64,000 bases of DNA from Candidatus Parcubacteria bacterium. Lineage in GTDB: Bacteria; Patescibacteriota; Minisyncoccia; Phycocordibacterales; JAACPR01. The stretch spans positions 1,252 to 65,251 of the forward strand of contig JBDLUA010000007.1 of the NCBI GenBank assembly GCA_039805545.1, read 5' to 3'. This document shows, piece after piece, positions 1-64,000 of the stretch; positions within the stretch are counted from its first letter, which is position 1; each line of letters starts with the position of its first letter. Below the pieces are notes generated by a model, which saw only the letters and a list, made by a program, of their open reading frames with translations, was not told where the DNA came from and ran no database searches. Both the position numbers and the translations under genes were made by a program.

Positions 1-1605
1 CATGAAGAAGAGGCAAAGTTTAGTAAAATGCTCGCAACAATTCAAACTGATGTTCCCGTTGAGTTTGATTTAGAAAAAAGTTGGAAAGAGGGTGTTGATG
101 TTGCACGGGTTCAAAAATTGTTTGCAGACCTTGAATTTAGAAGTTTACAAAACAAAGTAAAAGAAATTTTTGGTGGAGATGAAGAGGAAGTTATTCATGA
201 AGAAATAGATCAAAATGTGTTAGAAGAAGCGTCTGTCGCACTTTGGGTTCTCAGGTCTTCACTTACAAATCCTACATATCAAGACATTCTTTCTTTTACA
301 AAAAAGAATACTCTTAAAGACGCATACGAATATATTTTGGAAAGATTAAAGCAAGAAGGTTCAGAAAAGGTATTTTTTGAAATAGAAAAACCTCTCATTC
401 CAATTACAAAAGAAATGTCTGCAAACGGGATAATGCTTGATATTGATTTACTTGAAGAAATTTCAAAAGAATATCATGCAAAAGTTGAAGAAATTTCAAA
501 AAAGATTTTTGAATATGCCGGAGAAGAATTTAATATAAGTTCTCCAAAACAAATGGCAGATATTCTCTTTAATAAAATGAACCTTTCATACAAAGGAATG
601 AGAAAAGGGAAGAGTGGATCTTTTTCTACAAAAGAAGAAGTCCTTCAAAAACTTTTTGACGAGCACCCAATTATCGAAGAGATTTTGAAATATCGAGAAC
701 TTACAAAACTACTTGGAACATACATCGACACTTTCCCAGCAATGATTGGGCTCGATGGACGACTTCGAACAACATTCCTTCAGGCAGGATCAGCAACAGG
801 AAGAATGGCTTCACAAGAACCTGGTCTACAAAACATTCCTGTTAAGAGCGAATTAGGAAGAAGAATTCGAGATGCCTTTGTAGTAAAAAGTAGGTGTAAG
901 TTTGTGTCAGTTGATTATTCACAAATTGAACTTCGACTTGCTGCAATGATGTCTGGAGACGAAAAACTTATTGAAATCTTTAAGAACGGAGAAGATGTTC
1001 ATTCTGGGGTTGCATCATACATGTTTGGAATTCCACAAGATCAAATAACCAAAGAACAACGAAACAAGGCGAAAGTAATTAACTTTGGAATTTTATATGG
1101 AATGGGTGTGAGTGCACTTCAAAAGAATTTGAAGGTTGATAGAAAAGAAGCACAAGAATTTTATAATACATATTTTGAAAAATTTTCCGGACTTGCTCAA
1201 TATCTTGAAGATACAAAAGAGTTTGCAAAGCGAACAGGATATACAAAAACAATGTATGGAAGAAAAAGATTCTTTGATGGAATTCAATCCAAACTTCCAT
1301 TCATAAGAGCACAAGCAGAACGAATGGCAATCAATGCTCCGATTCAGGGAACCGAGGCTGACATTGTAAAACTTGCAATGATTAAAGTTGATGAATTTTT
1401 GACAAAAGAAAAAATGAAAGACAAGATTAAGCTTGTTCTTCAAATTCATGATGAAATTATTTTTGAAGTAGAGGATGAATGTGTTGAATTTGCCCAAACA
1501 CACATTCCTAAAATTATGGAAAAAATTATGGACGATATGGATACGAAAGGGGTTCCGGTTTTGACTGATTGTGAAGTTGGTGTATCTTGGGGAAAGTTAA
1601 AATAG
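1..1605 (+). CDS. polA: DNA polymerase I (family A) polymerase domain, 5'-truncated at window edge
   Basis: Frame is open back to nt 1. Motifs DYSQIELR, finger-helix KAKVINFGILYGMG, and HDEIIFEV identify the Pol A palm/fingers. Confidence 0.9.
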   Translation, partial: HEEEAKFSKMLATIQTDVPVEFDLEKSWKEGVDVARVQKLFADLEFRSLQNKVKEIFGGDEEEVIHEEIDQNVLEEASVALWVLRSSLTNPTYQDILSFTKKNTLKDAYEYILERLKQEGSEKVFFEIEKPLIPITKEMSANGIMLDIDLLEEISKEYHAKVEEISKKIFEYAGEEFNISSPKQMADILFNKMNLSYKGMRKGKSGSFSTKEEVLQKLFDEHPIIEEILKYRELTKLLGTYIDTFPAMIGLDGRLRTTFLQAGSATGRMASQEPGLQNIPVKSELGRRIRDAFVVKSRCKFVSVDYSQIELRLAAMMSGDEKLIEIFKNGEDVHSGVASYMFGIPQDQITKEQRNKAKVINFGILYGMGVSALQKNLKVDRKEAQEFYNTYFEKFSGLAQYLEDTKEFAKRTGYTKTMYGRKRFFDGIQSKLPFIRAQAERMAINAPIQGTEADIVKLAMIKVDEFLTKEKMKDKIKLVLQIHDEIIFEVEDECVEFAQTHIPKIMEKIMDDMDTKGVPVLTDCEVGVSWGKLK

Positions 1606-1606
1606 T

Positions 1607-2317
1607 ATGTTGTATCTTTTTTACGGAACAGACAAAAACAAAGCGCTTGAGAGTGCTTTGAATGTTATTAAAAAGAAGGTTGCAGAAAAACCTGATGCGG
1701 TTGTTTTTAAAATTGATCAGACAAATCTTTCTCAAAATGTATTGGTTGAAATGTGTGGAGGGCGAGGACTGTTTGAACAAAAATATCTGGTGCATGTCAA
1801 AGATGTTTGTGATGAAGTTGAATCTCAAGAAATACTCTTTGCTTTTTTGAAAGACATGCAAGCATCAGATAATGTATTCATTTTAACTGAGGGTGATTTG
1901 AATAAAAAAGAATTAACAAAGATTGAGAAGTGTGCAGAGAAGGTGTGGAATTATGAGGAGAAAAAAAAGATAGAGAGTAAGGAAAATATTTTTACAATTA
2001 CTAACTACCTTCTTGCTCGAGATAAAAAGAATCTTTGGATTGAATTTCAGAAATTAAAAAACAGTTTTGCAGTTGAGGAGATACACGGAACATTGTTTTG
2101 GTGTTTCAAAAATATTGTACTTGTAGCAAATTCAAAATCTGCTTCAGAGACAGGGCTCAAACCTTTTGTCTATTCAAATACCAAGAAGGCTCTCGAAAAA
2201 TATTCTAAAGAAGAAATTGAAAATAAATTTTGGCAGCTTACAAAAATTCTTGGAGATTCGCGGAGGGGAGAGGGGGAACTGGAGGTGTTGCTTGAAGGGT
2301 GGGTGTTGGGGTTATAA
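1607..2317 (+). CDS. DNA polymerase III delta subunit-like (HolA-like), short form
   Basis: N-terminus LYLFYGTD resembles the HolA start. It lies immediately downstream of polA. At 236 aa it is shorter than canonical HolA. Confidence 0.45.
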   Translation: MLYLFYGTDKNKALESALNVIKKKVAEKPDAVVFKIDQTNLSQNVLVEMCGGRGLFEQKYLVHVKDVCDEVESQEILFAFLKDMQASDNVFILTEGDLNKKELTKIEKCAEKVWNYEEKKKIESKENIFTITNYLLARDKKNLWIEFQKLKNSFAVEEIHGTLFWCFKNIVLVANSKSASETGLKPFVYSNTKKALEKYSKEEIENKFWQLTKILGDSRRGEGELEVLLEGWVLGL

Positions 2318-2365
2318 AAAATAAAATCGGTCTGGTCAATTTTGACCAGACCGATTTTATGTATG

Positions 2366-2438
2366 TGCGCCAGGAAGGACTCGAACCTTCGACCCTCTGC
2401 TTAAAAGGCAGGTGCTCTACCACCTGAGCTACTGGCGC
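2366..2438 (-). tRNA. tRNA-Lys (anticodon TTT)
   Basis: The reverse complement folds as a cloverleaf: GCGCCAG acceptor, anticodon loop CTTTTAA, T-loop TTCGAGT, discriminator A. Confidence 0.85.
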
Positions 2439-2481
2439 ATGTAAACATATTTTTATCACGATTAAGAGATTATTTCAAGTT

Positions 2482-2518
2482 TGACGTGGTTTAACCCCGG
2501 CGGGTTTAAACCTCGTCA
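2482..2518. promoter_or_regulatory. GC-rich palindrome TGACGTGGTTTAACCCCGGCGGGTTTAAACCTCGTCA in a divergent 5' region
   Basis: Near-perfect inverted repeat seen directly in the sequence. Related palindromes occur at 29822 and 62178. Confidence 0.4.
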
Positions 2519-2555
2519 TTTTCTTTATAAAGAATTTAGGTTAGTATCCAAGATA

Positions 2556-3044
2556 ATGAAATCAGATGAAACTAAAAAAGAGGTAGTGGTTGCGCTCGAC
2601 AATGTTCGGAGTGTTCATAATGTTGGAGCGATATTTCGAACATCAGATGCTCTTGGTATAGATAAAATTTTTCTTTGTGGAATTACTCCAACACCCATTG
2701 ACCGGTTTGGAAGAGAACGAAGTGATTTGCACAAGAGTGCACTTGGAGCAGAAAAGTCTGTTTCATGGGAACATCACTCTTCTACACTTTTGTGTGTTGA
2801 ACAATTAAAAAAAGAAGGTTACACAGTTGTCTGTATAGAACAATCAAAAAACTCTGTTGATTACAAAACTGTTACTCTAAAAAATAAAACATGTTTTGTG
2901 TTTGGAAATGAGATTGAGGGAATTTCAAAAGACATACTTGAACAGGCAGATCAAATCGCTGAGATACAAATGATGGGAGAGAAGGAGTCACTCAATGTGT
3001 CTGTGACTTTTGGAATAATGATGTTTCGGATGTTGGATAGGTAG
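2556..3044 (+). CDS. SpoU/TrmH family RNA 2'-O-methyltransferase
   Basis: NVGAIFRTSDALG and QMMGEKESLNVSV motifs match SpoU methylases. The ORF-track start at 2481 lies inside the palindrome, so the real start is probably the ATG at 2556. Confidence 0.75.
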   Translation: MKSDETKKEVVVALDNVRSVHNVGAIFRTSDALGIDKIFLCGITPTPIDRFGRERSDLHKSALGAEKSVSWEHHSSTLLCVEQLKKEGYTVVCIEQSKNSVDYKTVTLKNKTCFVFGNEIEGISKDILEQADQIAEIQMMGEKESLNVSVTFGIMMFRMLDR

Positions 3045-3060
3045 TGTTACTAGTTCATTA

Positions 3061-3190
3061 TTAGCACGTCATCCTCGTGTATACGAGGATCCAGGATCAC
3101 TGTAAGTGGCAGTAAGATACTATCTAAACCATTTCTTTATATATTTTATTTCGTACCTGGATCCCCGCCTCCGCGGGGATGACGTACTAA
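3061..3190. repeat. MITE-like GC-rich double-hairpin repeat, copy 1
   Basis: Ends are TTAGCACGTCATCC and GGATGACGTACTAA. The arms are hairpins: GTCATCCTCGtgtataCGAGGATCCAGG and CCTGGATCCCCGCCtcCGCGGGGATGACG. Confidence 0.6.
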
Positions 3191-3212
3191 TAGTATGTTT
3201 CGAAATAGTAAA

Positions 3213-4118
3213 CTATTTCTGGCATACATTACAGTAATGAGCACCTCTCGCATTAAGAATAGTTCGTTGAATTGTTCCATTACAACCCTTTCTTTTGCAT
3301 TTCTGATTAGTTCGTCTATATACATTGTGGTGAAGTTGAAACTCTCCTGGTAGTCCGTCTGGGTTTCGGTAATCAGACATAGAATCACCTCCAAAATTAA
3401 TTCCTTTCGACAAGAGTTCCTTTGTGTGTTTTGTGAGAAGTCTGTATTCGCCATCAGTGATTGACCCAACAAGTCGAAGAGGATTAATTTTTGATGTCCA
3501 GAGTATTTCGTCAGAGTAGATGTTTCCAATTCCGACAACCAGATTTTGATTCATGAGAATCGTTTTTATTTTTTGTTTTGGATATTTTGATAAACAAATT
3601 TTATATGTTTTCCAATCAAAACTTTTTTCGAGTGGTTCCACTCCAAACGAACTAAGTTTATTTTTTAATATGCTTTCATTTTGAAAAAGAGAGACTGTCG
3701 CAAACTTTCTCATATCAGACATTGCAAGATGTGTTCCATCAGAGAAGGTGAGTACAAAGTGAATAAATTGATTAAAGGTGTCTTGGAGTGGACCTAGTTC
3801 GTTCGCCTTCCAAATATTTTTGTTTTTGTTGTGTACATATGTTCCACAAAGAAGGTGTCCTGTCATCTTCATGTGAATTAAAATTATCTTTCCAGATGAG
3901 AGATAGATTAAAATATTTTTTGCTCGACGAACTACTTTGAGAATTTTGTTTCCTATAATTTCTTTTTTAAATTTTTTAAAATAAGAAATGTCTTTTATGT
4001 TTTCTTTACCGACATAGTGAGGACTATCGTAATCGCTCCAAATATCTTTTATCGTTTTGTTACGAATTTTTTTGTGTAACATCGTTACTGTTGTGTGGAC
4101 TTCTGGTAGTTCGGGCAT
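3213..4118 (-). CDS. mutM: Formamidopyrimidine-DNA glycosylase (Fpg/MutM)
   Basis: N-terminal MPELPEV (catalytic Pro2/Glu3) and a C-terminal zinc finger CKRKGCNG...CNVC. Confidence 0.85.
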   Translation of the reverse strand: MPELPEVHTTVTMLHKKIRNKTIKDIWSDYDSPHYVGKENIKDISYFKKFKKEIIGNKILKVVRRAKNILIYLSSGKIILIHMKMTGHLLCGTYVHNKNKNIWKANELGPLQDTFNQFIHFVLTFSDGTHLAMSDMRKFATVSLFQNESILKNKLSSFGVEPLEKSFDWKTYKICLSKYPKQKIKTILMNQNLVVGIGNIYSDEILWTSKINPLRLVGSITDGEYRLLTKHTKELLSKGINFGGDSMSDYRNPDGLPGEFQLHHNVYRRTNQKCKRKGCNGTIQRTILNARGAHYCNVCQK

Positions 4119-4140
4119 AATGTTGTGATATTATATTTTT

Positions 4141-5250
4141 GTGAAACAAAATGCAAAGACTATATTTTTTTTAGGTTTACTTTCTATCATCATTGTTGTT
4201 TGTTTTCCTGTAATCAAAACACAAAAAACAGGAGGTGAAGCTGCGGTACGAGAATTTGCCTCTCTCACTAATATTTTAGAAAAAAGAAAAAATTATTTTA
4301 ATATTCCTCAAGATCGCACAGCAGATCGTCTGGTAAACATTTTGATTGTTCCGGGGCATGATGACGAACATTGGGGTGCACAGTTTAAAAAAACAAAAGA
4401 GGTTGAACTCAACCGGATTGTTGCACAAAAACTGTTTGACTATCTTTCGCGTGAAGAGGGAATCAACCCTGTCTTAGCAAGTGATACTAAGGGATATAAT
4501 CCAATTTTTGAAAATTACTTTAATCGAGAAAAAAGTGCTATTGAAGAATTCATTAAATCTTCAAAGGAGAATTTTTCAGAAAAAATTAACGAAGAAGATT
4601 TCAAAGATGTTGAAAAAAATTTTCATAATGTTGCCCCTGATGATGTTATCTATCGTCTATATGGAATCAATCAATGGGTCAATAATCAAAAATTTGATCT
4701 CGTTATTCATGTGCACTTTAATGATTACGCAGGAAGAAAATCTACTAAGGCAGGGAAGTATGATGGGTTTTCAATTTATACTCCTGGAAAACTTTTTTCA
4801 AATTATGATGTGAGCAGAAAATTGGCTGATAATGTTTTTAATGAATTAAAAAAAGTTCGACCTGTAAGCAGTCTGGAAGAGGAACAGATCGGAGTTATAG
4901 AAGACCATGAACTTATTGCACTTGGCGCAAATGAGAGTTTGGATGCGGGTTCAATTTTGATTGAGTACGGGTATATTTATGAACCTCTCTTTCTTGATAC
5001 GAAACTTCGAGACATTGCACTTGATTATTTTGCATACGCAACTTATTCAGGGATTAAAAAAATGTTAAACGAAAATCCTGCTTCTAAAGAAATTCAAAAT
5101 GTTCAAGTTTCAAAAAATAAAACCACTCAAGCAAATCTGATTTGGCAATTTAATCATGGACTTGAAGGGGCATATCCACCAAAAAATAAAACATTAAGAG
5201 ACTGTCCGATACTTGGGTATTTTGGAAAATGTAGTCAGATGGTTAAATAA
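4141..5250 (+). CDS. Membrane-anchored cell-wall amidase-like protein (Amidase_3-like fold?)
   Basis: N-terminal TM helix. PGHDDEHWGAQ and LVIHVHFNDYAG blocks resemble MurNAc-L-Ala amidase metal-site motifs. The match is weak. Confidence 0.4.
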   Translation: MKQNAKTIFFLGLLSIIIVVCFPVIKTQKTGGEAAVREFASLTNILEKRKNYFNIPQDRTADRLVNILIVPGHDDEHWGAQFKKTKEVELNRIVAQKLFDYLSREEGINPVLASDTKGYNPIFENYFNREKSAIEEFIKSSKENFSEKINEEDFKDVEKNFHNVAPDDVIYRLYGINQWVNNQKFDLVIHVHFNDYAGRKSTKAGKYDGFSIYTPGKLFSNYDVSRKLADNVFNELKKVRPVSSLEEEQIGVIEDHELIALGANESLDAGSILIEYGYIYEPLFLDTKLRDIALDYFAYATYSGIKKMLNENPASKEIQNVQVSKNKTTQANLIWQFNHGLEGAYPPKNKTLRDCPILGYFGKCSQMVK

Positions 5251-5285
5251 AAAAGGCGGCCCCGCAGGGGCCGCCATTTTTTATT
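5251..5285. terminator. Bidirectional intrinsic terminator GGCGGCCCCgcaGGGGCCGCC + T-tract
   Basis: Perfect GC hairpin flanked by A-run and T-run, between convergent genes. Confidence 0.7.
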
Positions 5286-6529
5286 TATATTTCTTTTAAC
5301 ACCTCTTGCACCTTCTCAAAATCACTCCAAGGCTCTTTGGTTCCATTTGCTCGCATTATATACGGGTCGGTTCCTTTCCCTGTGATAAGAACTACATCCC
5401 CGGGTTTTGCTTTTTGAATCGCTTTTTTGATTGCAGATTTTCTGTCCATATCTATTTCTAATTTTGCAGGGTCGATAGAATTTTTCATCTCGTTTACAAT
5501 TTTGAGAGGATCTTCATCGTAAGGATCTTCATCTGTTAAAAATACAAAGTCACAATATTGATTTGCTATCTCTGCCATCTTTGGTCGTTTCCAAGTATCT
5601 CGTCCACCACCAGTATTCCCAAGCACACATATTTTTCTTTTGTCTTTGAATGCAGAGTAGATTGCTTCAAGAGAATCTGGTGTATGAGCATAATCAACCA
5701 CAATACTTATCCCAAGATTATTAGGAACAAACTGTGCCCGACCTTTTACTTCTTCAAGTCGTGCAACACCTGCAATGATTTTTGAGTCTTCTATGTCAAA
5801 ACATTTTGCTGCATGATATGCTCCAAGAATATTTCGGATGTTGAATTCCCCTACAAGAGGAGATGAAAATGTTGAATTATTGTATTCAAACACAATAGGG
5901 GATGTTTGAACTATGTGTGCGTTAGAAAGGGAGAAAGAAACAGTCTTTCTATTTTTATTTCTTAAGATAAATTCATTTGAGTATTCATTATCTTTGTTTG
6001 TCACAAGCACTCCGTTTTTCTTTTTTAAATTATCTACAATTTTAAGTTTTGCTTCTTTGTATTTTTCAAAAGAGCCATGAGATTCTATATGTTCTGGAGA
6101 AAGGTTTGTAAAAACAAGTGTGTCTAGATAAATAAATTTATGTCGGAATTGTTTTGAGCCTTCAGATGTAATCTCAAGAATAACAATGTCACATTTTGCT
6201 TTTACTGCATCATATATAAACTTCTGCATAAAGAATCTTCCAGGCATAGACATTTTGTACTTGTTTGGCCGTTCTTGATCGCCAATCTTAAATCTAATTG
6301 TTCCTGCCATAGCAGTTTTGTATCCCGCTGTTTCAAAAATTGAGTTCAAAATTTCTACAGTAGAAGATTTTCCTTTTGTTCCTGTTACTCCAATTATTTT
6401 AATTTTTCGAGCAGGGAAGCCATATCGAATTGCCCCTGTGAGAGTAAGTGTGTAGTGATATATTGGTTGTCCAAGTTTATAAATTTTCTTTGGGATTAAT
6501 TTTTCTATTGTTCGTAGTATTTTGTCCAT
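5285..6529 (-). CDS. Mur ligase family protein (MurE-like, lacking the N-terminal domain)
   Basis: P-loop GVTGTKGKSST, DYAHTPDSLEA, GNTGGGRDTWKRP and C-terminal LITGKGTDPY are Mur ligase hallmarks. Confidence 0.55.
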   Translation of the reverse strand: MDKILRTIEKLIPKKIYKLGQPIYHYTLTLTGAIRYGFPARKIKIIGVTGTKGKSSTVEILNSIFETAGYKTAMAGTIRFKIGDQERPNKYKMSMPGRFFMQKFIYDAVKAKCDIVILEITSEGSKQFRHKFIYLDTLVFTNLSPEHIESHGSFEKYKEAKLKIVDNLKKKNGVLVTNKDNEYSNEFILRNKNRKTVSFSLSNAHIVQTSPIVFEYNNSTFSSPLVGEFNIRNILGAYHAAKCFDIEDSKIIAGVARLEEVKGRAQFVPNNLGISIVVDYAHTPDSLEAIYSAFKDKRKICVLGNTGGGRDTWKRPKMAEIANQYCDFVFLTDEDPYDEDPLKIVNEMKNSIDPAKLEIDMDRKSAIKKAIQKAKPGDVVLITGKGTDPYIMRANGTKEPWSDFEKVQEVLKEI

Positions 6530-6571
6530 GTCTTTTTGTGTGTATTATCTTGGGTTTGACCAAGGATTTCG

Positions 6572-7129
6572 TTATCTTGCTAAAATTTTTAATGCTTCTT
6601 TGATAATTTCATTTGAATTAAGTTCGTGCGAAAGTCCTGTTATTGCATCTCGAGCATCTTTTTTGGAATAGCCGAGAGCAATAAGTGCCTCCAAGGCATC
6701 TTGTTTATCTGTATTTGATTCAGTTTGGATGTGCTCAACTTTATCTTTGAGCGCTACAATAATTTTTTCGGCAGTCTTTAGCCCAATTCCTGTGAGCTTT
6801 TTAAAGTATTCTGCATCTCGCGAACCGATTCCTTCGAGAATAGTTTTTGGATTAGAAGAGTTGAGTATTGAGATTGCTGATTTTGGACCCACTCCATTTA
6901 CTTGTAATAAGAGTTCAAAAATTTCTTTCTCATCTACATATAAGAATCCATATAGTGTATGTGAATTTTCTTTTATATCTAAATGGGTGAGGAGTGTAAT
7001 TTCTTGTCCATGTCTAAGTGTTGAACATGTATACTGTGTTGCAATCGCTTTATATACCACTCCTTGTACATCAAGAAGTACTCCATCAATAACTATCTCA
7101 TCTACTATACCTTTAATTTTGACTATCAT
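6572..7129 (-). CDS. ruvA: Holliday junction branch-migration protein RuvA
   Basis: MIVKIKG start, HhH motifs LLQVNGVGPKSA and LTGIGLKTAEKI, and the C-terminal RuvB-binding domain. Confidence 0.85.
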   Translation of the reverse strand: MIVKIKGIVDEIVIDGVLLDVQGVVYKAIATQYTCSTLRHGQEITLLTHLDIKENSHTLYGFLYVDEKEIFELLLQVNGVGPKSAISILNSSNPKTILEGIGSRDAEYFKKLTGIGLKTAEKIIVALKDKVEHIQTESNTDKQDALEALIALGYSKKDARDAITGLSHELNSNEIIKEALKILAR

Positions 7130-7220
7130 GTCTTATATACTACCAGACTTTTCTTTGAAATAAATTGGAACATAAGAGAGGGGTTGCTTTTTTATATAAA
7201 ACTGGTACATTATTGGAACT

Positions 7221-7490
7221 ATGCCAATTACAAAAGGAGCAAAAAAAGCATTACGAGCATCTGACCGAAAGGCAGTTTTCAATCTACGACGAAAGCGAGT
7301 TATGAAGTCAGAAGTTAAGAATATTCGAGATCTTATCAAAGAAGGTAAAGTAGAAGAGGCTAAGAAGTCACTTCCTGCTGCATACAAGTCTCTTGATAAG
7401 GCTGCAAAGATGAATACTATTACAAAGAATCACGCTTCTCGAAAAAAATCAAGACTCGCTCAAGCTATCAAAAAAGCTTCAACAAAATAA
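7221..7490 (+). CDS. rpsT: 30S ribosomal protein S20
   Basis: 89-aa basic protein with the S20 pattern (KKALRASDRK...HASRKKSRL). Confidence 0.9.
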   Translation: MPITKGAKKALRASDRKAVFNLRRKRVMKSEVKNIRDLIKEGKVEEAKKSLPAAYKSLDKAAKMNTITKNHASRKKSRLAQAIKKASTK

Positions 7491-7500
7491 ATATAAAGAA

Positions 7501-7528
7501 AAAGGTCGCCCGAAGGGCGCCTTTTTCT
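7501..7528. terminator. Intrinsic terminator GGTCGCCCgaaGGGCGCC + T-tract
   Basis: GC hairpin plus TTTTTC, immediately after rpsT. Confidence 0.7.
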
Positions 7529-7532
7529 TTTG

Positions 7533-7604
7533 TGCTCTCGCCAGGAATCGAACCTGGATTGTAAGTTCCGCAAACTTACGTTCTATCCATTAAACTACGA
7601 GGGC
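7533..7604 (-). tRNA. tRNA-Arg (anticodon GCG, tentative)
   Basis: The reverse complement gives a cloverleaf with T-loop TTCGATT and anticodon loop TTGCGGA. There is one C-A mismatch in the acceptor stem. Confidence 0.6.
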
Positions 7605-7685
7605 TTATTTGGCCATAATAAGAGATGTGTCCTTTAATTTCAAGATGGTATACAATTAATTTAATTACTAGTTAATCTAAAAGAT

Positions 7686-8117
7686 ATGTCATATGAAGAA
7701 GGAATTTGGGCGAGTTCTGATACAAGCCAGGAACATCAAGAATTTGTTTCAAATATTGAAACTTTGTTAACGCAAGAGGTGGACGAGGGGCGTCTTCCTG
7801 AAGATGCTGCCTTAAAAATTCTTCAACGAGCAGAGGTGTATGAAAGAAAATTTAATTCTAGTGCTGATGCACAAGAACGAGCAAAATATTTTTTTGAATT
7901 TGTTGTAACTCCTGTTATTTTTCATTTAGATAAAATTAAAGAAACTCAAGTAAGTATTGCTGAGATGCAAGGTCTTATTCAATTAGAGAGAGACGCGATT
8001 ACTCAAAGACTTGGCTCAGAAGGAAAATCACTTCTTGAAAACTTGGATGAAGTAGATAAGAGACTAGAAGATTGGGGTGGAGATTTATTGGATGAGTTGA
8101 ATCAAATTGTGGATTAA
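7686..8117 (+). CDS. Hypothetical acidic protein
   Basis: ORF only. No motif recognised. Confidence 0.3.
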   Translation: MSYEEGIWASSDTSQEHQEFVSNIETLLTQEVDEGRLPEDAALKILQRAEVYERKFNSSADAQERAKYFFEFVVTPVIFHLDKIKETQVSIAEMQGLIQLERDAITQRLGSEGKSLLENLDEVDKRLEDWGGDLLDELNQIVD

Positions 8118-8641
8118 AACCCAAAGTATTCCATCAATATTTGATGAAGAGGTTCTTGTAATTCTTCTTCGTCTAAATAATCAAGAAGAAAATCTCGTAT
8201 AAGTTCTGGGTCTGTTTGGGTACTGTCAAAAGGAATGACAATAAGAGGTGAAAGAGGTTTTCTTGATTTGAAAAGTATTTTATCGCTGTATTCTGTGTCT
8301 TCTACCCAAAAAGAATCAAGAAGTGAAAATGGGTAAAGGGTATTGCCTGCCCGTATGCCTTTTCTTGAAATCTCAAATACAAGCAGCTTAGGTTGTCTTG
8401 TTACAAATATAAAAGAAAGGGCTGTAAAAAGAATAATAATTATCGCAAACAAATAATTATGAAAAAAAACAGAAAGAACGACAGTACCAATTGCTATTAT
8501 TCCTACAATCCAAAACCAATCTATAGTTTTTTCTTGATGCACATGTTCATAGTGTTGCCAAGAAATTTTTTCTGGCCTAGATTTATTCATAATGTAATTA
8601 TCATTCGAAAAAACCTTTTTGTCGAGTTGATTTATGGACAT
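8114..8641 (-). CDS. Hypothetical membrane protein (2 TM)
   Basis: Two hydrophobic helices (WFWIVGIIAIGTVVLSVFF and LFAIIIILFTALSFIFV). Confidence 0.35.
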   Translation of the reverse strand: MSINQLDKKVFSNDNYIMNKSRPEKISWQHYEHVHQEKTIDWFWIVGIIAIGTVVLSVFFHNYLFAIIIILFTALSFIFVTRQPKLLVFEISRKGIRAGNTLYPFSLLDSFWVEDTEYSDKILFKSRKPLSPLIVIPFDSTQTDPELIRDFLLDYLDEEELQEPLHQILMEYFGF

Positions 8642-8710
8642 TTTTTAAATAAAAAATAATTGATTGCAAAAAAGCCTTTTTTTGTTATTATCTTTTTACT
8701 GCAACTAATT

Positions 8711-8797
8711 GGAGAGGTGGCAGAGTGGTTGAATGCACCGGTCTTGAAAACCGGAATATCCGAAAGGGTATCGAGGGTTCGAATCCCTCCCTCTCCG
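8711..8797 (+). tRNA. tRNA-Ser (anticodon TGA), type II with long variable arm
   Basis: GGAGAGG acceptor, anticodon loop CTTGAAA, long variable arm, T-loop TTCGAAT. Followed by a terminator hairpin at 8806-8835. Confidence 0.85.
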
Positions 8798-8944
8798 CAA
8801 AAAGAAAAACCGACATATGTCGGTTTTTCTTTTTTGCGGAGAGGAGCAAAGCAAAGCACCTTTCTTTCGTCCTATATAAGCCCTTTATAAACTTTTTCTA
8901 AAATCTTAATTTGCACCATCCTAACCTCTGCTATAATACTTTGT

Positions 8945-9349
8945 ATGGCACTCAAACATCTTGGAATAGACTTTGGTTCAAAACGAATAGGTCTTGCAAT
9001 CAGTGATGACAATGCGTCTGTTGCATTTCCTTATAAAACTGTACTCAACACACCTAAGGCGTTTGATGAAATTCTTGAAATTATAAATTTCGAACATATT
9101 GCAAAGGTAGTTCTCGGTGAATCGAAGGATAAAGATATGAAAGATAATCCAATTATGGAACTTGCACATGCCTTCAAAAAACAATTAGAGGAGAAAGGTG
9201 TTTCTGTTGAGTTGCATAATGAATTTTTTTCTTCTGCTCAAGTACTTTCTACTATGGGTCAAAAAAATGAATCAATTGATGCATCTGCCGCAGCAATTAT
9301 CTTACAGAGTTATCTGGATTTACAGAAAGCAATGGAATCGTTAGTATAG
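8945..9349 (+). CDS. ruvX: YqgF/RuvX Holliday-junction-resolvase-like putative pre-16S rRNA nuclease
   Basis: LGIDFGSKRIGLAISD N-terminal RNase H-fold motif. Confidence 0.8.
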   Translation: MALKHLGIDFGSKRIGLAISDDNASVAFPYKTVLNTPKAFDEILEIINFEHIAKVVLGESKDKDMKDNPIMELAHAFKKQLEEKGVSVELHNEFFSSAQVLSTMGQKNESIDASAAAIILQSYLDLQKAMESLV

Positions 9350-9353
9350 AGGC

Positions 9354-9701
9354 ATGTCAGAAACAGAAAACACAACATATATCGAATACGAAGATTTTAA
9401 AAAGGTACAAATTCAAGTAGGGGAGATTATAGGTGCAGAGCCTGTAGAGGGTTCAGAAAAACTTTTAAAACTAAAAGTAAAGTTTGGTGAAGAAGAACGG
9501 CAAATCCTTTCAGGAATTGCAAAATTTATCTCTCCTGAACAACTCGTTGGAATGAAGGTTCCTTTTGTAACCAACCTTAAACCACGAATGATGATGGGAC
9601 TTGAGAGTAATGGAATGATTCTTGCTGCAATTGATTCTGAACAAAATTTTTCACTCCTTGAAACTGATTCAAAAGTTGCATCTGGTACACATGTTTCTTA
9701 A
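9354..9701 (+). CDS. tRNA-binding domain protein (CsaA/EMAP/Myf-type OB fold)
   Basis: VGEIIGAEPVEGSEKLLKLKVKFGEE...SGIAKF...LVGMKV matches the tRNA-binding OB-fold pattern. Confidence 0.7.
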   Translation: MSETENTTYIEYEDFKKVQIQVGEIIGAEPVEGSEKLLKLKVKFGEEERQILSGIAKFISPEQLVGMKVPFVTNLKPRMMMGLESNGMILAAIDSEQNFSLLETDSKVASGTHVS

Positions 9702-9745
9702 TAAATAATTTTGTTACTCGAACACTCTCTTATATACTATAGGTA

Positions 9746-10726
9746 ATGAATACTGGTTTTTTTAAAATACCTGAATTTTTATCTTTACCTCTTTTTGGAC
9801 TGAGTATTACTCAGTCTTCTGTTAAGCTTGTAAAAATGAGTAAAGTAAAACAAGGCTTTATTCCAAAAATATTTGATGGCGTTGTTCTTGGTGAAACTTG
9901 TGATTATTTTACAAATCCAATATCGGACGCTCCTTGCGATCCTCTTAAGGCAGCCCTTAAAGATTTTAAGAAAAAATATAATATTACTTTTGCTCAAGTG
10001 TCTGTTCCTGAAGAACAAACATATGTTTTTAAGATGTTTGTGCCTCAAGAAGTGTTAAGTGCTATTGATGTTTTTATTGTAAATAATATCGATCAATATA
10101 TCCCGCTTACGGCACCGGAAGTTTATTTTGATTATAAAATTTTAAAATCTCACATACGAGATACACAAATACCAGTAGTAGTAACTGCAATACCAAAATT
10201 TATCGTTGAAAAATACGCAAAGCTTCTTGATTCTTGTGGAATTTATATGGTTGGATGTGAACCTGAAACCCACGCAATCGCAAGGTGTGTGATTGATAAG
10301 GGGGATAAAAATCCTTATATAATTATGTATATCGATGAATTTGGAACACGAATATCTGTAGTAGAAGAAGGGCTTGTGCAACATACACAAACAATTGCGA
10401 TTAATTCAAAAGATATCATGGGCCCAATTACTCCGGAGACCGCACAGGCTCTCAAAGATATTTTGAACAGAGTAATTATTTATTGGTTTACTTCTCAAAA
10501 CCCTCAAACACATCCAATAAAGATAGAAAACGTAATATTGACTGGAGTTGGTGTCGATTCTCCTTCTTTCATTAATTTTTTTGAAAGCAATCTTGCGGTA
10601 AACGCTGTTCCTGCAAATGTTTGGAAAAATTGTTTTGACTTAAAAAGTTATATTCCTAATATGTCTAAAACTGATTCTTTAAAATATGCCCCTTGTGTAG
10701 GATTGTCTATGTTTAAATTAAAATAA
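9746..10726 (+). CDS. PilM-like actin-fold pilus assembly protein (tentative)
   Basis: N-terminal LFGLSITQSSVKLVK resembles the PilM start. Size ~330 aa. Followed by two small N-terminally anchored proteins. Confidence 0.4.
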   Translation: MNTGFFKIPEFLSLPLFGLSITQSSVKLVKMSKVKQGFIPKIFDGVVLGETCDYFTNPISDAPCDPLKAALKDFKKKYNITFAQVSVPEEQTYVFKMFVPQEVLSAIDVFIVNNIDQYIPLTAPEVYFDYKILKSHIRDTQIPVVVTAIPKFIVEKYAKLLDSCGIYMVGCEPETHAIARCVIDKGDKNPYIIMYIDEFGTRISVVEEGLVQHTQTIAINSKDIMGPITPETAQALKDILNRVIIYWFTSQNPQTHPIKIENVILTGVGVDSPSFINFFESNLAVNAVPANVWKNCFDLKSYIPNMSKTDSLKYAPCVGLSMFKLK

Positions 10727-10727
10727 A

Positions 10728-11252
10728 ATGAGAATTATATCTGAAGAATTAAATAAAATACTTAAGAAAGAATACAAATTTCGTTTTTTTACTCTTCTTT
10801 TCTTATATTCATCCATTGTAATTCTTGTCACTATTGCACTTATATCCTCTTCTTATCTCTTGCTGTATTTGTATGAAAAAGCATATGTAAAACAAGGATT
10901 ATTTGTTAATAATGAAATCCTTGAACTAGACAAAATAAATATCCAAAAGACAGAAGACTTGTATCAGTTGAGTCGTAAAATAATAACCGAAGATAAAACA
11001 GAAGCTTCTATTGGCGCAACAAAAATTCTTTTTGAGTATGCTTCTGGACTAGTATCAATTTCTTCAATCGAAATTTCTCAAGATTCTAAAATTACTCTTA
11101 GGGCAGTAGCACATACGCGAGAGTCTCTCATTGTGTTTAATGATAAAGTAAAAGCAGACGCAACATTCAATGATTTTGATATTCCAATAGAGGCGCTTGC
11201 AAAACAAAAGGATATTAATTTTAGTGTAACTTTTACATATCATGAAAACTAA
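10728..11252 (+). CDS. PilN-like membrane-anchored protein (tentative)
   Basis: Short cytoplasmic N-terminus, single TM, ~170 aa. Position after the PilM-like gene. Confidence 0.3.
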   Translation: MRIISEELNKILKKEYKFRFFTLLFLYSSIVILVTIALISSSYLLLYLYEKAYVKQGLFVNNEILELDKINIQKTEDLYQLSRKIITEDKTEASIGATKILFEYASGLVSISSIEISQDSKITLRAVAHTRESLIVFNDKVKADATFNDFDIPIEALAKQKDINFSVTFTYHEN

Positions 11253-11775
11253 AACAAACATTTCATTCTTAATTTCTTTGTGTCTGTTCATTGCTGCAAT
11301 TGGATTGGTTGTATATGTCTTGTATCAAATAGAAATTAGAACAAATTTAATAAAAACACACTATGCTGAAGATACACAAAGTTTAAATTTAAATTCTGCT
11401 GCTAAATTAAAAAAAGAACAAGAGTCTTTATTACAGAAGGAAAAAATATTTAAAAAAACATTTCTTTCTCAAGATGAAATAATACCATTTATCGGAAATC
11501 TTGAAGCGATTGCTTCTGAAAGCGCTATAAAAATTGAAATTACAAAGGTTGAAAAGGGAACAGAAGAAACAGTTGGTTCTTCTTATAAAATACAACCAAT
11601 TTCTTTCTATGTTTCTCTTGATGGAGAATTGAAAAATACAATTTCCTTTATACAAAAAATAACAGATCAAGAAAAAATACTCGAACTTAAAGAATTTAAA
11701 GTTTATAAGATAAGTGATGCAAGTAATATGCATAATACAAGAATCATTTTGACGGGTAATATTCTTATCATATGA
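11242..11775 (+). CDS. PilO-like membrane-anchored protein (tentative)
   Basis: N-terminal TM, coiled-coil segment, ~177 aa. Operon context. Confidence 0.3.
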   Translation: MKTKTNISFLISLCLFIAAIGLVVYVLYQIEIRTNLIKTHYAEDTQSLNLNSAAKLKKEQESLLQKEKIFKKTFLSQDEIIPFIGNLEAIASESAIKIEITKVEKGTEETVGSSYKIQPISFYVSLDGELKNTISFIQKITDQEKILELKEFKVYKISDASNMHNTRIILTGNILII

Positions 11776-12062
11776 AAAAAATAAATCTAAAAGTCTATTT
11801 TAAAAAGAGAAAGCAAAGACTTGCGGTGTCTGGAATTTCGCCAACTTTTGATTGGGGCATTATTGTTGGATTTTCGACATTTTTGTTTTTTGTTGGTGTC
11901 GGCTATGCAATTTATTTATATATACAAGTAAACAACGGCTCTTTGTTTGAGGTGGTACAAGATCAAACAGTTCAATATGAAATTAATCACAAGAAAAAAC
12001 AAATAGAACAAAAGGTTCAAATACTTGAAGGTAGAAATTTTGACGAAACGAGTTCAAACTGA
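11772..12062 (+). CDS. Small single-TM protein (pilus-cluster associated?)
   Basis: Overlapping start, one TM helix. Confidence 0.25.
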   Translation: MKKINLKVYFKKRKQRLAVSGISPTFDWGIIVGFSTFLFFVGVGYAIYLYIQVNNGSLFEVVQDQTVQYEINHKKKQIEQKVQILEGRNFDETSSN

Positions 12063-12088
12063 TATTTTAAGGGAACAAACAAACCATT

Positions 12089-12160
12089 GCCCCCTTAGTT
12101 CAATGGATAGAACAGCGGACTTCTAAGCCGTTGATGTAGGTTCGATTCCTGCAGGGGGCA
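12089..12160 (+). tRNA. tRNA-Arg (anticodon TCT)
   Basis: GCCCCCT/AGGGGGC acceptor, anticodon loop CTTCTAA, T-loop TTCGATT. Followed by hairpin terminator AGTCCGGActgcTCCGGACTTTT. Confidence 0.85.
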
Positions 12161-12425
12161 CAAGCGTTAAAAAAGTCCGGACTGCTCCGGACTTTTAGCT
12201 TGTGCCGGCCGCAGCGATGTTGCGATAGCAACCGCGAGGCGGGGTCGCGAGCACTTAGTAGAATTGGAGTGAGCTTGCGAACGAACAATTATACTTAGTG
12301 ACTTGTGACCACATAAAACAGTTCAAATTGAAAGAGTTTACGAAGAAATGAACTTAGTAACTGTGGGACGATTCCTGTATAATTGCAAAACTTTAAAAAT
12401 CTGTTATTCTATATAAACCTTACAA
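12161..12425. repeat. tRNA-downstream structured block R1 (terminator + GC-rich hairpins + ACTTAGT-motif repeats), paralogous to 15198-15455
   Basis: Shares the ~42-nt block GAGTTTACGAaGAAATGAACTTAGTAACTGTGGGaCGATTCC with 15355-15396. ACTTAGTnnnnTnGG occurs three times. Confidence 0.4.
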
Positions 12426-12499
12426 GGGCGATTAGCTCAGTTGGCTAGAGCAGTCCGTTTACACCGGAAAGGTCAGGGGTTCAAGTCCCTTATCGCCCA
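12426..12499 (+). tRNA. tRNA-Val (anticodon TAC)
   Basis: GGGCGAT acceptor, anticodon loop TTTACAC, T-loop TTCAAGT. Confidence 0.85.
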
Positions 12500-12572
12500 C
12501 AAAAATAAAGAGCTCAACACGAAAGTGTTGGGCGATTTATTTTGAGCTTTTGTTTTATGATATACTCTCGAC

Positions 12573-12812
12573 ATGATTGAACAATTTAAAAAACCAAAAG
12601 AAGAATTTACAAAAGAAGAACTTAGAGACATTCTAGAACTTTCAGGAAAGGGTCTGGATGCCAATCTCGGTGATTTAGCGAATACGCTTCTTGAGGAAAA
12701 AGAAAAAGAAGGATTGGATGATAAAGAAATTTTGGAAAGAGCAATGCTTCTTGCAAAAAAGTTGATTTTGGTTGAAGTGAAACAAGCAATAGATGCTTCG
12801 CATTTTGAATAA
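12573..12812 (+). CDS. Hypothetical small acidic protein
   Basis: ORF only. Confidence 0.3.
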   Translation: MIEQFKKPKEEFTKEELRDILELSGKGLDANLGDLANTLLEEKEKEGLDDKEILERAMLLAKKLILVEVKQAIDASHFE

Positions 12813-13554
12813 ATTTTATATGGATATTAAAGTTATTGTTGAAAATTCTAATTACATTATAATCAATAAACCTGCAGGAATCTCAGTCCACAAAAGTGGT
12901 CAACGAGAAGAATATACAATCTCAGACTGGGTTATTGAACATTTTCCTCAAACAAAAGAAGTGGGTGAACCACTTAAAATTTCTAACGGAGAAATAATTG
13001 AAAGACATGGAATTGTACATCGTCTTGATAAAGATACCTCAGGGGCTCTACTCATTGCTTTAACTCAAGAAGCGTACGAATTTTTTAAAAAACAATTTCA
13101 CGATAGAGAAATAAAAAAGAGTTATCGAGCTTTTTTGTATGGAAATCTAAAAGAAGATCACCTTACAATTCAAGAACCAATAGGGAAGCATAAGAAAGAT
13201 TTTAGAAAACGAACCACTGCTCGAAATTCTCGTGGCGAACTCAAACTCGCGATTACTTTTTTTCATGTACTACAAAGAGTAAAGATTGATAATGAACCAG
13301 TGTTGTTTGTGGAGGCACAGCCTAAAACGGGACGAACTCATCAAATTAGAGTACATGCACGATATATGCAACACCCTGTTATTGCAGATACATTGTATGC
13401 ACGATCAAAACCGAAGTTACTTGGATTTAAGCGACTTGCCTTGCATGCATATTCATTGGAATTTAAAGATTTAGACGGTTTTACTCAAAAAATAGAAGCG
13501 GATTTTCCGGATGATTTTAGATATGCACTTTCTCTTGTTGACCGATTGGAGTAG
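12793..13554 (+). CDS. RluA-family 23S rRNA/tRNA pseudouridine synthase
   Basis: HRLDKDTSGALL catalytic-Asp motif and KTGRTHQIRVH motif. An alternative start is the ATG at 12820. Confidence 0.85.
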   Translation: MLRILNKFYMDIKVIVENSNYIIINKPAGISVHKSGQREEYTISDWVIEHFPQTKEVGEPLKISNGEIIERHGIVHRLDKDTSGALLIALTQEAYEFFKKQFHDREIKKSYRAFLYGNLKEDHLTIQEPIGKHKKDFRKRTTARNSRGELKLAITFFHVLQRVKIDNEPVLFVEAQPKTGRTHQIRVHARYMQHPVIADTLYARSKPKLLGFKRLALHAYSLEFKDLDGFTQKIEADFPDDFRYALSLVDRLE

Positions 13555-13606
13555 AGGGGTACTATTAGGAATAGGAATTCGTTCCAAAATTTTCTGGCCC
13601 TGTTTG

Positions 13607-13692
13607 GGTCAGCGACCGCACGCTACCAGATGGATCCGCGCACGCAACAGGAGGGGTAAACCTTAAAACGGTAAAACCTGTTGCGTGCGCGA
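13607..13692 (+). terminator. Long hairpin terminator GCGCACGCAACAGG...CCTGTTGCGTGCGC + T-tract after the rluA-family gene
   Basis: 14-bp perfect stem with a 25-nt loop, followed by GATTTATTTTT. Confidence 0.5.
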
Positions 13693-13737
13693 TTTATTTT
13701 TGACAAGGAGCACTATTTGATGTAAAGTATTTTGGTA

Positions 13738-13935
13738 TGGCTCAGAAAAACCAGCATCAAGTGGGTCGGACCAAGTCCGGCAGAGTTCAGCGCAATGGAC
13801 AACACAAGCAAGGCAAGGAGGGAGGAAGTGTCAAAGCCATTCCTTTCAATCAGTCTGCACGTGTTGGACATCGTGCTTGGGTCTGATTTCACTTCGTCGT
13901 TTCGGGGTGGTCGCGCAAGCGGCCACCCTTTTTCT
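13738..13935 (+). ncRNA. Candidate structured small RNA (GC-rich, promoter-to-terminator unit) upstream of rplS; identity unresolved
   Basis: TTGACA(13702)-17nt-TAAAGT promoter-like site, a ~200-nt segment far GC-richer than the flanks with nested hairpins, ending in terminator GGGTGGTCGCgcaaGCGGCCACCC+TTTTTC. The overlapping 74-aa ORF looks spurious. Confidence 0.35.
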
Positions 13936-13995
13936 TTAAATATTGATAAATTTTAACAACTATGTTAAAGTCTTCCTACTAATAAATTTAATAAT

Positions 13996-14431
13996 CATGA
14001 ACACAGTAATAACTCCAGTAGATATTGCCTCACGAAAAAACCTCGATATGCGAACCGGGGACACTGTTCGAGTATGGCAAAAAATCCAGGAAAAAGGAAA
14101 AACACGACTTCAAGCGTTTGAAGGAATCGTTCTTGCACGAAAACATGGTGCAGAAGCAGGTGCAACATTTACAGTACGACGAAATACTAATGGTTTTGGT
14201 GTAGAAAAAATCTTCCCACTTTATTCTCCAATGATCGATAAGATTGAAATCGTAAAACGATCAAAGACTCGACGAAGTAAACTTTACTATATGCGAGATA
14301 AAGCACTTAAAGAAATCAGTAAACGATTTAAGATGATGTCTGTTAAGTTCTCGACAGAAGATCATAAAGAAGTTGTTCCTGAAGTTGTAGAAGAGGCTCC
14401 AGTAGAAACAGTAGAAGAAAAGAAAGACTAA
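13996..14431 (+). CDS. rplS: 50S ribosomal protein L19 with acidic C-terminal tail
   Basis: RTGDTVRVWQKIQEKGKTRLQAFEGIV matches the L19 core. The start is more likely the ATG at 13996 than 13943. Confidence 0.85.
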
Positions 14432-14444
14432 TATAAAAAGAGAA

Positions 14445-14480
14445 AAGGGGGAGGCCTTCGGCCTCCCCCTTTTCTCTTTT
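14445..14480. terminator. Intrinsic terminator GGGGGAGGCCttcgGCCTCCCCC + T-tract
   Basis: GC hairpin and TTTTCTCTTTT after rplS. Confidence 0.7.
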
Positions 14481-14539
14481 ATAAAAATATGTATAATCAA
14501 AGCACTTATCAAAAACCTCGATAAGAAGTGAATGTGTAT

Positions 14540-14621
14540 GCGCAAGTGGTGAAATTGGTATACACGCACCCTTGAGGTGGGTGTGCCTTCGGGTGTGGAG
14601 GTTCAAGTCCTCTCTTGCGCA
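14540..14621 (+). tRNA. tRNA-Leu (anticodon GAG), long variable arm
   Basis: GCGCAAG acceptor, anticodon loop TTGAGGT, variable arm TGCCTTCGGGTGT, T-loop TTCAAGT. Followed by a long A/T-rich hairpin terminator at 14622-14670. Confidence 0.85.
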
Positions 14622-14746
14622 CTGAAAAATAAAGAGCCAAACACAAAGTGTTCGGCTCTTTATTTTTCAGGAAAGATTAACGAAGTAGGCTTTTCTTTGT
14701 ATTCGATTTGAGGTATTCTTGTTTTTGAAAACCTAAGGTAAAACCC

Positions 14747-15025
14747 ATGAAACGAAATGATAAGGATAAGTTCCTCCAAAAGATCGAGCGAGTTAGAAAT
14801 GCTGCCCTCAAACAGCTTCAAGAAATGGCGGCACTCTACAAACTTCAAGTCAAAGATGATCTTCGGTATCGCACCACCATTGAATTGGTTCATTGGTATT
14901 GCAACGATGCAAAGGAGTTTTCCCGAGAGAGATCGCTAGGGATGTTTGTCGGATTGATTTCTAACCTGCGCCGAATCATTGCCTCTCTTCCTGTTGTGGT
15001 CCTTGAGGACTATTACTCGACATGA
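14747..15025 (+). CDS. Hypothetical protein
   Basis: ORF between tRNA-Leu and tRNA-His. No motif recognised. Confidence 0.3.
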   Translation: MKRNDKDKFLQKIERVRNAALKQLQEMAALYKLQVKDDLRYRTTIELVHWYCNDAKEFSRERSLGMFVGLISNLRRIIASLPVVVLEDYYST

Positions 15026-15040
15026 GGATTGTTTTTTTCG

Positions 15041-15070
15041 AAAGGCGGCCCGAACGGGCCGCCTTTTCTC
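15041..15070. terminator. Intrinsic terminator GGCGGCCCgaacGGGCCGCC + T-tract
   Basis: GC hairpin plus TTTTCTCC. Confidence 0.7.
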
Positions 15071-15122
15071 CTGGACATTTCCCTATAAAATTAGTACTAT
15101 CTTGCTACACAGATGTGTATAT

Positions 15123-15195
15123 GGCGACTATGGTGTAACGGTTAACACAGCGGTCTGTGGATCCGCTGATTCGGGTTCGATTCCCGATAGCCGCC
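15123..15195 (+). tRNA. tRNA-His (anticodon GTG) with encoded G-1
   Basis: An extra 5' G pairs with discriminator C, the tRNA-His hallmark. Anticodon loop CTGTGGA, T-loop TTCGATT. There is one A-C mismatch in the acceptor stem. Confidence 0.8.
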
Positions 15196-15197
15196 CA

Positions 15198-15455
15198 TAA
15201 AAATAAAAGAGATGAATGCGTGAGCATTCATCTCTTTTATTTTAGGAAGGCTTCGGGAATCGAACGGCGGAGGCCCAGGGTCCCTGTGTCTGTGAAGTGA
15301 AACGAAACAGACCTGGGATGGCCGAGCCGCGACCAACGGTACTTAGTGAATGAGGAGTTTACGACGAAATGAACTTAGTAACTGTGGGTCGATTCCACAA
15401 ATATTTTTCCCACACTCTTCTCTAATTATTTTTTTCTTCTGCTATACTATATTCA
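15198..15455. repeat. tRNA-downstream structured block R2 (paralog of 12161-12425)
   Basis: Terminator hairpin, GC-rich nested hairpin CCCAGG...GTCTGT...ACAGAC...CTGGG, and the shared block GAGTTTACGAcGAAATGAACTTAGTAACTGTGGGtCGATTCC. Confidence 0.4.
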
Positions 15456-18194
15456 ATGGAAACAAAACAAAATTTTGAATCTCCTCAACTTACAGAAAAA
15501 ATTTCTAATCTTGAACAAGAACTTGCTTTTTTGCGTTCACAAATTATCGATAAAAAATCAGAGCAGGGCATAGAACAAAAGACTCAAGAAATAATTCAAA
15601 CTATTTCAAATCAAAAACAAGAAGTATATACAGACACTTTTCTTCATACACCAGAACAAACAGATGCAATCACACTTGATTTAAAACCAGAAGCACACGA
15701 CGAAACAATGGCTTCTCTTATTGAAATCATTAAGAAACACGGAATTATTAATGCGATAGAAGTTGTTGCAAAGCTTCAAGATGCTCATATTAATGATGAT
15801 TTTCATAGGTTTTTGGTGGAATATCTCAAAGAAGGATATCCTGTATTCAAAAAAGAATCAGAAGAGACACTTAGACCACTTAAAAGAACTTTGTTTGAAG
15901 TGTTGATTCCAAAAAAAGAACAAACAGGAGAAAATAATCAGGAACACATTCATAAAATGTATTCACTTATTTCAGGACTTCGATCAATTGCGGATTATTC
16001 TGACGAACATATTACGATTGAAATAACAAATCCTGTTGGAGAAAAACAGTTTTCTGTATATGTTTCTGTATATGAAAAAGTTCGAGATATGTTTGAAAAG
16101 CAAATGCTCTCGCTTTTTCCTTCAAGTAAACTTGCAGAACAAAAAAATGATTTTAATATTTTTGTCCCTCTAGGTTCACATTTTGTCTATTCTGCAAAGC
16201 TAAAAGAACTTCCGGTTAAGCCCCTTAAGACAAGTGAGGAATTTCAAGTTGATCCACTTAATACTCTTGTTGGTGTGTTTACAAAACTTGAACAAATGGA
16301 TGATGCTGCGTGTGTACAGTTTGTAATTCGACCAGGAAAAGGATTTTATACAAAAAACTATGCAAAAGCTTTGCCAAAAGTTGAAAAAGGAGAAAAACCA
16401 GATGAGATATACATGAAAGATAAGATGTCTGACAAACTTATCTATGGGACGAACAAGATCTTAAAAGGAATTATTGAAATTGCCGCGTCGCTTCAATCAG
16501 AATCTTCATCTAAGAGTGAAGATAAAAAAATCGATCAGTTTCTCGTTGAAGGACTTCGACAAAAAATTAAGCATGAAATTTATTCTGTAAATATTCGAGT
16601 AGTAACATCGAGTAAAGAGGAGAACAGAGCAAAAGTAATTGCATCTGAAATCAGATCTTCATTTGATCAATTTTCTAATCCGACAGGGAACAGAATTGAG
16701 TGGGTTGAGCACAAAGGAAGTATTAAGAAAGAGTTGAAGAAATTTATCTATCGACAATTTGATATGGAATATGAAATGCCACTTAATATTTCTGAAATCT
16801 CAACAATAATTCATTTTCCTGATGAGAGCAAAGAGACCACTGCACAGTTTAAGCGTCTTGGTATGACTTCTGCTCCTGCACCCTTTAACCTTGAACAAAA
16901 TCAAGGTGTGCTTCTTGGTACAAATGAGCATGCGGGTGAGATTACTAATATTCGGATGCAAAATATGGATAGACTTCGACATATGTATGTAATTGGACAA
17001 ACAGGAACAGGTAAGACAACTCTTTTGAAAAATATGATTATTCAAGATATCAAAAATGGAGAAGGTGTATGTATGATTGACCCACATGGTTCTGATATTC
17101 AAGAAATTCTTGCTGCTATTCCACAAGAACGGCTCGAGGATGTAATTTATTTTGATCCAAGTTACACAGAGCGTCCAATGGGTCTTAATATGCTTGAGTA
17201 TGATGTTCGGTTTCCTGAACAAAAAACTTTTGTAGTGAACGAAATGATGAGTATCTTTAATAAATTGTTTGATATGAAAGTTGCTGGAGGTCCTATGTTT
17301 GAACAGTATTTTCGAAATGCAACAATGCTTGTAATTGATGATCCTGAATCTGGGAATACTCTTCTTGATGTATCTCGGGTGCTTTCTGATCAAAACTTTA
17401 GAAATATGAAGATTTCTAAATGTAAAAATCCAACAGTAGTACAGTTCTGGACTGAGATTGCTTCAAAGGCTGGAGGAGAAGCTTCACTTGCAAATATTGT
17501 TCCATATATCACAAGTAAGTTTGATGTGTTTCTTTCAAACGATATTATGCGACCTGTTATCGCACAAAAGGAATCAAGTTTTGATTTCAGAAAAATAATG
17601 GACGAAAAAAAGATTTTACTCGTAAATCTTGCAAAAGGAAGACTTGGGGACATTAACTCAAATCTTATTGGTCTTATTATTGTAGGAAAATTGTTGATGG
17701 CTGCATTATCTCGGGTCGATTCTCTTGGAAAAGATTTTCCTTCATTTTATTTATATATCGATGAATTCCAAAATATTACAACTGATTCTATTTCGGCAAT
17801 ATTATCTGAAGCCCGAAAGTATAAATTAAGTCTATGTGTTGCTCATCAGTTTATTGCCCAATTACAAGAGAGTATTCGTGATGCTGTGTTTGGAAACGTA
17901 GGAAGTGTTGCTGTATTTAGGGTTGGTTCTGAAGATGCAAAATTTCTTGAATCACAATTTTCACCACGGTTTGTTCAAAAAGATATTATGAATATCGAGA
18001 ACTTTAATTTCTATTTAAAAATGCTTAACGAAGGTGTTCCTGTAGAACCTTTTAATGTAAAACTTCCATCAAAACAAGAGTTTGATCTTAGTAGAGTGGA
18101 AGATATTAAGCAACTCTCATATTTGAAGTATGGGAAAGACAGAAGTGAAGTAGAAGAAGAGATTATGAAAAATTTGAGGAAGGAGACTCTTTAG
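15456..18194 (+). CDS. Large P-loop ATPase of the VirB4/TraC-HerA/FtsK superfamily with an N-terminal coiled-coil/unknown domain
   Basis: Walker A YVIGQTGTGKTT near aa ~515, Walker B LYIDEFQN, and ARKYKLSLCVAHQ...VFGNVGSVAVFRVG resembling the VirB4/DUF87 C-terminal motifs. No N-terminal TM helices. Confidence 0.55.
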   Translation: METKQNFESPQLTEKISNLEQELAFLRSQIIDKKSEQGIEQKTQEIIQTISNQKQEVYTDTFLHTPEQTDAITLDLKPEAHDETMASLIEIIKKHGIINAIEVVAKLQDAHINDDFHRFLVEYLKEGYPVFKKESEETLRPLKRTLFEVLIPKKEQTGENNQEHIHKMYSLISGLRSIADYSDEHITIEITNPVGEKQFSVYVSVYEKVRDMFEKQMLSLFPSSKLAEQKNDFNIFVPLGSHFVYSAKLKELPVKPLKTSEEFQVDPLNTLVGVFTKLEQMDDAACVQFVIRPGKGFYTKNYAKALPKVEKGEKPDEIYMKDKMSDKLIYGTNKILKGIIEIAASLQSESSSKSEDKKIDQFLVEGLRQKIKHEIYSVNIRVVTSSKEENRAKVIASEIRSSFDQFSNPTGNRIEWVEHKGSIKKELKKFIYRQFDMEYEMPLNISEISTIIHFPDESKETTAQFKRLGMTSAPAPFNLEQNQGVLLGTNEHAGEITNIRMQNMDRLRHMYVIGQTGTGKTTLLKNMIIQDIKNGEGVCMIDPHGSDIQEILAAIPQERLEDVIYFDPSYTERPMGLNMLEYDVRFPEQKTFVVNEMMSIFNKLFDMKVAGGPMFEQYFRNATMLVIDDPESGNTLLDVSRVLSDQNFRNMKISKCKNPTVVQFWTEIASKAGGEASLANIVPYITSKFDVFLSNDIMRPVIAQKESSFDFRKIMDEKKILLVNLAKGRLGDINSNLIGLIIVGKLLMAALSRVDSLGKDFPSFYLYIDEFQNITTDSISAILSEARKYKLSLCVAHQFIAQLQESIRDAVFGNVGSVAVFRVGSEDAKFLESQFSPRFVQKDIMNIENFNFYLKMLNEGVPVEPFNVKLPSKQEFDLSRVEDIKQLSYLKYGKDRSEVEEEIMKNLRKETL

Positions 18195-18336
18195 CCTTGT
18201 GTATAATTAGAAAAAGTGGTATTATGGTTTTGTAAGTAACAAAACTATCGTGTCTTTGGGTAAGCTGTCGTGTGATGGTCCAACAAGAGAACTATATGTG
18301 TCGTGCTTACACTTTAATAGTGTTAAAGAACCTTAA

Positions 18337-18657
18337 ATGGATACAAACAACAAACGGCTTTTCGTAGGAGGAATTCCTTACCGAACAACTGAACAAGATT
18401 TACAAGACGCTTTCTCAAAAGCAGGAGCAGTAACATCTGCTCGAATCATCAAAGAACGAGAAACAGGACGATCAAAAGGATTTGGTTTCGTAGAAATGGA
18501 AACTGAAGAAGCTGCACAAGCGGCAATCGAAATGTGGAACGGAAAAGATTTTGATGGACGAGAACTTATTGTAAACATTGCTCGAGCTGAAGAACGACGA
18601 CCATCAAACGGTGGAAACGGCGGATTCGGAGGAGGAAATCGAGAATGGAGACGATAA
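18337..18657 (+). CDS. RRM-type RNA-binding protein with Gly-rich tail
   Basis: RNP-2 LFVGGI and RNP-1 KGFGFVEM motifs. The C-terminus is GGNGGFGGGNR. Confidence 0.8.
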   Translation: MDTNNKRLFVGGIPYRTTEQDLQDAFSKAGAVTSARIIKERETGRSKGFGFVEMETEEAAQAAIEMWNGKDFDGRELIVNIARAEERRPSNGGNGGFGGGNREWRR

Positions 18658-18675
18658 TCTAAATATAGATAACAA

Positions 18676-18710
18676 AAAAGCAGGTGGCCCAAAGGGCCAC
18701 CTGCTTTTTT
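18676..18710. terminator. Intrinsic terminator GCAGGTGGCCCaaaGGGCCACCTGC + T-tract
   Basis: Hairpin plus TTTTTTG. Confidence 0.7.
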
Positions 18711-18757
18711 GTTATTAAAATAATGTAAAAAAATATTTTTTATATATAATAGATAAT

Positions 18758-21709
18758 ATGAAGAAATTATTTTTGTTTTTATCTTTTATTATATTTATTT
18801 TTTGTATCAAGCATGCCGGTGCTCAAGTTGAAGAAATAGTTCTCTACTCTAAAGATGGTTTTAGTATTAAGACACAGTCGTTTGTGTTGGATGAAAAAGG
18901 TAACACATCTTTGGTCAAAAACTCAGATTTATATGTAGGTTTTAAAGATGAGGGTGTTGATTTTGAATATGATGAACCAAAAATTTCTTTTGAAATAAAA
19001 GATTCAAATAATAACTCCATAAGAAAAATAAATACACCTACATCCAAAAGAAATGGTGAGAGTCCAGATCTTCAAAAATATTTAGAAGACAATAAAGAAT
19101 ATTTTGATCAAGTAAGATTAGATAAAAATAATATAATAGTAAAAACCCCTGTTGATTTTGCTGGTGGCGAATATACATTGATTTTTAAGGTCAAATATGC
19201 GGAAAAAGAAAAAACTATGGAGCATAAAGTTATTGTTTCTAAATCTGCCTACTCTTTCTCTAATTTTAAACTTTCTTTAGAAGATGATGATTTTTTGGCT
19301 GCCATTGAATATAAAGCGCCAATTGATGTCGAAGAGGATGTAATAATTGACGTTTCTTTGAATAAGGAAGGAATAGAAATCTTTAAAAAAGAGTTTCCTA
19401 AAAAGATGTATGAGGAAGGAACAATTGTAATTGATGAGAAAGTAGAGAATATTAAGAAAGATTCAGATAAAGCGCTTTTTACTTTTAAAATAAAGGATAA
19501 AACAGGGGAGGTTGTATACGAGACTACTCAAAAAGTAAACTCAGAACACGCAAATAATATGTATAAATATATTTATATTGGAGCAATTTTAATTTTATTA
19601 ACACTTGCTTTTGTTGTGATAAAAAAAGTAAAGTCTAAAAAAATAAAAATTCCTACAGTAGTTTTCATTTTTATGCTTACAAGTATTTCTCTTACAAGAG
19701 TGTATGCGGTTGAGAAGTGTGGTGGTGTCAATCAGCCAGAAGATTTTTGCTTTGAAGATAAAATTGTTACATATGTGTGTAAAAATACATATACGTGTGA
19801 TGTTGAAGATGCTCGGTTAAAAAAGTATTTTTCTACTGGAAATATTGTAAATATTCAAACTGAGCAAGAGTGGGTTGGTCCGGTATCTGCAACAATTAAT
19901 ATTTGTAATAATATTGGGCAAACACTCAACACGGGAGACGCTTTTTATGTAATAAGTGATTCAAATGGATCTAGTTGGCAACGAAAAAGATATCACGTAT
20001 TCAGATTTGTTAAAGGTACAGAAAATACTGTTACATTTGATCCTGGAGGAGATAAAAGAAATGTTAACTATGCCACATATAATGGAGGGTGTAGTGTAAC
20101 AGTGTATTCAAGATATAGTGGAGATTCATCAAACTTTAAGAGCGCCGATACAAAGATTATTGAAACAGGAAAAGTAACCCCAAGTATGTGTAAGTCAAAA
20201 GCTGTCAATGAGGATACTTTTGAAAGTAATGCATCCATGCTCGACAGAGATGATTGTACTCAATCTGAGCTTCGAGATACCTGGATTGCTGGAAGTGTAT
20301 ATTTTAATCCTATCTATAGTTCAAATTCTTGGGCAGAAAAAACTGTAAATGTATGTAATTATCTTGGATATACAGAGAACACAATACCTGAAGGAAAGGC
20401 ATTCTATGCGCTCATGGAACAAACTAGTTCTTGGACAATGATTGATTATCCGGTGTTTAGGTATTTTTTTGGTACACCAGGAACAAATTATTATGAAGGG
20501 AATATAACTGTTGAATGGGCAAATAAAAATACATATAGATTTGATGGATACAAAGAAAATGTCCCTACTATGAAATATGATGGCGAATGTACAATTACAT
20601 TTAGGCTTTATAATAGAGGAGAGGATACTGACTCGTGGACTCATGGATATAAATTGATTGAATTAGGAATGGTTGAAGATGCAACTTGTCGAGACGAACA
20701 TATTGTTGAACACTCAACCGCGACATTTGATGGGGCATATCGGTATTCTGGAAGAGGATTAACAGATGGTGTGGTTGAAGATTGGACCAAACGAGCGGGT
20801 GGAAAGTATTCTGTTATGGCCCCATTTATGAGAAGTCTTTCTGATTGTGTCGGTACTTCACAGTGTGACTTAAATGGTGAATGGATAAAATCCTACACTA
20901 ATACTGCATGCCCACCCCCTACTTGCGATACAAGTCATACTGTTGGTGCTGATGCTGGTTGTAGTGTAAATAATAAAGAACAAACATGGCAATGTACAAA
21001 TGGAAGTTGGACAGTTTCTGAAGGGTCTAACTTGTGCACAACTTTGGATTGTACGGTTGATAATACTGAGGTTGAATCAGGTGATCCTGTTACGTATACT
21101 GCAACTTTAATTACAAACGCTTTTTATAAGTGGTGGACCACACCTACTTCTCAAATTTTAAATGAGAATGCAAGAACATATACTGCAACGTATACAAACG
21201 GCGGAACTTATAATCGAATAGTAACCGCAACCAACGGAACAACTGTACAAAGTAAATCTTGTCCTTCAGTTGAAGTAAATATTTCATGTAATGGAACAAA
21301 ACCAAATGATTCTGCTTGTGTAAATGGTTCTCAGACTATATACAATTCAACATGTGATTCTGATGGAAGTTGGGGATATCAAGTTGTGGCTTGTGGTAAT
21401 GCTACAACGACCGATGACGGTACACCAACTTTAACAAGGTTTAGCTTTAGTCCAAATATGGCAAGCGGAACAACTTGTCCACTCTATGTTCAGGTAGATA
21501 ATGCACAATTATGTAAAATAAAAAATCGATCAATCTATACGCAATTACAAGATACAGGAACTTCTCCAACGGAATTTTCTGTAAACGGTTATTCGTATCC
21601 AGTTGGTACATATACGCTTGAGTGTGCTGCATCTTCAACTAATCCATCATATGTATCTATGAATGCGCAGGCATCTTGTTATACGAATCCAATTATTAAA
21701 GAAAACTAA
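18758..21709 (+). CDS. Large secreted/surface protein with internal TM segments and tandem Cys-containing domains
   Basis: N-terminal signal peptide. A hydrophobic helix at ~aa 265 is followed by a second signal-peptide-like segment (KKIKIPTVVFIFMLTSISLTRVYA). Then two ~115-aa repeats and Cys-rich modules. Confidence 0.5.
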   Translation: MKKLFLFLSFIIFIFCIKHAGAQVEEIVLYSKDGFSIKTQSFVLDEKGNTSLVKNSDLYVGFKDEGVDFEYDEPKISFEIKDSNNNSIRKINTPTSKRNGESPDLQKYLEDNKEYFDQVRLDKNNIIVKTPVDFAGGEYTLIFKVKYAEKEKTMEHKVIVSKSAYSFSNFKLSLEDDDFLAAIEYKAPIDVEEDVIIDVSLNKEGIEIFKKEFPKKMYEEGTIVIDEKVENIKKDSDKALFTFKIKDKTGEVVYETTQKVNSEHANNMYKYIYIGAILILLTLAFVVIKKVKSKKIKIPTVVFIFMLTSISLTRVYAVEKCGGVNQPEDFCFEDKIVTYVCKNTYTCDVEDARLKKYFSTGNIVNIQTEQEWVGPVSATINICNNIGQTLNTGDAFYVISDSNGSSWQRKRYHVFRFVKGTENTVTFDPGGDKRNVNYATYNGGCSVTVYSRYSGDSSNFKSADTKIIETGKVTPSMCKSKAVNEDTFESNASMLDRDDCTQSELRDTWIAGSVYFNPIYSSNSWAEKTVNVCNYLGYTENTIPEGKAFYALMEQTSSWTMIDYPVFRYFFGTPGTNYYEGNITVEWANKNTYRFDGYKENVPTMKYDGECTITFRLYNRGEDTDSWTHGYKLIELGMVEDATCRDEHIVEHSTATFDGAYRYSGRGLTDGVVEDWTKRAGGKYSVMAPFMRSLSDCVGTSQCDLNGEWIKSYTNTACPPPTCDTSHTVGADAGCSVNNKEQTWQCTNGSWTVSEGSNLCTTLDCTVDNTEVESGDPVTYTATLITNAFYKWWTTPTSQILNENARTYTATYTNGGTYNRIVTATNGTTVQSKSCPSVEVNISCNGTKPNDSACVNGSQTIYNSTCDSDGSWGYQVVACGNATTTDDGTPTLTRFSFSPNMASGTTCPLYVQVDNAQLCKIKNRSIYTQLQDTGTSPTEFSVNGYSYPVGTYTLECAASSTNPSYVSMNAQASCYTNPIIKEN

Positions 21710-21712
21710 ATT

Positions 21713-21750
21713 AAAAGGCGCGGCCCCTCCGGGGCCGCGCCTTTTTAAAA
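21713..21750. terminator. Intrinsic terminator GGCGCGGCCCCtccGGGGCCGCGCC + T-tract
   Basis: Hairpin plus TTTTTAAAA. Confidence 0.7.
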
Positions 21751-21770
21751 AACTATGCTAGTATAATTAC

Positions 21771-22802
21771 ATGAAAATAATTTCTAATTTTCTTCATAAA
21801 AATGAAAAATGGCTAACACCGATTGTTCTTCTTGGGGGATTTATATTAGATACCTTAACCTTACGAAGATCAGATTTACTAGCAGAAAATGTTTTGTTGG
21901 CTGTTTACTTTATTCTTGTTTTGTTTGGCCTTTTAATTTGGCACAAGTTTGAACAAAAGAGAATAAAGGATGTTGATCAATTAGGATTTCAATCTTTTAT
22001 TTTTCTTGTAATGCAATTTGCATTCGGAGGTCTTTTCAGTTCCCTCACCGTTTTTTATGTTAAGAGCGCATCATTTTATGCAAGTTGGCCATTCATACTC
22101 CTTTTGTTTGGAGGAATGATTGCTACCGAATATTTTAAGAAACATTTTACGCTTTTTCTTGTACAAATTGGTACACTTTACATGCTTTTGTTTACATATT
22201 TAATTCTTTTGGTACCCCTTGTAGTTCGATCAATTAATAGCTGGGTATTTGTTTTAAGCGGAATACTCAGTCTTACAGCTATTTTTGTATATATTCTTAT
22301 ATTTAAATTATATATTCCAAAACTGACCAAAGGGAAAGATATTTATTTTGTGTATGTTATTGGAGGAATTTTTGCCTTAATAAATAGTATGTATTTTACA
22401 AATATAATTCCGCCGATCCCGCTTTCATTAAAGGACTCCGGTATTTATCAGAGGGTTGAAAAAAATGCTGGAACATATGTTTTTTCTGGATTTGAAAACA
22501 GGTTTTCTTTTAGAAATTTTAAACAAGAATATTTTATTCCAAGAGGAACTCCTGTTTATTTTTATACGTCCGTATATGCACCTGTTAAATTTAATCAAAA
22601 GATTGTTCATGAATGGCAAAAGAAGAATACTAAAGATGAATGGGTTACTATATTAAAAATAGATTTTCCTATATATGGAGGAAATACAAATGGATATCGA
22701 GGATATACGGTAAGTAATAAAATTACAGAAGGGGAGTATAAAATTCTTGTAGAAACTGATAGTGGACAAGTTCTTGGTGTAAAAAAATTTAGTGTTAAAT
22801 AA
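21771..22802 (+). CDS. Polytopic membrane protein (about 6 TM) with C-terminal soluble beta-rich domain
   Basis: Hydrophobicity pattern only. No motif recognised. Confidence 0.45.
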   Translation: MKIISNFLHKNEKWLTPIVLLGGFILDTLTLRRSDLLAENVLLAVYFILVLFGLLIWHKFEQKRIKDVDQLGFQSFIFLVMQFAFGGLFSSLTVFYVKSASFYASWPFILLLFGGMIATEYFKKHFTLFLVQIGTLYMLLFTYLILLVPLVVRSINSWVFVLSGILSLTAIFVYILIFKLYIPKLTKGKDIYFVYVIGGIFALINSMYFTNIIPPIPLSLKDSGIYQRVEKNAGTYVFSGFENRFSFRNFKQEYFIPRGTPVYFYTSVYAPVKFNQKIVHEWQKKNTKDEWVTILKIDFPIYGGNTNGYRGYTVSNKITEGEYKILVETDSGQVLGVKKFSVK

Positions 22803-23057
22803 AAGGCCCTTAAGGGCCTTTTATTTATCCTTGTCGAGCTTTTCGTCGAGGATCCTTTTTATTAATTCGATAGAGCTTTCCTCGTCGTCGTACGAGTTGG
22901 TCTCCTGCCTTTTCTTTCTTGATTGATGACTTTACTTTCATGATGTGTGTATTTGTAGCATAAAAAGACCTATTTGTAAAATAGGGCAAGATGTTATAAT
23001 GAAAAATAAGACTTATTAGAGTATAGTTAGTCGTTTTATAAAATTTAATAATAATTT

Positions 23058-23846
23058 ATGGATAAACAATATAAAGATATCGGTTTTAAGGTTGGAGTGG
23101 TTGTTTTTGGACTTCTTGCATTGTTTTTAATTTCAAAAACAGTAGGAGAAGTTATTTCTTGGAGTAAGGATGAAATCTACCCAACAAAAACAATAACTAT
23201 TACTTCAGAGGGTGAAGCGCTTGCGATTGCAGATATAGCTTCTTTCTCTTTTACTGTAGATGAAGAAGGGGCAACAAGTGATGAGGCACAGAAGAAATCA
23301 ACAGATAAAATTAATAAAGCTATTGAATATTTAAAATCTAATGCTGTCGAAGAAAAAGATATTAAAACAGAAAACTATTCTATTTATCCTAAATATGAAT
23401 CAGTAAATCCTTGTTTTGTTGGGGATTGTCCTCCTCCATCTGAACCAAAAATTATTGGATACAATGTGTCACAAACTATTAGAGTAAAGGTTAGAGATAC
23501 ACAAAATACAGGAAAATTCCTCAGCGAATTAACAAAATATCAAATAAATAATATTTCAGGTATTTCATTTACAATTGATGATACAGATGCGTTGTATGAT
23601 CTTGCACGAAAAGATGCTGTAGAAAAAGCACAAGTAAAGGCAACTGCACTTGCAAAAGATTTAAATGTAAAACTCGGAGATGTGATTTCGTTTAGTGAGG
23701 ATAATTCACAATATTATCCAAATGACGCATATGGAATGGGTGGTGCAGAAATGGGAGTTTCTATGAAAACTGCTGTAGCGCCAACAATTCCTAAAGGAGA
23801 AAACAAATATACTACACGAGTATATGTGACATACGAACTTAAATAA
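23058..23846 (+). CDS. SIMPL/DUF541-family (BP26-like) membrane-anchored protein
   Basis: N-terminal TM. The central pattern (ITSEGEALAIADIASFSFTV...ENYSIYPKY) fits the SIMPL domain. Confidence 0.55.
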   Translation: MDKQYKDIGFKVGVVVFGLLALFLISKTVGEVISWSKDEIYPTKTITITSEGEALAIADIASFSFTVDEEGATSDEAQKKSTDKINKAIEYLKSNAVEEKDIKTENYSIYPKYESVNPCFVGDCPPPSEPKIIGYNVSQTIRVKVRDTQNTGKFLSELTKYQINNISGISFTIDDTDALYDLARKDAVEKAQVKATALAKDLNVKLGDVISFSEDNSQYYPNDAYGMGGAEMGVSMKTAVAPTIPKGENKYTTRVYVTYELK

Positions 23847-23929
23847 TAAGAACTCTATTTATAAAAGGGCGGACCCGAAGGGTCCGCCCTTTTCTTTACA
23901 ACACAATAATAATCACATACACTACCTGC

Positions 23930-24748
23930 ATGATTATATCCGGTAAAGAAATACAAACTAAATATATCGAAGCTCTCAAAGAGAAGGTTTTAAAAATGGA
24001 ACATAAACCTGTGCTGGTGATTATTCAAATTGGAGAAAACAAAGCTTCGCAAGTATACATTAATCAAAAGATTAAATTTGGAAAACTTCTTGGAGTACCT
24101 GTTGAATTTTATCAACTCGAAGAAGATGTTACTTTGGAATTTGTCCAAAAGCTTATTGGAGATTTTAACCATGATGATGATATTTGTGGAATTATCGTAC
24201 AACTTCCACTTCCACAGCATCTTAAACAATTTCAGTTTGAAATCATCGATGCAATTGAACCAGAAAAAGATGTAGATGGACTCACTTCTACAAATCTTAA
24301 AAGATTAATGAGTAGCGAAGGGGGTCTCGTACCTGCAACTGCAAAAGGTATTATGACTATGCTCAAAGAATCTAATATTGAAGTAAATGGCAAACATGTT
24401 GTCGTAGTTGGGCGATCTGTTCTTGTTGGACGAAGTCTTTCACAGTTGCTTTTGAATCAAGATGCAACAGTAACGGTATGTCACTCTAAAACAAAAAATC
24501 TAGCATCAATTACTAAAGGTGCTGATATTATTATTACTGCAACAGGTCAACCTAAACTTATTACCAAGGAACATGTGTCAGAGGGACAAACTGTAATTGA
24601 TGTAGGAATTACTTCTACAGGAGAACTTTTGGAGGGTGATGTGGATTTTGAGGAGGTTTCTAAAATTGTACAGAATATTTCCCCCGTACCGGGCGGGGTA
24701 GGACCCATGACTGTTTTGAGCTTGTTTGAGAATTTGATTGAAAAATAG
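23930..24748 (+). CDS. folD: Bifunctional methylenetetrahydrofolate dehydrogenase/cyclohydrolase FolD
   Basis: VVVVGRSVLVGRSLSQLLL...ATVTVCHSKT and GIIVQLPLP motifs. Confidence 0.9.
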   Translation: MIISGKEIQTKYIEALKEKVLKMEHKPVLVIIQIGENKASQVYINQKIKFGKLLGVPVEFYQLEEDVTLEFVQKLIGDFNHDDDICGIIVQLPLPQHLKQFQFEIIDAIEPEKDVDGLTSTNLKRLMSSEGGLVPATAKGIMTMLKESNIEVNGKHVVVVGRSVLVGRSLSQLLLNQDATVTVCHSKTKNLASITKGADIIITATGQPKLITKEHVSEGQTVIDVGITSTGELLEGDVDFEEVSKIVQNISPVPGGVGPMTVLSLFENLIEK

Positions 24749-24827
24749 TCGTTTGACTAATCTTTTCAAGAGTAGTATATTATTGACACAAGACCCCGGA
24801 AGGGGTTTTAAAAATGACCAAAAACAT

Positions 24828-25007
24828 ATGAGTATTTTCAATTTTTTCAAAGAAGTAAAGGGAGAGATGAAACACGTTAATTGGCCAACACGAAAGCAAA
24901 CAGTAACATATACATTACTTGTTATTGTTGTTTCAATCTTTGTTGGAGCATACGTAGGTCTATTTGACCACATCTTTACCCTTGGAATTCAACAACTTAC
25001 CAAATAA
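24828..25007 (+). CDS. secE: Preprotein translocase subunit SecE
   Basis: Small single-TM protein (KHVNWPTRKQTV...LLVIVVSIFVGAYV) immediately upstream of nusG. The ORF-track start at 24738 is probably too far 5'. Confidence 0.7.
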   Translation: MSIFNFFKEVKGEMKHVNWPTRKQTVTYTLLVIVVSIFVGAYVGLFDHIFTLGIQQLTK

Positions 25008-25012
25008 TTTTT

Positions 25013-25567
25013 TTGAGTATGTCAAAACAACAACAACCAAGTCGAGATCGAAACTGGTATGCAATTCATACATATGCTGGATATGAGAATGCTGTGCTTC
25101 GAAACCTCAAACAACGAATAGAATCATACGGAATGGAGGACTACATCTTTAATGTGGTTGTTCCTACTGAAAAAAAGATTAAGATTAAAGGAAATAAAAG
25201 AGCAGAAGTAGAAGAGAAGGTCTATCCTGGATATGTCCTCGTAGACATGATCGTAACAGATGATTCTTGGTATGTAGTTCGAAACACACCTCGAGTAACA
25301 GGATTCGTAGGTGCAGGAGTGTTCCCGGTTCCACTTTCAAAAAAAGAAGTAGACGAATTGTTTGCTCGAATGTCTAACGATACAACTAAACATGCAATTG
25401 ATATTGAAGTTGCAGACGTTGTAACTATTGTGGACGGTCCATTTAAGGATCTTGAAGGTAAGGTTGAAGAAGTTGATAGTGAACGAGGAAAAGTTAAGGT
25501 TCTCGTATCTATGTTTGGTCGAGAAACTCCAGTAGAATTAGACTTTTTGCAGATTCGAAAGATTTAA
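25013..25567 (+). CDS. nusG: Transcription termination/antitermination factor NusG
   Basis: WYAIHTYAGYEN NGN domain and C-terminal KOW motif. secE-nusG-rplK synteny. Confidence 0.9.
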   Translation: MSMSKQQQPSRDRNWYAIHTYAGYENAVLRNLKQRIESYGMEDYIFNVVVPTEKKIKIKGNKRAEVEEKVYPGYVLVDMIVTDDSWYVVRNTPRVTGFVGAGVFPVPLSKKEVDELFARMSNDTTKHAIDIEVADVVTIVDGPFKDLEGKVEEVDSERGKVKVLVSMFGRETPVELDFLQIRKI

Positions 25568-25610
25568 TCGGACTTGCTAAATAAAGAAAATAAGATAATA
25601 TAACCACACT

Positions 25611-26033
25611 ATGGCAAAGAAAATAACAAAAGTAATCAAACTTATCGCACCTGCAGGTAAGGCTACACCAGCTCCACCTCTTGGACCTGTGCTTGGACAA
25701 GCAGGGGTAAACATCGCTGAATTTACACAACGATTCAACGCTGACACACAGTCTCGAATGGGAGAACTCGTACCTGTTGTACTTACTGTGTATGAAGACC
25801 GAACATTCTCAATGGAATATAAGGTTGCTCCAGCTTCAGACCTCATTAAAAAGGCTGCAGGAATCACATCTGGTTCAGGAACAAATCTTACAAAAAAAGT
25901 AGGCTCAATTACAAAAGCACAAGTAAAAGAAATCGCTGAAAAGAAAATGCCAGACCTCAATGCTACAGATATCGATGGCGCAATGAAGATCATCGAAGGA
26001 TCAGCTCGAAGTATGGGAGTAGAGGTTAAATAA
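25611..26033 (+). CDS. rplK: 50S ribosomal protein L11
   Basis: [35 protein letters not shown] is a near-consensus L11 N-terminus. Confidence 0.95.
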
Positions 26034-26041
26034 TCTCTTAG

Positions 26042-26077
26042 AAAAAGGCGCGGCCCCGCAGGGGCCGCGCCTTTTTC
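26042..26077. terminator. Intrinsic terminator GGCGCGGCCCCgcaGGGGCCGCGCC + T-tract
   Basis: Hairpin plus TTTTTC after rplK. Confidence 0.7.
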
Positions 26078-26097
26078 AATATGATATAATTTCTTGT

Positions 26098-27771
26098 ATG
26101 AAAAAGAAAAATCATAAGTATATCTTTGTTATTGGAGGTGTGATGTCTGGAGTGGGTAAGGGGGTAGCGACAGCTTCGATAGGAACCATCCTTGAGTCCA
26201 TGAATTACAAAGTAAATCTTATGAAAGTTGATCCGTATCTGAATGTAGATGCGGGGACTATGAACCCCACCGAACACGGTGAGGTTTTTGTTTTAAACTC
26301 AGGACTTGAAACTGATCAAGATATGGGAAATTATGAAAGATTTTCAAATAAAGACGCAGATGATTTTTCTTATATGACTTCTGGAATGGTGTATCGAGAT
26401 GTAATTGAAAAAGAAAGAAATCTTGCATATGGTGGAAGATGTGTAGAAGCAATTCCTGATATTCGAGATGAGATAATTGCTCGTTTTAAAAAATCAGCAG
26501 TAAATAGTAAGGCAGATATCTCGATTGTTGAAATCGGAGGAACTATTGGTGATTTTCAAAATGCATTATTTTATGAAGCGGCACGGGTAATGAAATTCCA
26601 TAATCCAGAGGATGTAATATTTGTTATGGTATCGTATCTTCCAATTCCGGGAACACTTGGAGAAATGAAAACTAAACCAACTCAAAATGCGATTAGACAA
26701 TTAAGTTCTTTTGGTATTCAAGCTGATTTTATTATTGCACGAAGTTCAATTCCAATGGATGAAAAAAGAAAAGAAAAACTTGCGCTTACTTGTGGACTCA
26801 AGAAGGGTGCAGTTATTTCTGCTCCAGACATAGAGAGTATTTATGATGTTCCACTTAATTTTGAAAAAGATAAAATTGGAGAGATGGTTATTAAGGCATT
26901 AAGTCTTCCTGTTCGTGTTCCTGACTTAAGTAAATGGAAAAACTTTGTCCAAAAAACAAAGAATACAAAAGATGAAGTTCATATTGCAGTAGTTGGAAAG
27001 TACTTTGATACAGGAGACTTCGTTCTTTCAGATTCATACCTGTCCGTAATTGAAGCAATAAAATTCTCTGCGTATCATTTAAATAAAAAAGCTAAGATTT
27101 CATGGCTTAATTCAAAGGAATTTGAAAAAGACCCAAAGAAGGTGAAAAACCTTGATCAATATGACGGAGTTCTTGTTCCAGGAGGATTTGGTGGGACAGG
27201 AATAGAAGGAAAGATAAATGTAATTAAATATTGTCGAGAAAACAAAATTCCATACTTTGGAATTTGTTATGGGATGCAATTGCTTGTTGTTGAGTATGCA
27301 CGAAATGTCGCAAAGTTAAAAGATGCACATACAACAGAAATTAATTCAAAAACAAAGTACCCTGTTATAGATGTAATGCTTGAACAAAAAGAAAAACTTG
27401 CAAACAATCAATACGGAGGAACAATGCGACTAGGGTCTTATGATTGTGTGCTCGAAGAGGGGACTATTGCATATAACGCATATACAAAAACAAAATATTG
27501 GAATATTCAAAAAGGAAATAGTATTTCGGAAAGACATAGACATCGATATGAAGTAAACCCAATGTTTGTAGAACAATTATCTGATTCAGGACTTGTGTTT
27601 TCTGGGACTTCACCAGACAAAAAACTTATGGAAATTGCAGAACTTCCAAAATCACAACACCCATTCTTCCTGGGTGCACAATTTCATCCAGAGTTTAAGG
27701 GGCGACCAATATCACCACATCCATTGTTTACGGAGTTTGTGAAGGCAGCAATAGGGAATAAGAAAGGTTAA
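26098..27771 (+). CDS. pyrG: CTP synthase
   Basis: N-terminal synthase domain GVMSGVGKG and C-terminal class-I glutamine amidotransferase GICYGMQL...H..F. Confidence 0.95.
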   Translation: MKKKNHKYIFVIGGVMSGVGKGVATASIGTILESMNYKVNLMKVDPYLNVDAGTMNPTEHGEVFVLNSGLETDQDMGNYERFSNKDADDFSYMTSGMVYRDVIEKERNLAYGGRCVEAIPDIRDEIIARFKKSAVNSKADISIVEIGGTIGDFQNALFYEAARVMKFHNPEDVIFVMVSYLPIPGTLGEMKTKPTQNAIRQLSSFGIQADFIIARSSIPMDEKRKEKLALTCGLKKGAVISAPDIESIYDVPLNFEKDKIGEMVIKALSLPVRVPDLSKWKNFVQKTKNTKDEVHIAVVGKYFDTGDFVLSDSYLSVIEAIKFSAYHLNKKAKISWLNSKEFEKDPKKVKNLDQYDGVLVPGGFGGTGIEGKINVIKYCRENKIPYFGICYGMQLLVVEYARNVAKLKDAHTTEINSKTKYPVIDVMLEQKEKLANNQYGGTMRLGSYDCVLEEGTIAYNAYTKTKYWNIQKGNSISERHRHRYEVNPMFVEQLSDSGLVFSGTSPDKKLMEIAELPKSQHPFFLGAQFHPEFKGRPISPHPLFTEFVKAAIGNKKG

Positions 27772-28412
27772 AGTTCTACTCTAAAATCTTTTTTGATCTT
27801 TTCAATTTCCCCATCCTTGATAAGTTTTACCTCATCTTTATATTTATTTCGAACCATAAAACCATCAATAATATCTTTATTGTGATATGTACCTTTCTCT
27901 TTCTTTGAAGGTTCTGAAAGCTCTTCAAAAGTAACCTGACAGAATCGTTCTCCTGGATAAATAGTGATAATTTGGCTTTGAGTATTGTTTCGAATTGGAA
28001 TAATCAGTTGCCCTGAATATCCAGTATCTACAATTCCTGTAAGATCAACAGATAATCCTCGTCGATTAGTTGATGAACGTGGATAGAGTACTGACATTAC
28101 ATCATCTGGCCATGTAATCGTTTCAAGTGTAGATGCAAGAATGTGTTCACCTGGAAGAAGTTCAAACTTTTGTCCTTTTTCTAATTCAACTACTTCAAAA
28201 TTTTGTACATCATCTTTTTGATTCATATAATCAAACGCAAGTGCCTCACGCCCTTGTGCTGTAATATGCCATTGTTTTGGAATAAGAAATGTATATCCGA
28301 GTCTAAGGTCAATTGCATGTGCTTGCAATTGAAATTCATCAAGTGCTGGTTCTATTTGGATACTACCACTTTTAATTCGTTCAAGAATTTGTCGTTTTGT
28401 GAGGATTCCCAT
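27768..28412 (-). CDS. dcd: dCTP deaminase (dUTPase-fold)
   Basis: VDTGYSGQLIIPIRN and an N-terminus typical of Dcd. First gene of the minus-strand dcd-folA-thyA operon. Confidence 0.8.
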   Translation of the reverse strand: MGILTKRQILERIKSGSIQIEPALDEFQLQAHAIDLRLGYTFLIPKQWHITAQGREALAFDYMNQKDDVQNFEVVELEKGQKFELLPGEHILASTLETITWPDDVMSVLYPRSSTNRRGLSVDLTGIVDTGYSGQLIIPIRNNTQSQIITIYPGERFCQVTFEELSEPSKKEKGTYHNKDIIDGFMVRNKYKDEVKLIKDGEIEKIKKDFRVEL

Positions 28413-28414
28413 AT

Positions 28415-28915
28415 TTATATAATTATTTGATATTCCAATAATAGCGTGTTTTGTGAGAGAGGGGTAGAGGATATAAGTTCAAGTTTTTTCATGTGTAATT
28501 TTGAAAAAAGAGGAATACCTTCTCCAAATACAATTGGTTCGAGGGTAATGTAAAGCTTTTGAACGAGACCTGATTCCAAGAAGAGTGAATAAATTGAACT
28601 TCCACCACATATTGCAACAGACTCGTGTCCTTCTTGCTCGAGTCGAGTGAGAAGGACTGCGGGAGACTCGGATGTTGTCTCAACTCCTTCAATATTGAGA
28701 GATCTTGAGGTATATACAATAGTCCTTCTTCCTGGAAGTGCTTTACCAATAGTTTCAAACGTTGTTCGTCCCATCACGACTACACCTGTTTCTTTTGTTT
28801 TCTTTATAAAAAATTCTTTATCCGCACCACTTGTCCAAGAGAGGGATGTTGTGTGTTCTTTTGGACTAATAAATCCATCAAGTGATTGTGCTGCAATGAT
28901 AAATGTTGAAATCAT
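28415..28915 (-). CDS. Dihydrofolate reductase family protein (RibD_C/DHFR-like fold)
   Basis: LDGFIS...VMGRTTFE...LYITLEPIVFGEG resembles the DHFR/RibD-C pattern. Adjacent to thyA. Confidence 0.6.
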   Translation of the reverse strand: MISTFIIAAQSLDGFISPKEHTTSLSWTSGADKEFFIKKTKETGVVVMGRTTFETIGKALPGRRTIVYTSRSLNIEGVETTSESPAVLLTRLEQEGHESVAICGGSSIYSLFLESGLVQKLYITLEPIVFGEGIPLFSKLHMKKLELISSTPLSQNTLLLEYQIII

Positions 28916-29754
28916 AATACAATTTTTAATCCTTTAATCGCGGGAGCGGGTTTGTATTGTTTTTTGAAGTGTTTTGTAATTTCTTCTACAAGCTTAATAT
29001 CTTTCTTTTCTGCTTTTGAAAAAGATTTTGGAGGTAGCATAAGTGTAACTTTTTTATGTGAATGTTTTCTTTTAATAATTTCCTTTGCAGTATCATAATG
29101 AATGTCATAGATGTGTGCATTTGAAATTGTGTGAGTATAAATTCCTGGTTTTACTTCAAGTTCTTGTGCAAGGATACATTGAAGCAATGCAAAACCGGCA
29201 ACATCATGAGGAAATCCAAGAATCATATCGTTTGATCGAACTACAAGATGAAGATGAAGTTTTCCTCCGATGATGTTTACGGTGAATGTATATGGACAAG
29301 GAACATTCTTTTTTACGACACCACCAAGTCCATCACTTGCAGGATCCCACATTACAACTACTCCATGTCGTGAGCTTGGATCTTTTTTTAATAAATCAAT
29401 AAGAAGTTTGAGTTGATCCCGACCAAAATGCTTTCGCCATCGATATCCATATGCAACAGTTACTACATCTCCAGGATTTGTAAAAATATCCCAAATTTTT
29501 GTGAAATTTCTAAGGAAGTCAGCAGGTTTACGAGATCCAGAGATAAACCATGCCTGTTCAGCAACAAAGAGTTGAATAGGAATCTCTCGAAGTGTAAGAA
29601 GAGGAAAGCCATCCTTCTCTATATCCATAGAAAACGTAAGTCCAGGAAGCGCTTTGGTCTCATGACCTGTTCGGGCATTTTTTTCGGCAATGCCGTCTTT
29701 CATAATATCTTTTAAAAGATTTTGATAAATTGTGTCGAATTTGGTCATTGGCAT
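28912..29754 (-). CDS. Thymidylate synthase family enzyme (ThyA-like) with Asn-to-Asp change at the pyrimidine-specificity position
   Basis: Aligns ungapped to ThyA over NVPCPYTFTVNIIGGKLHLHLVVRSNDMILGFPHDVAGFALL vs [41 protein letters not shown]. The catalytic Cys is present. The conserved Asn (Ec N177) is Asp here. Confidence 0.8.
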   Translation of the reverse strand: MPMTKFDTIYQNLLKDIMKDGIAEKNARTGHETKALPGLTFSMDIEKDGFPLLTLREIPIQLFVAEQAWFISGSRKPADFLRNFTKIWDIFTNPGDVVTVAYGYRWRKHFGRDQLKLLIDLLKKDPSSRHGVVVMWDPASDGLGGVVKKNVPCPYTFTVNIIGGKLHLHLVVRSNDMILGFPHDVAGFALLQCILAQELEVKPGIYTHTISNAHIYDIHYDTAKEIIKRKHSHKKVTLMLPPKSFSKAEKKDIKLVEEITKHFKKQYKPAPAIKGLKIVL

Positions 29755-29821
29755 AGAGGTATTGTAGCAAATAAGAGAGATTGCAATATATTGACTTCAA
29801 ATATGTTTGTGTCGTTGTTGT

Positions 29822-29854
29822 ACGCGGTTTAACCCCGGCGGGGTTAAACCGCGT
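29822..29854. promoter_or_regulatory. Perfect 33-bp GC-rich palindrome ACGCGGTTTAACCCCGgCGGGGTTAAACCGCGT between divergent thyA-like and dCMP deaminase genes
   Basis: Exact reverse-complement symmetry. It lies in a divergent promoter region, so it is an operator candidate rather than a terminator. Confidence 0.45.
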
Positions 29855-29877
29855 CTTTTTCTTTTCTTCAAATCTGA

Positions 29878-30382
29878 TATGCTCAAAGACATGAAGAACA
29901 TTCAGTATCCATATCTTCCAGAAGGAAGAGAGATCAAATACGTTTCAATTTTAAATCCATTTATGGCTCGTGCAAAAGAAGTCGCACAAACGATGTCGCT
30001 CGACAAGGTTATGCCTGGTGGTGCTATTGTCGTTAAAGATGGTCAAATCATCGGTGAAGACGGAAATGGAAGTGATTATCACGAAACTCATGAGTGCGAA
30101 CGAGTGAAGCAAAACTGCCCAAGTGGACAAGGGTATGAACTCTGTGAAGGGTGTCATCCTAAGAATCACTCTGAACGAAGTGCCATCACAGATGCTTTGG
30201 AGAGAGGTAACAATCCGCAAGGGGCAGACCTGTATCTTTGGGGTCATTGGTGGTGCTGTGAACCGTGTTGGGATGAGATGATTAAGGCAGGGATCAAAGA
30301 TGTATACCTGCTTGAGGGGAGTGAGGAACTCTTTGATAAAAATCATCCAAACAATATTGTTGGGCGGCAATTTGAGGGCTAA
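29878..30382 (+). CDS. dCMP deaminase-like (cytidine/deoxycytidylate deaminase zinc-binding family)
   Basis: HSERSAI (H-x-E) and CCEPCWDEMIKAGIKDVYL (PCxxC) zinc motifs. The ORF-track 5' extension at 29807 is the palindrome read in frame. A GC-hairpin terminator follows at 30402-30440. Confidence 0.7.
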
Positions 30383-30472
30383 ATGGCTGCGAAAGCGGCG
30401 CGATCCCGAAGGGATCGCGCCGCATTTTCTTTGTGCTACAAAAAAGACACAAACAGCTTTAACGAATTCATC

Positions 30473-31645
30473 ATGAAGGATACACAAGTAGAAAAGCTCA
30501 TCAAAGCAGAGCGAGAGCGACAGGGTAAAGTTATTAACTTAATTGCATCCGAAAATATTGTATCCAAGGATGTTCTTGAAGCACTCGGAAGTGAACTCAC
30601 AAACAAATATGCAGAAGGATATTCTCATGCACGATACTATGGCGGAAATGAAATCATAGACAAAGTAGAAGATCTTTGTATCGAACGAGCACTTAAAACT
30701 TTTGGTCTTTCAGAAAATAAATGGCATGTAAATGTACAACCTCTTTCTGGTTCTCCTGCAAACCTTGGAGTATATTCTGCACTTCTAAATCCTGGTGACA
30801 AAATTATGGCAATGGATCTTTCTCATGGAGGACACCTTACACATGGATTTAAAGTTTCTTTCACAGGAAAAATTTATACTCAAATTGCATACGGTGTAGA
30901 CGAAAAAACTTTTATGCTTGATTACGACAAACTCGCTGCTCTCGCAAAAAAAGAAAAACCAAAACTTATTATCACAGGATACTCTGCATATCCACGAAAA
31001 ATTAATTTCAAAAAGTTTAGAGAAATTGCAGATAGTGTAGGCGCACTTCTTATGGTTGATATGGCACACATTGCAGGACTTGTTGCAGCAGGTGCCCATC
31101 CAAGTCCATTTACCTATGCAAATATTGTAACTTCAACAACACATAAGACACTTAGAGGTCCACGATCTGGAATTATTTTTGTAAAAAAAGACACACGAGA
31201 GTTGGATAAAAAAATAGACAAGGCAGTGTTTCCAGGACTTCAAGGTGGTCCACATATGAATCAAATTGCAGCGGTTGCAGTTGCTCTCAAAGAAGCACAA
31301 ACTCCCGCATACAAAAAATATATTGAACAAGTATGTAAGAATGCAAAAGTACTCGCTGATGAACTTAAAAAAAGAGGATGGAGAATTCTTTCTGGAGGAA
31401 CAGATAACCATCTAGTTCTTGTTGATGTGTGGATGGATGGAAAGGGAATAGGAGGAAAGGATGCTTCAGATAAACTTGAAAAGGCAGGAATTATTGTAAA
31501 CAAGAATACAATTCCAGGAGAAACACGAACACCAGTGAATCCATCTGGAATTAGACTTGGAACTGCAGCTGAGACAACACGAGGATTGAAAGAGAAAGAT
31601 TTTATTATCATCGCAAAGAGAATAGATGAAATTTTAAGGAAATAA
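30473..31645 (+). CDS. glyA: Serine hydroxymethyltransferase
   Basis: NLIASENIVS, TNKYAEGY and TTHKTLRGPR (PLP lysine) motifs. Start taken at MKDTQVEKL. Confidence 0.95.
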   Translation: MKDTQVEKLIKAERERQGKVINLIASENIVSKDVLEALGSELTNKYAEGYSHARYYGGNEIIDKVEDLCIERALKTFGLSENKWHVNVQPLSGSPANLGVYSALLNPGDKIMAMDLSHGGHLTHGFKVSFTGKIYTQIAYGVDEKTFMLDYDKLAALAKKEKPKLIITGYSAYPRKINFKKFREIADSVGALLMVDMAHIAGLVAAGAHPSPFTYANIVTSTTHKTLRGPRSGIIFVKKDTRELDKKIDKAVFPGLQGGPHMNQIAAVAVALKEAQTPAYKKYIEQVCKNAKVLADELKKRGWRILSGGTDNHLVLVDVWMDGKGIGGKDASDKLEKAGIIVNKNTIPGETRTPVNPSGIRLGTAAETTRGLKEKDFIIIAKRIDEILRK

Positions 31646-31662
31646 TATATACTCAATCCAAT

Positions 31663-32292
31663 ATGAGCACATCAAAAGGAAAACTTATCGTAATTGATGC
31701 AGGTGATGGTGCAGGAAAATCCACTCAAATAGAGAACCTTCGAAAACTCTTTGGTGAAAGATTCTTACTTACAAGGGAACCTGGCGGAACAGAATATGCT
31801 GAAGCAATTCGAACTCTTGCCCTAGATCATCCTCTTGCCAAAGATGCAGATGGAAAAACATTGTTCATGCTTATGTGGGCATCACGTGCAGAGCATATGA
31901 ACCATCTCGTTATACCATCTTTGAAAGAAGGGAAGATTATTGTGAGTGATAGATTTGATTCTGCAACTTTTGCCTACAATGTCTGTGCACAAGGACAAGA
32001 ACAACTCAAGGATTACTTTTGGGACACCCGCAAAATGGTTCTTGGTGATTATGCACCAGATCTTTATCTGTATTTGGATCTACCTCCCGAGATTGGGGAG
32101 GAAAGGTTATCCGGTCGTGATGATACTAAGAATCATTTCGATCAAAGACCGATGGACTTCAAATATAAAGTTCGAGAAGGCTTTTTAGAATTTTGTGAGA
32201 AGGTCCCACATGCAGTTGTTGATGCAACTCAAAGTAAGGAAAAAATGTTCGAGGATATTTTGAGAATTTTGAAAGAATATAATATTGCATAG
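31663..32292 (+). CDS. tmk: Thymidylate kinase
   Basis: P-loop IVIDAGDGAGKST, TREPGGT and DRF motifs. Confidence 0.9.
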   Translation: MSTSKGKLIVIDAGDGAGKSTQIENLRKLFGERFLLTREPGGTEYAEAIRTLALDHPLAKDADGKTLFMLMWASRAEHMNHLVIPSLKEGKIIVSDRFDSATFAYNVCAQGQEQLKDYFWDTRKMVLGDYAPDLYLYLDLPPEIGEERLSGRDDTKNHFDQRPMDFKYKVREGFLEFCEKVPHAVVDATQSKEKMFEDILRILKEYNIA

Positions 32293-32349
32293 TTGAAGGC
32301 GGGCGACCCGAAGGGTTGCCCGCCTTTTTCTTTTTGTTAAAGTATACTC

Positions 32350-32772
32350 ATGAACATTAAAGTAAAAAAACTACATCCAGATGCTGTTGTTCCAAAGATT
32401 GCACACACAGGGGATGCTGGGTGTGATTTATTTGCAACAGAGAGCGTGACTTTAAAGCCAGGAGAAAGAGGGCAAGTCCCTACGGGACTTGCCCTCGAAA
32501 TCCCGCAAGGCTACGTAGCACTCATCTGGGACAAGAGCGGAGTTTCTCATAAAGGGGGTATCAAAACCCTTGGTGGTGTGATAGATTCTGGGTATCGAGG
32601 TGAGTGGTTGGTTGGTGTAATTAACCTTGGGATAGAAGAGTATACCTTTGAAAAAGGTCATAAGGTTGCCCAATTTCTAATTCAAAAAATAGAAACACCA
32701 ACTTTTGAAGAAGTGATAGAATTATCTGATACAAGTAGGGGAGATAACGGATTTGGGAGTACAGGAAAATAA
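32350..32772 (+). CDS. dut: dUTP diphosphatase
   Basis: AGCDL, GLALEIPQGY, and GVIDSGYRGE motifs of trimeric dUTPase. Confidence 0.9.
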   Translation: MNIKVKKLHPDAVVPKIAHTGDAGCDLFATESVTLKPGERGQVPTGLALEIPQGYVALIWDKSGVSHKGGIKTLGGVIDSGYRGEWLVGVINLGIEEYTFEKGHKVAQFLIQKIETPTFEEVIELSDTSRGDNGFGSTGK

Positions 32773-32811
32773 CCTTCGCTCCGACCGAATTCGGTCGGAG
32801 CGAGCAAAAAA

Positions 32812-34495
32812 TATGCAAGAAAAAATAAAACAATATATAGAAGAAATTTTAAAAGAACTTGAACTACCTCAAGTTAATTTTGATGTTGAACTTCCAAAAG
32901 ATATTTCAAATGGAGATTTTTCTACAAATATCTCTCTTGTACTTTCAAAACAAGTTGGGAAAAACCCAAAAGAAATTGCAGAACAAGTTTTAACTATTTT
33001 AAAAACAAAAAATTATCCCGAATTTTCTAATATCGAAATCGCCGGTCCTGGTTTCATAAACTTCTACCTTTCAAAAGAATATTTTGAATCTCAAATTGCA
33101 CAACCTGTTTCAAAAATAGAAACTCAATATACTGATAAAGAAATCATAATGGAATATATTGACCCTAATCCATTTAAACAATTTCACATCGGTCATTTGA
33201 TGGCTGGAACTATCGGTGAATCAATTTCAAGATTGTATGAACTTGGTGGAGCAGATGTAACACGAATGTGTTATCAAGGGGATATTGGCCCACATGTTGC
33301 AAAGTGTGTATGGGGAATGATTCAACATAAGGAAACATTTCCTCAAGATCAAGATTCAATTGAAGATAAAATAAAATTTATTGGAGATTCTTATGTATAT
33401 GGTGCAACTCAATATAAAGAAAGTCCTGAAGTAGAAATTGAAATAAAAGAACTAAATAAAAAACTTTTTGAAAAATCAGACGCAGAACTTCAAGTTTATT
33501 ATGAAAAGGGTAGAGCCTGGAGTCTTGAAGGTTTTGAATTGATGTATAAAAAAATTGGAACAAAGTTTGATACATATATGTACGAGACTCAAACAGCACC
33601 TATTGGAGAAAAACTTGTTCGAGAAAATCTCGCAAAGGGTATTTTTGAAAAATCAGAAGAGAGTGATGCAATTATTTATAAGGGTGAAAATGAAGGTCTT
33701 CATACTAGAGTATTTATAAATTCACAAGGGCTTCCAACATATGAAGCAAAAGACCTTGGTCTTGCTGTTGTTAAAAGTGAAATGGGAAATTTTGTACGAT
33801 CAATTGTAATTACAGGTGCAGAACAAACAGATTATTTTAAAGTAATGCTTGCAGCACTCTCAAAGATTAAGCCAGAAGAAGCACAAAAAACAACTCATAT
33901 AACGCATGGACTTATGCTGTTTAATGGAAAGAAGATGTCTTCACGAGAAGGTGCGCTTCTCGCAGATGACTTAATTGAAGAAACAAAACAAAAGGTTGAA
34001 GAGAAAATTGTTGGCCGAGAATATACAGAAGAAGAGAAAAAAGAAATTATCGAAGTCGTTGCAATCTCTGCACTTAAATATTCCATCCTCAAACAAACTC
34101 CAGGTAAGAATATTATTTTTGATTTTGAAAAATCAATTTCGTTTGAAGGGGACAGCGGTCCATATATTCAATACGCATATACAAGAGCAATGTCTATCTT
34201 AGGTAAGGTGGGGGAGGTTAATATGGATGCAAAAAATAATAAAGATACATATACAATTGAAAAACTTCTTATTCGATTTGAATCTGTAATCACAAGAGCA
34301 ATTAATGAACTTGCACCTCAACTTGTTGCAAATTATCTTGTAGAACTCGCTGGAGAATTTAATTCTTGGTATGCAAATGAGCGAATCATTGGTGACGAAA
34401 ATGAATCATACAAACTTCTTATTACAAAAAAAGTAGCGGAAGTTCTTAAAACAGGATTGAGTGTTCTTGGAATTAAGGTAACAGGGAAGATGTAA
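32812..34495 (+). CDS. argS: Arginyl-tRNA synthetase
   Basis: HIGH-region PNPFKQFHIGHL and the ArgS C-terminal anticodon-binding domain. Start taken at MQEKIKQY. A hairpin terminator for dut lies upstream. Confidence 0.9.
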
Positions 34496-34529
34496 AAGAA
34501 AATGGCGAACCCCGAAAGGTTCGCCATAA

Positions 34530-34994
34530 TTAGTGTAAGAGTTTTTCCAAAAAAACACTACTCAAAGGAAGACCAAGTTTTTGTTCAAGAATAGACCTCT
34601 CAATTTCCTTCAAAAAGTCAGGTTCATGGAAAAATCTGCAATTAGCAATGAAGATACATGGAACTTGAAAATCAAGAATGGTACCACGCCACCCATCGAT
34701 TATTCGATCGTCGATTTCTATGCGACTCGTATCCTTTTCAGAAGTGCAGAGTTCAGCATAAAGTTTTCGGTGAGCCCAATGATGATCATATGTAGTTCCA
34801 CAACAGGATTTTTTAGTGACAGGGTCGATTGCAAATCCTTCAACTTTGTCTCCTGCTGAAGCACTTTTTTTGTACCAACTGCCTTCCCTTTCTTCATGAT
34901 TACATGCTAAGTACCATGCTGTTTCAACTTGCTTCCAACCTTCTTTTGTCGAAGCAAGACTTTGAAGTCGTTCGTATTCTGCCTGAATGTTCAT
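34530..34994 (-). CDS. Hypothetical Cys/His-rich protein
   Basis: ORF only. Contains CNHEE, SCCGTTYDHHWAHRK, and CIFIANCRFFHEPD clusters. Locally elevated GC. Confidence 0.3.
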   Translation of the reverse strand: MNIQAEYERLQSLASTKEGWKQVETAWYLACNHEEREGSWYKKSASAGDKVEGFAIDPVTKKSCCGTTYDHHWAHRKLYAELCTSEKDTSRIEIDDRIIDGWRGTILDFQVPCIFIANCRFFHEPDFLKEIERSILEQKLGLPLSSVFLEKLLH

Positions 34995-35080
34995 ATATTT
35001 GTGATCTTTTTTGAAACATTACTATAAAAAGTAAATTTGTTAAGTGGTTTTATTTTTTAAGAATAGTATATTATTTATAT

Positions 35081-35941
35081 ATGCCAGACAAATACAAAGC
35101 AGTTTGGGTGTCACACTCCTCGATGGGGGACTTTATAAAATGTCCTCGTTCATACTATTTGAAGAATATGTATAAGAATCCTAAGACGGGGAAGAAAATT
35201 AATATTGTAAGTCCTGCACTCTCGCTTGGATCTGCAGTGCATGAAGTTGTTGAAGGACTTGCAAACTATCCTGCAGATAAAAGATTTGATAAGCCAGAAG
35301 AGCTCCTTGTTCGATTTGACACTGCGTGGGAAAAATTTCATGGAAAGATGGGGGGATTTAAAACAGAACAAGAAGAATTAGATGCAAAGACTCGAGGACA
35401 AACGATGATTCAACGAGTAATTGACCATCCTGGAATGTTGAAAGAAAAAATAGTGAAACTTCCAGAAGGAGATATGCTTCCTAATTTTTATTTATCAGAA
35501 GAGGATAATATTATTCTCTGCGGGCGAATTGACTGGCTCTCATACAAACCAGAAGATGACAGTATTCATATCCTTGATTTTAAAACAGGGAAGAATGAAG
35601 AAAAAGAAGATTCACTTCAGCTTCCAATTTATCAACTTCTTCTAAATAAACTTCAAAAAAGAAAGGTAACCGGCGCTTCATATTGGTATCTCGATAGTGA
35701 AGATGACCCTAAAGAGGTGAGTCTTCCAAATGTTGAAGAATCTTTTGATAAGGTATATAAAGTTGCAAAGCAGGTCGCTGATGCCCGAGAGACAGCTTCT
35801 AAGGAAGGGGTAGATAAGGTATTTGTATGTCCACGAGGTGAACAGGGGTGCTTTTCGTGTGTTCCTTTTGAAAAGATATTGAGGGGCGAAGCTGAATTCC
35901 TCGGAAACGGAGAGTGGGGGCAGGAGATGTATATGGTATAG
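35081..35941 (+). CDS. PD-(D/E)xK nuclease, Cas4/RecB-like with Fe-S cysteines
   Basis: N-terminal Cys (DFIKCPRSYY), a core GRIDWL...ILDFKTG resembling motifs II/III, and C-terminal C-x5-C-x2-C (VCPRGEQGCFSC). Confidence 0.6.
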   Translation: MPDKYKAVWVSHSSMGDFIKCPRSYYLKNMYKNPKTGKKINIVSPALSLGSAVHEVVEGLANYPADKRFDKPEELLVRFDTAWEKFHGKMGGFKTEQEELDAKTRGQTMIQRVIDHPGMLKEKIVKLPEGDMLPNFYLSEEDNIILCGRIDWLSYKPEDDSIHILDFKTGKNEEKEDSLQLPIYQLLLNKLQKRKVTGASYWYLDSEDDPKEVSLPNVEESFDKVYKVAKQVADARETASKEGVDKVFVCPRGEQGCFSCVPFEKILRGEAEFLGNGEWGQEMYMV

Positions 35942-35991
35942 CATTGACTTTTCTACAAAGTATGCTATTATTCAAAAACTAATTATTTATT

Positions 35992-36303
35992 ATGGAAAAA
36001 CCAGGTATGGAAAGAGGAATAGAAATAGCATTTATTGTTATATTAATAATCGGAATTCTTTCTGGAAAAGGAAAGGAGATTAATAATGTAAGGGTCCCAG
36101 CAGATCCGGTATCTCATGCTGCACGACAGTCAGAACTTTCTTCTGATGTTCAAACATACGGAGATTCATACAATAATCCTTCTACTGGGTATGGTTTTTA
36201 TTCTTCTGATTATAGAAACTATGCTCAATATACTGATCCTCGAATAGGGTATCAATTTTATCTTGAAGATGCGAGAGAAAACGCACCAGAATATATTTGG
36301 TAA
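35992..36303 (+). CDS. Hypothetical small membrane-anchored protein
   Basis: N-terminal TM. ORF only. Confidence 0.3.
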   Translation: MEKPGMERGIEIAFIVILIIGILSGKGKEINNVRVPADPVSHAARQSELSSDVQTYGDSYNNPSTGYGFYSSDYRNYAQYTDPRIGYQFYLEDARENAPEYIW

Positions 36304-36406
36304 ATAAAAGAAAAAAGCGGCGAAGGCTTTGCCTTCGCCGCTTTTTTCTTTTTGACATACTATTCTAAAAAGAGTACATTTTACTCATAATTAGTAATAG
36401 TTTTAT

Positions 36407-39400
36407 ATGTCAGACACATCAAACAACGAACCAAATCTAAGTGCGGTTGCACAGAAGGAGAAGGAGATACTAGAGTTTTGGAATACAAATCAAATTTTTA
36501 AAAAATCTCTAGAAAAAGATTCACCAAAGGGGGAGTTTACTTTTTATGATGGTCCTCCTTTTGCAACAGGACTTCCTCACTATGGGCATATTCTCGCCGG
36601 AACAATGAAGGATGTGATTCCTCGATATAAGACAATGCTTGGATATCATGTTCGAAGACAGTGGGGTTGGGATTGTCATGGGCTTCCAATTGAGAAGATG
36701 ATTCAGTCTGAACATAATCTTACTACCAAAAAAGACATTGAAGAATTTGGTATAAAAAAATTTAACCAAGCTGCAAAGGCAAGTGTGTTTAAGTACGATA
36801 AAGAATGGAAACATACCGTTCCGCTTACTGGGCGATTTGTTGATATGGATACTTCGTATACAACAATGGATCCTTCTTTTACAAAATCAGTATGGTGGGG
36901 ATTTGGTGAAATTTATAAAAAAGGTTTGGTGTATGAAAGTTTCAAAGTAATGCATGTATCTCCACTTCTTGAAACAACGCTTTCTAACTTTGAAGTTAAT
37001 CAGGGATATCGAGATATCACAGATATCTCTGCAACAGTTAAATTTGAATTAGTTGATGAGCCAAATACATTTGTACTTGCATGGACTACAACTCCTTGGA
37101 CACTCCCTGGAAACGTTGCGCTCGCAGTAGGGAATGAAGTTATATATGTGAAACTTAAATTCGAAGATTCGTTTTACATTCTTGCAAAAGATTTGGTTGA
37201 AAAGAATTTTAAAGAAAAACAAATTGAAATCTCAGAAGAATATCTTGGAAGCGAACTTGTCGGAAAATCATATAAGCCAGTCTTTGAGTATTATGTAAAA
37301 GACAAGTCGCTTACAAATTATGAGAATGGATGGAAAATGTATCCTGCTGATTTTGTAACAACAACTGATGGAACAGGAATCGTACATATTGCTCCTGCCT
37401 TTGGAGAAGATGACCTCAATCTTGGCAAACAATTCAATCTTCCTTTTGTTCAACATGTAAAAATGAACGGAGAAATAAAAGAGGAGGTTACAGATCTTGC
37501 AGGACGACAAGCAAAGCCAAAGCATGATCCACAAGAGACTGATATTGAAGTAATTAAACTGCTTGCGCATAGAGGAACTCTTTTTGCAAAAGAAAAATAC
37601 ACTCACTCATATCCACATTGTTGGCGAACAGATGCGCCGCTTCTTAACTTCGCAACCTCATCATGGTTTATTAAAGTTACAGATCTTAAGGATCAACTTA
37701 TCAAGAATAACAACACTATTAAATGGGTTCCTGAAGCGGTTGGAACAGGACGATTTGGTAATTGGCTCAAGGAGGCAAAGGACTGGGCAATTTCTCGTTC
37801 ACGATTTTGGGGTACACCAATTCCAATTTGGAAATCAGAAGATAGGAAGGATGTAGAGGTGCTTTCATCTCTTGAACACATAAAAGAAAAAACAAAATCA
37901 ACCAACACCTATTTGGTTCTTCGACATGGAGAAGCTGAACATAACATTTCAAAGACAACTTCTGATACAAATGAAGTGCCTAGTCATCTAACACAAAAAG
38001 GCAAAGAACATATCTCACAAGTTGCACAAACTTTGAAAAATAAAAAAATAGATTTTATTTTTGTTTCACCTCTTATGCGAGCGCAAGAGACTGCAGAGAT
38101 TGTAAAAGAATGGTGTGGTCTTAATTCTGATCAAATCATCACAGACGAACGACTCAAAGAAGTTCAAACAGGATTCAATGGAAAGAGTAATGATGAATAT
38201 AAAAACTTTTTCAAAAATCTTGAAGATAGATATGAACATAAACATGAGTTGGGGGAGTCACTCCTTGATATAAAAAAGCGAGTAGGAGATTTTATCTATG
38301 ATATTGATTCAAAATATTCAAATAAAAATATTCTTATTATTTCGCATGAATACCCAATCTGGATGTTGATGTCTGTTAAGGATGGATTGAATAAAACACA
38401 AACACTTGCACTAAAAGAAATGGAAAGAGAGTTTGTTAAGACTGGTGATGTTGAAGAATTAGATTTTGCAAAGATTCCTCATGACGATAACTTTGAACTT
38501 GATTTTCATCGGCCTTATATCGATGAAATTACCTTTGTTCAAAATGGAAAAACATTTAGACGAATCGAAGATGTGTTTGATGGATGGATTGATTCAGGTG
38601 CAATGCCATTTGCAAGTGCAGGATATCCGTATTCAAAAAATGTATTCAAGCCAGGAAACTTTTTCTTCAAAGATAAAGGATTTCCAGCGGACTTTATTGC
38701 GGAAGGACTTGATCAAACACGAGGGTGGTTTTATACATTACTCGTATGGTCAACAGCACTCTTTGGAAAGGCTCCATTTAAACATGTAATTGTAAATGGA
38801 CTTGTACTTGCTGAGGATGGAAAGAAGATGGCTAAGTCTTTAAGGAATTATCCAGCTGTTGAAGATGTTCTATATAAGTATGGCGCAGATGCACTTCGAT
38901 ATTATTTGATGAGTTCAACTGCAGTAAAGGCAGATGACTTGAGATTTTCAGAGAAAGGAGTAGACGAGTCGATGAAGAAGATTGTAATGCGGCTTGATAA
39001 TGTGATTACATTCTATGAAATGTATAAGGATGATTCTGTTGTGCCAAGTAATTCAAGCTCACACATATTGGATAAATGGATTATTGCTCGACTCGCACAG
39101 ACAACTTCAGAAATTACAAAAGCACTTGAAGGATACGAACTTGATAAGGCTTCACGACCACTTATGGATTTTGTAGATGATCTCTCTACCTGGTACCTTC
39201 GAAGAAGTCGAGATAGATTGAAGTCAGATGGCGAAGATAAAAATCTTGCACTTGCAACACTCAGGTATTCACTTCGAGAATTTGCAAAAGTGATGGCACC
39301 AATTATGCCATTTAAGGCAGAGGACACCTATCTTCGAACACGAGAGATGAATGAAGTAGAAAGTGTTCATCTCTGTGCATGGCCTACAAATAATTCATTT

Positions 39401-39892
39401 GATGAAAGTATTCTTGTTGGAATGAAAGAAGTGCGAGATGTTGTAACTAAAGCACTTGAAGTTCGAGCTAAGGAAGCAATTAAGGTTCGACAGCCAATTC
39501 AAACTCTTGAAGTTAAAATTGCACTTGCTGATGAGTATAAAGATATTATTAAGGACGAAGTGAATGTAAAAGATATTGAGTTTAATGCACAACTTGAAAC
39601 TGATGTGTGGCTTGATACTACAATTACTCCAGAACTCAAAGAAGAGGGAGATGCACGAGAACTAATTCGAGCATTACAAGATCTTCGAAAGTCATCAGAA
39701 CTCTCTCCAGAAGATACAATCGTAGTACATCTTGCATGTTCAAGTGAATTCAAAACTATTGTAGAAAAATATTCTGACTTGATTCAATCAGTAACTCGAA
39801 CTCAAGAAATTATTTTTGAAAGTGAGTTACCTAGTGAGGAGATTGTATTGAATGAGTTTAAGGTGAAGGTGGTGGTGAGGAAGGTGGGGTAG
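36407..39892 (+). CDS. ileS: Isoleucyl-tRNA synthetase with an inserted histidine-phosphatase (PGAM-like) domain
   Basis: HYGH (HIGH), editing domain, and KMAKS (KMSKS). About 190 aa between PIWKSEDRK and DFHRPYIDEITF carry the RHGE, SPLMRAQETA and ISHE motifs of the histidine phosphatase superfamily. Total length is 1161 aa. Confidence 0.9.
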   Translation: MSDTSNNEPNLSAVAQKEKEILEFWNTNQIFKKSLEKDSPKGEFTFYDGPPFATGLPHYGHILAGTMKDVIPRYKTMLGYHVRRQWGWDCHGLPIEKMIQSEHNLTTKKDIEEFGIKKFNQAAKASVFKYDKEWKHTVPLTGRFVDMDTSYTTMDPSFTKSVWWGFGEIYKKGLVYESFKVMHVSPLLETTLSNFEVNQGYRDITDISATVKFELVDEPNTFVLAWTTTPWTLPGNVALAVGNEVIYVKLKFEDSFYILAKDLVEKNFKEKQIEISEEYLGSELVGKSYKPVFEYYVKDKSLTNYENGWKMYPADFVTTTDGTGIVHIAPAFGEDDLNLGKQFNLPFVQHVKMNGEIKEEVTDLAGRQAKPKHDPQETDIEVIKLLAHRGTLFAKEKYTHSYPHCWRTDAPLLNFATSSWFIKVTDLKDQLIKNNNTIKWVPEAVGTGRFGNWLKEAKDWAISRSRFWGTPIPIWKSEDRKDVEVLSSLEHIKEKTKSTNTYLVLRHGEAEHNISKTTSDTNEVPSHLTQKGKEHISQVAQTLKNKKIDFIFVSPLMRAQETAEIVKEWCGLNSDQIITDERLKEVQTGFNGKSNDEYKNFFKNLEDRYEHKHELGESLLDIKKRVGDFIYDIDSKYSNKNILIISHEYPIWMLMSVKDGLNKTQTLALKEMEREFVKTGDVEELDFAKIPHDDNFELDFHRPYIDEITFVQNGKTFRRIEDVFDGWIDSGAMPFASAGYPYSKNVFKPGNFFFKDKGFPADFIAEGLDQTRGWFYTLLVWSTALFGKAPFKHVIVNGLVLAEDGKKMAKSLRNYPAVEDVLYKYGADALRYYLMSSTAVKADDLRFSEKGVDESMKKIVMRLDNVITFYEMYKDDSVVPSNSSSHILDKWIIARLAQTTSEITKALEGYELDKASRPLMDFVDDLSTWYLRRSRDRLKSDGEDKNLALATLRYSLREFAKVMAPIMPFKAEDTYLRTREMNEVESVHLCAWPTNNSFDESILVGMKEVRDVVTKALEVRAKEAIKVRQPIQTLEVKIALADEYKDIIKDEVNVKDIEFNAQLETDVWLDTTITPELKEEGDARELIRALQDLRKSSELSPEDTIVVHLACSSEFKTIVEKYSDLIQSVTRTQEIIFESELPSEEIVLNEFKVKVVVRKVG

Positions 39893-39917
39893 AGTAAAAA
39901 TAAAATTATAAAAAGAA

Positions 39918-39950
39918 GAACGGCGCGGACCAGGGGTCCGCGCCGTTTTA
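39918..39950. terminator. Bidirectional intrinsic terminator CGGCGCGGACCaggGGTCCGCGCCG
   Basis: GC hairpin between convergent ileS and the 39965 minus-strand gene. Confidence 0.7.
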
Positions 39951-39964
39951 TGAAAGAATCAGAA

Positions 39965-40579
39965 TCAGAGAAGTCTGTGATGCATTTCCTCAATCAATCT
40001 GCGAATTCTCCATTCGAGGTCCCCACCTGCAGTAAGATCAGTCTTAGGTGGTAACACAATCCAGTTCGGTGGAATATGTTTTCCTTCGCGGTTCATATTT
40101 TTTCTTGTGAATTTTCCTAAGACAAATATTCCAGCAAAGTTGTCTTTAGGATTACCCAGACTCTCTGCTAGGTACAGATCTGTCGTAAGTACAATATCGG
40201 GACTTCTTCTTGGATTTTCGATCAGATTGATTAGTCCTATTTCACGAAGAGAAATCGCGATATCTGCAAATTTCGAGTAATCAGGATCAAATTGACTGTA
40301 TAGATTGCCACAGTAGAGGTTTGCAGGACGATACCGTAAGGTTCTCAAGCGACACTGCAAGAGTCCGCCGTGTTTTTCCCAAAAGCGGCATGTTTCCTTT
40401 GAAATGTCGCGTGGTTGATTCACTGCTAATGGACCAGTCAATGTGAGCAATTGAGCGAGTGTAGCTCTGTCTTCCGGACTGCATGTTGGTCCACCATCTT
40501 CGATATTGTGTTTTCCAGGAGTGTTCATTTCTGTGGTTTCCTTCTTTTGTTTATTTTGAATAGGAGCAGTTAGGCTCAA
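39965..40579 (-). CDS. Hypothetical protein, compositionally GC-rich relative to neighbours
   Basis: ORF only. No family confidently recognised. GC is clearly above the local background. Confidence 0.35.
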   Translation of the reverse strand: MSLTAPIQNKQKKETTEMNTPGKHNIEDGGPTCSPEDRATLAQLLTLTGPLAVNQPRDISKETCRFWEKHGGLLQCRLRTLRYRPANLYCGNLYSQFDPDYSKFADIAISLREIGLINLIENPRRSPDIVLTTDLYLAESLGNPKDNFAGIFVLGKFTRKNMNREGKHIPPNWIVLPPKTDLTAGGDLEWRIRRLIEEMHHRLL

Positions 40580-40646
40580 GACCTAGTTTTCTATCCATCG
40601 TTAAATTTACTCTCCGAACAATATTTGTCAATGATATACTAGATAT

Positions 40647-41234
40647 ATGTACTCCAAACTGAGCACACAAGCCATAATTTTAAAAACCGAAGATCAGGGG
40701 GAGAAGGATGTGTTTCTTTCGGTGTTTACACGTGAGTTTGGTTTTGTGTTTGCGAAGGCGACAGGCGTGAGGACGCAGTCCTCACGCCTTAGATTCGCTC
40801 TTCAACCCATGACTCTCTGTTTTGTTTCTCTCGTGCACGGTAAGACTGGTTGGATTTTGACTAACGCAACATTTCTTAAATCATATTATTTTGAATCTCT
40901 CAAACAAATTCAAAAACAAACTCTCACAAAAATTCTCCATCTTCTCGGTCGTCTCTATATTGGGGAAGAGGCCGATCCAGAACTTTTTGATTTTATCGAA
41001 CAAGAACTCAACCGAGCGATTGCAGATGATTTGGATGTTGATCAATTAAAACAATTAGAGATTTTTATTGTGTTTAGAATTCTCGAACAATTAGGATATA
41101 TCGAAAAGCACGCTACTGTGAAGCCGCTTTCAAACAAAACCTCATATACTCAAGAGATAGAGGAATATATACAAAAAAACAAAGAGCAAATCACACCTTT
41201 TATCAATGCTGCTATTAGAACAAGTGGGCTGTAA
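40647..41234 (+). CDS. recO: DNA repair protein RecO
   Basis: N-terminal OB-fold pattern (AIILKTEDQGEKDVFLSVFTREFG...KATGVRTQSSRL) typical of RecO. Confidence 0.7.
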   Translation: MYSKLSTQAIILKTEDQGEKDVFLSVFTREFGFVFAKATGVRTQSSRLRFALQPMTLCFVSLVHGKTGWILTNATFLKSYYFESLKQIQKQTLTKILHLLGRLYIGEEADPELFDFIEQELNRAIADDLDVDQLKQLEIFIVFRILEQLGYIEKHATVKPLSNKTSYTQEIEEYIQKNKEQITPFINAAIRTSGL

Positions 41235-41422
41235 TTAGCACGTCATCCCTGTTCTCAATTACGTCATCCTCGCGAAGGCGAGGATCCAGTCTGTATCAAA
41301 GAAATATAATTAGCAAAAGGCAAACCCTTTGGGTTTGCCTTTTGCAGTCCTGGATCCTCGCCTTCGCGAGGATGACGTACTAATGTTGCCCTCGAGCAAA
41401 TGTTAGGATGACATGCTAATTG
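41235..41422. repeat. MITE-like GC-rich hairpin repeat, copy 2 (composite, with internal terminator-like hairpin)
   Basis: TTAGCACGTCATCC...CGTCATCCTCGCGAAGGCGAGGATCCAG / AAAAGGCAAACCCtttGGGTTTGCCTTTTGC / CTGGATCCTCGCCTTCGCGAGGATGACGTACTAA, plus a partial extra end GGATGACATGCTAATTG. Confidence 0.6.
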
Positions 41423-43380
41423 CTTTTCTTCGCTACTTTACGACTCAATGTTATAATTCTTTTATGGAAAATTTTGAAAAACCTAATCGTATCGAAGAAC
41501 TCGAGAAAAAACTCTATTCTCAAAATCAACAAGTAACTCAAAAAGATCGAAAACCTCTTAGATCAAAAGAGTATGATGTTGCGCATGATTGGCAATCTGA
41601 TTCAGCTGATACTATAACTGATTCTGCGTTAGTTGTTGAAGAAAAAAAACCAAATTGGTTTTTTAGATTTTTTATAGTTGCACTTATATTTTTTATTGGT
41701 GCAGGTGCATACCTGGGTATAACTTGGTATCTTAATTCGGGTGTTGATGCATCTTCTGTTGATATTTTGGTGAATGCACCACTTACAATTGGTGCGGGTG
41801 AAGTATTAAATTTCGAAGTTACTGCACAAAACCAAAATCAAATTCCGATAACATATGTCGAAATGGATGTACAATACCCAGATGGTACTCGTTCATCGTC
41901 TGATATCGGACAAGACTTACGAACTACAACTGAGAAGGTGGATTCTCTTGCTATTGGAGAAATAATGAAACGGAATTACCAGAGTCTTTTGTTTGGTGAG
42001 GAAAGTGAAAAGAAAGAAATTACTATATTTTTAACATATCAAGCAGAAGGTTCTACAAAACTTTTTAAAAAAGAAAAAAAGTTTGATGTCGTTCTTTCGT
42101 CAACTCCCATTAGGCTTACGATTACTAATGTTAAAGAAACAACAGCAGGGCAGGATGTAGACTTTACTGTCGAGCTTGTCTCTAATTCGAGTCAAACACT
42201 TAAGAATGTAATCGTACAAGCAGTATATCCTTTTGGATTTTCATATAAAAGTTCAACACTTTCTCCTCAAGAAGACAAAAAAACTTGGATTATAGAATCA
42301 CTTAAACCTAAAGAAGCACTTACTTTTTCGGTTAAAGGAAAAATTGAAGGACAAAATAAAGACGATCGATATTTTAAATTTTTGGTAGGTTTACAAAAAC
42401 CAAATACAAATGAACCACAAGTGGTCTTTTCTTCAAAAGATACAACGATTGCAATAACAAGACCGTTTCTTGAATTGGATTTGAGTATTGATCAGGATAA
42501 TAATGATATCATTGTTGTTGACCCAGCAAAGACACAATCTTCGATGATTACATTTAAAAATAATAGCGAATTTCCTTTGCGAAATGCAATGATTACCCTT
42601 AAAATCTCAGGCTCTTCAATTGTTAAAAGTTCAGTAAGTGTTGCGGAGGGATTTTATCAATCTCTTACTGATACTATTTCTTGGGATTATACAACTGCAG
42701 AAGATCTTGTTTCTATACCAATTGGTACCACAGGACACGTATCTTTTTCTTTTAATAGTCTTACTTCTTCACTTCAACAAATTATTACAAATCCAGAAGT
42801 TCTCTTTACAATTAATGTTAAGGCAAATAGAAATCCTCAAAATCAAGTTGCTGATACAATTGAAAATTCAATTATTAAGAAAATTAGATTTAATACTCAA
42901 GTAACTTTAGATACACAAAGTAATCACTATACTTCGGTTTTTCAAAACTCAGGACCTGTTCCACCAAAGGCTGAGCAAAGGACTACTTACACGGGAACAA
43001 TCACTTTAAAAAATACAACCAATGCCATCTCAAACGGAACTGTTACTATGAAGATACCAAATTATGTTCAATATGAAGGAGCTTTTGCACCAGCAAGTGA
43101 GAGTGTCTCGTTTGATTCGACAAGTAGAATTTTGACATGGAATTTAGGTTCTGTTGCTGCAAAGACCGGATATCTTGGTATTGCTCCCCGACAGATACAT
43201 ATACAATTTGGTATTATTCCAAGTATAAGTCAGGTTGGAATGGCGCCGGTATTGGCAGAACATATTATATTTAACGGAACAGATACATTTACTAAGAGTG
43301 AAATAACTCAAGAAGGTGAGGATATCTCTACAGCAATTGAGGATTCACTCGAATATCGTGATGGGGATGTTTCAAGATAG
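41413..43380 (+). CDS. Large N-terminally membrane-anchored extracytoplasmic protein, unknown function
   Basis: TM helix near aa 85 (FFIVALIFFIGAGAYLGI). The rest is Ser/Thr-rich and beta-like. The ORF-track start overlaps the repeat, so the true start may be the ATG at 41464. Confidence 0.4.
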   Translation: MLIAFLRYFTTQCYNSFMENFEKPNRIEELEKKLYSQNQQVTQKDRKPLRSKEYDVAHDWQSDSADTITDSALVVEEKKPNWFFRFFIVALIFFIGAGAYLGITWYLNSGVDASSVDILVNAPLTIGAGEVLNFEVTAQNQNQIPITYVEMDVQYPDGTRSSSDIGQDLRTTTEKVDSLAIGEIMKRNYQSLLFGEESEKKEITIFLTYQAEGSTKLFKKEKKFDVVLSSTPIRLTITNVKETTAGQDVDFTVELVSNSSQTLKNVIVQAVYPFGFSYKSSTLSPQEDKKTWIIESLKPKEALTFSVKGKIEGQNKDDRYFKFLVGLQKPNTNEPQVVFSSKDTTIAITRPFLELDLSIDQDNNDIIVVDPAKTQSSMITFKNNSEFPLRNAMITLKISGSSIVKSSVSVAEGFYQSLTDTISWDYTTAEDLVSIPIGTTGHVSFSFNSLTSSLQQIITNPEVLFTINVKANRNPQNQVADTIENSIIKKIRFNTQVTLDTQSNHYTSVFQNSGPVPPKAEQRTTYTGTITLKNTTNAISNGTVTMKIPNYVQYEGAFAPASESVSFDSTSRILTWNLGSVAAKTGYLGIAPRQIHIQFGIIPSISQVGMAPVLAEHIIFNGTDTFTKSEITQEGEDISTAIEDSLEYRDGDVSR

Positions 43381-43421
43381 GGATGCTTTTAAAAATTAAA
43401 AAATAAGGTATTGTACAAGAT

Positions 43422-44774
43422 ATGAAATCAACAGAACATCAAGAACAAATGGAGAAGATTGTTTCTCTTTGTAAACGAAGAGGTTTTTTCTTTAAAGGAT
43501 CAGAAATCTACGGAGGATTTGCGGGGTTTTTTGACTATGGTCCACTTGGTGTAATGCTCAAAAAAAATGTTGAGAATATTTGGTGGAATATGTTTGTAGA
43601 GTCTCCAGAAGATATGTATGGAATTGATGCTGCTCTCGTAATGCATCCCCAAACATATCAAGCAAGTGGTCATGCAAAAAACTTTGCAGACCCTATGGTT
43701 GAAGATCTTAAGACAAATAGACGATATCGAGCTGACCATATTCTTGAAGAAAATGGAATTAGTGTTGTAGGACTTACTCCTGATCAGATGAATCAAATTA
43801 TTGTAGAAAAGGGGATTAAAAGTCCTGACGGAAATCCACTTGGAGAAGTGACACAATTTAATATGATGTTCCAAACTTTTGTTGGAGCAAATGCAGACTC
43901 AGAATCACGAACATTTCTTCGACCCGAGACTGCACAAGGTATTTTTACAAACTATAAGAATGTTCTTGATACGCTTCATCCAAAGCTTCCATTTGGAATT
44001 GGGCAAATTGGTAAATCATTTAGAAACGAAATTGCTCCACGAGATTTTCTATTTCGAGTTCGAGAATTTTCACAAATGGAAGTTGAATATTTTGTTGATC
44101 CAAAAGATTGGGAAAAATATTTTGAAAAATTTCAAAAGAAAGTATGGGATTTTATTTCTACTGTAGGAATTGATACAAAAAAAGTATCAGAACTCGAAGT
44201 TGCAGATGAAGATAGAGCTTTTTATTCAAAACGAACTATTGATTTTGAATTTGAATATCCATTTGGAAAAAAAGAATTATACGGTCTTGCATATCGAACT
44301 GATTATGACCTTAAAGGACATGGAGAAGTTTCAAAGGTAGACTTGTCGTATTTTGATGAAGAAACACGAGAGAGATTTATTCCGCATGTAATCGAACCAT
44401 CATTTGGTCTTGAGCGAACCATTCTTGCAATACTTTCAAGTGCATATAGCGAAGATGAAGTAAATGGTGAGACTCGAGTGTTTCTTAAATTAAATAAAGA
44501 TATCGCACCATATCAATGTGCTGTATTTCCACTTCTTAAAAACAAACCAGACCTCGTTGCAAAAGCAAAGGAAGTATATGATCTTTTAAAAAAGAAGGGA
44601 ATCAGAGTTATGTTTGATGATAATGGAAATATTGGGAAACGATATCGAAGACAAGATGAGATTGGAACTCCAGAATGTATCACTGTTGATTTTGATACTC
44701 TTGAGGATAATACTGTAACAGTCCGAGATAGAGATACTGGAGAGCAAAAGAGGGTGAAGATTGAGGAGTTATAA
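43422..44774 (+). CDS. glyQS: Glycyl-tRNA synthetase (alpha2 dimeric class II type)
   Basis: RRGFFFKGSEIYGG, class II motifs FRNEIAPRDFLFRVREF, and GLERT. Confidence 0.9.
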   Translation: MKSTEHQEQMEKIVSLCKRRGFFFKGSEIYGGFAGFFDYGPLGVMLKKNVENIWWNMFVESPEDMYGIDAALVMHPQTYQASGHAKNFADPMVEDLKTNRRYRADHILEENGISVVGLTPDQMNQIIVEKGIKSPDGNPLGEVTQFNMMFQTFVGANADSESRTFLRPETAQGIFTNYKNVLDTLHPKLPFGIGQIGKSFRNEIAPRDFLFRVREFSQMEVEYFVDPKDWEKYFEKFQKKVWDFISTVGIDTKKVSELEVADEDRAFYSKRTIDFEFEYPFGKKELYGLAYRTDYDLKGHGEVSKVDLSYFDEETRERFIPHVIEPSFGLERTILAILSSAYSEDEVNGETRVFLKLNKDIAPYQCAVFPLLKNKPDLVAKAKEVYDLLKKKGIRVMFDDNGNIGKRYRRQDEIGTPECITVDFDTLEDNTVTVRDRDTGEQKRVKIEEL

Positions 44775-44809
44775 AAAACAGAGGCCAGCGCGCAGCGCTG
44801 GCCTCTTCG

Positions 44810-45001
44810 TTATTCGAGAGCGAGTTCAATGATTGCGCCCCCGATGAAGAGAAAGACAGTTCCAAGTCCTCCAAAAATCTTGATGGAAGTTCCGGAGGTC
44901 TCAACGCCTATCTTTTTCTGCGTGTATTCGTTCCATGCGACAAACAGAAGAATGAGCGCAGTTAGAACGACGACGACACCAATCTTGATGAGAGCTGGCA
45001 T
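44810..45001 (-). CDS. Small two-TM membrane protein (tentative)
   Basis: 63-aa hydrophobic ORF. Could be spurious. Confidence 0.25.
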   Translation of the reverse strand: MPALIKIGVVVVLTALILLFVAWNEYTQKKIGVETSGTSIKIFGGLGTVFLFIGGAIIELALE

Positions 45002-45088
45002 GGCTTTGTGTCTGGATTCTATTTCAGAATAACTCCCATGATTTGTTTGTCAATTTACCTGTACACTAATTTATGTATAATACCCATC

Positions 45089-46360
45089 ATGAAATACAAA
45101 AAGACAGTACTTAAAAATGGCCTTAGAATAATTACTGTACCACTTACCGATAGTCAAAGTGCTATTGGTATGATTCTTGTTGAAACAGGCTCTGATTATG
45201 AATCTAAAGAGCAAAATGGTCTTTCGCATTTTCTCGAGCACATGGTGTTTAAGGAAACAACAAACCGAACGGGTGATCAAATCAAATTAGAAATTGATAG
45301 TATGGGGGCATCTTCAAATGCTTTTACTTCAAATGAATATACGGGCTATTATGCGAAGGCAAGTAAAGAAAAAATTTCAAAAATTATAGATTTTGTTTCT
45401 GACATGTATCTTAATCCAACTTTTCCTCAAAAAGATATTGATATTGAAAGAGGGGTAATTATTGAAGAGATAAATATGTATGAAGACGAACCACAAGAAG
45501 TGGTTTCAAATAAGTGGCAAGAACTTTTATATTCAGATATGTCTGCAGGCAGAACTATTATAGGTACAAAAGAAAATATCAGAGCGTTTACGAGAGAAGA
45601 CTTTATTTCATATCATGCAAAGCATTATGTTCCTGCAAAGACTGTAGTTGTAGTAGGTGGAGGTATTAATGAAAAAGAAGTGCTTACACAAATTAAAAAA
45701 ATATTTGGTTCACTCTCTACAAAAAAAGTGGTTACACGTTCAAAGACGAAATCCATTCAAACAAAACCACAACTTTCTCTTACAACAAAAAAGATAGATC
45801 AGGCACATCTTATTTTAGGTTTTAGATCTTTTGATATGTATAATCCAAAAAACTATGCACTCAAACTTGCAGCAGCTGTATTGGGGCAAGGGTTTAGTTC
45901 TCGATTATTTGGAAAAATGAGAGATGAACTTGGACTTTGCTATTATATCGGTGCAGGTGTGAGAACTTACACAGATAGAGGAGTCTTTCGAGTTCGTTCA
46001 GGCGTAACTTTGGATAGAATCGATGAAGCTATTACTGTACTTATGCAAGAGTTCAAAAAAATTCGTGACGAAAAAATTCCTGCTTCTGAATTACAAAAAG
46101 CAAAAGATATGCTTATTGGAAATTTTTCTATTGGACTTGAAACGTCAGAAGATGTTGCAGATTTTTTTGGATTTCAAGAACTGCTTCACGATGAAATTTT
46201 AAAACCAAATGATGTAATAAAGAAAATCAAAGCCGTCACCGCAGATGAAATACAAAAAGTGCTAAAGGAAATTATGAAAGAAAAGAATTTAAATCTTGCA
46301 CTTATCGGTCCTTTTGAAAAAGAAGATGAGAAGAGGTTCGAGAAGTTATTAAAAATTTAG
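45089..46360 (+). CDS. M16-family zinc peptidase (insulinase/pitrilysin-like)
   Basis: Inverted zinc motif HFLEHMVFKET...E. Start taken at MKYKKTVLKNG. Confidence 0.8.
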   Translation: MKYKKTVLKNGLRIITVPLTDSQSAIGMILVETGSDYESKEQNGLSHFLEHMVFKETTNRTGDQIKLEIDSMGASSNAFTSNEYTGYYAKASKEKISKIIDFVSDMYLNPTFPQKDIDIERGVIIEEINMYEDEPQEVVSNKWQELLYSDMSAGRTIIGTKENIRAFTREDFISYHAKHYVPAKTVVVVGGGINEKEVLTQIKKIFGSLSTKKVVTRSKTKSIQTKPQLSLTTKKIDQAHLILGFRSFDMYNPKNYALKLAAAVLGQGFSSRLFGKMRDELGLCYYIGAGVRTYTDRGVFRVRSGVTLDRIDEAITVLMQEFKKIRDEKIPASELQKAKDMLIGNFSIGLETSEDVADFFGFQELLHDEILKPNDVIKKIKAVTADEIQKVLKEIMKEKNLNLALIGPFEKEDEKRFEKLLKI

Positions 46361-46421
46361 TGAAGTTAAAGGGGTGGCCCCTGCGGGGCCACCCCTTTAA
46401 CTTGCATACTTTTGTGATACT

Positions 46422-47507
46422 ATGAACTGTATGAAAGACTCAAATCAACCAATATCTATTCATATTACAAGCGGAACAATTATTAAAGGAATCGTTATAT
46501 TACTTCTTGTGTATCTTGGATTTATTCTAAGAAATCTTTTGTTGGTGATTCTTACTTCTGTAGTAATCGCGTCAGCGGTTGAACCAATTACTAAGTGGTT
46601 TATGAAAAAACGAATTCCAAGATCTCTTGCTGTGGTAACTATTTATCTTGGAGTCTTTGTTGCAATTGCAGGTATTACAACAGTGGTAATACCTCCTCTT
46701 GCTGAAGATATAAGAGCAACTCTTATAACTCTTCCACAGTATGTTCAAGCAATTAGTCCTCAAGATTTAGAAAAAGTTCCAGGACTTTCTCTTATATTTA
46801 ATCAATTCACAAATTCACTGAGTTCTGGAGATTTAATTCAACAAGTAGGAGGGTACGCAGGCAAAGCTACATTTGGATTCTTTCAGACAGCAGGAACAAT
46901 CTTCGGTAGTTTGTTAAGTTTTGTGATGATTATCGTTATTTCATTTTATCTTGCAGTTCAAGATGATGGAGTTTCAAGTTTCTTGAGAGTTGTTACACCT
47001 ATTAAACATGAAAAATATATTATTGATTTGTGGAAGCGAGCACAAAAAAAGATTGGTCTATGGATGCAAGGACAACTTCTTCTTGGGGTAATCGTCGGAG
47101 TACTCACATACCTAGGATTGAGTATCCTTGGTGTTGAGAATGCGTTGCTTCTTGCTCTTATTGCAGCAGTATTTGAGCTTATTCCAATCTTCGGGCCAAT
47201 TCTTTCTGCAATTCCAGCAATTGGAATCGCTCTCATTCAAGATGGATTTTCTTTGGCTCTTATTACACTTGGGTTATATTTGATTATTCAACAATTTGAA
47301 AACCACCTAATTCACCCATTGGTAGTAAAGAAAATTGTAGGAATTCCTTCACTCCTTGCTATTTTGTCTTTGATTGTTGGGGCACAACTTGCAGGATTTC
47401 TTGGAATGATTATCGCTGTTCCGGTAGCTGCCGCTTTGATGGAGTATCTTTCTGATGTAGAAAAAGATAAAGTTGCAGAACTTGAAAAACTCAATCCAAA
47501 GGCGTAA
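46422..47507 (+). CDS. AI-2E family transporter (PerM/UPF0118)
   Basis: Eight predicted TM helices, with the LIPIFGPILSAIPAIGIALIQ signature region. Confidence 0.7.
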   Translation: MNCMKDSNQPISIHITSGTIIKGIVILLLVYLGFILRNLLLVILTSVVIASAVEPITKWFMKKRIPRSLAVVTIYLGVFVAIAGITTVVIPPLAEDIRATLITLPQYVQAISPQDLEKVPGLSLIFNQFTNSLSSGDLIQQVGGYAGKATFGFFQTAGTIFGSLLSFVMIIVISFYLAVQDDGVSSFLRVVTPIKHEKYIIDLWKRAQKKIGLWMQGQLLLGVIVGVLTYLGLSILGVENALLLALIAAVFELIPIFGPILSAIPAIGIALIQDGFSLALITLGLYLIIQQFENHLIHPLVVKKIVGIPSLLAILSLIVGAQLAGFLGMIIAVPVAAALMEYLSDVEKDKVAELEKLNPKA

Positions 47508-47518
47508 GGTTAAGAATT

Positions 47519-48967
47519 ATGAAAGAAAAAAAGAATTTTTATATCACAACCACATTGCCATATGTGAATGCAAAGCCACATATTGGATTTGCTATTGAAG
47601 TTATTCGAGCAGATGCTATTGCTCGATTCATGCGAAAGATGGGAAAAAATGTTTTTTTCAATACTGGAACAGATGAACATGGAGTAAAGATTTTTCTTAA
47701 GGCTCAAGAAGTGGGAATCACTGCGCAACAACTTGTAGATAAGAATGCAGAACTTTACAAAGAATTAATGCAAAAGCTTACTATCTCAAATGATGCATTT
47801 ATTCGAACGACAGACGAGGTTCATATTAAATCTGCACAAGCATTTTGGAATGTATGTAATGAAAAAGGATATATAGAAAAGAGAACATATTCAGGACTTT
47901 ATTGTCGGGGGTGTGAGTTATTTAAAACAGAAAGAGATTTGGTAGATGGAAAGTGTATAGATCATCCAACAACTCCACTTGAACAAATTTCAGAAGAAAA
48001 TTATTTCTTCCTTTATTCAAAGTTTGCACAAGACCTTTTAAATTTATATGAACAAAAAGATTTTGTTATTCCGGAATTTCGTTTGAATGAAATTAAAAAT
48101 CAAATTAAAGAAGGACTCGAAGACTTTAGTATCTCTCGAGTAAAAGAAAAAATGCAATGGGGGATTCCAGTTCCAGGCGATGATACTCAAGTGATGTATG
48201 TATGGTTTGATGCGCTTGTAAACTATATTTCTACTATTGGTTGGCCACACAATATGGAGCAATTTAATACATTCTGGAATCCAGAAGTTTCTACAATGGT
48301 TCAAATTTGTGGAAAGGACAATCTTCGACAACAAAGTGCAATGTGGCAGGCAATGCTTATTGCAGCAGGGCTTCCAGCAACATCTCACATTATTATTAAT
48401 GGATTTGTAACATTAAATGGTCAAAAGATTTCAAAAAGTCTTGGAAACACAATTGACCCGCTTGATGTGGTGAATGAGTTTGGTGTGGATGCGCTTCGAT
48501 ACTTCGCAATTCGAGAACTAAGCCCGTATGAAGATGGGGATTTTGATACGAATCGATTCAAAGAGGCGTACAATGCAAATCTTGCAAATGGTATTGGTAA
48601 CCTTACAAACCGAATTCTCAAAATGGCGCAAGACAATATTTCAAAGAGTGATGTTGTATTATCTGATACTGCCTTTCATCAAATCGGAGACTATGTAGAT
48701 GCAATGTATTCTTTGAATCTAAATTTTGCATCACATATTGCCTGGCATCATATTGCAGAACTTGATAAATACATTCAACAAACAGAACCATTCAAACTTG
48801 TAAAAACAAATCCAGAAGAAGGAAAAAAGATCATTGCAGAACTTGTTTCAAGACTTCATACAATTGCACATATGGTAGAACCATTTATCCCAACTGCCTC
48901 AAAACAAATATTTGATGCGATAGAGAAGTTTGAGAAGCCTGAAGTACCAGTGTTTAATCGGATATAA
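47519..48967 (+). CDS. metG: Methionyl-tRNA synthetase
   Basis: HIGH region PHIGFA, KISKS (KMSKS), and a Zn-knuckle CRGCELF. Confidence 0.9.
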   Translation: MKEKKNFYITTTLPYVNAKPHIGFAIEVIRADAIARFMRKMGKNVFFNTGTDEHGVKIFLKAQEVGITAQQLVDKNAELYKELMQKLTISNDAFIRTTDEVHIKSAQAFWNVCNEKGYIEKRTYSGLYCRGCELFKTERDLVDGKCIDHPTTPLEQISEENYFFLYSKFAQDLLNLYEQKDFVIPEFRLNEIKNQIKEGLEDFSISRVKEKMQWGIPVPGDDTQVMYVWFDALVNYISTIGWPHNMEQFNTFWNPEVSTMVQICGKDNLRQQSAMWQAMLIAAGLPATSHIIINGFVTLNGQKISKSLGNTIDPLDVVNEFGVDALRYFAIRELSPYEDGDFDTNRFKEAYNANLANGIGNLTNRILKMAQDNISKSDVVLSDTAFHQIGDYVDAMYSLNLNFASHIAWHHIAELDKYIQQTEPFKLVKTNPEEGKKIIAELVSRLHTIAHMVEPFIPTASKQIFDAIEKFEKPEVPVFNRI

Positions 48968-48971
48968 AAAT

Positions 48972-49739
48972 ATGAAATACATCGACATACACGCTCATCT
49001 CGACTTTCCGGACTTTAATCCTGATAGACAAGAAATTCTTGCTGATATGCAATCTCAAAGCATTGGTCATTTTAATATTGGTACATGTGTAGAGACAAGC
49101 AAAAACTCAATTTTTCTTGCAGAAGAAAATGAACATGTATGGGCGATTGTTGGAATTCATCCACTTAATGTTGATGAATCAAAAATAGAAGATGTTGTAG
49201 TGATTGAATCTCTTGTCTCACATCCTAAATGTCTTGCAATAGGAGAGTGTGGTCTTGATTTTTTTCGAGAAGATAACGAAGAGATTCGAACAAGACAAAC
49301 AGAATTTTTTAAAAAACAAATTGAACTTGCGATTAAGTACAACAAACCTCTGATGATTCATTGTCGAAGTGCGTATCCTGAAACATTAGAAATCCTTGAA
49401 TCATACAAAGTACAGAATCCAAGTCTTCATGCACACTTTCATTTTTTTACAGAAACTATTGAGATTGCAAAAAGAATTCTTTCTCAAGGTTGGACACTTT
49501 CATTTACGGGCCCGATTACATTTGCTAATTATGATGAACTTGTAAAATTTGTGCCAGTTGAATCTCTTATGGTTGAAACAGATGCTCCATATGCCTCTCC
49601 AAAGTCAAAAAGAGGACAGAGAAACGATCCACGAAATGTAATCGAAATACTAGCCAAAATAGCCCAAATAAAGGCTATTCCACACGATGAACTCGCTCAA
49701 AAAATACGAGAGAATGTGAGAAGAGTGTTTCATATTTAA
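48972..49739 (+). CDS. tatD: TatD-family metal-dependent hydrolase/DNase
   Basis: MKYIDIHAHLDF start, GECGLD and HCR motifs. Confidence 0.85.
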   Translation: MKYIDIHAHLDFPDFNPDRQEILADMQSQSIGHFNIGTCVETSKNSIFLAEENEHVWAIVGIHPLNVDESKIEDVVVIESLVSHPKCLAIGECGLDFFREDNEEIRTRQTEFFKKQIELAIKYNKPLMIHCRSAYPETLEILESYKVQNPSLHAHFHFFTETIEIAKRILSQGWTLSFTGPITFANYDELVKFVPVESLMVETDAPYASPKSKRGQRNDPRNVIEILAKIAQIKAIPHDELAQKIRENVRRVFHI

Positions 49740-49781
49740 GCATTGATAGACAAAGTTTTTGCAAGATGACATAATTTAGTT

Positions 49782-50006
49782 ATGGAATCAAACAAAAGAA
49801 GTAGTGTATTTGGAGTAATGTCATTTATTTTCGGTGTATTTTCTATTTATTTACCTGCCGCAGTGATTTGTTTAATGGCATCAATTCTTTTTGGGGTAAT
49901 TGCGATAAAATCTAAAAGTAAGGCTAAATTAGCAATTTTTGGTATTGTTATTGCTATTATTTCTAATATATTTTTACTAATAACTGCTGGACAAATCACT
50001 GGTTAG
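49782..50006 (+). CDS. Small two-TM membrane protein
   Basis: Hydrophobic ORF only. Confidence 0.3.
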   Translation: MESNKRSSVFGVMSFIFGVFSIYLPAAVICLMASILFGVIAIKSKSKAKLAIFGIVIAIISNIFLLITAGQITG

Positions 50007-50081
50007 AGAGTCGCCTAGTAGTCTTTTCTTTACTGTAGGACACCTTGTATTTACCCTAAAACCGTGGTAATCTAAGCTCCT

Positions 50082-50606
50082 ATGGCTAAAAAAGTAATAG
50101 AATCAGTACAAGATGAAAAAGACATGAAACTCTATGAGTATTCATTCCACCTTGTTCCAAAAATGTCGCAAGAAGACGCAGTGTCGGCATTTACTGATAT
50201 AAAAAATCAAATCACTGCAACAGGAGCCATTATTAAAAACGAGTCAGCTCCTGCATTACTCAATCTTGCATATTCAATGGATCACACAGTTGAATCAGTA
50301 CGATCACATTACAATCAAGCATATTTTGCTTGGGTAGTGTTTGAGGCAACTGGTGACCAAATCAATGCATTAAAAGAAGAAATCAAACACCGAAACGATA
50401 TTATTCGAGATTTGCTCATTACAACAAAGAACGAATCTCCAATTTCATCAGCAGATGTTGCATCAGTTTTGAGTGTAGAAGATAAAAACGCTCCACAAGA
50501 AGCTGAAGTAGAAGTAGTTGAAACAATAGAAGAAACTACTGAAGAAGCTGAAGAATCAGAAGATGATAAAAAAGTAGACGAAGCTATTGATAAGCTCGTT
50601 GAATAG
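50082..50606 (+). CDS. rpsF: 30S ribosomal protein S6 with acidic C-terminal extension
   Basis: The YEYSFHLVP...LAYSM...AYFAWVVFEA pattern fits the S6 fold. rpsF-ssb-rpsR synteny. Confidence 0.75.
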   Translation: MAKKVIESVQDEKDMKLYEYSFHLVPKMSQEDAVSAFTDIKNQITATGAIIKNESAPALLNLAYSMDHTVESVRSHYNQAYFAWVVFEATGDQINALKEEIKHRNDIIRDLLITTKNESPISSADVASVLSVEDKNAPQEAEVEVVETIEETTEEAEESEDDKKVDEAIDKLVE

Positions 50607-50667
50607 TTCTAAAGAAAGGATAAAGTTTTTGGTTGACTATTATAAGTCACTTTGAGAACATAAATAT

Positions 50668-51129
50668 ATGTATATAAATAAAGCAATATTAATCGGGAAT
50701 CTCACACGAGATCCTGAGAAGCGAGCATTACCAAACGGTACAATTGTTACTTCACTTGCACTTGCAACCAATCGAGTCTGGAAGGACCGAGATGGCAAAA
50801 AACAAGAAAGTACTGATTATCACAACGTCGTAGTATTTGGACGACCAGCTGAGACAGCTGCACAGTACCTCAAAAAAGGTCAAAGTGTATATGTTGAAGG
50901 TCGAATCCAAACTCGAAGTTGGGATGATAAGGATGGAAGTAAAAAGTATCGAACCGAGATTGTTGCAGATTCTGTACAATTTGGTGCGAAGGCAGGTGGA
51001 ACAGGATCATATGGTTCTGAATCAGCCCCAGCAGATGCTCCAACATCAATTGCGAGTGAACCAGCAGACGTAGGAGGTCAAATAGACTATCCAACAGATG
51101 ACATCAACCCAGAAGATATTCCTTTCTAA
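50668..51129 (+). CDS. ssb: Single-stranded DNA-binding protein
   Basis: OB-fold MYINKAILIGNLTRDPE...YHNVVVFGR and acidic tail ending DIPF. Confidence 0.9.
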   Translation: MYINKAILIGNLTRDPEKRALPNGTIVTSLALATNRVWKDRDGKKQESTDYHNVVVFGRPAETAAQYLKKGQSVYVEGRIQTRSWDDKDGSKKYRTEIVADSVQFGAKAGGTGSYGSESAPADAPTSIASEPADVGGQIDYPTDDINPEDIPF

Positions 51130-51151
51130 TTATTAAGATAAAACACACAGT

Positions 51152-51349
51152 ATGAAAGATTATTTTGAAGAAAATCAAATCAAACATATCGACTACAAAG
51201 ATATTTCTGTATTGAGTAAATTCATCAACCCATTCGGACGAATTCTATCTCGAAAACGAACAGGACTTACAGCTAAGAACCAACGAAAACTTGCAAACGC
51301 TATCAAGCGAGCACGATTCATGGGACTTATGCCATATCTTCGAAGTTAA
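51152..51349 (+). CDS. rpsR: 30S ribosomal protein S18
   Basis: KDISVLSKFI...RKRTGLTAKNQRKLANAIKRARFMGLMPY. Confidence 0.9.
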   Translation: MKDYFEENQIKHIDYKDISVLSKFINPFGRILSRKRTGLTAKNQRKLANAIKRARFMGLMPYLRS

Positions 51350-51411
51350 TATAATACAAAAGGCGCGGCCCAAAGGGCCGCACCTTTTGTATTATTTGGT
51401 ATACTTATTTC

Positions 51412-51777
51412 ATGATACGAACAAAAAAAGGAAAAATTAAAGCACTTATACAAGCAGGGGTGATTATGTTCTTTGGACTTATACTTTTTAAATTAATACC
51501 AATGGAAATCTTTGGAAGAGATATTAAATTTGATGCTTCTGCACATATAACTATTAGTATGTTTGTTTTGTATGTACTCTGGTTTTTTATTGATCAAAAT
51601 AAATCTTGGAGAGTTGCGTATTTTATTTTTGCATTGGTTGTTCTTACAGTAGTCTCGGTACAAAGAATTCTCATGAATGCGCATAATGATATTGGTTTAC
51701 TCGGAGGGTTGTTGCTCTCCTTGATTGCGATTATGTATTCTCAAAGAAACTACTTTAAAGATAAATTTAAATTTTAA
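51412..51777 (+). CDS. Hypothetical membrane protein (3-4 TM)
   Basis: Hydrophobicity only. Confidence 0.35.
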   Translation: MIRTKKGKIKALIQAGVIMFFGLILFKLIPMEIFGRDIKFDASAHITISMFVLYVLWFFIDQNKSWRVAYFIFALVVLTVVSVQRILMNAHNDIGLLGGLLLSLIAIMYSQRNYFKDKFKF

Positions 51778-51782
51778 ATTTA

Positions 51783-51820
51783 AAATAAAAGGCGGCCCCG
51801 CAGGGGCCGCCTTTTATTTT
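51783..51820. terminator. Bidirectional intrinsic terminator GGCGGCCCCgcaGGGGCCGCC (identical 21-mer to 5255-5275)
   Basis: Hairpin between convergent genes with A/T runs on both sides. Confidence 0.7.
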
Positions 51821-51824
51821 CTAA

Positions 51825-52409
51825 CTAGGCTCGTTCTACGTATATATTTTCAGCTGTATTCACAACAATACTATCACCCTCATTCACAAAAAGAGGAGTA
51901 GTAATCATTGCACCTGTTTCTATTTTTACAAGCTTGTCTCCACCTTGAGCTGTATTTCCTCGTACTGCAGGAGGGGCTTCAACAACTTTAAATGTCATTT
52001 TAATTGGAAGAGTGATACCAATTACTTCATCATTATAAAGAAGTGCATCTACTTCGCAGTTTTCTTTCAGATACTTTGTTGCATCTCCAAGAAGGTCTTT
52101 CATTAGACATGCTCGATTTGCTCGTTTGTCTCGATCAAAGAACCAGTATTCATCAACTCCTGTTTGACGATTACTTTTTACAAAAGAAAAAACATATTTC
52201 TTTTTTGCAAGATCTGCTTCTTCTGCGGTATCTTGAACATGAAATGTCTCTTGTCGAACCGAACCATTAATAAGATTTCGAAGCTTTGTTTGGTTAACAG
52301 GCTTTCGCTGTTGTTTTCTAAATACATGAGCATCAAGTACTTCATAGGGATCTCCATCGAGTACAATATATTTTCGCTCTTTTATTTCATTGTAATTTAA
52401 TATCGCCAT
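51825..52409 (-). CDS. efp: Elongation factor P (variant loop lacking PGKG)
   Basis: Three-domain EF-P pattern with C-terminal GD.I.V.T..G.Y. The loop reads FRKQQRKPVNQTKLRNL instead of KPGKGQAFARVKLR. Confidence 0.8.
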   Translation of the reverse strand: MAILNYNEIKERKYIVLDGDPYEVLDAHVFRKQQRKPVNQTKLRNLINGSVRQETFHVQDTAEEADLAKKKYVFSFVKSNRQTGVDEYWFFDRDKRANRACLMKDLLGDATKYLKENCEVDALLYNDEVIGITLPIKMTFKVVEAPPAVRGNTAQGGDKLVKIETGAMITTPLFVNEGDSIVVNTAENIYVERA

Positions 52410-52455
52410 AGTCTCCCCATACTAACAAAATATGTTCAAAAGGGAAGGGGAAATA

Positions 52456-53478
52456 TTATTCTTTTGCAGCCTCTTCTTTAAATTTTTTCTTAATCAAGTC
52501 AAGCACTTCTTTTGTTACTTTTGGATTTTCTTTAAGGAATGTTCGTGTTGCATCATATCCTCGTCCAAGTTTTACTTCACCAAATGCATATGATGCTCCA
52601 GATTTTTGAATGATGTCATATTTTTCTCCGAGAGCAATGATTTCTCCTTCTTTTGAAATACCTTCGTTGTACATCAAGTCAAACTCAGTAACTTTAAATG
52701 GAGCCGCCACCTTATTTTTTACAACTTTGATTCGACATCGTCCTCCCATAATCTCTTCTCCTTTTTTGATTTGAGCAATTCTTCTAATATCAAGTCGAAC
52801 AGAAGTATAGAACTTAAGGGCCTTTCCTCCCGGAGTAGTTTCTGGATTACCAAACATTACACCAATTTGCATTCGAATTTGGTTGATAAAGATTACAACC
52901 GTCTTACTCTTCGATGTGATTCCTGTGAGCTTTCGGAGAGCCTGTGACATAAGTCGGGCTTGTTTACCTACATGGTGTGCTCCCATTTCTCCTTCAATCT
53001 CGTCTTTTGGAGTGAGAGCAGCAACTGAGTCGATTACAATTACATCCATTTTTCCACTTCGAACTAGACTCTCAACAATTTCAAGTGCTTGTTCTCCTGT
53101 ATCGGGTTGTGAAATAAGAAGTTCATCGAGCTTTACTCCGAGTCGTTTTGCGTATTCTGGATCAAGTGCATGTTCTGCATCAATAAATGCACAAATACCG
53201 CCTTTTTTTTGTGCTTCTGCAATGGCATGAAGGGTGAGGGTAGTCTTACCTGATGATTCTGGACCAAATACTTCAATGATTCGTCCTCGAGGGTATCCTC
53301 CTACACCAAGTGCCTCGTCAAGACCTATCGAGCCAGATGGAATTGCATCGACGTTTGTTTTTGGTCGATCCCCAAGTTTCATAATTGCTTCTTCTCCAAA
53401 TTTTGATTTTATTTCTTTAAGTGTATCTTCAATTGAACTGTCTGATGTTACTGTTGGTTTTGTTTTTTTCTTTGCCAT
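52456..53478 (-). CDS. recA: Recombinase RecA
   Basis: GPESSGKTT Walker A and IDAEHALD. L1/L2 loop regions are near consensus. Confidence 0.95.
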
Positions 53479-53548
53479 GTTCTTTACTATTACATATCTG
53501 TCTAATAATTCTATAAAAAAATTCTAAAATCCGGTTGAAGATGGAATA

Positions 53549-53614
53549 CCGTCATCCTCGCGTATGCGAGGATCCAGAAATAATCACTGGATTCCCGCCT
53601 TCGCGGGAATGACG
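53549..53614. repeat. MITE-like hairpin repeat, copy 3 (short form, two adjacent hairpins)
   Basis: GTCATCCTCGCGtatGCGAGGATCCAG ... GGATTCCCGCCTTCGCGGGAATGACG. Confidence 0.55.
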
Positions 53615-54099
53615 TTTTCCGAAGTTGAAGTTGCTGTATCTGTATTTGTTGATTCAGATTCTTCCATTTCTTCAATTGTTGAAGATGCGGATAGGGTACG
53701 AAGAGCTATTTGTTCGATTTGTTCTGTAGAGCTTGAAGTATCTTCTCCAGTGTAAACTACATCAATTTTTTTTCGAACTTCTTTACCAAATTTATCTCTG
53801 GCATATATATCAATTATACTTACTCCATTCGAAAGGAGCAATTTTTCATTGAAATTACCAAATTCATCAACAAGAATTGGTCGATTATTAATTGTTATAT
53901 AAGAAGAGTGAGTGGCGATGCCTTGAAGAGAGAAGTCTTTTGATGTTGTCTCTATGACCTCTTTGTCTTCTTCAAGACCTGCAATTGCGATCTCCGGACC
54001 TCTTAATATGAACCTGCTATTAAACAATCCATAACTAATCAAAAAAAGTATAGCGATAGAAAGAATCAATTTTTGAGGTGTAATGGTGTTGCTGGGCAT
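53584..54099 (-). CDS. Hypothetical N-terminally anchored protein (C-terminus runs into the repeat)
   Basis: N-terminal TM. The C-terminal ...VIPAKAGIQ is repeat-derived, so the true stop is uncertain. Confidence 0.35.
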   Translation of the reverse strand: MPSNTITPQKLILSIAILFLISYGLFNSRFILRGPEIAIAGLEEDKEVIETTSKDFSLQGIATHSSYITINNRPILVDEFGNFNEKLLLSNGVSIIDIYARDKFGKEVRKKIDVVYTGEDTSSSTEQIEQIALRTLSASSTIEEMEESESTNTDTATSTSENVIPAKAGIQ

Positions 54100-54101
54100 A
54101 C

Positions 54102-56315
54102 TTACATTTGGTTAAGGGCTTTTTGATTATCTTCTGGTGTATATTCGTTCAGACCTGATTCTGTAGATCTTCCAACGAGAACTTCCCGAGGTTTTGAACC
54201 ATTTTCAGGACCTACAACTCCTTGTTCTTCAAGTTGGTCCATAAGTCTGGCTGCTCGTGCATATCCTACACCAAGCTTTCGTTGAATGTAAGAGGTGCTT
54301 CCTTTTCCTGCTGCGACAACAGCTGCTTTTGCTTCTTCAAACATATCATCCAGATCTTCATTTGAACTTCCTCCATCAAGAGAATCAATAATAGATGCGA
54401 CTCCTGATTGTTCTTCTAGTTTAAGATCGGACACACCTCCTTCATAGTTATTTGCGAGCCATTCTACTACCTTTTTAACTTCTCCTTCAGAAATAAATGC
54501 TGACTGTACTCGAATAGGTTTGGCCATATCTCCTGACATAAAGAGCATATCTCCTGCTCCAAGAAGTTTTTCGGCACCCGGCATATCAAGAATTGTTCGT
54601 GAATCGATTTGAGATGCTACTTGAAGGGCAAGTCGGGTAGGAACGTTTGCTTTGATAAGTCCTGTAATAACATTTACAGAAGGTCTTTGTGTAGAAAGAA
54701 TAAGGTGAATACCAACTGCTCGTGACATTTGAGCAAGTCGTACAATTGCAGATTCAAGTTCTCGAGGGTATGCCTGCATGATATCTGCCAACTCATCGAT
54801 AATTACTACTATATAGGGCATTGCAGGTGGCATTTGGTCTGCATCAATTACTTTATTTTTTACACTATCAATAGCAGGTTTTACTACAGAATCTTGATAA
54901 GACTTAATATCTCGTACTGCATATTTTTCAAGAATTTCATATCGCCGTTCCATTTCTTTTGCTGCCCATTTAAGAGAAAGAATAGCTTTCTTTGCATCTG
55001 TGATTACATTTGTAAGGAGGTGAGGAATTTTATTATAAAGAGTAAGTTCTACTCGCTTAGGGTCAATCATAATAAATTTGAGATCATCAGGAGAGTTTCG
55101 GTAGAGAAGGGAAGTAAGGATTGCATGAATTGTTACAGATTTACCAGAACCAGTTGCTCCAGCAATAAGCATGTGTGGCATCTTTGCAACATCACTAAAC
55201 ACCGCTTGTCCTGTGATCCCTTTTCCAAGACATACAAGAAGGGGTTTCTCCATATTATTAAATTGAGCATTATCAAACATTGAACCAAGACCCACTTTTG
55301 TTTTTTGAGTGTTTGGAATCTCAATACCTACAAGTGACTTACCTGGGATAGGCGCTTCGATTCGAAGAGGGTGAGCAGCAAGAGCAAGAGAGAGGTCGTT
55401 TTGAAGACCTACTATTTTATTAATCTTAACTCCTTCTGCTGGTTTGAGAGCATATCGAGTTACAGACGGTCCTATTGATACTTCATCCATTTCAACTTCG
55501 ATACCAAAGTTGAAGAGTGTTCTCTTAATGATGTTTGCATTAGCTTTGATGTCTCCTACACCAGGCTTACCTGAATCCTTTTCAAGGAGTGAAAGCGGAG
55601 GGGGAGTAAATTCTTTTCCTGATACTGAACCAGGGAAGAATACAAGTCCACTCGACTTCTTTGGTGACATGTCCTCATCTTCTTCAAGGTCCGGTTTTTT
55701 AACTGGTTCTGGTTTTGGTTCAGGTTTTTCTGGAGGATTCTTTGAATCATTTTCAAGAGGGATATTTGTCTTTATATCATTAGTCTCTGTAAATACCTTT
55801 GCTTCTTTTGTGGGTTCGTTAGATAGAATTTCTTCTTTTGGTTTTCGGGTAAATTTAATCTTTGCATCAAGCATCACTATTACAGAGATGATAATAAGTC
55901 CAAGAGTAAAGAATAGACTTGCCCAAAAATCAAACATGCCAAGAAGGGGTTTTGCAATAATAGATCCTACTGCACCACCTTTAGTTGAAAGAAGACTTAC
56001 GAAGGCTAATCCTGATACAAAAAGTATTACAGATGCAATTACTTTTGGTGTAGCAAAATTATTTCGAATTTCTTTAAGGAATGATATTCCAAGAGTAATA
56101 AGTACGAGAGGGATAAGAAAGTATCCAATTCCAAAAAGGAAAGAGAACCCTGCGTATATTTTTTCTCCGACAACGCCTCCTTTATTGAGTGATGCAAGAA
56201 GAAGAAATACTGAGGTCAAAAAGAAAACAATAGCCCAAATAGTCTCAAGAGTCTCTTCTTTTAAGTGTCGTATTTTTTCTTCTTTTTCTATATCAATTTT
56301 CTTTTTTCGTCCCAT
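54102..56315 (-). CDS. ftsK: DNA translocase FtsK/SpoIIIE
   Basis: N-terminal TM helices, Walker A GATGSGKSV, Walker B IDELAD, and C-terminal gamma (wHTH) domain. Confidence 0.9.
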   Translation of the reverse strand: MGRKKKIDIEKEEKIRHLKEETLETIWAIVFFLTSVFLLLASLNKGGVVGEKIYAGFSFLFGIGYFLIPLVLITLGISFLKEIRNNFATPKVIASVILFVSGLAFVSLLSTKGGAVGSIIAKPLLGMFDFWASLFFTLGLIIISVIVMLDAKIKFTRKPKEEILSNEPTKEAKVFTETNDIKTNIPLENDSKNPPEKPEPKPEPVKKPDLEEDEDMSPKKSSGLVFFPGSVSGKEFTPPPLSLLEKDSGKPGVGDIKANANIIKRTLFNFGIEVEMDEVSIGPSVTRYALKPAEGVKINKIVGLQNDLSLALAAHPLRIEAPIPGKSLVGIEIPNTQKTKVGLGSMFDNAQFNNMEKPLLVCLGKGITGQAVFSDVAKMPHMLIAGATGSGKSVTIHAILTSLLYRNSPDDLKFIMIDPKRVELTLYNKIPHLLTNVITDAKKAILSLKWAAKEMERRYEILEKYAVRDIKSYQDSVVKPAIDSVKNKVIDADQMPPAMPYIVVIIDELADIMQAYPRELESAIVRLAQMSRAVGIHLILSTQRPSVNVITGLIKANVPTRLALQVASQIDSRTILDMPGAEKLLGAGDMLFMSGDMAKPIRVQSAFISEGEVKKVVEWLANNYEGGVSDLKLEEQSGVASIIDSLDGGSSNEDLDDMFEEAKAAVVAAGKGSTSYIQRKLGVGYARAARLMDQLEEQGVVGPENGSKPREVLVGRSTESGLNEYTPEDNQKALNQM

Positions 56316-56357
56316 TTGTTTTTCTTTTAATAATTGCTTTACGAATGCGCTTTTGCG

Positions 56358-56436
56358 ACGTCATCCTCGCGAAGGCGAGGATCCAGGATTACATAACATC
56401 TATCGTGCCTGGATTCCTGCCTCCGCAGGAATGACA
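56358..56436. repeat. MITE-like hairpin repeat, copy 4
   Basis: ACGTCATCCTCGCGAAGGCGAGGATCCAGG...CCTGGATTCCTGCCTCCGCAGGAATGACAAC. Confidence 0.55.
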
Positions 56437-56603
56437 ACATTCTCGCCCCTTTTATAATACCTTTATTTTAACACACCTGTGGATAAATATCCTTACTGTA
56501 TAAAGCTCAAATATAAAAGACTGTCCTATATTTGCTTTATTTTTTAAAAAGAGATAATGTCCTATATATAGGAGATATTTCTATAAAAGACATATAAGAA
56601 TAT

Positions 56604-57404
56604 ATGAATAAAGGACATACCGAAGAAGATAAATATATTGCCAATAAGTTCAATGAATACAAGGAATTTATAAAGGACAAACAAGTATCTTTTGTAATTA
56701 AAAAAACAGAACGCATTGTGTACGGTGTGTACATGCTTTCTCGATTTGTTCCCACCGAAGATGTTCTCAATCAAGATCTCAAAAAGACCTCACATCTCCT
56801 CCTTGAGGCTGTATCGCAATTTGTAACTAAGACTGCAATCGAAGAAGGTGATATTAATAGGGTACATTCGTATCTACAATATTTAAGTTCACTACTCTCC
56901 CTTTCTTTTATCTCTGGATATATATCTGGTTCCAATATAGAGATTATGAAGAATGAGATAAATTACCTTCATAAGCACATAGAAGAGTTATCCACATCCT
57001 CTGCAAGTGAATTAGGTCAACTTCACATTAAATCTGACATGTTTGTAATCCAGCATCACAAGCAACCTAAGGTAGCGGAAGAAAAAATGTCTTTTAAACA
57101 GGTCAGACCTAGTTCAATCATTAAAAAAGATACTCCCAAAATGTCTTTTAAATCGGTCGGAGCGAATTCGCTCCGACCAAGCAAAGAGAAGGGTGTTTCA
57201 CAGTCAAATGACTCTAAAGACACAAGAGAAACAAGGGTGCTCGATGTCATTCGAGATAAGGGTATTGTTTCTATAAAAGACATATCAACTGTGATATTCG
57301 ATGTAAGTGAGAAGACTATCCAGAGAACCCTCCAAACCCTCATTGATAAAGGACAAATTAAAAAAGAAGGAGAACGAAGATGGGCAAAATACCAACTTAT
57401 CTAG
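56604..57404 (+). CDS. Hypothetical protein with C-terminal winged-helix DNA-binding-like domain
   Basis: The C-terminal ~60 aa (VLDVIRDKGIVSIKDISTVIFDVSEKTIQRTLQTLIDKGQIKKEG) looks like a wHTH. Confidence 0.35.
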   Translation: MNKGHTEEDKYIANKFNEYKEFIKDKQVSFVIKKTERIVYGVYMLSRFVPTEDVLNQDLKKTSHLLLEAVSQFVTKTAIEEGDINRVHSYLQYLSSLLSLSFISGYISGSNIEIMKNEINYLHKHIEELSTSSASELGQLHIKSDMFVIQHHKQPKVAEEKMSFKQVRPSSIIKKDTPKMSFKSVGANSLRPSKEKGVSQSNDSKDTRETRVLDVIRDKGIVSIKDISTVIFDVSEKTIQRTLQTLIDKGQIKKEGERRWAKYQLI

Positions 57405-57975
57405 CGTAGTTTAACTGCGCGTAGTTTAACTGAGGCAGTTGTTGATTTTATTGACTATTTTGCTCTAAAAAGGTACTATATATGTTGTGGCGAACTCCGT
57501 ATGGAGTTTTCCACTACCTTTATATATACGTATATAAAGGATCCTGGAAGATATATATTCGGCTCGATTGATCATTGAAAACTTAATATGCAGTATGACA
57601 CTTGGTGTCATGACATGCACTGATAGTCTCAATTGATAAGAGATCCGTTATCTCTAGGTTATTCCGCGCGATTTATTCTGACTTGGTTAGATAAAGAGAG
57701 AACGCAGACCTAAAATCTTGAAGCTAATCTTACATATTTTCTTCCGAAGTGTGTAAGTTGGTGAATATACTGATTTGCATTGCACAGGCGTGCAAATCAA
57801 CTTGCTTCGGTTAAGCAAGGGTTGTGGGGTACGTCCACAGCCAAAACTAAAAAACGATTTAAATTGTACCGACAGTTTGAATTAATAATTAATTATTAAT
57901 TTTATCAGGACGATAGGTAGGGTTTTTAATATAACTACCTTGTCTATCTGACTAATCAAAAATTATCAAACATAT

Positions 57976-59703
57976 ATGAAATTTTCAGTTAAAATTGCTG
58001 GGATCTTCGCTGTAGTAGCTTTTGCTCTTACAGCAGTTTCAGCAGACGCTGCTTATACTCGAGACCTTACAGTAGGTTCAACAGGAGCAGACGTTAGTGA
58101 ACTTCAAGCATTCTTGAATGCTAAAGTAGCAGCAGGTCTTCCTACAACAGGATACTTCGGTACTCTTACAAAGGCAGCTGTAGTTAAGTGGCAAGCATCT
58201 GTAGGTCTTCCTGCAACAGGATACTTCGGAAAAATGTCACGAGACAAGATCGCTGGTGATACAACATCAACAGGCGGATCAACAACAGGATCATCAGATC
58301 TATCAGGTGGAGACGGAGATGTACAATCAATCAATGACACAACTTCAGGAACAGAAACAACTCTTGGAGAAGGAAAAACTGAAGATGTACTCGGATTCGA
58401 CCTTGAAGCTGACGATAACTCAGATCTTTCTGTTACATCAGTTAAAGTTGAAATCACAACAGAAGCTGGTGCATCATCACGACTTTCAAAGTACCTCGAT
58501 AGTGTAGCAGTTACACTTGACGGAGAAGAAGTTGGATCAGTAGATGCTTCAGATTTCTCACGAGATGGTTCAGTTTCAACAGTTACAATTTCTCTTGATA
58601 AAGGGACAGTTGTAAAGGCTGGAGAAAAAGCACGATTCTACGTGACTCTCGCAGCATCTGATTCAATCAACGATGCAGAACAAGCAGCAACACTTGATGT
58701 TGCTGTTACACGAATTCGAGTTGAAGATGCAAACGGAGCAGTTCTTACAAACGAAGTAGATCAAGCTGACGAAATCGTACCAGTTACAGTTGATTTTGAA
58801 GACGCAGCGGCAAATGACGATGCACGAATCAAATCATCTTCAGACTCACGAGATGCTGGACTTCTTAAAGTAGAAGCAAATAAGAAATCAGAAGATTTCG
58901 ACATCCTTACATTCAAATTTGATGTAGATGAAGATTCTTCAGATCTTACAGTTCTAGAAATCCCAGTTGATCTTGAAATCGACAATGCAGGAACAGCACT
59001 TGAAGCTGATGCACTCGTACAAGATCTTTGGATTGAAGTAGATGGTGAAAAGTATGATGACTTTGACTGGGAATCAGACACAACTATCGCTTCAGGTTCT
59101 ACAGAAACAGTTACAGCTACATTTACAATCGACGAAGGTGATCTAGAAATCGCTGCAGGAGATGTTGTAGACGCAGTTGTATATGTAACACTTGCAGAAC
59201 AAGACGGAAACTACACAGAAGGAACAACAATCAAGGCCTCAGTAACAGGTTCAGCTATCTCAGCTGAAAATGCAGACGGAGATGTATTTGATCTTTCTGG
59301 AACAGTTAACGGAGAAGTTCAAACAGCACAAATTTCAGCTGCTACAGTTGATAACTTCAAGTGGGTAATCAACAATACAGGAACAATCATCGACTTCTTC
59401 TTCACAGTATCTGCAGAAGATGAAGACTTCGATGTTCTTGCATCAAGTATTGATTTCACAGTTGATGAAACTGTTGTTGGAACAACAACATCTGATGGAA
59501 CTCTTTCAAAGAGTACAGGAGATGCTGACTCAATCTCAGGAGGATATCGAGTTCTTGACGGAGACACAGCAACATTCCGAGTACGATACACACTCTCTGG
59601 AACAAACGGAGACTACTCAGAAGTTACTATGACATCAGTTGCAGGACAAGAAATTCCTGATGACAAACAAGTTTCACCTACAGCAACTATTAACGTAAAC
59701 TAA
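57976..59703 (+). CDS. Secreted surface protein with two N-terminal peptidoglycan-binding (PG_binding_1-like) repeats and long acidic Thr/Asp/Val-rich region
   Basis: Signal peptide, duplicated GLPTTGYFGTLTKAAVVKWQASVGLPATGYFG motif. Strongly biased codon usage suggests high expression. Confidence 0.6.
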   Translation: MKFSVKIAGIFAVVAFALTAVSADAAYTRDLTVGSTGADVSELQAFLNAKVAAGLPTTGYFGTLTKAAVVKWQASVGLPATGYFGKMSRDKIAGDTTSTGGSTTGSSDLSGGDGDVQSINDTTSGTETTLGEGKTEDVLGFDLEADDNSDLSVTSVKVEITTEAGASSRLSKYLDSVAVTLDGEEVGSVDASDFSRDGSVSTVTISLDKGTVVKAGEKARFYVTLAASDSINDAEQAATLDVAVTRIRVEDANGAVLTNEVDQADEIVPVTVDFEDAAANDDARIKSSSDSRDAGLLKVEANKKSEDFDILTFKFDVDEDSSDLTVLEIPVDLEIDNAGTALEADALVQDLWIEVDGEKYDDFDWESDTTIASGSTETVTATFTIDEGDLEIAAGDVVDAVVYVTLAEQDGNYTEGTTIKASVTGSAISAENADGDVFDLSGTVNGEVQTAQISAATVDNFKWVINNTGTIIDFFFTVSAEDEDFDVLASSIDFTVDETVVGTTTSDGTLSKSTGDADSISGGYRVLDGDTATFRVRYTLSGTNGDYSEVTMTSVAGQEIPDDKQVSPTATINVN

Positions 59704-59757
59704 TACTTTACTTATAGTACGTAGTGGACTCGTTTAAAGTAACGTAAAAGCTTAAAC

Positions 59758-59785
59758 AAAAACCACCCGAAAGGGTGGTTTTTGT
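59758..59785. terminator. Intrinsic terminator CCACCCgaaaGGGTGG + T-tract
   Basis: Hairpin plus TTTTTG after the surface protein gene. Confidence 0.65.
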
Positions 59786-59852
59786 TATGTGTTCCAGGGT
59801 TAAACTGCGACAATTTCTTTATAAAGATTTGAGTGCGGGTAAGTATATTTAA

Positions 59853-60227
59853 ATGATGGAAAGGGATTTTGATGATTGGAATGAAGTTAAAAAGAAAGTA
59901 GAGAGAAATAAAAGAATCGAAATACGAGAAGGGAGTGTTTGGATGTGTAGTTTTGGATTAAATATTGGGTATGAGATAAATGGAAAACATAAACAATATG
60001 AAAGACCTGCACTCATTATTAAGTCTTTTGGTGTTGGTGGTGGTATAGTTTTACCACTAACTTCAAAAGATAAAAAAGGAAAATATGTTGTACCTTTAAA
60101 TGATATAAGTAATATAAATTTGACTCAAATACGATATTTGGATTCGAAGCGCTTTAGAAGATTTCTTTTTGAAATAAAGAATGCTTATTTGAACGAGATC
60201 AAGAATAAATTTAAAGATATCTTATAA
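59853..60227 (+). CDS. MazF/PemK-family toxin-like endoribonuclease (no adjacent antitoxin seen)
   Basis: GKHKQYERPALIIKS, IVLPLTSKDKKGKYVVPL, and LTQIRYLDSKRFRR align to MazF blocks GHRPAVVLS, CVPCTTQSKGYPFEV and SIAWRAR. Confidence 0.6.
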   Translation: MMERDFDDWNEVKKKVERNKRIEIREGSVWMCSFGLNIGYEINGKHKQYERPALIIKSFGVGGGIVLPLTSKDKKGKYVVPLNDISNINLTQIRYLDSKRFRRFLFEIKNAYLNEIKNKFKDIL

Positions 60228-60360
60228 AAACGAAATCTCTACAGAACATGTAGAGATTTCTCGGTGGGCCAAAAGGCCATTCATATGTTCAGTATATCGA
60301 CTGGTTTGAAGAAGTCAATATATTGTAAATATTTTTTTATTACTTTTTCTTTATAAAGAT

Positions 60361-61494
60361 ATGAACATAGGTATGTATAGTGTCTGTATGTCTATTAAAA
60401 AGTTTTTAATCATTACATTTATTATCTGTTTGTGTATTCCACTTATTAGTCACGCTCAAATTAAAATTATTGAGTTAATGTATAACCCGGAAGGTTCAGA
60501 TACCAAGAGGGAATGGATAGAGATTTACAATGTTGGGAATAGTTTTGTCGATCTGAATTCATATTATATTTTTGAAAATAACATCTACCATAAATTAGTT
60601 GCGCAAAGTCAATCAATTTTAAATCCTGGAGAGTATGCAATTATTGTAGATTCATTTGCAGAAGTTCTTGCAGATTACAAAGATTATTTTGGAAAAATTT
60701 TTGATAGTACTTTTTCTTTAAGTAATACAGGAGAAACAATCTCTATTGCAGATAATTCAAAACAAATTATAGATACGATTACATATGAGAGTACTATGGG
60801 TGCAGATGATGATGGAGCGTCTCTTCAGATGATCGACGGGACATTACAAACTTCCAAACCTACTTTTGGTGCTGTGAATGTGCTCGATCCTATTGTTTCT
60901 GATACTGATGATGCTTCTGATGTAAGTACTTCAACCGATACGAGTGGAGGTACGTCGTCCGGGGTATCTTCTCATATTGAACAAGAACCAGTAGTTTCTT
61001 ATAGCCCGACACCAAGTTTTAAGATTGGTGTCGGCCGCAAACGTACAGTATGTATAAACACTCCTTTAGAATTTGAAATTCAGGTATCAAGGGCTGATGT
61101 GCGTCCAAGGATTATATGGAACTTCGGAGATTTTGAAACCGAAAAAGGCCGGAAAGTAGAGCATGTGTATGTATATGAAGGAACTTACGAAGTGTTAGCA
61201 GAGGGTTCTTTTGATGGACATACTTCGATATCGCGTACAGAGGTTGTGGCCATAGTTCCACAAATTTCTGTTATCCAGTCTTCGTCTACTATTTCTATTG
61301 CAAATAAAGGCAAAAGCGAGGTTAACCTTGGAGGATTCATTCTTAAATTTAAAGATGAAACAAAATATATAATTCCAAAGAATACTATTATTAAGGCTGG
61401 AGCAGTTGTATATAAGGATTTAGATTTTGGACAAGTTATTGCTGAACTTGTGTATCCAAATGGTGTAATCTACGAGAGGTTTGATACAATATAA
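60361..61494 (+). CDS. Secreted lamin-tail-domain (LTD) containing protein
   Basis: Signal peptide. IIELMYNPEGSDTKREWIEIYNVGNSFVDL matches the LTD consensus. A second LTD-like segment sits near the C-terminus. Confidence 0.5.
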   Translation: MNIGMYSVCMSIKKFLIITFIICLCIPLISHAQIKIIELMYNPEGSDTKREWIEIYNVGNSFVDLNSYYIFENNIYHKLVAQSQSILNPGEYAIIVDSFAEVLADYKDYFGKIFDSTFSLSNTGETISIADNSKQIIDTITYESTMGADDDGASLQMIDGTLQTSKPTFGAVNVLDPIVSDTDDASDVSTSTDTSGGTSSGVSSHIEQEPVVSYSPTPSFKIGVGRKRTVCINTPLEFEIQVSRADVRPRIIWNFGDFETEKGRKVEHVYVYEGTYEVLAEGSFDGHTSISRTEVVAIVPQISVIQSSSTISIANKGKSEVNLGGFILKFKDETKYIIPKNTIIKAGAVVYKDLDFGQVIAELVYPNGVIYERFDTI

Positions 61495-61541
61495 GAGTGA
61501 TTTAATATCACTCTTTATTACTGGTAATCCTTTTAGATTTT

Positions 61542-62150
61542 ATGGAAGCATTAGAGAAATTATTCGGAAGCTCAGCACGAGTTAAAACATTAAAATTCTT
61601 TTTATTTAATACGGGAGAAATTTTTGAAAAGAACACTATTGCATCAAGAACAAAAATTTCTTCTTCAAATTTACAAAAAGAGTTAAATTTACTTGAAAAA
61701 ATTGGTTTAATAAAAAAGAAGAACTTTTTTATTGTTAAAGAAAACAGAGGAGGCAAAATACAAAAGATAAAAACAAAAGGATATGAAACAGTACTAGAGC
61801 ATAAACTCTTTACTTCACTCCAAAATCTATTAGTGAAGAATAGTCCGATGTCATCTAATGCACTTATTCAAAAATTAAGTCGACACGGCAAACTTAAGTT
61901 GGTAATCGGGGCAGGAGTGTTTATTCAAGACCCAGATAGTAGAATTGATCTGTTGATTGTAGGGGATGACGTGAAAGAAAACACTCTTAAGAATACAATT
62001 GCAACCCTCGAATCTGAAATCGGTAAACAACTCCGATATACCGTATTAACTGTTCAAGACTTTAAATATCGTCTTGGGGTGTATGACCGTCTTGTGAGGG
62101 ATATTTTGGATTATCCACATCAAATATTCTTAGATAGGATAGGAGTTTAA
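61542..62150 (+). CDS. Hypothetical protein with N-terminal winged-helix-like segment
   Basis: IASRTKISSSNLQKELNLLEKIGLIKKK resembles a MarR/wHTH recognition region. Weak. Confidence 0.3.
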   Translation: MEALEKLFGSSARVKTLKFFLFNTGEIFEKNTIASRTKISSSNLQKELNLLEKIGLIKKKNFFIVKENRGGKIQKIKTKGYETVLEHKLFTSLQNLLVKNSPMSSNALIQKLSRHGKLKLVIGAGVFIQDPDSRIDLLIVGDDVKENTLKNTIATLESEIGKQLRYTVLTVQDFKYRLGVYDRLVRDILDYPHQIFLDRIGV

Positions 62151-62177
62151 ATATTGATATAATAGGAATAGGTGTAT

Positions 62178-62223
62178 TAGGCGGGGTTAAACCCTTTCAT
62201 CTGAAAGGGTTTAACCCCGCCTA
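62178..62223. promoter_or_regulatory. Perfect 46-bp palindrome TAGGCGGGGTTAAACCCTTTCAtcTGAAAGGGTTTAACCCCGCCTA
   Basis: Exact inverted repeat with the same GGTTAAACC core as 29822-29854. Located between two co-directional genes, so it could be a terminator or an operator. Confidence 0.45.
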
Positions 62224-62263
62224 GCCCAATTAATAGGTTTTAATAATTTAATTAAATAAATAT

Positions 62264-62947
62264 ATGGCATTTGAAAGTCTGAAAATGGCACTTGCTGATG
62301 CGTTCGGCAGTTTGCTTGGTGGGGTTGTAAACTTTATTCCAAAACTTATCGTTGCAATTATAGTTGTAATACTTGCATGGGTATTTGGAGTGGCATTATC
62401 AAAACTTATCAATCAAATTTTTAAAGCTCTCAAAATTGATACTGCACTTGAAGCAGCTGGAGCAAAACAACTTGTTCACAAAGCAGGTTTTAACCTCAAC
62501 TCAGGTTTGTTTGTTGGAGAACTTGTAAAATACTTTGTTGTAGTTGTTTCATTCATGGCTGTGTTCAGTATACTTGGACTTAGTGATGTAAATCTATTCC
62601 TTCAAGGGATTGTAATCGGTTACTTACCACAAGTAATTGTTGCTGTTCTTATTCTTGTTGTTGCTATTGTGCTTTCAGAGGTTATGCGAAAGGTTGTTGT
62701 TGCAGCAGCAAAGGCAGCCGGAGTACACAAGGCAGGACTTCTTGGATCAATCACTAAGTGGTCAATTTGGATCTTTGCTATTCTTGCGGCATTGTTCCAA
62801 CTTAATATTGCAGCTACATTTATTCAAACACTCTTTACAGGAGTTGTAGTAGCATTCTCAGTAGCACTTGGTCTTGCATTTGGACTTGGAGCAAAGGATA
62901 CTGCAAAAGAAATCGTTGAAGATATTCGAGCAGAAATCAAGCGATAA
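62264..62947 (+). CDS. Polytopic membrane protein with internally duplicated 'conserved TM helix'-like repeats
   Basis: Two similar halves (FIPKLIVAIIVVILAWVFGVALSKLINQIFKALKID / YLPQVIVAVLILVVAIVLSEVMRKVVVAAAKAAGVHKA). Confidence 0.4.
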   Translation: MAFESLKMALADAFGSLLGGVVNFIPKLIVAIIVVILAWVFGVALSKLINQIFKALKIDTALEAAGAKQLVHKAGFNLNSGLFVGELVKYFVVVVSFMAVFSILGLSDVNLFLQGIVIGYLPQVIVAVLILVVAIVLSEVMRKVVVAAAKAAGVHKAGLLGSITKWSIWIFAILAALFQLNIAATFIQTLFTGVVVAFSVALGLAFGLGAKDTAKEIVEDIRAEIKR

Positions 62948-62954
62948 TCTCAAA

Positions 62955-63095
62955 TACGCCATCCTCGATCCTAATTACGTCATCCTCGCGAAGGCGAGGA
63001 TCCAGGACTGCAAAAGGCAAACCCGAAGGGTTTGCCTTTTGCTTTTATTTTGAAAATTAAACTAGATCCCCGCCTTCGCGGGGATGACGTGCTAA
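62955..63095. repeat. MITE-like GC-rich hairpin repeat, copy 5 (with internal AAAAGGCAAACCCgaaGGGTTTGCCTTTTGC hairpin)
   Basis: Same architecture as copy 2, ending GGGGATGACGTGCTAATG. Confidence 0.6.
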
Positions 63096-63152
63096 TGAAC
63101 TTTTTCTTTTTTAAATTCATCCCTTTTTATAAAGGGGTCTTTTCGTGCTTCG

Positions 63153-63225
63153 AGACCCAAAATATGTCTAAAATGCATCAGTCAGAACGGGCATTTTCAG
63201 ACATATTTTGGGTCGCAAAGAAAAG
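63153..63225. other. Very long hairpin (23-bp stem with one bulge) upstream of the rRNA promoter
   Basis: GACCCAAAATATGTCTAAAATGC-14nt loop-GCATTTTCAGACATATTTTGGGTC. Confidence 0.5.
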
Positions 63226-63238
63226 GGGGTTTTCACTG

Positions 63239-63266
63239 TTGACATTATTTTGAATCTGACTATAAT
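63239..63266 (+). promoter_or_regulatory. Consensus sigma70-type promoter TTGACA-16nt-TATAAT, presumed 23S rRNA promoter
   Basis: Exact -35 and -10 hexamers about 240 nt upstream of the 23S 5' end. Confidence 0.6.
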
Positions 63267-63507
63267 AGCACTTACACGATGTTGAATTATTTAAAAAAGA
63301 ACTGTAAGACGGTCTAAAAAAGAGGGTTTTAAACTCACTTCAAAAGACTGCCACCGCAGTCTTTTTTGAAAAAATAAACTCGTGAGTTCGTTGACAATAA
63401 AATATGTGAATTAAGAGTCAAAGTAGTCAATTAATTTTCACGAGAAAATTTGAGACAAGTTAGATAAAAGCTAAGAAAAAAGTTATGTGGTGGTTTTAAG
63501 ATTTCCT

Positions 63508-64000
63508 AATAGGAAATTAAGAGCATATAGTGGATGCCTTGGCTTCTAGAGACGATGAAAGACGTGGTATGGCTGCGATAAGCTTCGGGGAGGTGCCTAA
63601 CAACCTTCGATCCGGAGATGTCTGAATGGGGTAACCCAGCTGAGCAAACCTCAGTTACCCAATCTTGTAAAGAGAGCGGGAGTGAACCTTGGGAAGTGAA
63701 ACATCTCAGTACCAAGAGGAAAAGAAAAAAAGTTCCGTAAGGAAAAGATTTCCTGAGTAGCGGCGAGCGAAATGGAATAAGCCCAAACCGTATGTATTCG
63801 TATATACGGGGTTGTAAGACGATAAGACTCCAGTACTCTATTTCCTACTTCCAGCAATGGAAATAGGGATAAAGTACTGGATAATGGTTACAAATTGATT
63901 AGCTAGTGGAACTTTCTGGAAAGAAAGACCCTAGAGGGTAATAGTCCCGTACGCGAAAGCGAATCAACCATTTTTATTGTTCTTGAGTAGCTCAGGACAT
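63508..64000 (+). rRNA. rrl: 23S ribosomal RNA, 5' portion (continues beyond window)
   Basis: GGATGCCTTGGC, GAAACATCTCAGTACC, and GAGTAGCGGCGAGCGAAA are universally conserved 23S domain I blocks. Confidence 0.9.

Follow-up and report, generated by a model that had tools for sequence, protein, structure and literature searches.

A miniature, apparently undescribed non-coding element with a conserved three-way-junction fold behind tRNA genes of Parcubacteria

The window analysed here, a 64,000-nt stretch of a Candidatus Parcubacteria/Paceibacteria genome with a GC content of 35.7%, whose nearest protein homologues bear the same label, carries two ~260-nt blocks of unusual composition, one directly behind tRNA-Arg(TCT) (12089..12161) and the other directly behind tRNA-His(GTG) (15124..15196; all window features lie on the + strand). 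Each opens with a strong hairpin and a T-run directly after the tRNA and contains GC-rich islands (60-62% against a background of ~33%), and both fold more stably than their shuffled counterparts (z = -3.8 for the tRNA-Arg block and -5.5 for the tRNA-His block), which bears out an earlier note on this DNA that had described a terminator hairpin followed by GC-rich hairpins. The same note had reported a shared 42-nt core and repeats of the motif ACTTAGT. The core, GAGTTTACGA(A/C)GAAATGAACTTAGTAACTGTGGG(A/T)CGATTCC, is found in the window at 12334-12375 and 15355-15396 and nowhere else, so that the second position had been given exactly and the first (12337-12378) lay 3 nt off; the two copies are identical at 40 of 42 positions (blastn E=6e-14), and none of 100 shuffles contained a match. 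ACTTAGT is present three times in the first block (12253, 12293 and 12352) and twice in the second (15341 and 15373), as had been counted before; window-wide it stands at chance level (nine found, 8.0 expected), five of the nine lying inside the two blocks.

The block behind tRNA-His holds an intact copy of a structured element. The tRNA gene, called by ARAGORN and scored at 58.7 bits by the Rfam tRNA model, is followed by an intrinsic terminator hairpin with an A-run before it and a T-run after it (15200..15243, MFE fold), and then by the element itself (15246..15405; covariance model R1, 105.1 bits, E=1e-28), a three-way junction of the helices P1, P2 and P3. The 5′ strand of P1 (15246..15262), here called anti, copies the 3′ end of tRNA-His in antisense (GGCTTCGGGAATCG, compared with CGATTCCCGATAGCC in reverse complement), with a 13-nt inverted match to 15175-15187. 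P2 (15266..15328) is a GC-rich arm that is nearly invariant in alignment A4 and its RNAalifold structure, and P3 (15331..15390) is a hairpin of type IV, with ACTTAGT once on its 5′ strand (15341) and once on its 3′ strand (15373). The 3′ strand of P1 is supplied by DR2 (15390..15396), a tRNA-derived direct repeat, CGATTCC, that equals C56..C62 of tRNA-His and is decayed past C62. Comparison of the tRNA flanks with those of relatives shows the whole to be a closed unit, in which P1 (GGAATCG...CGATTCC) is wrapped around P2 and P3, and the distal part and 3′ half of P3 make up most of the 42-nt core.

The block behind tRNA-Arg(TCT) (ARAGORN, Rfam), by comparison, is a stack of decayed copies. Behind the terminator hairpin (12169..12196, MFE fold) a decayed proximal element (12191..12324; R1 24.7 bits, E=4e-5) comprises an anti remnant, GTGCCGGCCGCAGCGATG (12202-12219), a P2 that is either a variant or a decayed form, an intact type II P3 (12243-12310, with ACTTAGT at 12253 and 12293) and a trailer remnant, ACATAAAAC (12311-12319), down to which the element's tRNA copy has been deleted. 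Beyond it lies a distal, older remnant of a type IV P3, of which the 3′ portion survives; this forms the first 35 nt of the core (12334..12368) and is homologous to 15355-15389 and to positions 2826-2861 of the related locus L004. A direct repeat derived from tRNA-Arg, CGATTCCTG, equal to its C56..G64 (12369..12377), follows and is abutted by TATAAT at 12378-12383. Relative to the window, the closely related strain L001 shows a 149-nt indel between 38-nt repeats in this block, which is the behaviour expected of a stack of related remnants.

The 42-nt core is therefore the 3′ end of a type IV element plus the first 7 nt of the T-loop-derived repeat, and it seemed conserved across both blocks because tRNA-Arg and tRNA-His share CGATTCC. 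The repeats of ACTTAGT are accounted for in a similar way: the motif, a near-palindrome, occupies the two opposing strands of the P3 hairpin, where one copy pairs with the other, and an array of binding sites was rejected, since the motif belongs to the stem in two of the four P3 types. Neither are the cores attL and attR of a 3-kb island, since each block lies between its own tRNA and an incomplete copy of it and represents a separate insertion; the interval between them, which the earlier note had taken as possibly bracketed by att-like ends, holds tRNA-Val (12426-12500), RluA, L19, tRNA-Leu and tRNA-His and is syntenic housekeeping sequence in L001, L004, L005 and L100. What holds is the view of paralogous structured modules tied to tRNA 3′ ends, and the earlier suggestions of small RNAs and of scars of integration beside tRNA genes both pointed in the right direction with the details wrong. 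Element traces occur at three of the seven window tRNAs (intact at tRNA-His, decayed at tRNA-Arg(TCT) and, at tRNA-Ser, as a 10-nt anti remnant at 8835-8844), and none were found at the tRNA-Lys, tRNA-Arg(GCG), tRNA-Val and tRNA-Leu genes. Within tRNA-Val (ARAGORN, Rfam), alignment A2 with L001 marks an empty insertion site, CAAGTCCCTTATCGCCCACAAA, at 12482..12503.

Searching beyond the window recovered the element family from related genomes. Syntenic loci were found via homologues of the downstream VirD4-like ATPase (protein identity 97% in L001, 81% in L004, 75% in L100 and 73% in L005), and a 20-nt P2 pattern was scanned over 185,579 species genomes and the JGI metagenomes, yielding 7 and 12 true low-GC matches, respectively; ~56 further matches in high-GC genomes were dropped as chance on the basis of GC content and a missing 5′ motif. 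About 30 copies were thus recovered from related Paceibacteria/Nomurabacteria contigs. R1, the covariance model built from the family and used for copy searches, scored 27 copies above 60 bits in the first locus set and three more in L100, where they lie behind tRNA-His, tRNA-Val and tRNA-Leu; relatives at 63% and 54% identity had no copies.

The order of parts is identical in copies from three independent sources, namely the synteny loci, the genome scan and the metagenome scan. The tRNA is followed by a trailer with a terminator (A-run, hairpin, T-run), by anti, which copies the last ~19 nt of the tRNA in antisense and forms the 5′ strand of P1, by a junction reading GAAAGAC or GAACGGC, by P2, by P3, which ends in GTGAC, CTGCGC or GTGGGT, and by DR2, a direct copy of the cognate tRNA from T-loop C56 onward that forms the 3′ strand of P1. 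All true copies lie on the tRNA strand directly behind the tRNA gene, with the junction constantly at T55|C56 of the T-loop. The element is about 130-200 nt long (typically ~175 nt), non-coding and devoid of ORFs, and it follows at least 12 tRNA species (His, Val, Arg(TCT, GCG, CCT), Lys, Ala, Leu, Cys, Tyr and Ser(GGA, TGA)). Genomes carry multiple copies, which accumulate as decayed stacks, and some lineages are tied to one tRNA (Val in L001, L005 and L100; His in the window, L047 and L100). Four types of P3 are distinguished, of which II and IV contain ACTTAGT and I and III lack it; variants with a different distal P2 are found at L017 5114-5267, L100 8004-8146 and window 12191-12324; and in L001 and L006 a second terminator follows DR2.

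The fold of the family was predicted with RNAalifold from alignment A4, which comprises 20 copies, and is a three-way junction P1-P2-P3. Standard pairs occupy 95.8% of its cells, against 28-49% with slid partners, and compensatory changes on both sides are seen in 19 of 35 pairs, values equalled in none of 500 shuffles, so the covariance analysis that had been proposed supports the structure. Seven of the nine pairs in P1 and 10 of the 11 in P3 covary. The sequence of P1 differs wholly from copy to copy, its 3′ strand repeating the T-loop/T-stem of the upstream tRNA. In P2, a P2a pair alternates between A-U (13) and G-C (6) and a tip pair (columns 46/64) between C-G (10) and U-A (8), the arm being otherwise invariant (GGCC/GGCC, CCC/GGG, the unpaired YAGGGU and a GA/GA internal loop), with GRC/GYC, GGCC/GGCC, the unpaired YAGGGU and a tip helix GUCY/RGAC as its consensus elements. 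Cells of P2 and P3 hold ~16 G.U but only one C.A, which indicates that selection for the fold acts on the tRNA-sense strand, be it RNA or ssDNA, because covariation does not separate these two; attC sites were detected as 'RNA motifs' in earlier work (PMC5737381). An alternative P2 register, GGCCCAGG/CCUGGG, was discarded, as the tip helix covaries and copies with a long tip need GUCUGU/ACAGAC, and a hammerhead-like junction was ruled out by the junction lengths.

Both ends of the element match the tRNA next to which it lies. From C56 on, DR2 agrees with its own tRNA at a mean of 13.9 of 18 positions and with other tRNAs at 8.8 ± 2.1, and the corresponding values for anti are 13.6 and 9.4 ± 2.1. 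Anti measures ~19-20 nt; for the flanking repeat, lengths of 18-22 nt and of 12-22 nt of tRNA were recorded. The match of anti to the real tRNA equals or exceeds its match to DR2 in 16 of 16 copies (three rows having been re-anchored by eye), a perfect DR2 goes with an imperfect anti in L001, L006, L011 and L075, and a decayed DR2 can go with an anti matching at 18-19 of 20 positions (L042, L027, L057 and L004). To judge from these sequence comparisons, anti appears to be kept, or re-templated, against the real tRNA. In many copies (L042, L027 and L004 among them) the outer part of DR2 is decayed and no acceptor-like end is left, and in the young copy of L001 P1 extends to the acceptor strand and leaves A73 unpaired.

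A single long palindrome, with arms of ~40 bp, extends over the tRNA 3′ end, the terminator and anti. When whole read-through transcripts are folded (MFE), the real tRNA end becomes the partner of anti, and DR2 that of the tRNA's 5′ acceptor strand, so the models predict two nearly equivalent folds, anti-DR2 or anti-tRNA 3′ end. Five copies without an upstream tRNA have a DR2 of tRNA-Ala type and a decayed GGTTC...TCCACA remnant; in one of the loci, L010, the real tRNA-Ala (an 18/18 match) lies 5 kb upstream, past a ThiF/arginase/GNAT segment, an island whose end carries no P2/P3-like sequence. In such copies the element is much better conserved than the tRNA remnant: between L052b and L069b, terminator and anti are 100% identical, P2-P3 ~91% and the tRNA remnant ~79%. 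These copies were also considered as a T-loop intron or split tRNA, which was rejected because what lies upstream is not the 5′ part of a tRNA.

The element is polymorphic between strains. In the 97%-identical strain L001, tRNA-Val harbours an element of 173 nt between two perfect copies of a 22-nt stretch, CAAGTCCCTTATCGCCCACAAA, that spans C56 to 4 nt beyond the end of the tRNA, whereas the window site is empty; in other samples, the site is empty also in L099 and filled also in L098. The insertion consists of the element alone, with no other DNA and no ORF, and brings its own terminator, the native terminator remaining behind DR2. Instead of a new insertion, this polymorphism could have arisen through a precise deletion between the repeats or through homologous recombination that exchanged the alleles. 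In a single MAG, two different tRNA-Arg genes (loci L007 and L017) are followed by trailer, terminator, anti and P2 sequences that are nearly the same, with different P3 types and a DR1 native to each tRNA, and the terminator segment thus moves with the element. Truncated copies are stacked behind tRNA-Arg(TCT) in five genomes (window, L001, L004, L042 and L100), and behind every target tRNA the element keeps the same strand order, with cognate ends each time. Islands with a large serine recombinase, sharing a common end motif, adjoin tRNA/element loci in L001 and L100; they are a lead, not evidence.

No recombinase was found in or near any copy, the ORF clusters around 20 loci consisting of syntenic housekeeping genes and a pilin-like N-terminus, and a Pfam search over window positions 1-32 kb returned housekeeping proteins throughout, without an integrase or transposase. 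The 5-kb ThiF/arginase/GNAT segment of L010 likewise contains no integrase, no TnpA was seen in the contigs analysed, and no TnpB near the copies. Two pattern scans and a covariance-model search of 2.9 million viral contigs in IMG/VR gave no copy. In Rfam 15, which includes tRNA, tmRNA, group I/II introns, self-cleaving ribozymes, 6S and SRP as well as Y RNA-like, HEARO and GOLLD/ROOL families, the elements had no match at the gathering threshold, and at E<=10 on 12000-15600 and E<=5 on L069/L039 there was none either, so the Rfam scan recommended in the earlier note assigned neither block to a family. ARAGORN called only real tRNAs and nothing tRNA-like within the element, an exact-protein look-up of the window RluA returned no match, and no description of the element was found in the searchable literature. 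We conclude that the family is neither a regulatory module nor the two ends of a 3-kb island, and that it constitutes an apparently undescribed non-coding element of Parcubacteria, a miniature element of tRNA genes with a conserved three-way-junction fold.

We consider it probable, though not secure, that this is a miniature element which integrates into tRNA genes, is not autonomous and carries a fold of structured RNA or ssDNA. DNA would be exchanged by a trans-acting recombinase within the segment of the tRNA gene from the T-loop to the 3′ end, the element would contribute its own terminator, later insertions would displace earlier copies downstream and repeat-mediated deletions would trim those. 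A regenerated target with a displaced fragment, and newcomers that push older elements outward, are established for tDNA islands (PMC4383910; bioRxiv 10.1101/2020.12.28.424599). The P1-P2-P3 fold would serve as cargo or recognition module, most likely as RNA made by read-through from the tRNA promoter and possibly as an ssDNA site; read-through is only inferred because no promoter-like site was found between terminator and element. On excision, the junction of the tRNA-Val element of L001 would read CTGTGAC|CAAGTCCCTTATCGCCCACAAA|TTTTAAACC (P3 end, tRNA copy, own terminator). Against this reading stand the lack of a linked recombinase and the size of the dsDNA circle, which at ~195 bp suits a classical integrase poorly; moreover, a protein integrase does not account for the service of at least 12 tRNAs or for the antisense target copy.

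A host small-RNA gene family, whose ends would imitate the acceptor/T-stem minihelix so that RNase P, RNase Z and the CCA-adding enzyme trim and stabilize the predicted RNA, and which would have spread only by duplication with tRNA genes and ordinary homologous recombination, seems to us unlikely. It would fit a P2 that is nearly invariant even at unpaired bases, an element that is kept while the adjacent tRNA remnant decays, the young P1 of L001 that reaches the acceptor strand with A73 unpaired, the second terminator that L001 and L006 have after DR2, just as a real tRNA would, and the lineages bound to tRNA-Val (L001, L005 and L100) or tRNA-His (window, L047 and L100). However, the outer DR2 has decayed in many copies to the point that no acceptor-like end remains (L042, L027 and L004), ARAGORN and Rfam see nothing tRNA-like, near-identical left halves stand behind different tRNAs of one genome, and the truncated stacks and strain polymorphism resemble a proliferating element. 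Inert scars, that is, functionless attachment-site arms left behind by large islands or prophages that integrate into tRNA genes, are very improbable. Other insertions do use the same tRNA ends, as with the 5-kb segment between tRNA-Ala and the element in L010, large-serine-recombinase islands adjoin tRNA/element loci in L001 and L100, and a second repeat family (E2, ~95 nt) lies at tRNA ends; but the polymorphic tRNA-Val insertion is the 173-nt element only, the L010 island does not end in P2/P3-like sequence, no viral contig among the 2.9 million holds a copy, and compensatory changes together with strand-specific G.U pairs show selection on the fold. Hardly credible at all is a regulatory role for the next transcription unit, with ACTTAGT as an iterated protein-binding site or the block as a promoter module. 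Both window blocks do precede a transcription unit, and TATAAT at 12378-12383 abuts the tRNA-Arg repeat; yet ACTTAGT is limited to P3 types II and IV, on opposite strands of one helix, and absent from I and III, the element keeps a constant position with respect to the upstream tRNA and not the downstream gene, and other copies precede different, unrelated genes, so that the link proposed in the earlier note is incidental.

Another rival concerns the antisense segment, which might pair with the tRNA gene, or an ssDNA form of it in the manner of the folded CTXphi attP or integron attC, and set the target and both cut positions, with P2 as the enzyme handle; the duplicated 22 nt would then match a guide-target duplex of ~19 nt. 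We regard such guided integration as improbable, and we know of no system in which a guide segment fixes both the target and the duplicated stretch. In its favour, the length of anti (~19-20 nt) is close to that of the repeat (18-22 nt), the junction is constantly T55|C56, one scaffold serves at least 12 tRNAs with a cognate anti throughout, L007 and L017 are identical from the trailer onward with a DR1 native to each tRNA, anti matches the tRNA at least as well as DR2 in 16/16 copies and at 18-19/20 positions in several old copies with a decayed DR2, and the fold is strand-specific. Yet no candidate enzyme is linked to the element, the freshest insertion (L001 tRNA-Val) has three mismatches in the 20 nt of anti against repeats matching at 22/22, anti is normally locked in P1 or in a long hairpin with the tRNA end, and a perfect anti in old copies may also stem from template switching in the long palindrome. 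A more far-reaching formulation, rather unlikely in our estimation, treats the element as a self-contained, protein-less 'address label', in which the ~19-nt antisense segment would pair with the tRNA gene or the tRNA and so guide an unlinked, P2-binding enzyme, and the ~20-nt duplication would be the footprint of the guide-target duplex; in a variant, the RNA would use the acceptor/T-stem taken from each tRNA to hijack RNase P, RNase Z and the CCA-adding enzyme.

The favoured reading, a miniature integrating element, invites comparison with known systems. In integron attC sites and CTXphi attP(+), inverted target-like copies pair within one strand and imitate the duplex target, and these folds are strand-specific and conserved by covariation, not by sequence; an integron cassette without an ORF can be mobilised in trans. 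The element shares the pairing of two inverted target-like copies and the strand-specific fold kept by covariation (~16 G.U against one C.A in P2/P3). In contrast, it lacks RYYYAAC/GTTRRRY boxes, its outer P1 ends being tRNA-specific (GTGCCCTCTGCAGG... / ...CCTGCAGAGGGCAC) with no conserved AAC/GTT, its junction is GGTT|C as opposed to the attC crossover G|TT, and its target is a tRNA gene and not attI or dif. The centre of attC is variable, whereas the internal arm P2 is invariant in sequence, and no link to IntI or Xer was seen. Elements of the IS200/IS605 family and their non-autonomous derivatives, PATE, are small, carry hairpins near both ends and insert in one orientation 3′ of a fixed short sequence, their structure being read from one strand. 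The likeness lies in insertion 3′ of a fixed sequence (here GGTT of the T-loop) and possible mobilisation in trans; the differences are that the left (terminator) and right (P3) hairpins are unrelated, that complementarity to the target covers ~19 nt against 4 nt, that a target copy flanks the element and that no TnpA or TnpB was seen nearby.

MITE-like repeats such as Correia/NEMIS, ERIC and BOX have terminal inverted repeats that are constant within the family, target duplications of 2-10 bp and many kinds of sites. Similar to these, the element is 100-200 nt long, multi-copy, intergenic and hairpin-forming (co-transcription with neighbours is a feature of the repeats); but its 'terminal repeats' are copies of the target tRNA, the P1 strands varying with the tRNA (seven of nine pairs covary), the flanking repeat is 12-22 nt and the site is constantly the T-loop/3′ end. 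The bridge RNA of IS110, the omega RNA of TnpB/IscB and the homing crRNA of type V-K CAST, which targets tRNA genes, each combine a scaffold with a segment complementary to the target. Such guide RNAs are encoded beside their protein, expose the guide in loops or free ends and are not known to leave a ~20-nt duplication of the paired stretch, whereas anti lies in the closing helix and the flanks hold tRNAs and housekeeping genes, with no adjacent recombinase or nuclease. Nor is there a tRNA-like structure of the tmRNA TLD or viral TLS kind, the acceptor part of DR2 being decayed in most copies.

Another parallel is with tDNA islands, prophages and the tycheposons of Prochlorococcus (PMC4383910; bioRxiv 10.1101/2020.12.28.424599), where, as here, the tRNA gene is split in or after the T-loop with a displaced partial tRNA, the gene stays complete and repeated integration leaves arrays of partial tRNAs and degenerate remnants. 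The pattern on which Islander relies, an intact tRNA with a displaced partial copy in direct orientation, is present (22/22 in L001; DR2 13.9/18 against 8.8), and the integrase it looks for was found neither inside the 173-nt, ORF-free element nor in window positions 1-32 kb. However, tDNA islands span kilobases, encode an integrase, or once did, and use one or a few tRNAs, whereas this element has ~175 nt, no ORF and at least 12 tRNAs; it also has an antisense target copy and a conserved three-way-junction fold. Known tRNA-integrating elements are not built this way.

The element accounts for the strange GC-rich 'junk' that follows tRNA genes in a large bacterial lineage that is poorly understood, as well as contig breaks at tRNA ends in metagenome assemblies, and the covariance model and clear anatomy now allow such sequence to be annotated. 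Within ~175 nt it packs a target copy, an antisense copy, an invariant structured arm and a portable terminator, reused at a dozen tRNAs. Should anti or the fold contribute to targeting, the element would amount to a very compact integration system that can be retargeted, and if the 'address label' were true, a new programmable mechanism of nucleic-acid-guided insertion in CPR bacteria; a functional transcript, for its part, would represent a new, widespread class of ncRNA in the Candidate Phyla Radiation with tRNA-derived ends. Separately from this family, the E2 repeats occur at tRNA ends as well.

The terminator palindrome of tRNA-Ser(TGA) in the window (8789-8844) reaches 10 nt into the acceptor strand of the tRNA, with arms reading CCTCTCCGCA ... 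TGCGGAGAGG, the latter at 8835-8844. This extension looks like a remnant of the element, which is intact behind the same tRNA-Ser(TGA) in the related contig L017 (5114-5267) and, in L004 (2722-2870), at a place syntenic to the tRNA-Ser(TGA) of the window. The contig carrying the empty tRNA-Val allele (Logan contig L099) starts within the T-stem of tRNA-Val (position 1) and ends exactly on the last base of tRNA-His (2727); its assembly break points are the two insertion points of the element, as is expected where repeats or mixed alleles are present.

In L001, the strain that has an element in tRNA-Val, and in the related contig L100, tRNA/element loci are adjoined by islands encoding a large serine recombinase (Resolvase, Recombinase and Zn_ribbon domains in both), accompanied by Fic in L001 (1-3110) and by YafQ in L100 (1-1480). 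The L001 island lies opposite window position ~8884, where homology between L001 and the window begins, 86 nt past tRNA-Ser. Both islands share an end motif of ~60 nt, GTGACA..CACTGCAATA..TGTCAC. The element may have its helper in this recombinase.

A second repeat family, E2, is about 95 nt long (AGAAATTTAAGGAG...GCGACAAAAGACTTAGCAGAGTCGACC) and is found in L100 (1618-1712, 5210-5306, 7861-7955 and 9444-9536), L004 (9103-9197, minus strand) and L052 (3071-3162), with no copy in the window. It is inserted directly 3' of tRNA ends (CCACA|...|CACAGAAA) and forms a hairpin with CTTAG that resembles the variable P3 hairpin of the element.

One terminator family, with the consensus AATAAAGAGCyyAACACgAAAGTGTTsGGC..TTTATTTT, is common to tRNA-Val and tRNA-Leu in the window (12503-12545 and 14623-14668) and to tRNA-Ala in L011 (~1180-1230, minus strand). 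The elements themselves may deliver terminators found behind tRNAs.

At its 3' end (window 15383-15399), the intact element can alternatively fold into a T-arm-like hairpin (TGTGG GTCGATT CCACA), which is restricted to this copy; a T-rich run follows, and a terminator scan flagged the hairpin.

Past RluA, the window holds a non-coding GC-rich stretch (about 52%) and then a small ORF (13555-13700 and 13737-13930), a region without an Rfam match. In the former, a T-run comes after a 15-bp hairpin (CGCGCACGCAACAGG...CCTGTTGCGTGCGCG); the latter encodes 49 very basic residues, is conserved, being also called in L001, L099 and L098 (the filled tRNA-Val allele), and has its own terminator (13904-13929). 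On the minus strand of L039, some 200-320 nt before the element of this contig, a promoter-like TTGACA..TATGCT precedes a GC-rich region of ~150 nt closed by a strong terminator (GGGGCTGTC and a T-run); this region, which has no match in Rfam, is a probable unannotated small RNA.

The window ends in the 5' part of a 23S rRNA (63507-64000). Compared with the bacterial model, it has about 59 extra nt at window ~63828-63886, close to position 312 of the model; CPR rRNAs typically carry such insertions.

Follow-up and report, generated by a model that had tools for sequence, protein, structure and literature searches.

VirB4 is the signature ATPase of type IV secretion systems (T4SS), the genes of which typically lie within ~20 CDS, and its N-terminal fold is known from membrane secretion machines. 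FtsK and HerA are translocases that act on the cell's own nucleic acid. In ultra-small epibiotic bacteria, the T4SS is essential for growth on their hosts. Patescibacteria carry a separate clade of genuine VirB4 encoded near dnaA, and 5,713 homologues of VirD4-type coupling proteins (T4CPs) were reported in 2,918 genomes of the phylum, with only 148 of the homologues near virB4; exaptation of the virB4-distant homologues was raised as a possibility (Quinonero-Coronel et al., 2025; PMC12102498). According to the same report, the t4cp homologue of Southlakia epibionticum is non-essential while other T4SS genes are essential.

Here we compare these systems with positions 15,456 to 23,846 of the window, that is, of the whole 64,000 nt stretch analyzed from a Candidatus Parcubacteria bacterium. 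A preliminary description had pointed to a VirB4/HerA-like ATPase gene behind tRNA-His, followed by genes for envelope proteins. The assignment of the ATPase to the VirB4/HerA superfamily and its relation to T4SS motors are borne out, including a VirB4-like two-domain architecture, but the reading of the segment as a mobile or defence system does not hold.

A DUF8128-family ATPase and its relatives

The plus-strand ORF at 15,456-18,194 (ORF list) encodes a conserved chromosomal DUF8128-family ATPase of 912 aa, whose Walker A, Walker B and sensor motifs are all intact. Its homologues, an AF2 model (pLDDT 82.9) and hydropathy define it as a long form without a TM helix; the hydropathy scan found no N-terminal TM segment in this protein or in the full-length homologues (≥760 aa) among the 120 listed. 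The N-terminal ~500 aa had been described as coiled coil or of unknown nature. The first ~470 aa form no coiled coil and consist of a helical bundle (aa ~19-142) and an α/β domain. The helical N-terminal extension (aa 1-142; 15,456-15,881), modeled by AF2 as helices over aa 19-142, is specific to long forms and carries the conserved motif KGI.NA....NPH..DDFHRFLV. The α/β domain (aa ~143-470; 15,882-16,865) is DUF8128 (PF26449) and folds like the N-terminal domain of VirB4; the PF26449 assignment rests on the precomputed annotation of nearly all 120 listed homologues and on full-length homology.

The RecA-like motor of the VirB4/VirD4/HerA clade follows at aa ~478-912 (16,887-18,191), all of these features being on the plus strand. 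Six of the eight residues of its Walker A motif GQTGTGKT (aa 514-521; 16,995-17,018), namely G514, Q515, T516, G517, G519 and K520, are invariant among 74 homologues, as are D769, E770 and F771 of the Walker B motif YLYIDEFQN (aa 765-773; 17,748-17,774) and A796, H797 and Q798 of the AHQ sensor (aa 796-798). An all-α insertion at aa 589-716 (17,220-17,603), delineated by AF2 secondary structure and a Pfam TrwB_AAD_bind match, sits where TrwB has its all-α domain and, judging from the known TrwB fold, is probably equivalent to it. The C-terminal P-loop motor was correctly recognized as VirB4/VirD4/HerA type: it matches TraG-D_C, TrwB_AAD_bind and DUF87 in Pfam and SXT_TraD (4e-13) and CD1115 VirD4-like (2e-9) in NCBIfam, where all scores are far below the cut-offs, and its structural matches to HerA and FtsK are strong. 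At the sequence level, the only PDB matches were TrwB and DotL.

The two-domain soluble architecture of VirB4, a VirB4 N-domain plus a RecA-like C-domain, is present in the ATPase, and VirB4 proteins such as TrwK of R388 and TrsE of pGO1 likewise lack a TM helix. The hhalign alignment with TrsE spans the entire C-terminal domain at a probability of only 67%. The VirB4_plasma profile reaches 29.8 bits, its cut-off being 590, and covers the Walker A region only; in Pfam, neither CagE_TrbE_VirB nor AAA_10 was matched. Unlike VirB4, the window ATPase is never found beside VirB3, VirB6, VirB8 or TrsD, and it has an additional helical N-extension of ~140 aa. Its motor gives matches, sub-threshold in NCBIfam, to profiles of the VirD4/TraD/TraG coupling proteins (TrwB, DotL, Cag-β and TrsK), and its homologues are named "VirD4" or "TraM recognition domain" proteins in databases. 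It differs from the VirD4-type T4CPs in lacking the N-terminal TM anchor, in carrying a VirB4-like domain of ~330 aa ahead of the motor and in having no relaxase or T4SS neighbourhood. The hhalign probability with TrsK is 39%, and the TrwB match (E 5e-4) is restricted to the Walker A region. Bona fide VirB4 (TrsE) and VirD4 (TrsK, TrwB) are only weakly similar to it in sequence. By its description, the T4CP set of Quinonero-Coronel et al. resembles the window ATPase in phylum, annotation class (VirD4-type T4CP) and rarity near virB4; the VirB4-like N-domain, the long and short forms and the phage relatives are not among the features described in the available text of that paper (PMC12102498). 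Compared with HerA, DptH (DndH) and MADS mad8, the window ATPase has neither a HAS-barrel nor partner nuclease, Sir2 or modification genes, its N-domain is of VirB4 type, and its distribution is core-like.

Outside the Patescibacteria, full-length DUF8128 homologues are encoded by the Bacillus phages SPO1 and G and by a plasmid of Shouchella clausii. The ATPase aligned with SPO1 gp27.4, phage G gp156 and the Shouchella DUF87 protein at hhalign probabilities of 99.4-100% and matched PHROG 5156 (E 6e-86). These proteins are similar to it in size, in the combination of DUF8128 and motor and in the absence of an N-terminal TM anchor, but they are only ~23-25% identical, lack the helical N-extension and reside on mobile elements, whereas the window ATPase is chromosomal and stands alone. 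SPO1 gp27.4 is surrounded by replication and nucleotide-metabolism genes, and the neighbour of phage G gp156, gp155, is VirB4-like. The plasmid homologue adjoins a Replic_Relax relaxase-like gene and conjugation genes, which is the only relaxase linkage seen; none was found among the window ORFs scanned or in the related loci. The phage homologues serve no T4SS in any obvious way, and no copy of the ATPase was found in IMG/VR viral contigs. In distant sisters, the short forms, a single N-terminal TM helix replaces the helical N-extension, and one short-form gene is directly followed by an RmuC gene. The motif of the long-form N-extension shows a weak profile match to small ORFs preceding the TM-anchored short forms: two hhalign matches were obtained at E ~1e-3, while a third such ORF failed to match.

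Conservation and gene context

The ATPase was found in at least 597 species representatives, and phmmer with aa 1-475 recovered 678 cluster representatives. The best 120 of 166 close homologues are almost all full-length and 45-97% identical. The dN/dS ratio of 0.09-0.10 indicates purifying selection. Synteny was compared in the best 80 loci with a crude ORF caller. In ~30 of the 80, the ATPase gene is flanked by L18-S5-L15-SecY-Adk-Map on one side and Ndk/RNase-J-like/L20-IF3 on the other; its neighbours vary among related loci, but they are housekeeping genes. The preliminary description had set its reading against that of a conserved core gene with constant neighbours. The breadth of distribution, the low dN/dS (~0.09) and the housekeeping contexts largely agree with such a gene; the neighbours, however, vary.

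No T4SS, pilin, relaxase, integrase or defence gene was found beside the ATPase in the related loci, and VirB3, VirB6, VirB8 and TrsD were absent from the window ORFs scanned and from 80 + 3 related loci with flanks of up to 10 kb on each side. With no T4SS gene close to it in the window or these 83 loci, the ATPase is tied to T4SS by homology only. The ATPase is a widely conserved relative of T4SS motors, encoded far from any secretion genes.

The segment downstream of tRNA-His

The ATPase gene was said to come immediately after tRNA-His (GTG; 15,124-15,196, plus strand; ARAGORN, Rfam). It lies downstream of the tRNA gene but does not abut it: the 259 bp between them hold a terminator-like hairpin with a T-run (15,200-15,243, plus strand, by inspection) and a GC-rich, moderately structured intergenic segment outside the ATPase gene (15,244-15,400; fold z-score -2.9 on the plus strand). 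An Rfam search of the latter gave no match; a copy at 79% identity is present in relative L016, and comparison of the loci showed that the segment is absent in relative L001.

The five ORFs of the preliminary description are real. Downstream of the ATPase gene, the plus strand encodes an RRM RNA-binding protein (106 aa; 18,337-18,657; Pfam RRM_1 E 2e-25, NCBIfam Rbp_regulator 96.7 bits), a Cys-rich surface protein (983 aa; 18,758-21,709; translation, hydropathy), a polytopic membrane protein with DUF2914 at its C-terminus (343 aa; 21,771-22,802; Pfam, hydropathy) and a SIMPL/DUF541 protein with an N-terminal TM or signal anchor (262 aa; 23,058-23,846; Pfam E 9e-48, hydropathy). Pfam upholds the RRM and SIMPL assignments, 29 Cys and a signal peptide agree with the surface protein, and DUF2914 and hydropathy with the polytopic one. 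The minus strand carries rpmJ for ribosomal protein L36 (38 aa; 22,825-22,941; Pfam Ribosomal_L36 E 1.4e-13 over the full profile), which had been overlooked. Terminators follow the RRM gene (18,671-18,713, with a 20-bp stem), the 983-aa gene (21,713-21,745) and the DUF2914 gene (22,803-22,822), and all four downstream genes are preceded by -10-like boxes, that of the RRM gene being extended -10-like. The RRM gene is its own transcription unit.

Only L001 and L016 retain the order ATPase-RRM-DUF2914-SIMPL-FolD-NusG; neither has the 983-aa gene, but both are otherwise colinear with the segment. None of the four downstream genes is a partner of the ATPase: they accompany it only in these two closest relatives, and three of them end in terminators of their own. 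At 18,679-21,770 (plus strand), the segment with the 983-aa gene is replaced by ~50 bp in L001 and ~100 bp in L016 between colinear flanks. The encoded protein consists of a signal peptide, a ~245-aa ectodomain, a TM hairpin at aa 268-318 and a ~660-aa Cys-rich ectodomain with an internal duplication (repeat D1, spacing 744 nt). By hydropathy, it has two hydrophobic segments besides the signal peptide. It has just 10 homologues in 5.8 billion proteins, 4 of them full-length, and their genes are located at other chromosomal housekeeping sites. The 983-aa gene alone makes up this lineage-specific insertion, which bears no relation to the ATPase.

A genomic island at tRNA-His with a minimal T4SS or pilus-like system, built from the ATPase and envelope proteins, would fit the T4SS-related ATPase 259 bp downstream of a tRNA gene and the envelope proteins encoded behind it. 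This model is already refuted by the comparative data, and we give it next to no probability. Relatives are colinear with the window across the tRNA-ATPase junction and in the flanking genes, the tRNA-Leu/tRNA-His/ATPase order is also present in L001, and variability of the 15.2-23.9 kb stretch is limited to the 983-aa gene, whose homologues occur alone elsewhere. No second copy of the tRNA-His 3′ end (up to 3 mismatches allowed) or other att repeat was found in the window, and GC is flat across the region (0.32-0.39) with no shift in composition. As the preliminary description had stated for integrase and relaxase, none was present, nor VirB4 or VirB6, among the ORFs scanned, which comprised the segment, its immediate flanks and, from the rest of the window, ten of the largest ORFs. 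The tRNA-His gene does not serve as an integration site in this segment. Nor is there support for a minimal T4SS or pilus module: in the related loci the ATPase never neighbours T4SS, pilin or relaxase genes, and the downstream genes are not its partners. Given the lack of integrase and relaxase among the ORFs scanned, the lack of att repeats, the flat GC, the separate terminators, the internal rpmJ and a gene order shared with L001 and L016 alone, the segment belongs to the ordinary housekeeping part of a Parcubacteria/Paceibacteria chromosome and is neither an island nor a five-gene system.

Possible roles of the ATPase

Taken as a whole, the explanation that we regard as slightly more probable than not is a housekeeping stretch containing an orphan DUF8128 ATPase that may serve as a coupling-type motor of a T4SS encoded elsewhere. 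Its mechanistic part, drawn by analogy, is plausible but by itself less likely than not. The ATPase would assemble into a ring, as its structural relatives do, and spend ATP on passing along or pumping a polymer, in all likelihood a nucleic acid, on the cytoplasmic side of the membrane. In this role it would be the orphan coupling-type ATPase of the patescibacterial T4SS, whose genes lie at other sites of the genome. As a fusion, the helical module at the N-terminus may stand in for the small helical partner and the membrane anchor of the short forms.

It is possible, though we doubt it, that the ATPase is instead a T4SS-independent housekeeping translocase working on the cell's own DNA or RNA without a secretion channel, in segregation, repair, replication restart or the processing of imported nucleic acid. 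Its constantly housekeeping and never T4SS contexts, the RmuC gene behind a short form, the setting of SPO1 gp27.4, the strong HerA and FtsK structural matches and the strong purifying selection all point this way; yet the genome already encodes a canonical FtsK (54,102-56,315), the N-domain is specifically VirB4-like, the short forms are predicted to be membrane-anchored, and the plasmid homologue adjoins relaxase-like and conjugation genes. Very little speaks for an anti-phage ATPase of the HerA/DptH/mad8 type with the N-domain as sensor or effector, as had also been considered. A PADLOC mad8 match (E 8e-15) and weak HerA matches were obtained, but the PADLOC matches are confined to the generic motor (mad8, aa 507-810), and the VirB4-fold N-domain bears no recognizable nuclease, Sir2 or HAS-barrel signature. 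The housekeeping neighbours have no PADLOC match, no partner effector or modification genes were found in the window or related loci, and near-ubiquity, vertical inheritance and a dN/dS of ~0.09 are unlike patchy defence genes; this reading is highly improbable. Equally remote from the data as the island is a decaying conjugative element or prophage remnant, in which a T4CP/VirB4 gene was domesticated but is functionless. Homologues on Bacillota plasmids and phages would suit such an origin, as would the view, given in PMC12102498, that patescibacterial T4SS go back to conjugation systems of monoderms. Against it stand the invariant catalytic motifs, the dN/dS of ~0.09 and ORFs that are intact and full-length in hundreds of species.

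Beyond the orphan coupling-type motor, a bolder and unlikely extension is that DUF8128 ATPases constitute a third, previously unrecognized branch of T4SS motors, combining VirB4 architecture with a coupling-protein-like engine in split forms, where a small helical protein accompanies a TM-anchored ATPase, and in fused soluble forms. In Paceibacteria, such a core gene might power or gate the transfer of host nucleic acid (DNA or RNA) through the essential T4SS or another channel. RNA feeding has reportedly been proposed of late for the Patescibacteria phylum.

The gain is modest, as large numbers of this gene class are on record from earlier work and the role of the ATPase is a proposal. The ATPase is one copy of a large family conserved in ultra-small epibiotic bacteria, and its VirB4-like N-domain, the TM-anchored sister forms and the phage and plasmid relatives offer handles on how macromolecules are moved in these organisms.

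Domain architecture of the ATPase

The preliminary description had placed the 912-aa ATPase among the VirB4/HerA-type P-loop proteins, and both profile and structural matches bear out this class. Pfam returned marginal matches above threshold to TraG-D_C (aa 765–829), DUF87 and TrwB_AAD_bind, and NCBIfam gave TraD and the CD1115 VirD4-like family (aa 487–827), both far below threshold. Precomputed annotation assigns DUF8128 (PF26449) to the N-terminus of nearly all listed homologues. The Walker A motif GQTGTGKT (aa 514–521), the DEF core of the Walker B motif YLYIDEFQN (aa 765–773) and the AHQ sensor (aa 796–798) are invariant or nearly so among 74 homologues. No N-terminal TM segment was found by a simple hydropathy scan, the basis of all TM calls here.

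Structures were predicted by AF2. In the comparison of the motor, the values were 25.2 for the VirB4 C-terminal domain (4ag5), 24.2 for the DptH/DndH C-terminal domain, 23.6 for HerA, 23.4 for TrwB, 21.1 for DotL, 20.9 for Cag-beta and 17.3 for FtsK. A separate model of aa 1–478 (pLDDT 79.7) was matched to the VirB4 N-terminal domain because no RecA-like proteins appeared in its match list; in independent agreement, its nine best Foldseek matches were all TrwK chains (E 1e-5 to 3e-4). These models predict an overall VirB4-like architecture, in which a VirB4-type N-terminal domain precedes the motor in a TM-less protein.

The sequence of the motor appears to lean to coupling proteins. Searches of the PDB sequences, whether with the protein alone or with a profile of 74 sequences, matched only TrwB (E 5e-4) and DotL (E 0.02), both confined to the surroundings of Walker A. 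Among the proteins of pGO1, the ATPase profile matched the VirB4 protein TrsE across the whole C-terminal domain (probability 67%) and the VirD4 protein TrsK over 135 columns (probability 39%), and the N-domain profile showed no similarity to TrsD, which is reported to resemble the VirB4 N-domain. Given these mixed VirB4/VirD4 signals, we regard the ATPase as forming a branch of its own within the VirB4/VirD4 clade, outside both families.

Inheritance and genomic setting

When each GTDB species was scanned through one genome, at least 597 species proved to encode a relative of the ATPase. Patescibacteria MAGs supply all of the best 80 loci; several TPA assemblies bear 'Saccharibacteria' labels, taken as deposited. 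The closest two, L001 and L016, encode ATPases with 80% and 78% identity, respectively. Synteny was compared among the best 80 loci only, using a crude ORF caller and clustering, with families checked by Pfam. In about 30 of these loci (~50% identity), the ATPase gene has the L18-S5-L15-SecY-Adk-Map end of the ribosomal-protein operon on one side and Ndk, a membrane protein, a beta-CASP RNase and L20/IF3 on the other. No second VirB4/VirD4-like ATPase was found among the neighbors, and a family profile search of IMG/VR viral contigs returned no relatives. The dN/dS against L001 and L016 is 0.09–0.10, with dS near saturation. From its conservation, housekeeping context, dN/dS and lack of IMG/VR relatives, we conclude that the ATPase gene behaves like a core gene of the chromosome passed on by vertical descent, which disfavors its interpretation as a remnant. 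The MAG CALRBL01 carries two long-form copies on separate contigs (L017 and L023; DNA identity 66–69%), a result of paralogy or else of contamination of the bin.

All five ORFs of the preliminary description are present at 15456–23846, and its domain calls hold for RRM_1 (E 2e-25), SIMPL (E 9e-48) and the C-terminal DUF2914 of the polytopic protein. Its gene list lacked rpmJ, encoding a Cys-less, 38-aa ribosomal protein L36 (Pfam E 1.4e-13), at 22825–22941 (−) between the DUF2914 and SIMPL genes. The ATPase gene does lie downstream of tRNA-His (15124–15196), but a gap of 259 bp separates the two. An island inserted at this tRNA is disfavored: GC content is level throughout the region, neither a second, att-like copy of the tRNA-His 3′ end nor direct repeats bounding a putative island were found, and no integrase was among the ORFs scanned. 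As the preliminary description had stated for integrase and relaxase, these ORFs include neither, nor any VirB4, VirB6 or pilin gene.

The proposal that the five genes form one system did not stand either. Strong terminator-like hairpins, G+C-rich and followed by a T-run, lie 3′ of the RRM gene (18671–18713), the 983-aa gene (21713–21745) and the DUF2914 gene (22803–22822), and -10-like boxes precede the RRM, 983-aa, DUF2914 and SIMPL genes. The order ATPase-RRM-DUF2914-SIMPL-FolD-NusG is common only to the window, L001 and L016 among the best 80 loci. The region is neither an island nor an operon. The RRM gene was also considered as a partner of the ATPase and was rejected: just 5 of the 80 loci, the two closest relatives among them, have an RRM gene at a distance of up to 7 kb, which on a rough estimate is about what chance would give.

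The 983-aa protein (18758–21709, +) has a signal peptide, 29 cysteines and, according to the hydropathy scan, a TM hairpin (aa 268–318) joining two ectodomains. Its Cys-rich part contains an internal duplication of ~248 aa (DNA repeat D1, spacing 744 nt), and aa 265–291 weakly match the NCBIfam model of the LPxTATN C-terminal sorting signal (E 0.003). The gene is missing from both L001 and L016, where DNA alignment showed that 18679–21770 of the window is replaced by ~50 bp and ~100 bp, respectively, between colinear flanks; we therefore regard it as a single-gene indel. Only 10 homologues were found among 5.8 billion proteins; four keep the full architecture, and two are encoded at unrelated housekeeping sites (TsaE/SmpB and EF-G/L10).

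A GC-rich, moderately structured intergenic segment (15244–15400; fold z-score −2.9 on the + strand) follows the tRNA-His terminator and precedes the ATPase gene. T-loop-like motifs occur in it on both strands, GTTCGATTCCC on the minus and GGGTCGATTCCAC on the plus. Rfam searches of the whole window, and a permissive run on 14600–15470, detected only tRNAs and the 23S rRNA start and left this segment unmatched. L016 has a 79% identical copy after tRNA-Leu (4366–4500), and DNA comparison revealed none in L001. The segment may represent a small RNA or what is left of a tRNA. In L016 (4500–6763), a 589-aa ORF separates the GC-rich element from the ATPase gene, at the place where the window has tRNA-His and ~260 bp; ARAGORN did not find tRNA-His in this 78% identical relative. 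A 92-aa ORF (14747–15025, +) with its own downstream hairpin separates tRNA-Leu from tRNA-His; neither L001 nor L016 matches this stretch at the DNA level, and a PHROG search with the ORF gave no match.

The window has a GC content of ~35%, and its best protein matches are labeled Candidatus Parcubacteria. The ORFs scanned are housekeeping or envelope genes, including those for PolA, a Mur ligase, SHMT, ArgRS, IleRS, a class II aminoacyl-tRNA synthetase, an M16 peptidase, a canonical FtsK, FolD, NusG, CTP synthase and ribosomal proteins, alongside seven tRNAs and the 23S rRNA start. The 1161-aa IleRS (36407–39892, +; tRNA-synt_1 and Anticodon_1) contains a histidine-phosphatase domain, His_Phos_1, in mid-synthetase (aa 504–658; E 2e-28), an unusual insertion or fusion. 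Two further large envelope-type proteins carry a DUF11 repeat (655 aa; 41413–43380, +) and a PG_binding_1 domain (575 aa; 57976–59703, +).

Long and short forms of the DUF8128 family

A phmmer search with the N-terminal 475 aa of the ATPase retrieved 678 cluster representatives within Patescibacteria, which fall into two forms. The long forms (~900–940 aa) are TM-less and have a helical extension of ~140 aa. The short forms (~790–840 aa) have a single TM helix directly before DUF8128 in 9 of 10 distinct representatives, and one of them, P0249, is 36% identical to the window ATPase from aa 142 onward. Three short-form loci lie in housekeeping contexts (FtsQ, PMT, DnaX, RmuC, GAPDH), and in all three a small helical ORF of 129–162 aa abuts or overlaps the ATPase start (L088 9479–9967; L089 7615–8004; L090 7574–7999). 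Two of these ORFs match the long-form extension (E ~1e-3) and the third does not. Because the two share with the long form the motif G[ILV]..A[IV]...NP[HY].[ILV]D..H..L[VI], in short 'NPH..D..H..L', a split-versus-fused gene pair is suggested. This similarity weakly suggests that the long form arose by fusion of the small partner to the ATPase with loss of the TM helix. The neighbors of the short-form gene in L088 were dismissed as partners, their homologues being absent from the window and the 80 loci.

The family extends to phages and plasmids. PHROG 5156, annotated as function unknown, matches aa 141–906 of the ATPase (E 6e-86). Using tblastn and hhalign, we found homology over the full length, DUF8128 domain and motor alike, to SPO1 gp27.4 (906 aa; probability 99.4%), phage G gp156 (probability 100%, E 4e-38) and an 883-aa 'DUF87' protein of a Shouchella clausii plasmid (probability 99.9%). 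None of the three has an N-terminal TM anchor. The Shouchella gene is immediately followed by a Pfam-checked Replic_Relax gene and lies 2–4 kb upstream of conjugal-transfer genes and a gene for an 837-aa ATP-binding protein. In Bacillus phage G (L082 3162–7304), the VirB4-like gp155 (P-loop_TraG, AAA_10) is encoded directly upstream of gp156, so that two T4SS-type motors are paired in this jumbo phage. The coupling protein (T4CP) of pLS20, also considered as a relative, is a canonical 2-TM protein of another family.

Possible role of the ATPase

According to a recent survey, 2,918 Patescibacteria genomes encode 5,713 VirD4-type T4CP homologues, only 148 of which lie near virB4; the genuine virB4 cluster is located near dnaA/dnaN, t4cp is not essential in S. 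epibionticum whereas the other T4SS genes are, and exaptation was raised as a possibility (Quinonero-Coronel et al., 2025; PMC12102498). The window ATPase probably belongs to this T4CP set. In the sections consulted, neither the survey nor a 2025 T4SS review (PMC12857230) mentions a VirB4-like N-domain or distinguishes the two forms, and a literature search for 'PF26449' found no paper. A 2026 preprint proposes host-RNA feeding in the phylum and leaves the uptake route unresolved (10.64898/2026.06.21.733656); it serves as context only and draws no link to the ATPase gene.

The ATPase is an intact, strongly conserved P-loop motor of the ring-translocase clade with a VirB4-type N-domain, and its short sister forms are membrane-anchored. 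We infer, tentatively, that its most likely role is that of an orphan coupling-type ATPase for a T4SS encoded elsewhere in the genome. The protein would assemble into an ATP-driven ring that delivers or pumps a polymer at the membrane. The main rival, a nucleic-acid translocase working independently of a T4SS, is only slightly less likely. A defense module, as the preliminary description had also entertained, is disfavored, as PADLOC on all five proteins returned only generic motor matches, and these for the ATPase only. The preliminary interpretation is thus supported in part, the class of the ATPase being right and the island, system and defense readings wrong. The gene adds a member to a family that is catalogued but uncharacterized.

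Follow-up and report, generated by a model that had tools for sequence, protein, structure and literature searches.

A chromosomal ThyA homolog in a Candidatus Parcubacteria bacterium predicted to be an Xp12-type dCMP C5-methyltransferase

Main finding

The gene at 28912-29754 (minus strand) in the stretch of Candidatus Parcubacteria DNA analyzed here (the window, 64,000 nucleotides) belongs to the ThyA superfamily, and its product, ThyA(Asp), is predicted to be an Xp12-type dCMP C5-methyltransferase. Judging from sequence and gene context, we consider it probable that it is a natural enzyme of this type that has become a fixed part of the core chromosome in CPR/Paceibacteria-type bacteria and acts in a route from dCTP through dCMP and 5-methyl-dCMP to dTMP. 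Cells are generally described as making dTMP by methylation of dUMP with ThyA or ThyX, and no earlier description of a dCMP-first thymidylate module in cellular organisms was found in the literature. The Xp12-like active site, together with the adjoining deaminase gene, suggests that a large bacterial group probably methylates cytosine first and then deaminates it.

Family and fold of ThyA(Asp)

Because the homologs have 278 amino acids, translation of the 280-amino-acid ORF probably begins at its second Met (29748). The protein matched Pfam Thymidylat_synt (PF00303) with an E-value of 8.2e-55 (186 bits; cutoff 24.3) and passed the broad model TIGR03284 (131.3 bits; cutoff 108.35), whereas the specific PRK01827-type ThyA equivalogs NF002495-NF002499 all scored below their cutoffs (114-146 bits vs. 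325-427), with 146 bits against a cutoff of 327 for one of them. Public annotations of the protein all read thymidylate synthase. Its AF2 model (pLDDT 82.9) shows the TS fold, and the top Foldseek matches were all solved TS structures (TM 0.75-0.78). ThyA(Asp) has the same fold as canonical ThyA (EC 2.1.1.45) from E. coli, L. casei, and T4 (Td), with TM values of ~0.76-0.78; both are partnered with DHFR and GlyA, and both have a ThyA-like C terminus. However, its identity to E. coli ThyA is only 28.6% (110 bits). A tblastn search for ThyX or a second ThyA within the 64-kb window found none.

Active-site residues

In a phmmer search against the PDB, RSNDMILGFPHDVAGFALL of ThyA(Asp) paired gaplessly with the 19-residue TS block. 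The original prediction had claimed such a gapless alignment with retention of the catalytic Cys, Asp in place of the specificity Asn of TS, and replacement of His147 and a Trp, and the alignment bears it out on each point. Cys153 (29296-29298; this and the following codons are on the minus strand) corresponds to the nucleophile C146, Asp184 (29203-29205) to E. coli N177, Pro154 (29293-29295) to H147, and Phe91 (29482-29484) to W83, and careful alignment places Asp, not Asn, at the specificity position. Asn150 (29305-29307), Asp176 (29227-29229), and His130 (29365-29367) align with L143, D169, and R127, respectively. The query and nearly all of its relatives retain the ThyA core residues C146, E58, Y94, R21, R126, R166, S167, D169, H207, and Y209. 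Unlike canonical ThyA, ThyA(Asp) carries N177D, H147P, L143N, Q165V, W83F, and R127H, so that the canonical shell of His147, Leu143, Gln165, and Trp83 has become Pro, Asn, Val, and Phe.

Asp at 177 and a residue other than His at 147 have been reported as the best separators of cytosine-modifying from uracil-type ThyA homologs, and the mutations N177D and N229D turn TS toward dCMP (PMC8670742 and work cited therein). ThyA(Asp) has the identical single-residue switch of the engineered dCMP methylases L. casei N229D (PDB 1njc, with bound dCMP) and E. coli N177D, but the natural clade adds covarying changes at 143, 147, 165, 83, and 127 as well as an insertion.

The C5 shell was compared over the 12 residue positions listed in PMC13326640. 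ThyA(Asp) reads W Y K N C P V S N D G D, the Xp12 enzyme W Y K N C P L S S D G D, E. coli ThyA W Y A L C H Q S C D G N, and T4 gp42 W Y S D C T M S N D G D. The identity is thus 10/12 with the Xp12 enzyme, the two differences being V/L at 165 and N/S at 168, but 6/12 with E. coli ThyA. The signature of Asp177, Asn143, and Pro147 with Asp169 kept is that of Xp12.

Relationship to Xp12-type enzymes

Pairwise scores of ThyA(Asp) were 187-195 bits against Xp12-type enzymes, compared with 110-116 bits against canonical ThyA and Td and 45 bits against T4 gp42, and in the reciprocal search the Xp12 enzyme preferred the CPR protein. The nearest characterized enzyme has only ~36% identity. Two sequence features are common to ThyA(Asp) and Xp12-type enzymes only and are absent in E. 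coli ThyA, namely the insertion WDPAxDGLGxxxKNVPCP before the catalytic Cys and the block AYGYRWRxHFGRDQL.

The Xp12 module consists of a ThyA homolog, a dCMP-deaminase-family enzyme, a DHFR, and a dNTP pyrophosphohydrolase, and it has kin in PaMx28/AAT-1-type phages, Rhodobacter phages, and MetaGPA contigs; linkage with deaminase and DHFR occurs in phages Xp12, RcSimone-Hastad, and PaMx28. This gene association recurs on an IMG/VR contig that bears the closest non-CPR relative, and in fused form as deaminase::ThyA(Asp) and MazG-like::ThyA(Asp). The Xp12 enzyme and five of seven deaminase-linked Asp-type homologs made 5mdC in vivo, the deaminases linked to these homologs are 5mC selective, and labeled cytosine was traced to the 5mC as well as the T of Xp12 DNA (bioRxiv 10.1101/2024.12.05.627091). 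The CPR module appears to follow the same logic, with dCMP converted to 5mdCMP and then deaminated to a thymine nucleotide. However, it differs from the phage module in being chromosomal, vertical, and conserved like housekeeping genes in a cellular lineage; its deaminase comes from a separate CPR-specific subfamily; a Dcd-fold protein lacking the catalytic Glu stands in place of MazG/HAD hydrolases; and GlyA, Tmk, and Dut are colocated. The C termini also differ (ThyA-like ...IKGLKIVL in CPR, ...PEVIE in Xp12), which counts against our reading.

Distribution and phylogeny of the Asp-type family

The original prediction asked whether orthologs share the Asp. Asp177 with a non-His residue at 147 was invariant in 120/120 nearest homologs, and the Asp/Pro pair at 177/147 was found in 77/77 species-representative CPR loci. 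When homologs were clustered at 50% identity, the nearest ~87 clusters were all Asp type with Phe83 and mostly Pro147, and the first Asn-type sequences appeared at rank ~88. In the tree, 115 of 117 Asp-type sequences formed a single clade without Asn-type members, with an NJ bootstrap of 110/200 (200 replicates, computed in numpy), which gives the monophyly of the Asp-type clade moderate support. ThyA(Asp) lies in a large Asp177/non-His147/Phe83 clade that also holds the Xp12 enzyme, and it does not nest among demonstrated dUMP methylases. The names of the nearest outgroup clusters (P0121-P0132) gave no information on their origin.

The conservation of ThyA(Asp) (median identity 70.5%) matches that of NusG, L11, and GlyA encoded in the same loci. 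The gene content of the window is of the housekeeping kind, as in an ordinary chromosome. A prophage origin or recent horizontal transfer of ThyA(Asp) was ruled out by these housekeeping genes, the conserved secE-nusG-rplK synteny, and an identity that tracks that of NusG, L11, and GlyA. Taken as a whole, the best reading, which we hold to be more plausible than its competitors, is a chromosomal counterpart of the phage module, inherited vertically in CPR/Paceibacteria-type bacteria.

Neighboring genes

The neighbors named in the original prediction (DHFR, deaminase, GlyA, Tmk, and Dut) are as stated, except that the 'dcd' product lacks the catalytic Glu. The DHFR-like reductase (28415-28915, minus strand) matched Pfam DHFR_1 (3.9e-19) and scored under every NCBIfam DHFR cutoff. 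The stop codon of thyA and the start codon of the DHFR gene overlap in the sequence ATGA (28912-28915), an arrangement in keeping with methylation that produces DHF rather than with hydroxymethylation, and a DHFR gene adjoins ThyA(Asp) in 57-60 of 80 CPR loci.

The Dcd-like protein (27768-28412, minus strand) passed TIGR02274 (118.7 bits; cutoff 92.8), and its gene is adjacent in 76/80 CPR loci. In alignments to the Dcd of E. coli and of M. tuberculosis, its Pro139 (27996-27998) pairs with the catalytic E138 of E. coli Dcd. Pro occupies the catalytic-Glu site in every Dcd-like protein linked to ThyA(Asp) (76/76 linked loci; 80/80 examined), whereas ThyX-linked Dcd proteins retain the catalytic Glu (8/8), a covariation that reflects few evolutionary events and not 88 independent ones. 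By this residue, the product of the neighboring 'dcd' does not qualify as a true dCTP deaminase. We hypothesize that it is a nondeaminating dCTP diphosphatase that would supply dCMP. A dCTP diphosphatase with the Dcd fold has no precedent that we could find; T4 gp56 was considered as one and ruled out, being an all-alpha MazG-type protein.

The gene at 29891-30382 (plus strand) encodes a zinc deaminase from the family of dCMP deaminases (Pfam dCMP_cyt_deam_1, 3.7e-11) with the motifs HSE (30167-30175) and CCEPC (30254-30268) and a second Cys/His cluster. It belongs to a CPR-specific family of ~1,500 members, across which HSE and CCEPC are invariant, and it lies upstream and divergent in 79/80 CPR loci. 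Its model (pLDDT 92) has T4 dCMP deaminase as the best fold match, with a TM of only ~0.5, and it scores far under the ComEB equivalog cutoff. A search for specific kinship with the deaminases of the Xp12 group found none (E 0.003 vs. PaMx28 Cd), and the missing relation to phage 5mC-selective deaminases is another point against our reading. The enzyme is predicted to be a 5-methyl-dC nucleotide deaminase that yields a thymine nucleotide. Because 5mC selectivity of the mSCD type is polyphyletic and has no sequence determinants (bioRxiv 10.1101/2024.12.05.627091), the substrate of the CPR deaminase is not predictable from its sequence. A GC-rich hairpin upstream of the gene (29822-29854) was considered as an attenuator, a role that was ruled out by its presence in only 1 of 77 loci.

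Downstream on the plus strand are the genes for the serine hydroxymethyltransferase GlyA (30470-31645; Pfam SHMT 2.6e-167; NF000586 557 bits, cutoff 335), the dTMP kinase Tmk (31663-32292; TIGR00041 125 bits, cutoff 83), and the canonical trimeric dUTPase Dut (32350-32772; NF001862 139 bits, cutoff 103). The CTP synthase gene pyrG (26098-27771, plus strand; Pfam CTP_synth_N and GATase) is convergent with the Dcd-like gene and overlaps its end; in this context, PyrG would be the upstream supplier of cytosine nucleotides. FolD, a methylene-THF dehydrogenase/cyclohydrolase (23930-24748, plus strand), provides a folate one-carbon context.

An alternative module at the same site

In other CPR genomes, the same syntenic site, which adjoins secE-nusG-rplK/rplA and rplJ-rplL, carries Dcd(Glu) and Tmk::ThyX without ThyA, DHFR, or the deaminase (8/8). 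Tmk::ThyX is a flavin-dependent thymidylate synthase fused to a dTMP kinase and is unrelated to ThyA(Asp); with Dcd, it presumably constitutes a functional alternative for dTMP synthesis. Since the site is shared with the Dcd+ThyX module, the end product of the ThyA(Asp) module is probably dTMP, whether the methyl acceptor is dCMP or dUMP. ThyX co-occurs with ThyA(Asp) in one to a few CPR lineages (loci L007 and L093), and ThyA(Asp) is strongly constrained even there. A metagenome scan for further Tmk::ThyX loci gave only 4 matches.

Proposed pathway

We propose that the Glu-less Dcd-like protein may convert dCTP to dCMP without deamination, which is the weakest step of the scheme. Cys153 of ThyA(Asp) would then attack C6 of dCMP, and the one-carbon unit of CH2-THF would be transferred and reduced to give 5-methyl-dCMP and DHF, a step to which the active-site signature and the clade membership point. 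The coupled DHFR, with GlyA and FolD, all three identified by their family membership, would regenerate CH2-THF. The zinc deaminase is expected to convert a 5-methylcytosine nucleotide to a thymine nucleotide, either as the monophosphate (5mdCMP to dTMP) or as the triphosphate, like the phage mSCD-B5. Tmk would phosphorylate dTMP, and Dut would only clear dUTP from the pool. In net terms, methylation would come first and deamination second, and the methyl acceptor would not be dUMP. The original prediction had left 5-methyl- and 5-hydroxymethyl-dCMP side by side as products; a methyl product is predicted, and the hydroxymethyl product is disfavored, because Asn143 is that of Xp12, Asp169 is kept, and a DHFR is coupled.

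Alternative explanations

The original prediction had also weighed an ordinary but divergent ThyA against a dCMP-modifying enzyme that feeds the adjacent deaminase, and clade membership and the Xp12-type bit scores make the latter the likelier of the two. In the former case, a dUMP-dependent TS would tolerate Asp, and a normal dCMP deaminase would make the dUMP that ThyA methylates. The locus holds all the canonical partners (DHFR, GlyA, Tmk, and Dut), and the canonical Dut in the operon gives dUMP, which has no consumer in our scheme. The pass of TIGR03284, the ThyA-like C terminus, the uniform public annotations, the dCMP deaminases that are the closest structural matches to the deaminase, and the syntenic site shared with Dcd+ThyX, with dTMP as the probable end product either way, point in the same direction. 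However, 6 of the 12 C5-shell residues differ from the canonical ones, including N177D, H147P, L143N, and Q165V, and N177D/N229D convert TS to a dCMP methylase (PMC8670742). The nearest characterized relatives produce 5mdC (bioRxiv 10.1101/2024.12.05.627091), the ~87 nearest clusters contain no Asn-type member, and the protein scored below the cutoffs of all specific ThyA equivalog models. On the six shell differences and the clade membership, an ordinary divergent ThyA was set aside as the best reading; it is kept as a rival that we regard as unlikely, though it is the strongest of those considered.

It could also be proposed that the locus serves DNA modification, in that CPR cells would also phosphorylate 5-methyl-dCMP and incorporate it instead of part or all of their cytosine, up to bulk replacement by 5-methylcytosine, with the Dcd-like protein depleting dCTP and the deaminase diverting part of the 5-methyl-dCMP to thymidine. 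Xp12-group phages, whose DNA is fully 5mC substituted, have the same set of enzymes, a Glu-less Dcd-like protein could deplete dCTP, and the constraint on ThyA(Asp) despite ThyX hints that it does more than supply dTMP. Against this, the module occupies a housekeeping site that alternates with the plain Dcd+ThyX module, and in contrast to the Xp12 phage, there is no sign of modified DNA for the CPR module; many long-read CPR assemblies exist, and we know of no report of a global base modification in them. A dedicated 5mdCMP kinase is absent from the locus and the 64-kb window, whereas the appearance of 5mdC in E. coli DNA required coexpression of a phage dNMP kinase (bioRxiv 10.1101/2024.12.05.627091). 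We consider this proposal improbable.

The least probable alternative, which we give very little credence, is another C5 chemistry or substrate, such as hydroxymethylation (T4 gp42 or MilA), 5-hydroxylation (RB69 or DLP3), or CMP modification for a metabolite; these enzymes share the superfamily and Asp177 with ThyA(Asp), Asp177 being common to all cytosine-specific branches, but such identities were rejected on residues 143, 169, and 126/167, since position 143 is Asn150 as in Xp12 and not the Asp/Glu that admits water in hydroxymethylases (PMC13326640; Asp in T4 gp42), Asp169 is kept (in 108/108 Asp-type representatives) in place of the D169N of the 5-hydroxy-dCMP synthases RB69 gp48 and DLP3 gp80, Arg129 and Ser174 (equivalents of Arg126' and Ser167) are of the deoxyribose type and not the Lys/Ala of MilA/BcmA at the sugar-specificity sites, similarity to gp42 reaches only 45 bits, and the coupled DHFR implies DHF production.

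Implications

If dCMP is indeed the methyl acceptor of ThyA(Asp), a large part of Patescibacteria would make thymidylate by methylation of dCMP followed by deamination, a route for which support so far comes solely from phages whose DNA is 5mC substituted. Metabolic reconstructions for CPR would need revised nucleotide pathways, and thousands of annotations as 'thymidylate synthase', 'dCTP deaminase', and 'hypothetical/deaminase' would need new labels. Three new enzyme subfamilies would become available: a dCMP methylase of natural origin, a candidate deaminase of 5mC nucleotides, which is relevant to methylation sequencing, and a protein of the Dcd fold that lacks deaminase chemistry. Whether any cell has bulk 5mC DNA becomes a directly testable question; such a cell, improbable as we consider it, would be unprecedented among cellular organisms in having a prereplicatively substituted base, made by the enzyme set of phage Xp12. 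The dCMP-first reading would also tie a phage DNA-modification module evolutionarily to core cellular metabolism.

Active site and specificity residues of ThyA(Asp)

The 280-aa product of the gene at 28912-29754 (-), here named ThyA(Asp) together with its homologs from Patescibacteria (CPR), matches Pfam PF00303 with an E value of 8e-55 and by its sequence clearly belongs to the ThyA superfamily. Since the homologs are 278 aa long, translation probably begins at the second Met, at 29748. The only ThyA model threshold that the protein passed was that of the broad TIGR03284, and it fell short of every specific ThyA equivalog. The RSNDMILGFPHDVAGFALL block was aligned by phmmer with the corresponding 19-residue block of canonical enzymes in the PDB without gaps, which places Asp184 (29203-29205, -) at N177 and Cys153, Pro154, and Phe91 at C146, H147, and W83, respectively, of E. 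coli ThyA, whose numbering is used below for alignment positions. The original prediction of an Asp at the specificity position, a retained catalytic Cys, and replacement of His147 and of the second Trp was therefore correct, as was its gene neighborhood according to Pfam. An AF2 model has the TS fold (pLDDT 82.9; TM 0.75 to 0.78 to solved TS), the only low-confidence regions being the clade-specific loops 92-103 and 135-151; its structure matches included no natural Xp12-type enzyme.

The residue preceding the specificity position (FPHD motif, 29203-29211) is His, Ala, Ser, or Thr in the CPR enzymes, Tyr in the Xp12 group of phages, and Phe in canonical TS (E. coli F176, a folate-contacting residue). 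This change suggests that cofactor contacts are altered.

Among the 2,707 matching phage records, the best matches to the CPR protein belong to the Xp12 group (Xp12, Mallos, Elanor, Bosa, PaMx28, AAT-1, and Rhodobacter phages), with bit scores of 187 to 195 compared with 110 to 116 for E. coli ThyA and T4 Td and 45 for T4 dCMP hydroxymethylase. Reciprocally, the Xp12 enzyme favored the CPR protein (164 versus 101 bits). Identity to the nearest characterized enzyme is 36%. Two features absent from E. coli ThyA unite the CPR and Xp12-type proteins, namely an insertion of four residues ahead of the catalytic Cys (WDPAxDGLGxxxKNVPCP) and an AYGYRWRxHFGRDQL block.

Positions 177 and 147 are the two best discriminators between cytosine-modifying and uracil-type ThyA homologs (PMC8670742). 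Twelve residues lie within 6 Å of C5; Leu143 marks a methyl product, Asp/Glu143 a hydroxymethyl product, and D169N the 5-hydroxy-dCMP synthases (PMC13326640). The ribose-specificity pair of MilA/BcmA is Lys/Ala, and deoxyribose-specific enzymes have Arg/Ser (PMC5175136). The C5 shell of the CPR enzyme reads W Y K N C P V S N D G D, compared with W Y K N C P L S S D G D in Xp12, W Y A L C H Q S C D G N in E. coli ThyA, and W Y S D C T M S N D G D in T4 gp42 (the sequence used was 100% identical to the T4 record). The CPR enzyme thus bears the Xp12 signature (Asp177, Asn143, Pro147, and retained Asp169) together with a deoxyribose-type Arg/Ser pair, and no hydroxymethylase, hydroxylase, or CMP marker was found at the C5-shell and Arg/Ser positions. 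Production of 5mdC in vivo was shown for the Xp12 enzyme and for five of seven Asp-type homologs linked to a deaminase, the dCMP-deaminase-family enzymes linked to such homologs are 5mC selective, and labeled cytosine ends in both 5mC and T of Xp12 DNA (bioRxiv 10.1101/2024.12.05.627091), so that any dUMP-dependent synthase is bypassed.

Distribution and phylogeny

The Asp pointed out in the original prediction is not peculiar to this gene: GxPxD[VI][AG]G and PC[PL] occur in 120/120 nearest homologs (72 to 95% identity, all from CPR/Patescibacteria MAGs), and Asp177 with Pro147 in all 77 species-representative loci with a readable motif. A scan of species-representative genomes found a relative in 215 genomes, the best 80 of which are Patescibacteria throughout (Paceibacteria, Taylor-, Colwell-, Doudna-, Nomura-, and Adlerbacteria, and Minisyncoccia). 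When 1.84 billion cluster representatives were searched exhaustively with HMMER, the closest 50%-identity clusters, about 87, all had Asp177, a residue other than His at 147 (mostly Pro), and Phe83, usually with Gln or His at 127; the first canonical Asn/His/Trp/Arg combination appeared at rank ~88. In a neighbor-joining tree of 134 sequences, one clade free of Asn-type members holds 115 of the 117 Asp-type proteins, including the CPR group (support of 200/200) and the Xp12-group enzymes, with moderate support of 110/200 for the clade itself. The original finding is real, and this clade and the Xp12 signature favor a dCMP-modifying enzyme, the more adventurous of the two readings first offered, over a divergent ThyA.

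The median identity of ThyA(Asp) to the window protein is 70.5% over 82 loci, beside 76% for NusG, 67% for GlyA, and 61% for L11. The other genes of the window are ordinary chromosomal ones (those for PolA, RuvA, FolD, SecE/NusG/L11, PyrG, ArgS, IleRS, MetRS, RecA, and FtsK), and no phage gene was found in it. ThyA(Asp) is thus a core gene and not an accessory one. No second thymidylate synthase was found within the 64 kb.

The closest non-CPR relatives (56 to 59% identity) are on IMG/VR contigs. Two low-GC (28 to 31%) viral contigs, L089 and L090, carry the gene at 6001-6840; the order on L090 is deaminase, ThyA(Asp), and HAD hydrolase, adjoining a YqaJ recombinase and an RNA ligase. These contigs may come from phages that infect CPR bacteria and may record a phage-CPR exchange.

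Gene arrangement and partner proteins

In the window, thyA(Asp), the DHFR-like gene, and the Dcd-like gene form a tight operon, with an ATGA overlap of the thyA(Asp) stop and the DHFR start, and a zinc deaminase gene, glyA, tmk, and dut are transcribed divergently. Xp12, RcSimone-Hastad, and PaMx28 have a comparable set in the order pyrophosphohydrolase (HAD or MazG), ThyA homolog, dCMP deaminase, and DHFR. The divergent deaminase occurs in 79 of 80 CPR loci at the species level (the sole exception is cut by a contig end) and the Dcd-like gene in 76 (the misses lie at contig ends). Tmk, Dut, and GlyA of the window exceed curated equivalog or subfamily cutoffs, so that only ThyA(Asp), the deaminase, and the Dcd-like protein are atypical. 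The functions of the locus are also joined within the Asp-type clade by natural fusions, of a dCMP-family deaminase with ThyA(Asp) (P0143, 433 aa) and of a PRA-PH/MazG-like pyrophosphohydrolase with ThyA(Asp) (P0165, 424 aa). P0155 of the same clade (432 aa) is fused with an HNH endonuclease domain, and in P0262 a C-terminal piece of ThyA is attached to a sugar transferase. The DHFR-like protein (28415-28915, -) matches DHFR_1 and RibD_C of Pfam and lies far under every NCBIfam DHFR cutoff (51.7 bits versus 168); it is a divergent reductase with an assumed substrate.

The family of the deaminase (29891-30382, +) is restricted to CPR and counts about 1,500 proteins, which carry the names "hypothetical," "deaminase," or "deoxycytidylate deaminase"; it has an invariant H[AS]E and CxxC in an unusual GHWW[AC]C context and a second Cys/His cluster. 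The folds closest to its model (pLDDT 92) are the dCMP deaminases of T4, cyanophage, streptococci, PBCV-1, and human, with a TM of only ~0.5. Sequence comparison found no specific kinship to the Xp12-group deaminases, and 5mC selectivity is not readable from the sequence.

The Dcd-like protein (27768-28412, -) is above the TIGR02274 cutoff, and its Pro139 (27996-27998) aligns with the catalytic Glu138 of E. coli Dcd and the Glu of M. tuberculosis Dcd-Dut. Pro occupies this position in all 76 linked proteins of the species-level CPR loci and in all 80 copies linked to ThyA(Asp), those at 7842-8471 of L004, 7085-7729 of L005, and 5443-6087 of L093 included. The protein is probably not a deaminase and may be a dCTP diphosphatase.

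The ThyX domain of locus L007, used as a query, gave 6,421 matches and revealed that Tmk::ThyX fusions of ~770 aa form a very large family in CPR (L007 4188-6410; L091 8001-10319; also L092, L093, and L098 to L102). In these genomes, Dcd followed by Tmk::ThyX lies between secE-nusG-rplK-rplA and rplJ-rplL, the same syntenic site as ThyA(Asp), and no ThyA, DHFR, or zinc deaminase was found there in the neighborhoods examined. The two are therefore alternative thymidylate modules at one CPR locus. The catalytic Glu is kept in 8/8 Dcd proteins linked to ThyX, and Dcd(Glu) with ThyX is the canonical dUMP route of a deaminating Dcd; in the other module, a Dcd-fold protein that has lost the deaminase residue is combined with a separate zinc deaminase and a methylase with a cytosine-type site. 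In the L007/L093 lineage, which has a Pro-type Dcd-like protein, the two modules stand next to each other. The Glu/Pro covariation goes back to a small number of evolutionary events and is not a set of many independent cases.

Proposed route to thymine nucleotides

We suggest that the locus most likely, and with fair probability, converts dCTP to dCMP, 5-methyl-dCMP, and a thymine nucleotide. The Dcd-like protein would release dCMP from dCTP without deamination, which is the weakest step. ThyA(Asp), judging from its signature and clade membership, would reductively methylate dCMP to 5-methyl-dCMP with release of DHF, and DHFR, GlyA, and FolD, identified by family membership, would recycle the folate. 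The zinc deaminase would act on the 5-methyl-cytosine nucleotide as the monophosphate, or possibly as the triphosphate, to give the thymine nucleotide, from which Tmk would proceed. As the chief alternative, the same enzymes might act in the reverse order, with the deaminase making dUMP and ThyA(Asp) methylating it despite the Asp; this would agree with the Dut in the operon and the ThyA-like C terminus of the CPR protein, but it conflicts with the active-site signature and the nearest characterized relatives, and we consider it unlikely. Modification of DNA with bulk 5mC is very improbable, and another C5 chemistry is even more so. With methylation preceding deamination, the Xp12-type dCMP-methylase/deaminase module would be a fixture of a major bacterial radiation, serving as its core thymidylate locus; the CPR version has a deaminase subfamily of its own and is accompanied by a Dcd-fold protein without the catalytic Glu. 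No earlier description of the module in CPR or other cellular organisms was found in the literature searched, which left out most subscription journals.

Other features of the window

Long, GC-rich, perfect hairpins with 12- to 15-bp stems, CCCGAAGGG-type loops, and subsequent T-runs (29822-29854, 30395-30423, 32295-32327, and 32776-32803) lie between the genes of the locus; their number was 10 versus 3.4 ± 2.0 expected. The one at 29822-29854 is in the 5′ leader of the deaminase gene, with no upstream gene to terminate, and lacks conservation among CPR loci (1/77), in which the divergent intergenic region is mostly 5 to 75 bp long. A 1,161-aa isoleucyl-tRNA synthetase-like ORF (36407-39892, +) has a histidine phosphatase (His_Phos_1) domain inserted at residues 504 to 658 within its catalytic domain (E = 1.8e-28). 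Two very large ORFs at 15456-18194 (+; 912 aa) and 18758-21709 (+; 983 aa) are nearly without family matches, with a weak TraG-D_C match on the first only, and a PilM-like gene with small unknown ORFs lies at 9746-11775; together they may represent an apparatus for secretion or for the uptake of DNA. A 23S rRNA gene is cut off by the end of the window after its 5′ part (63507-64000, +), and seven tRNA genes are scattered from 2365 to 15196.
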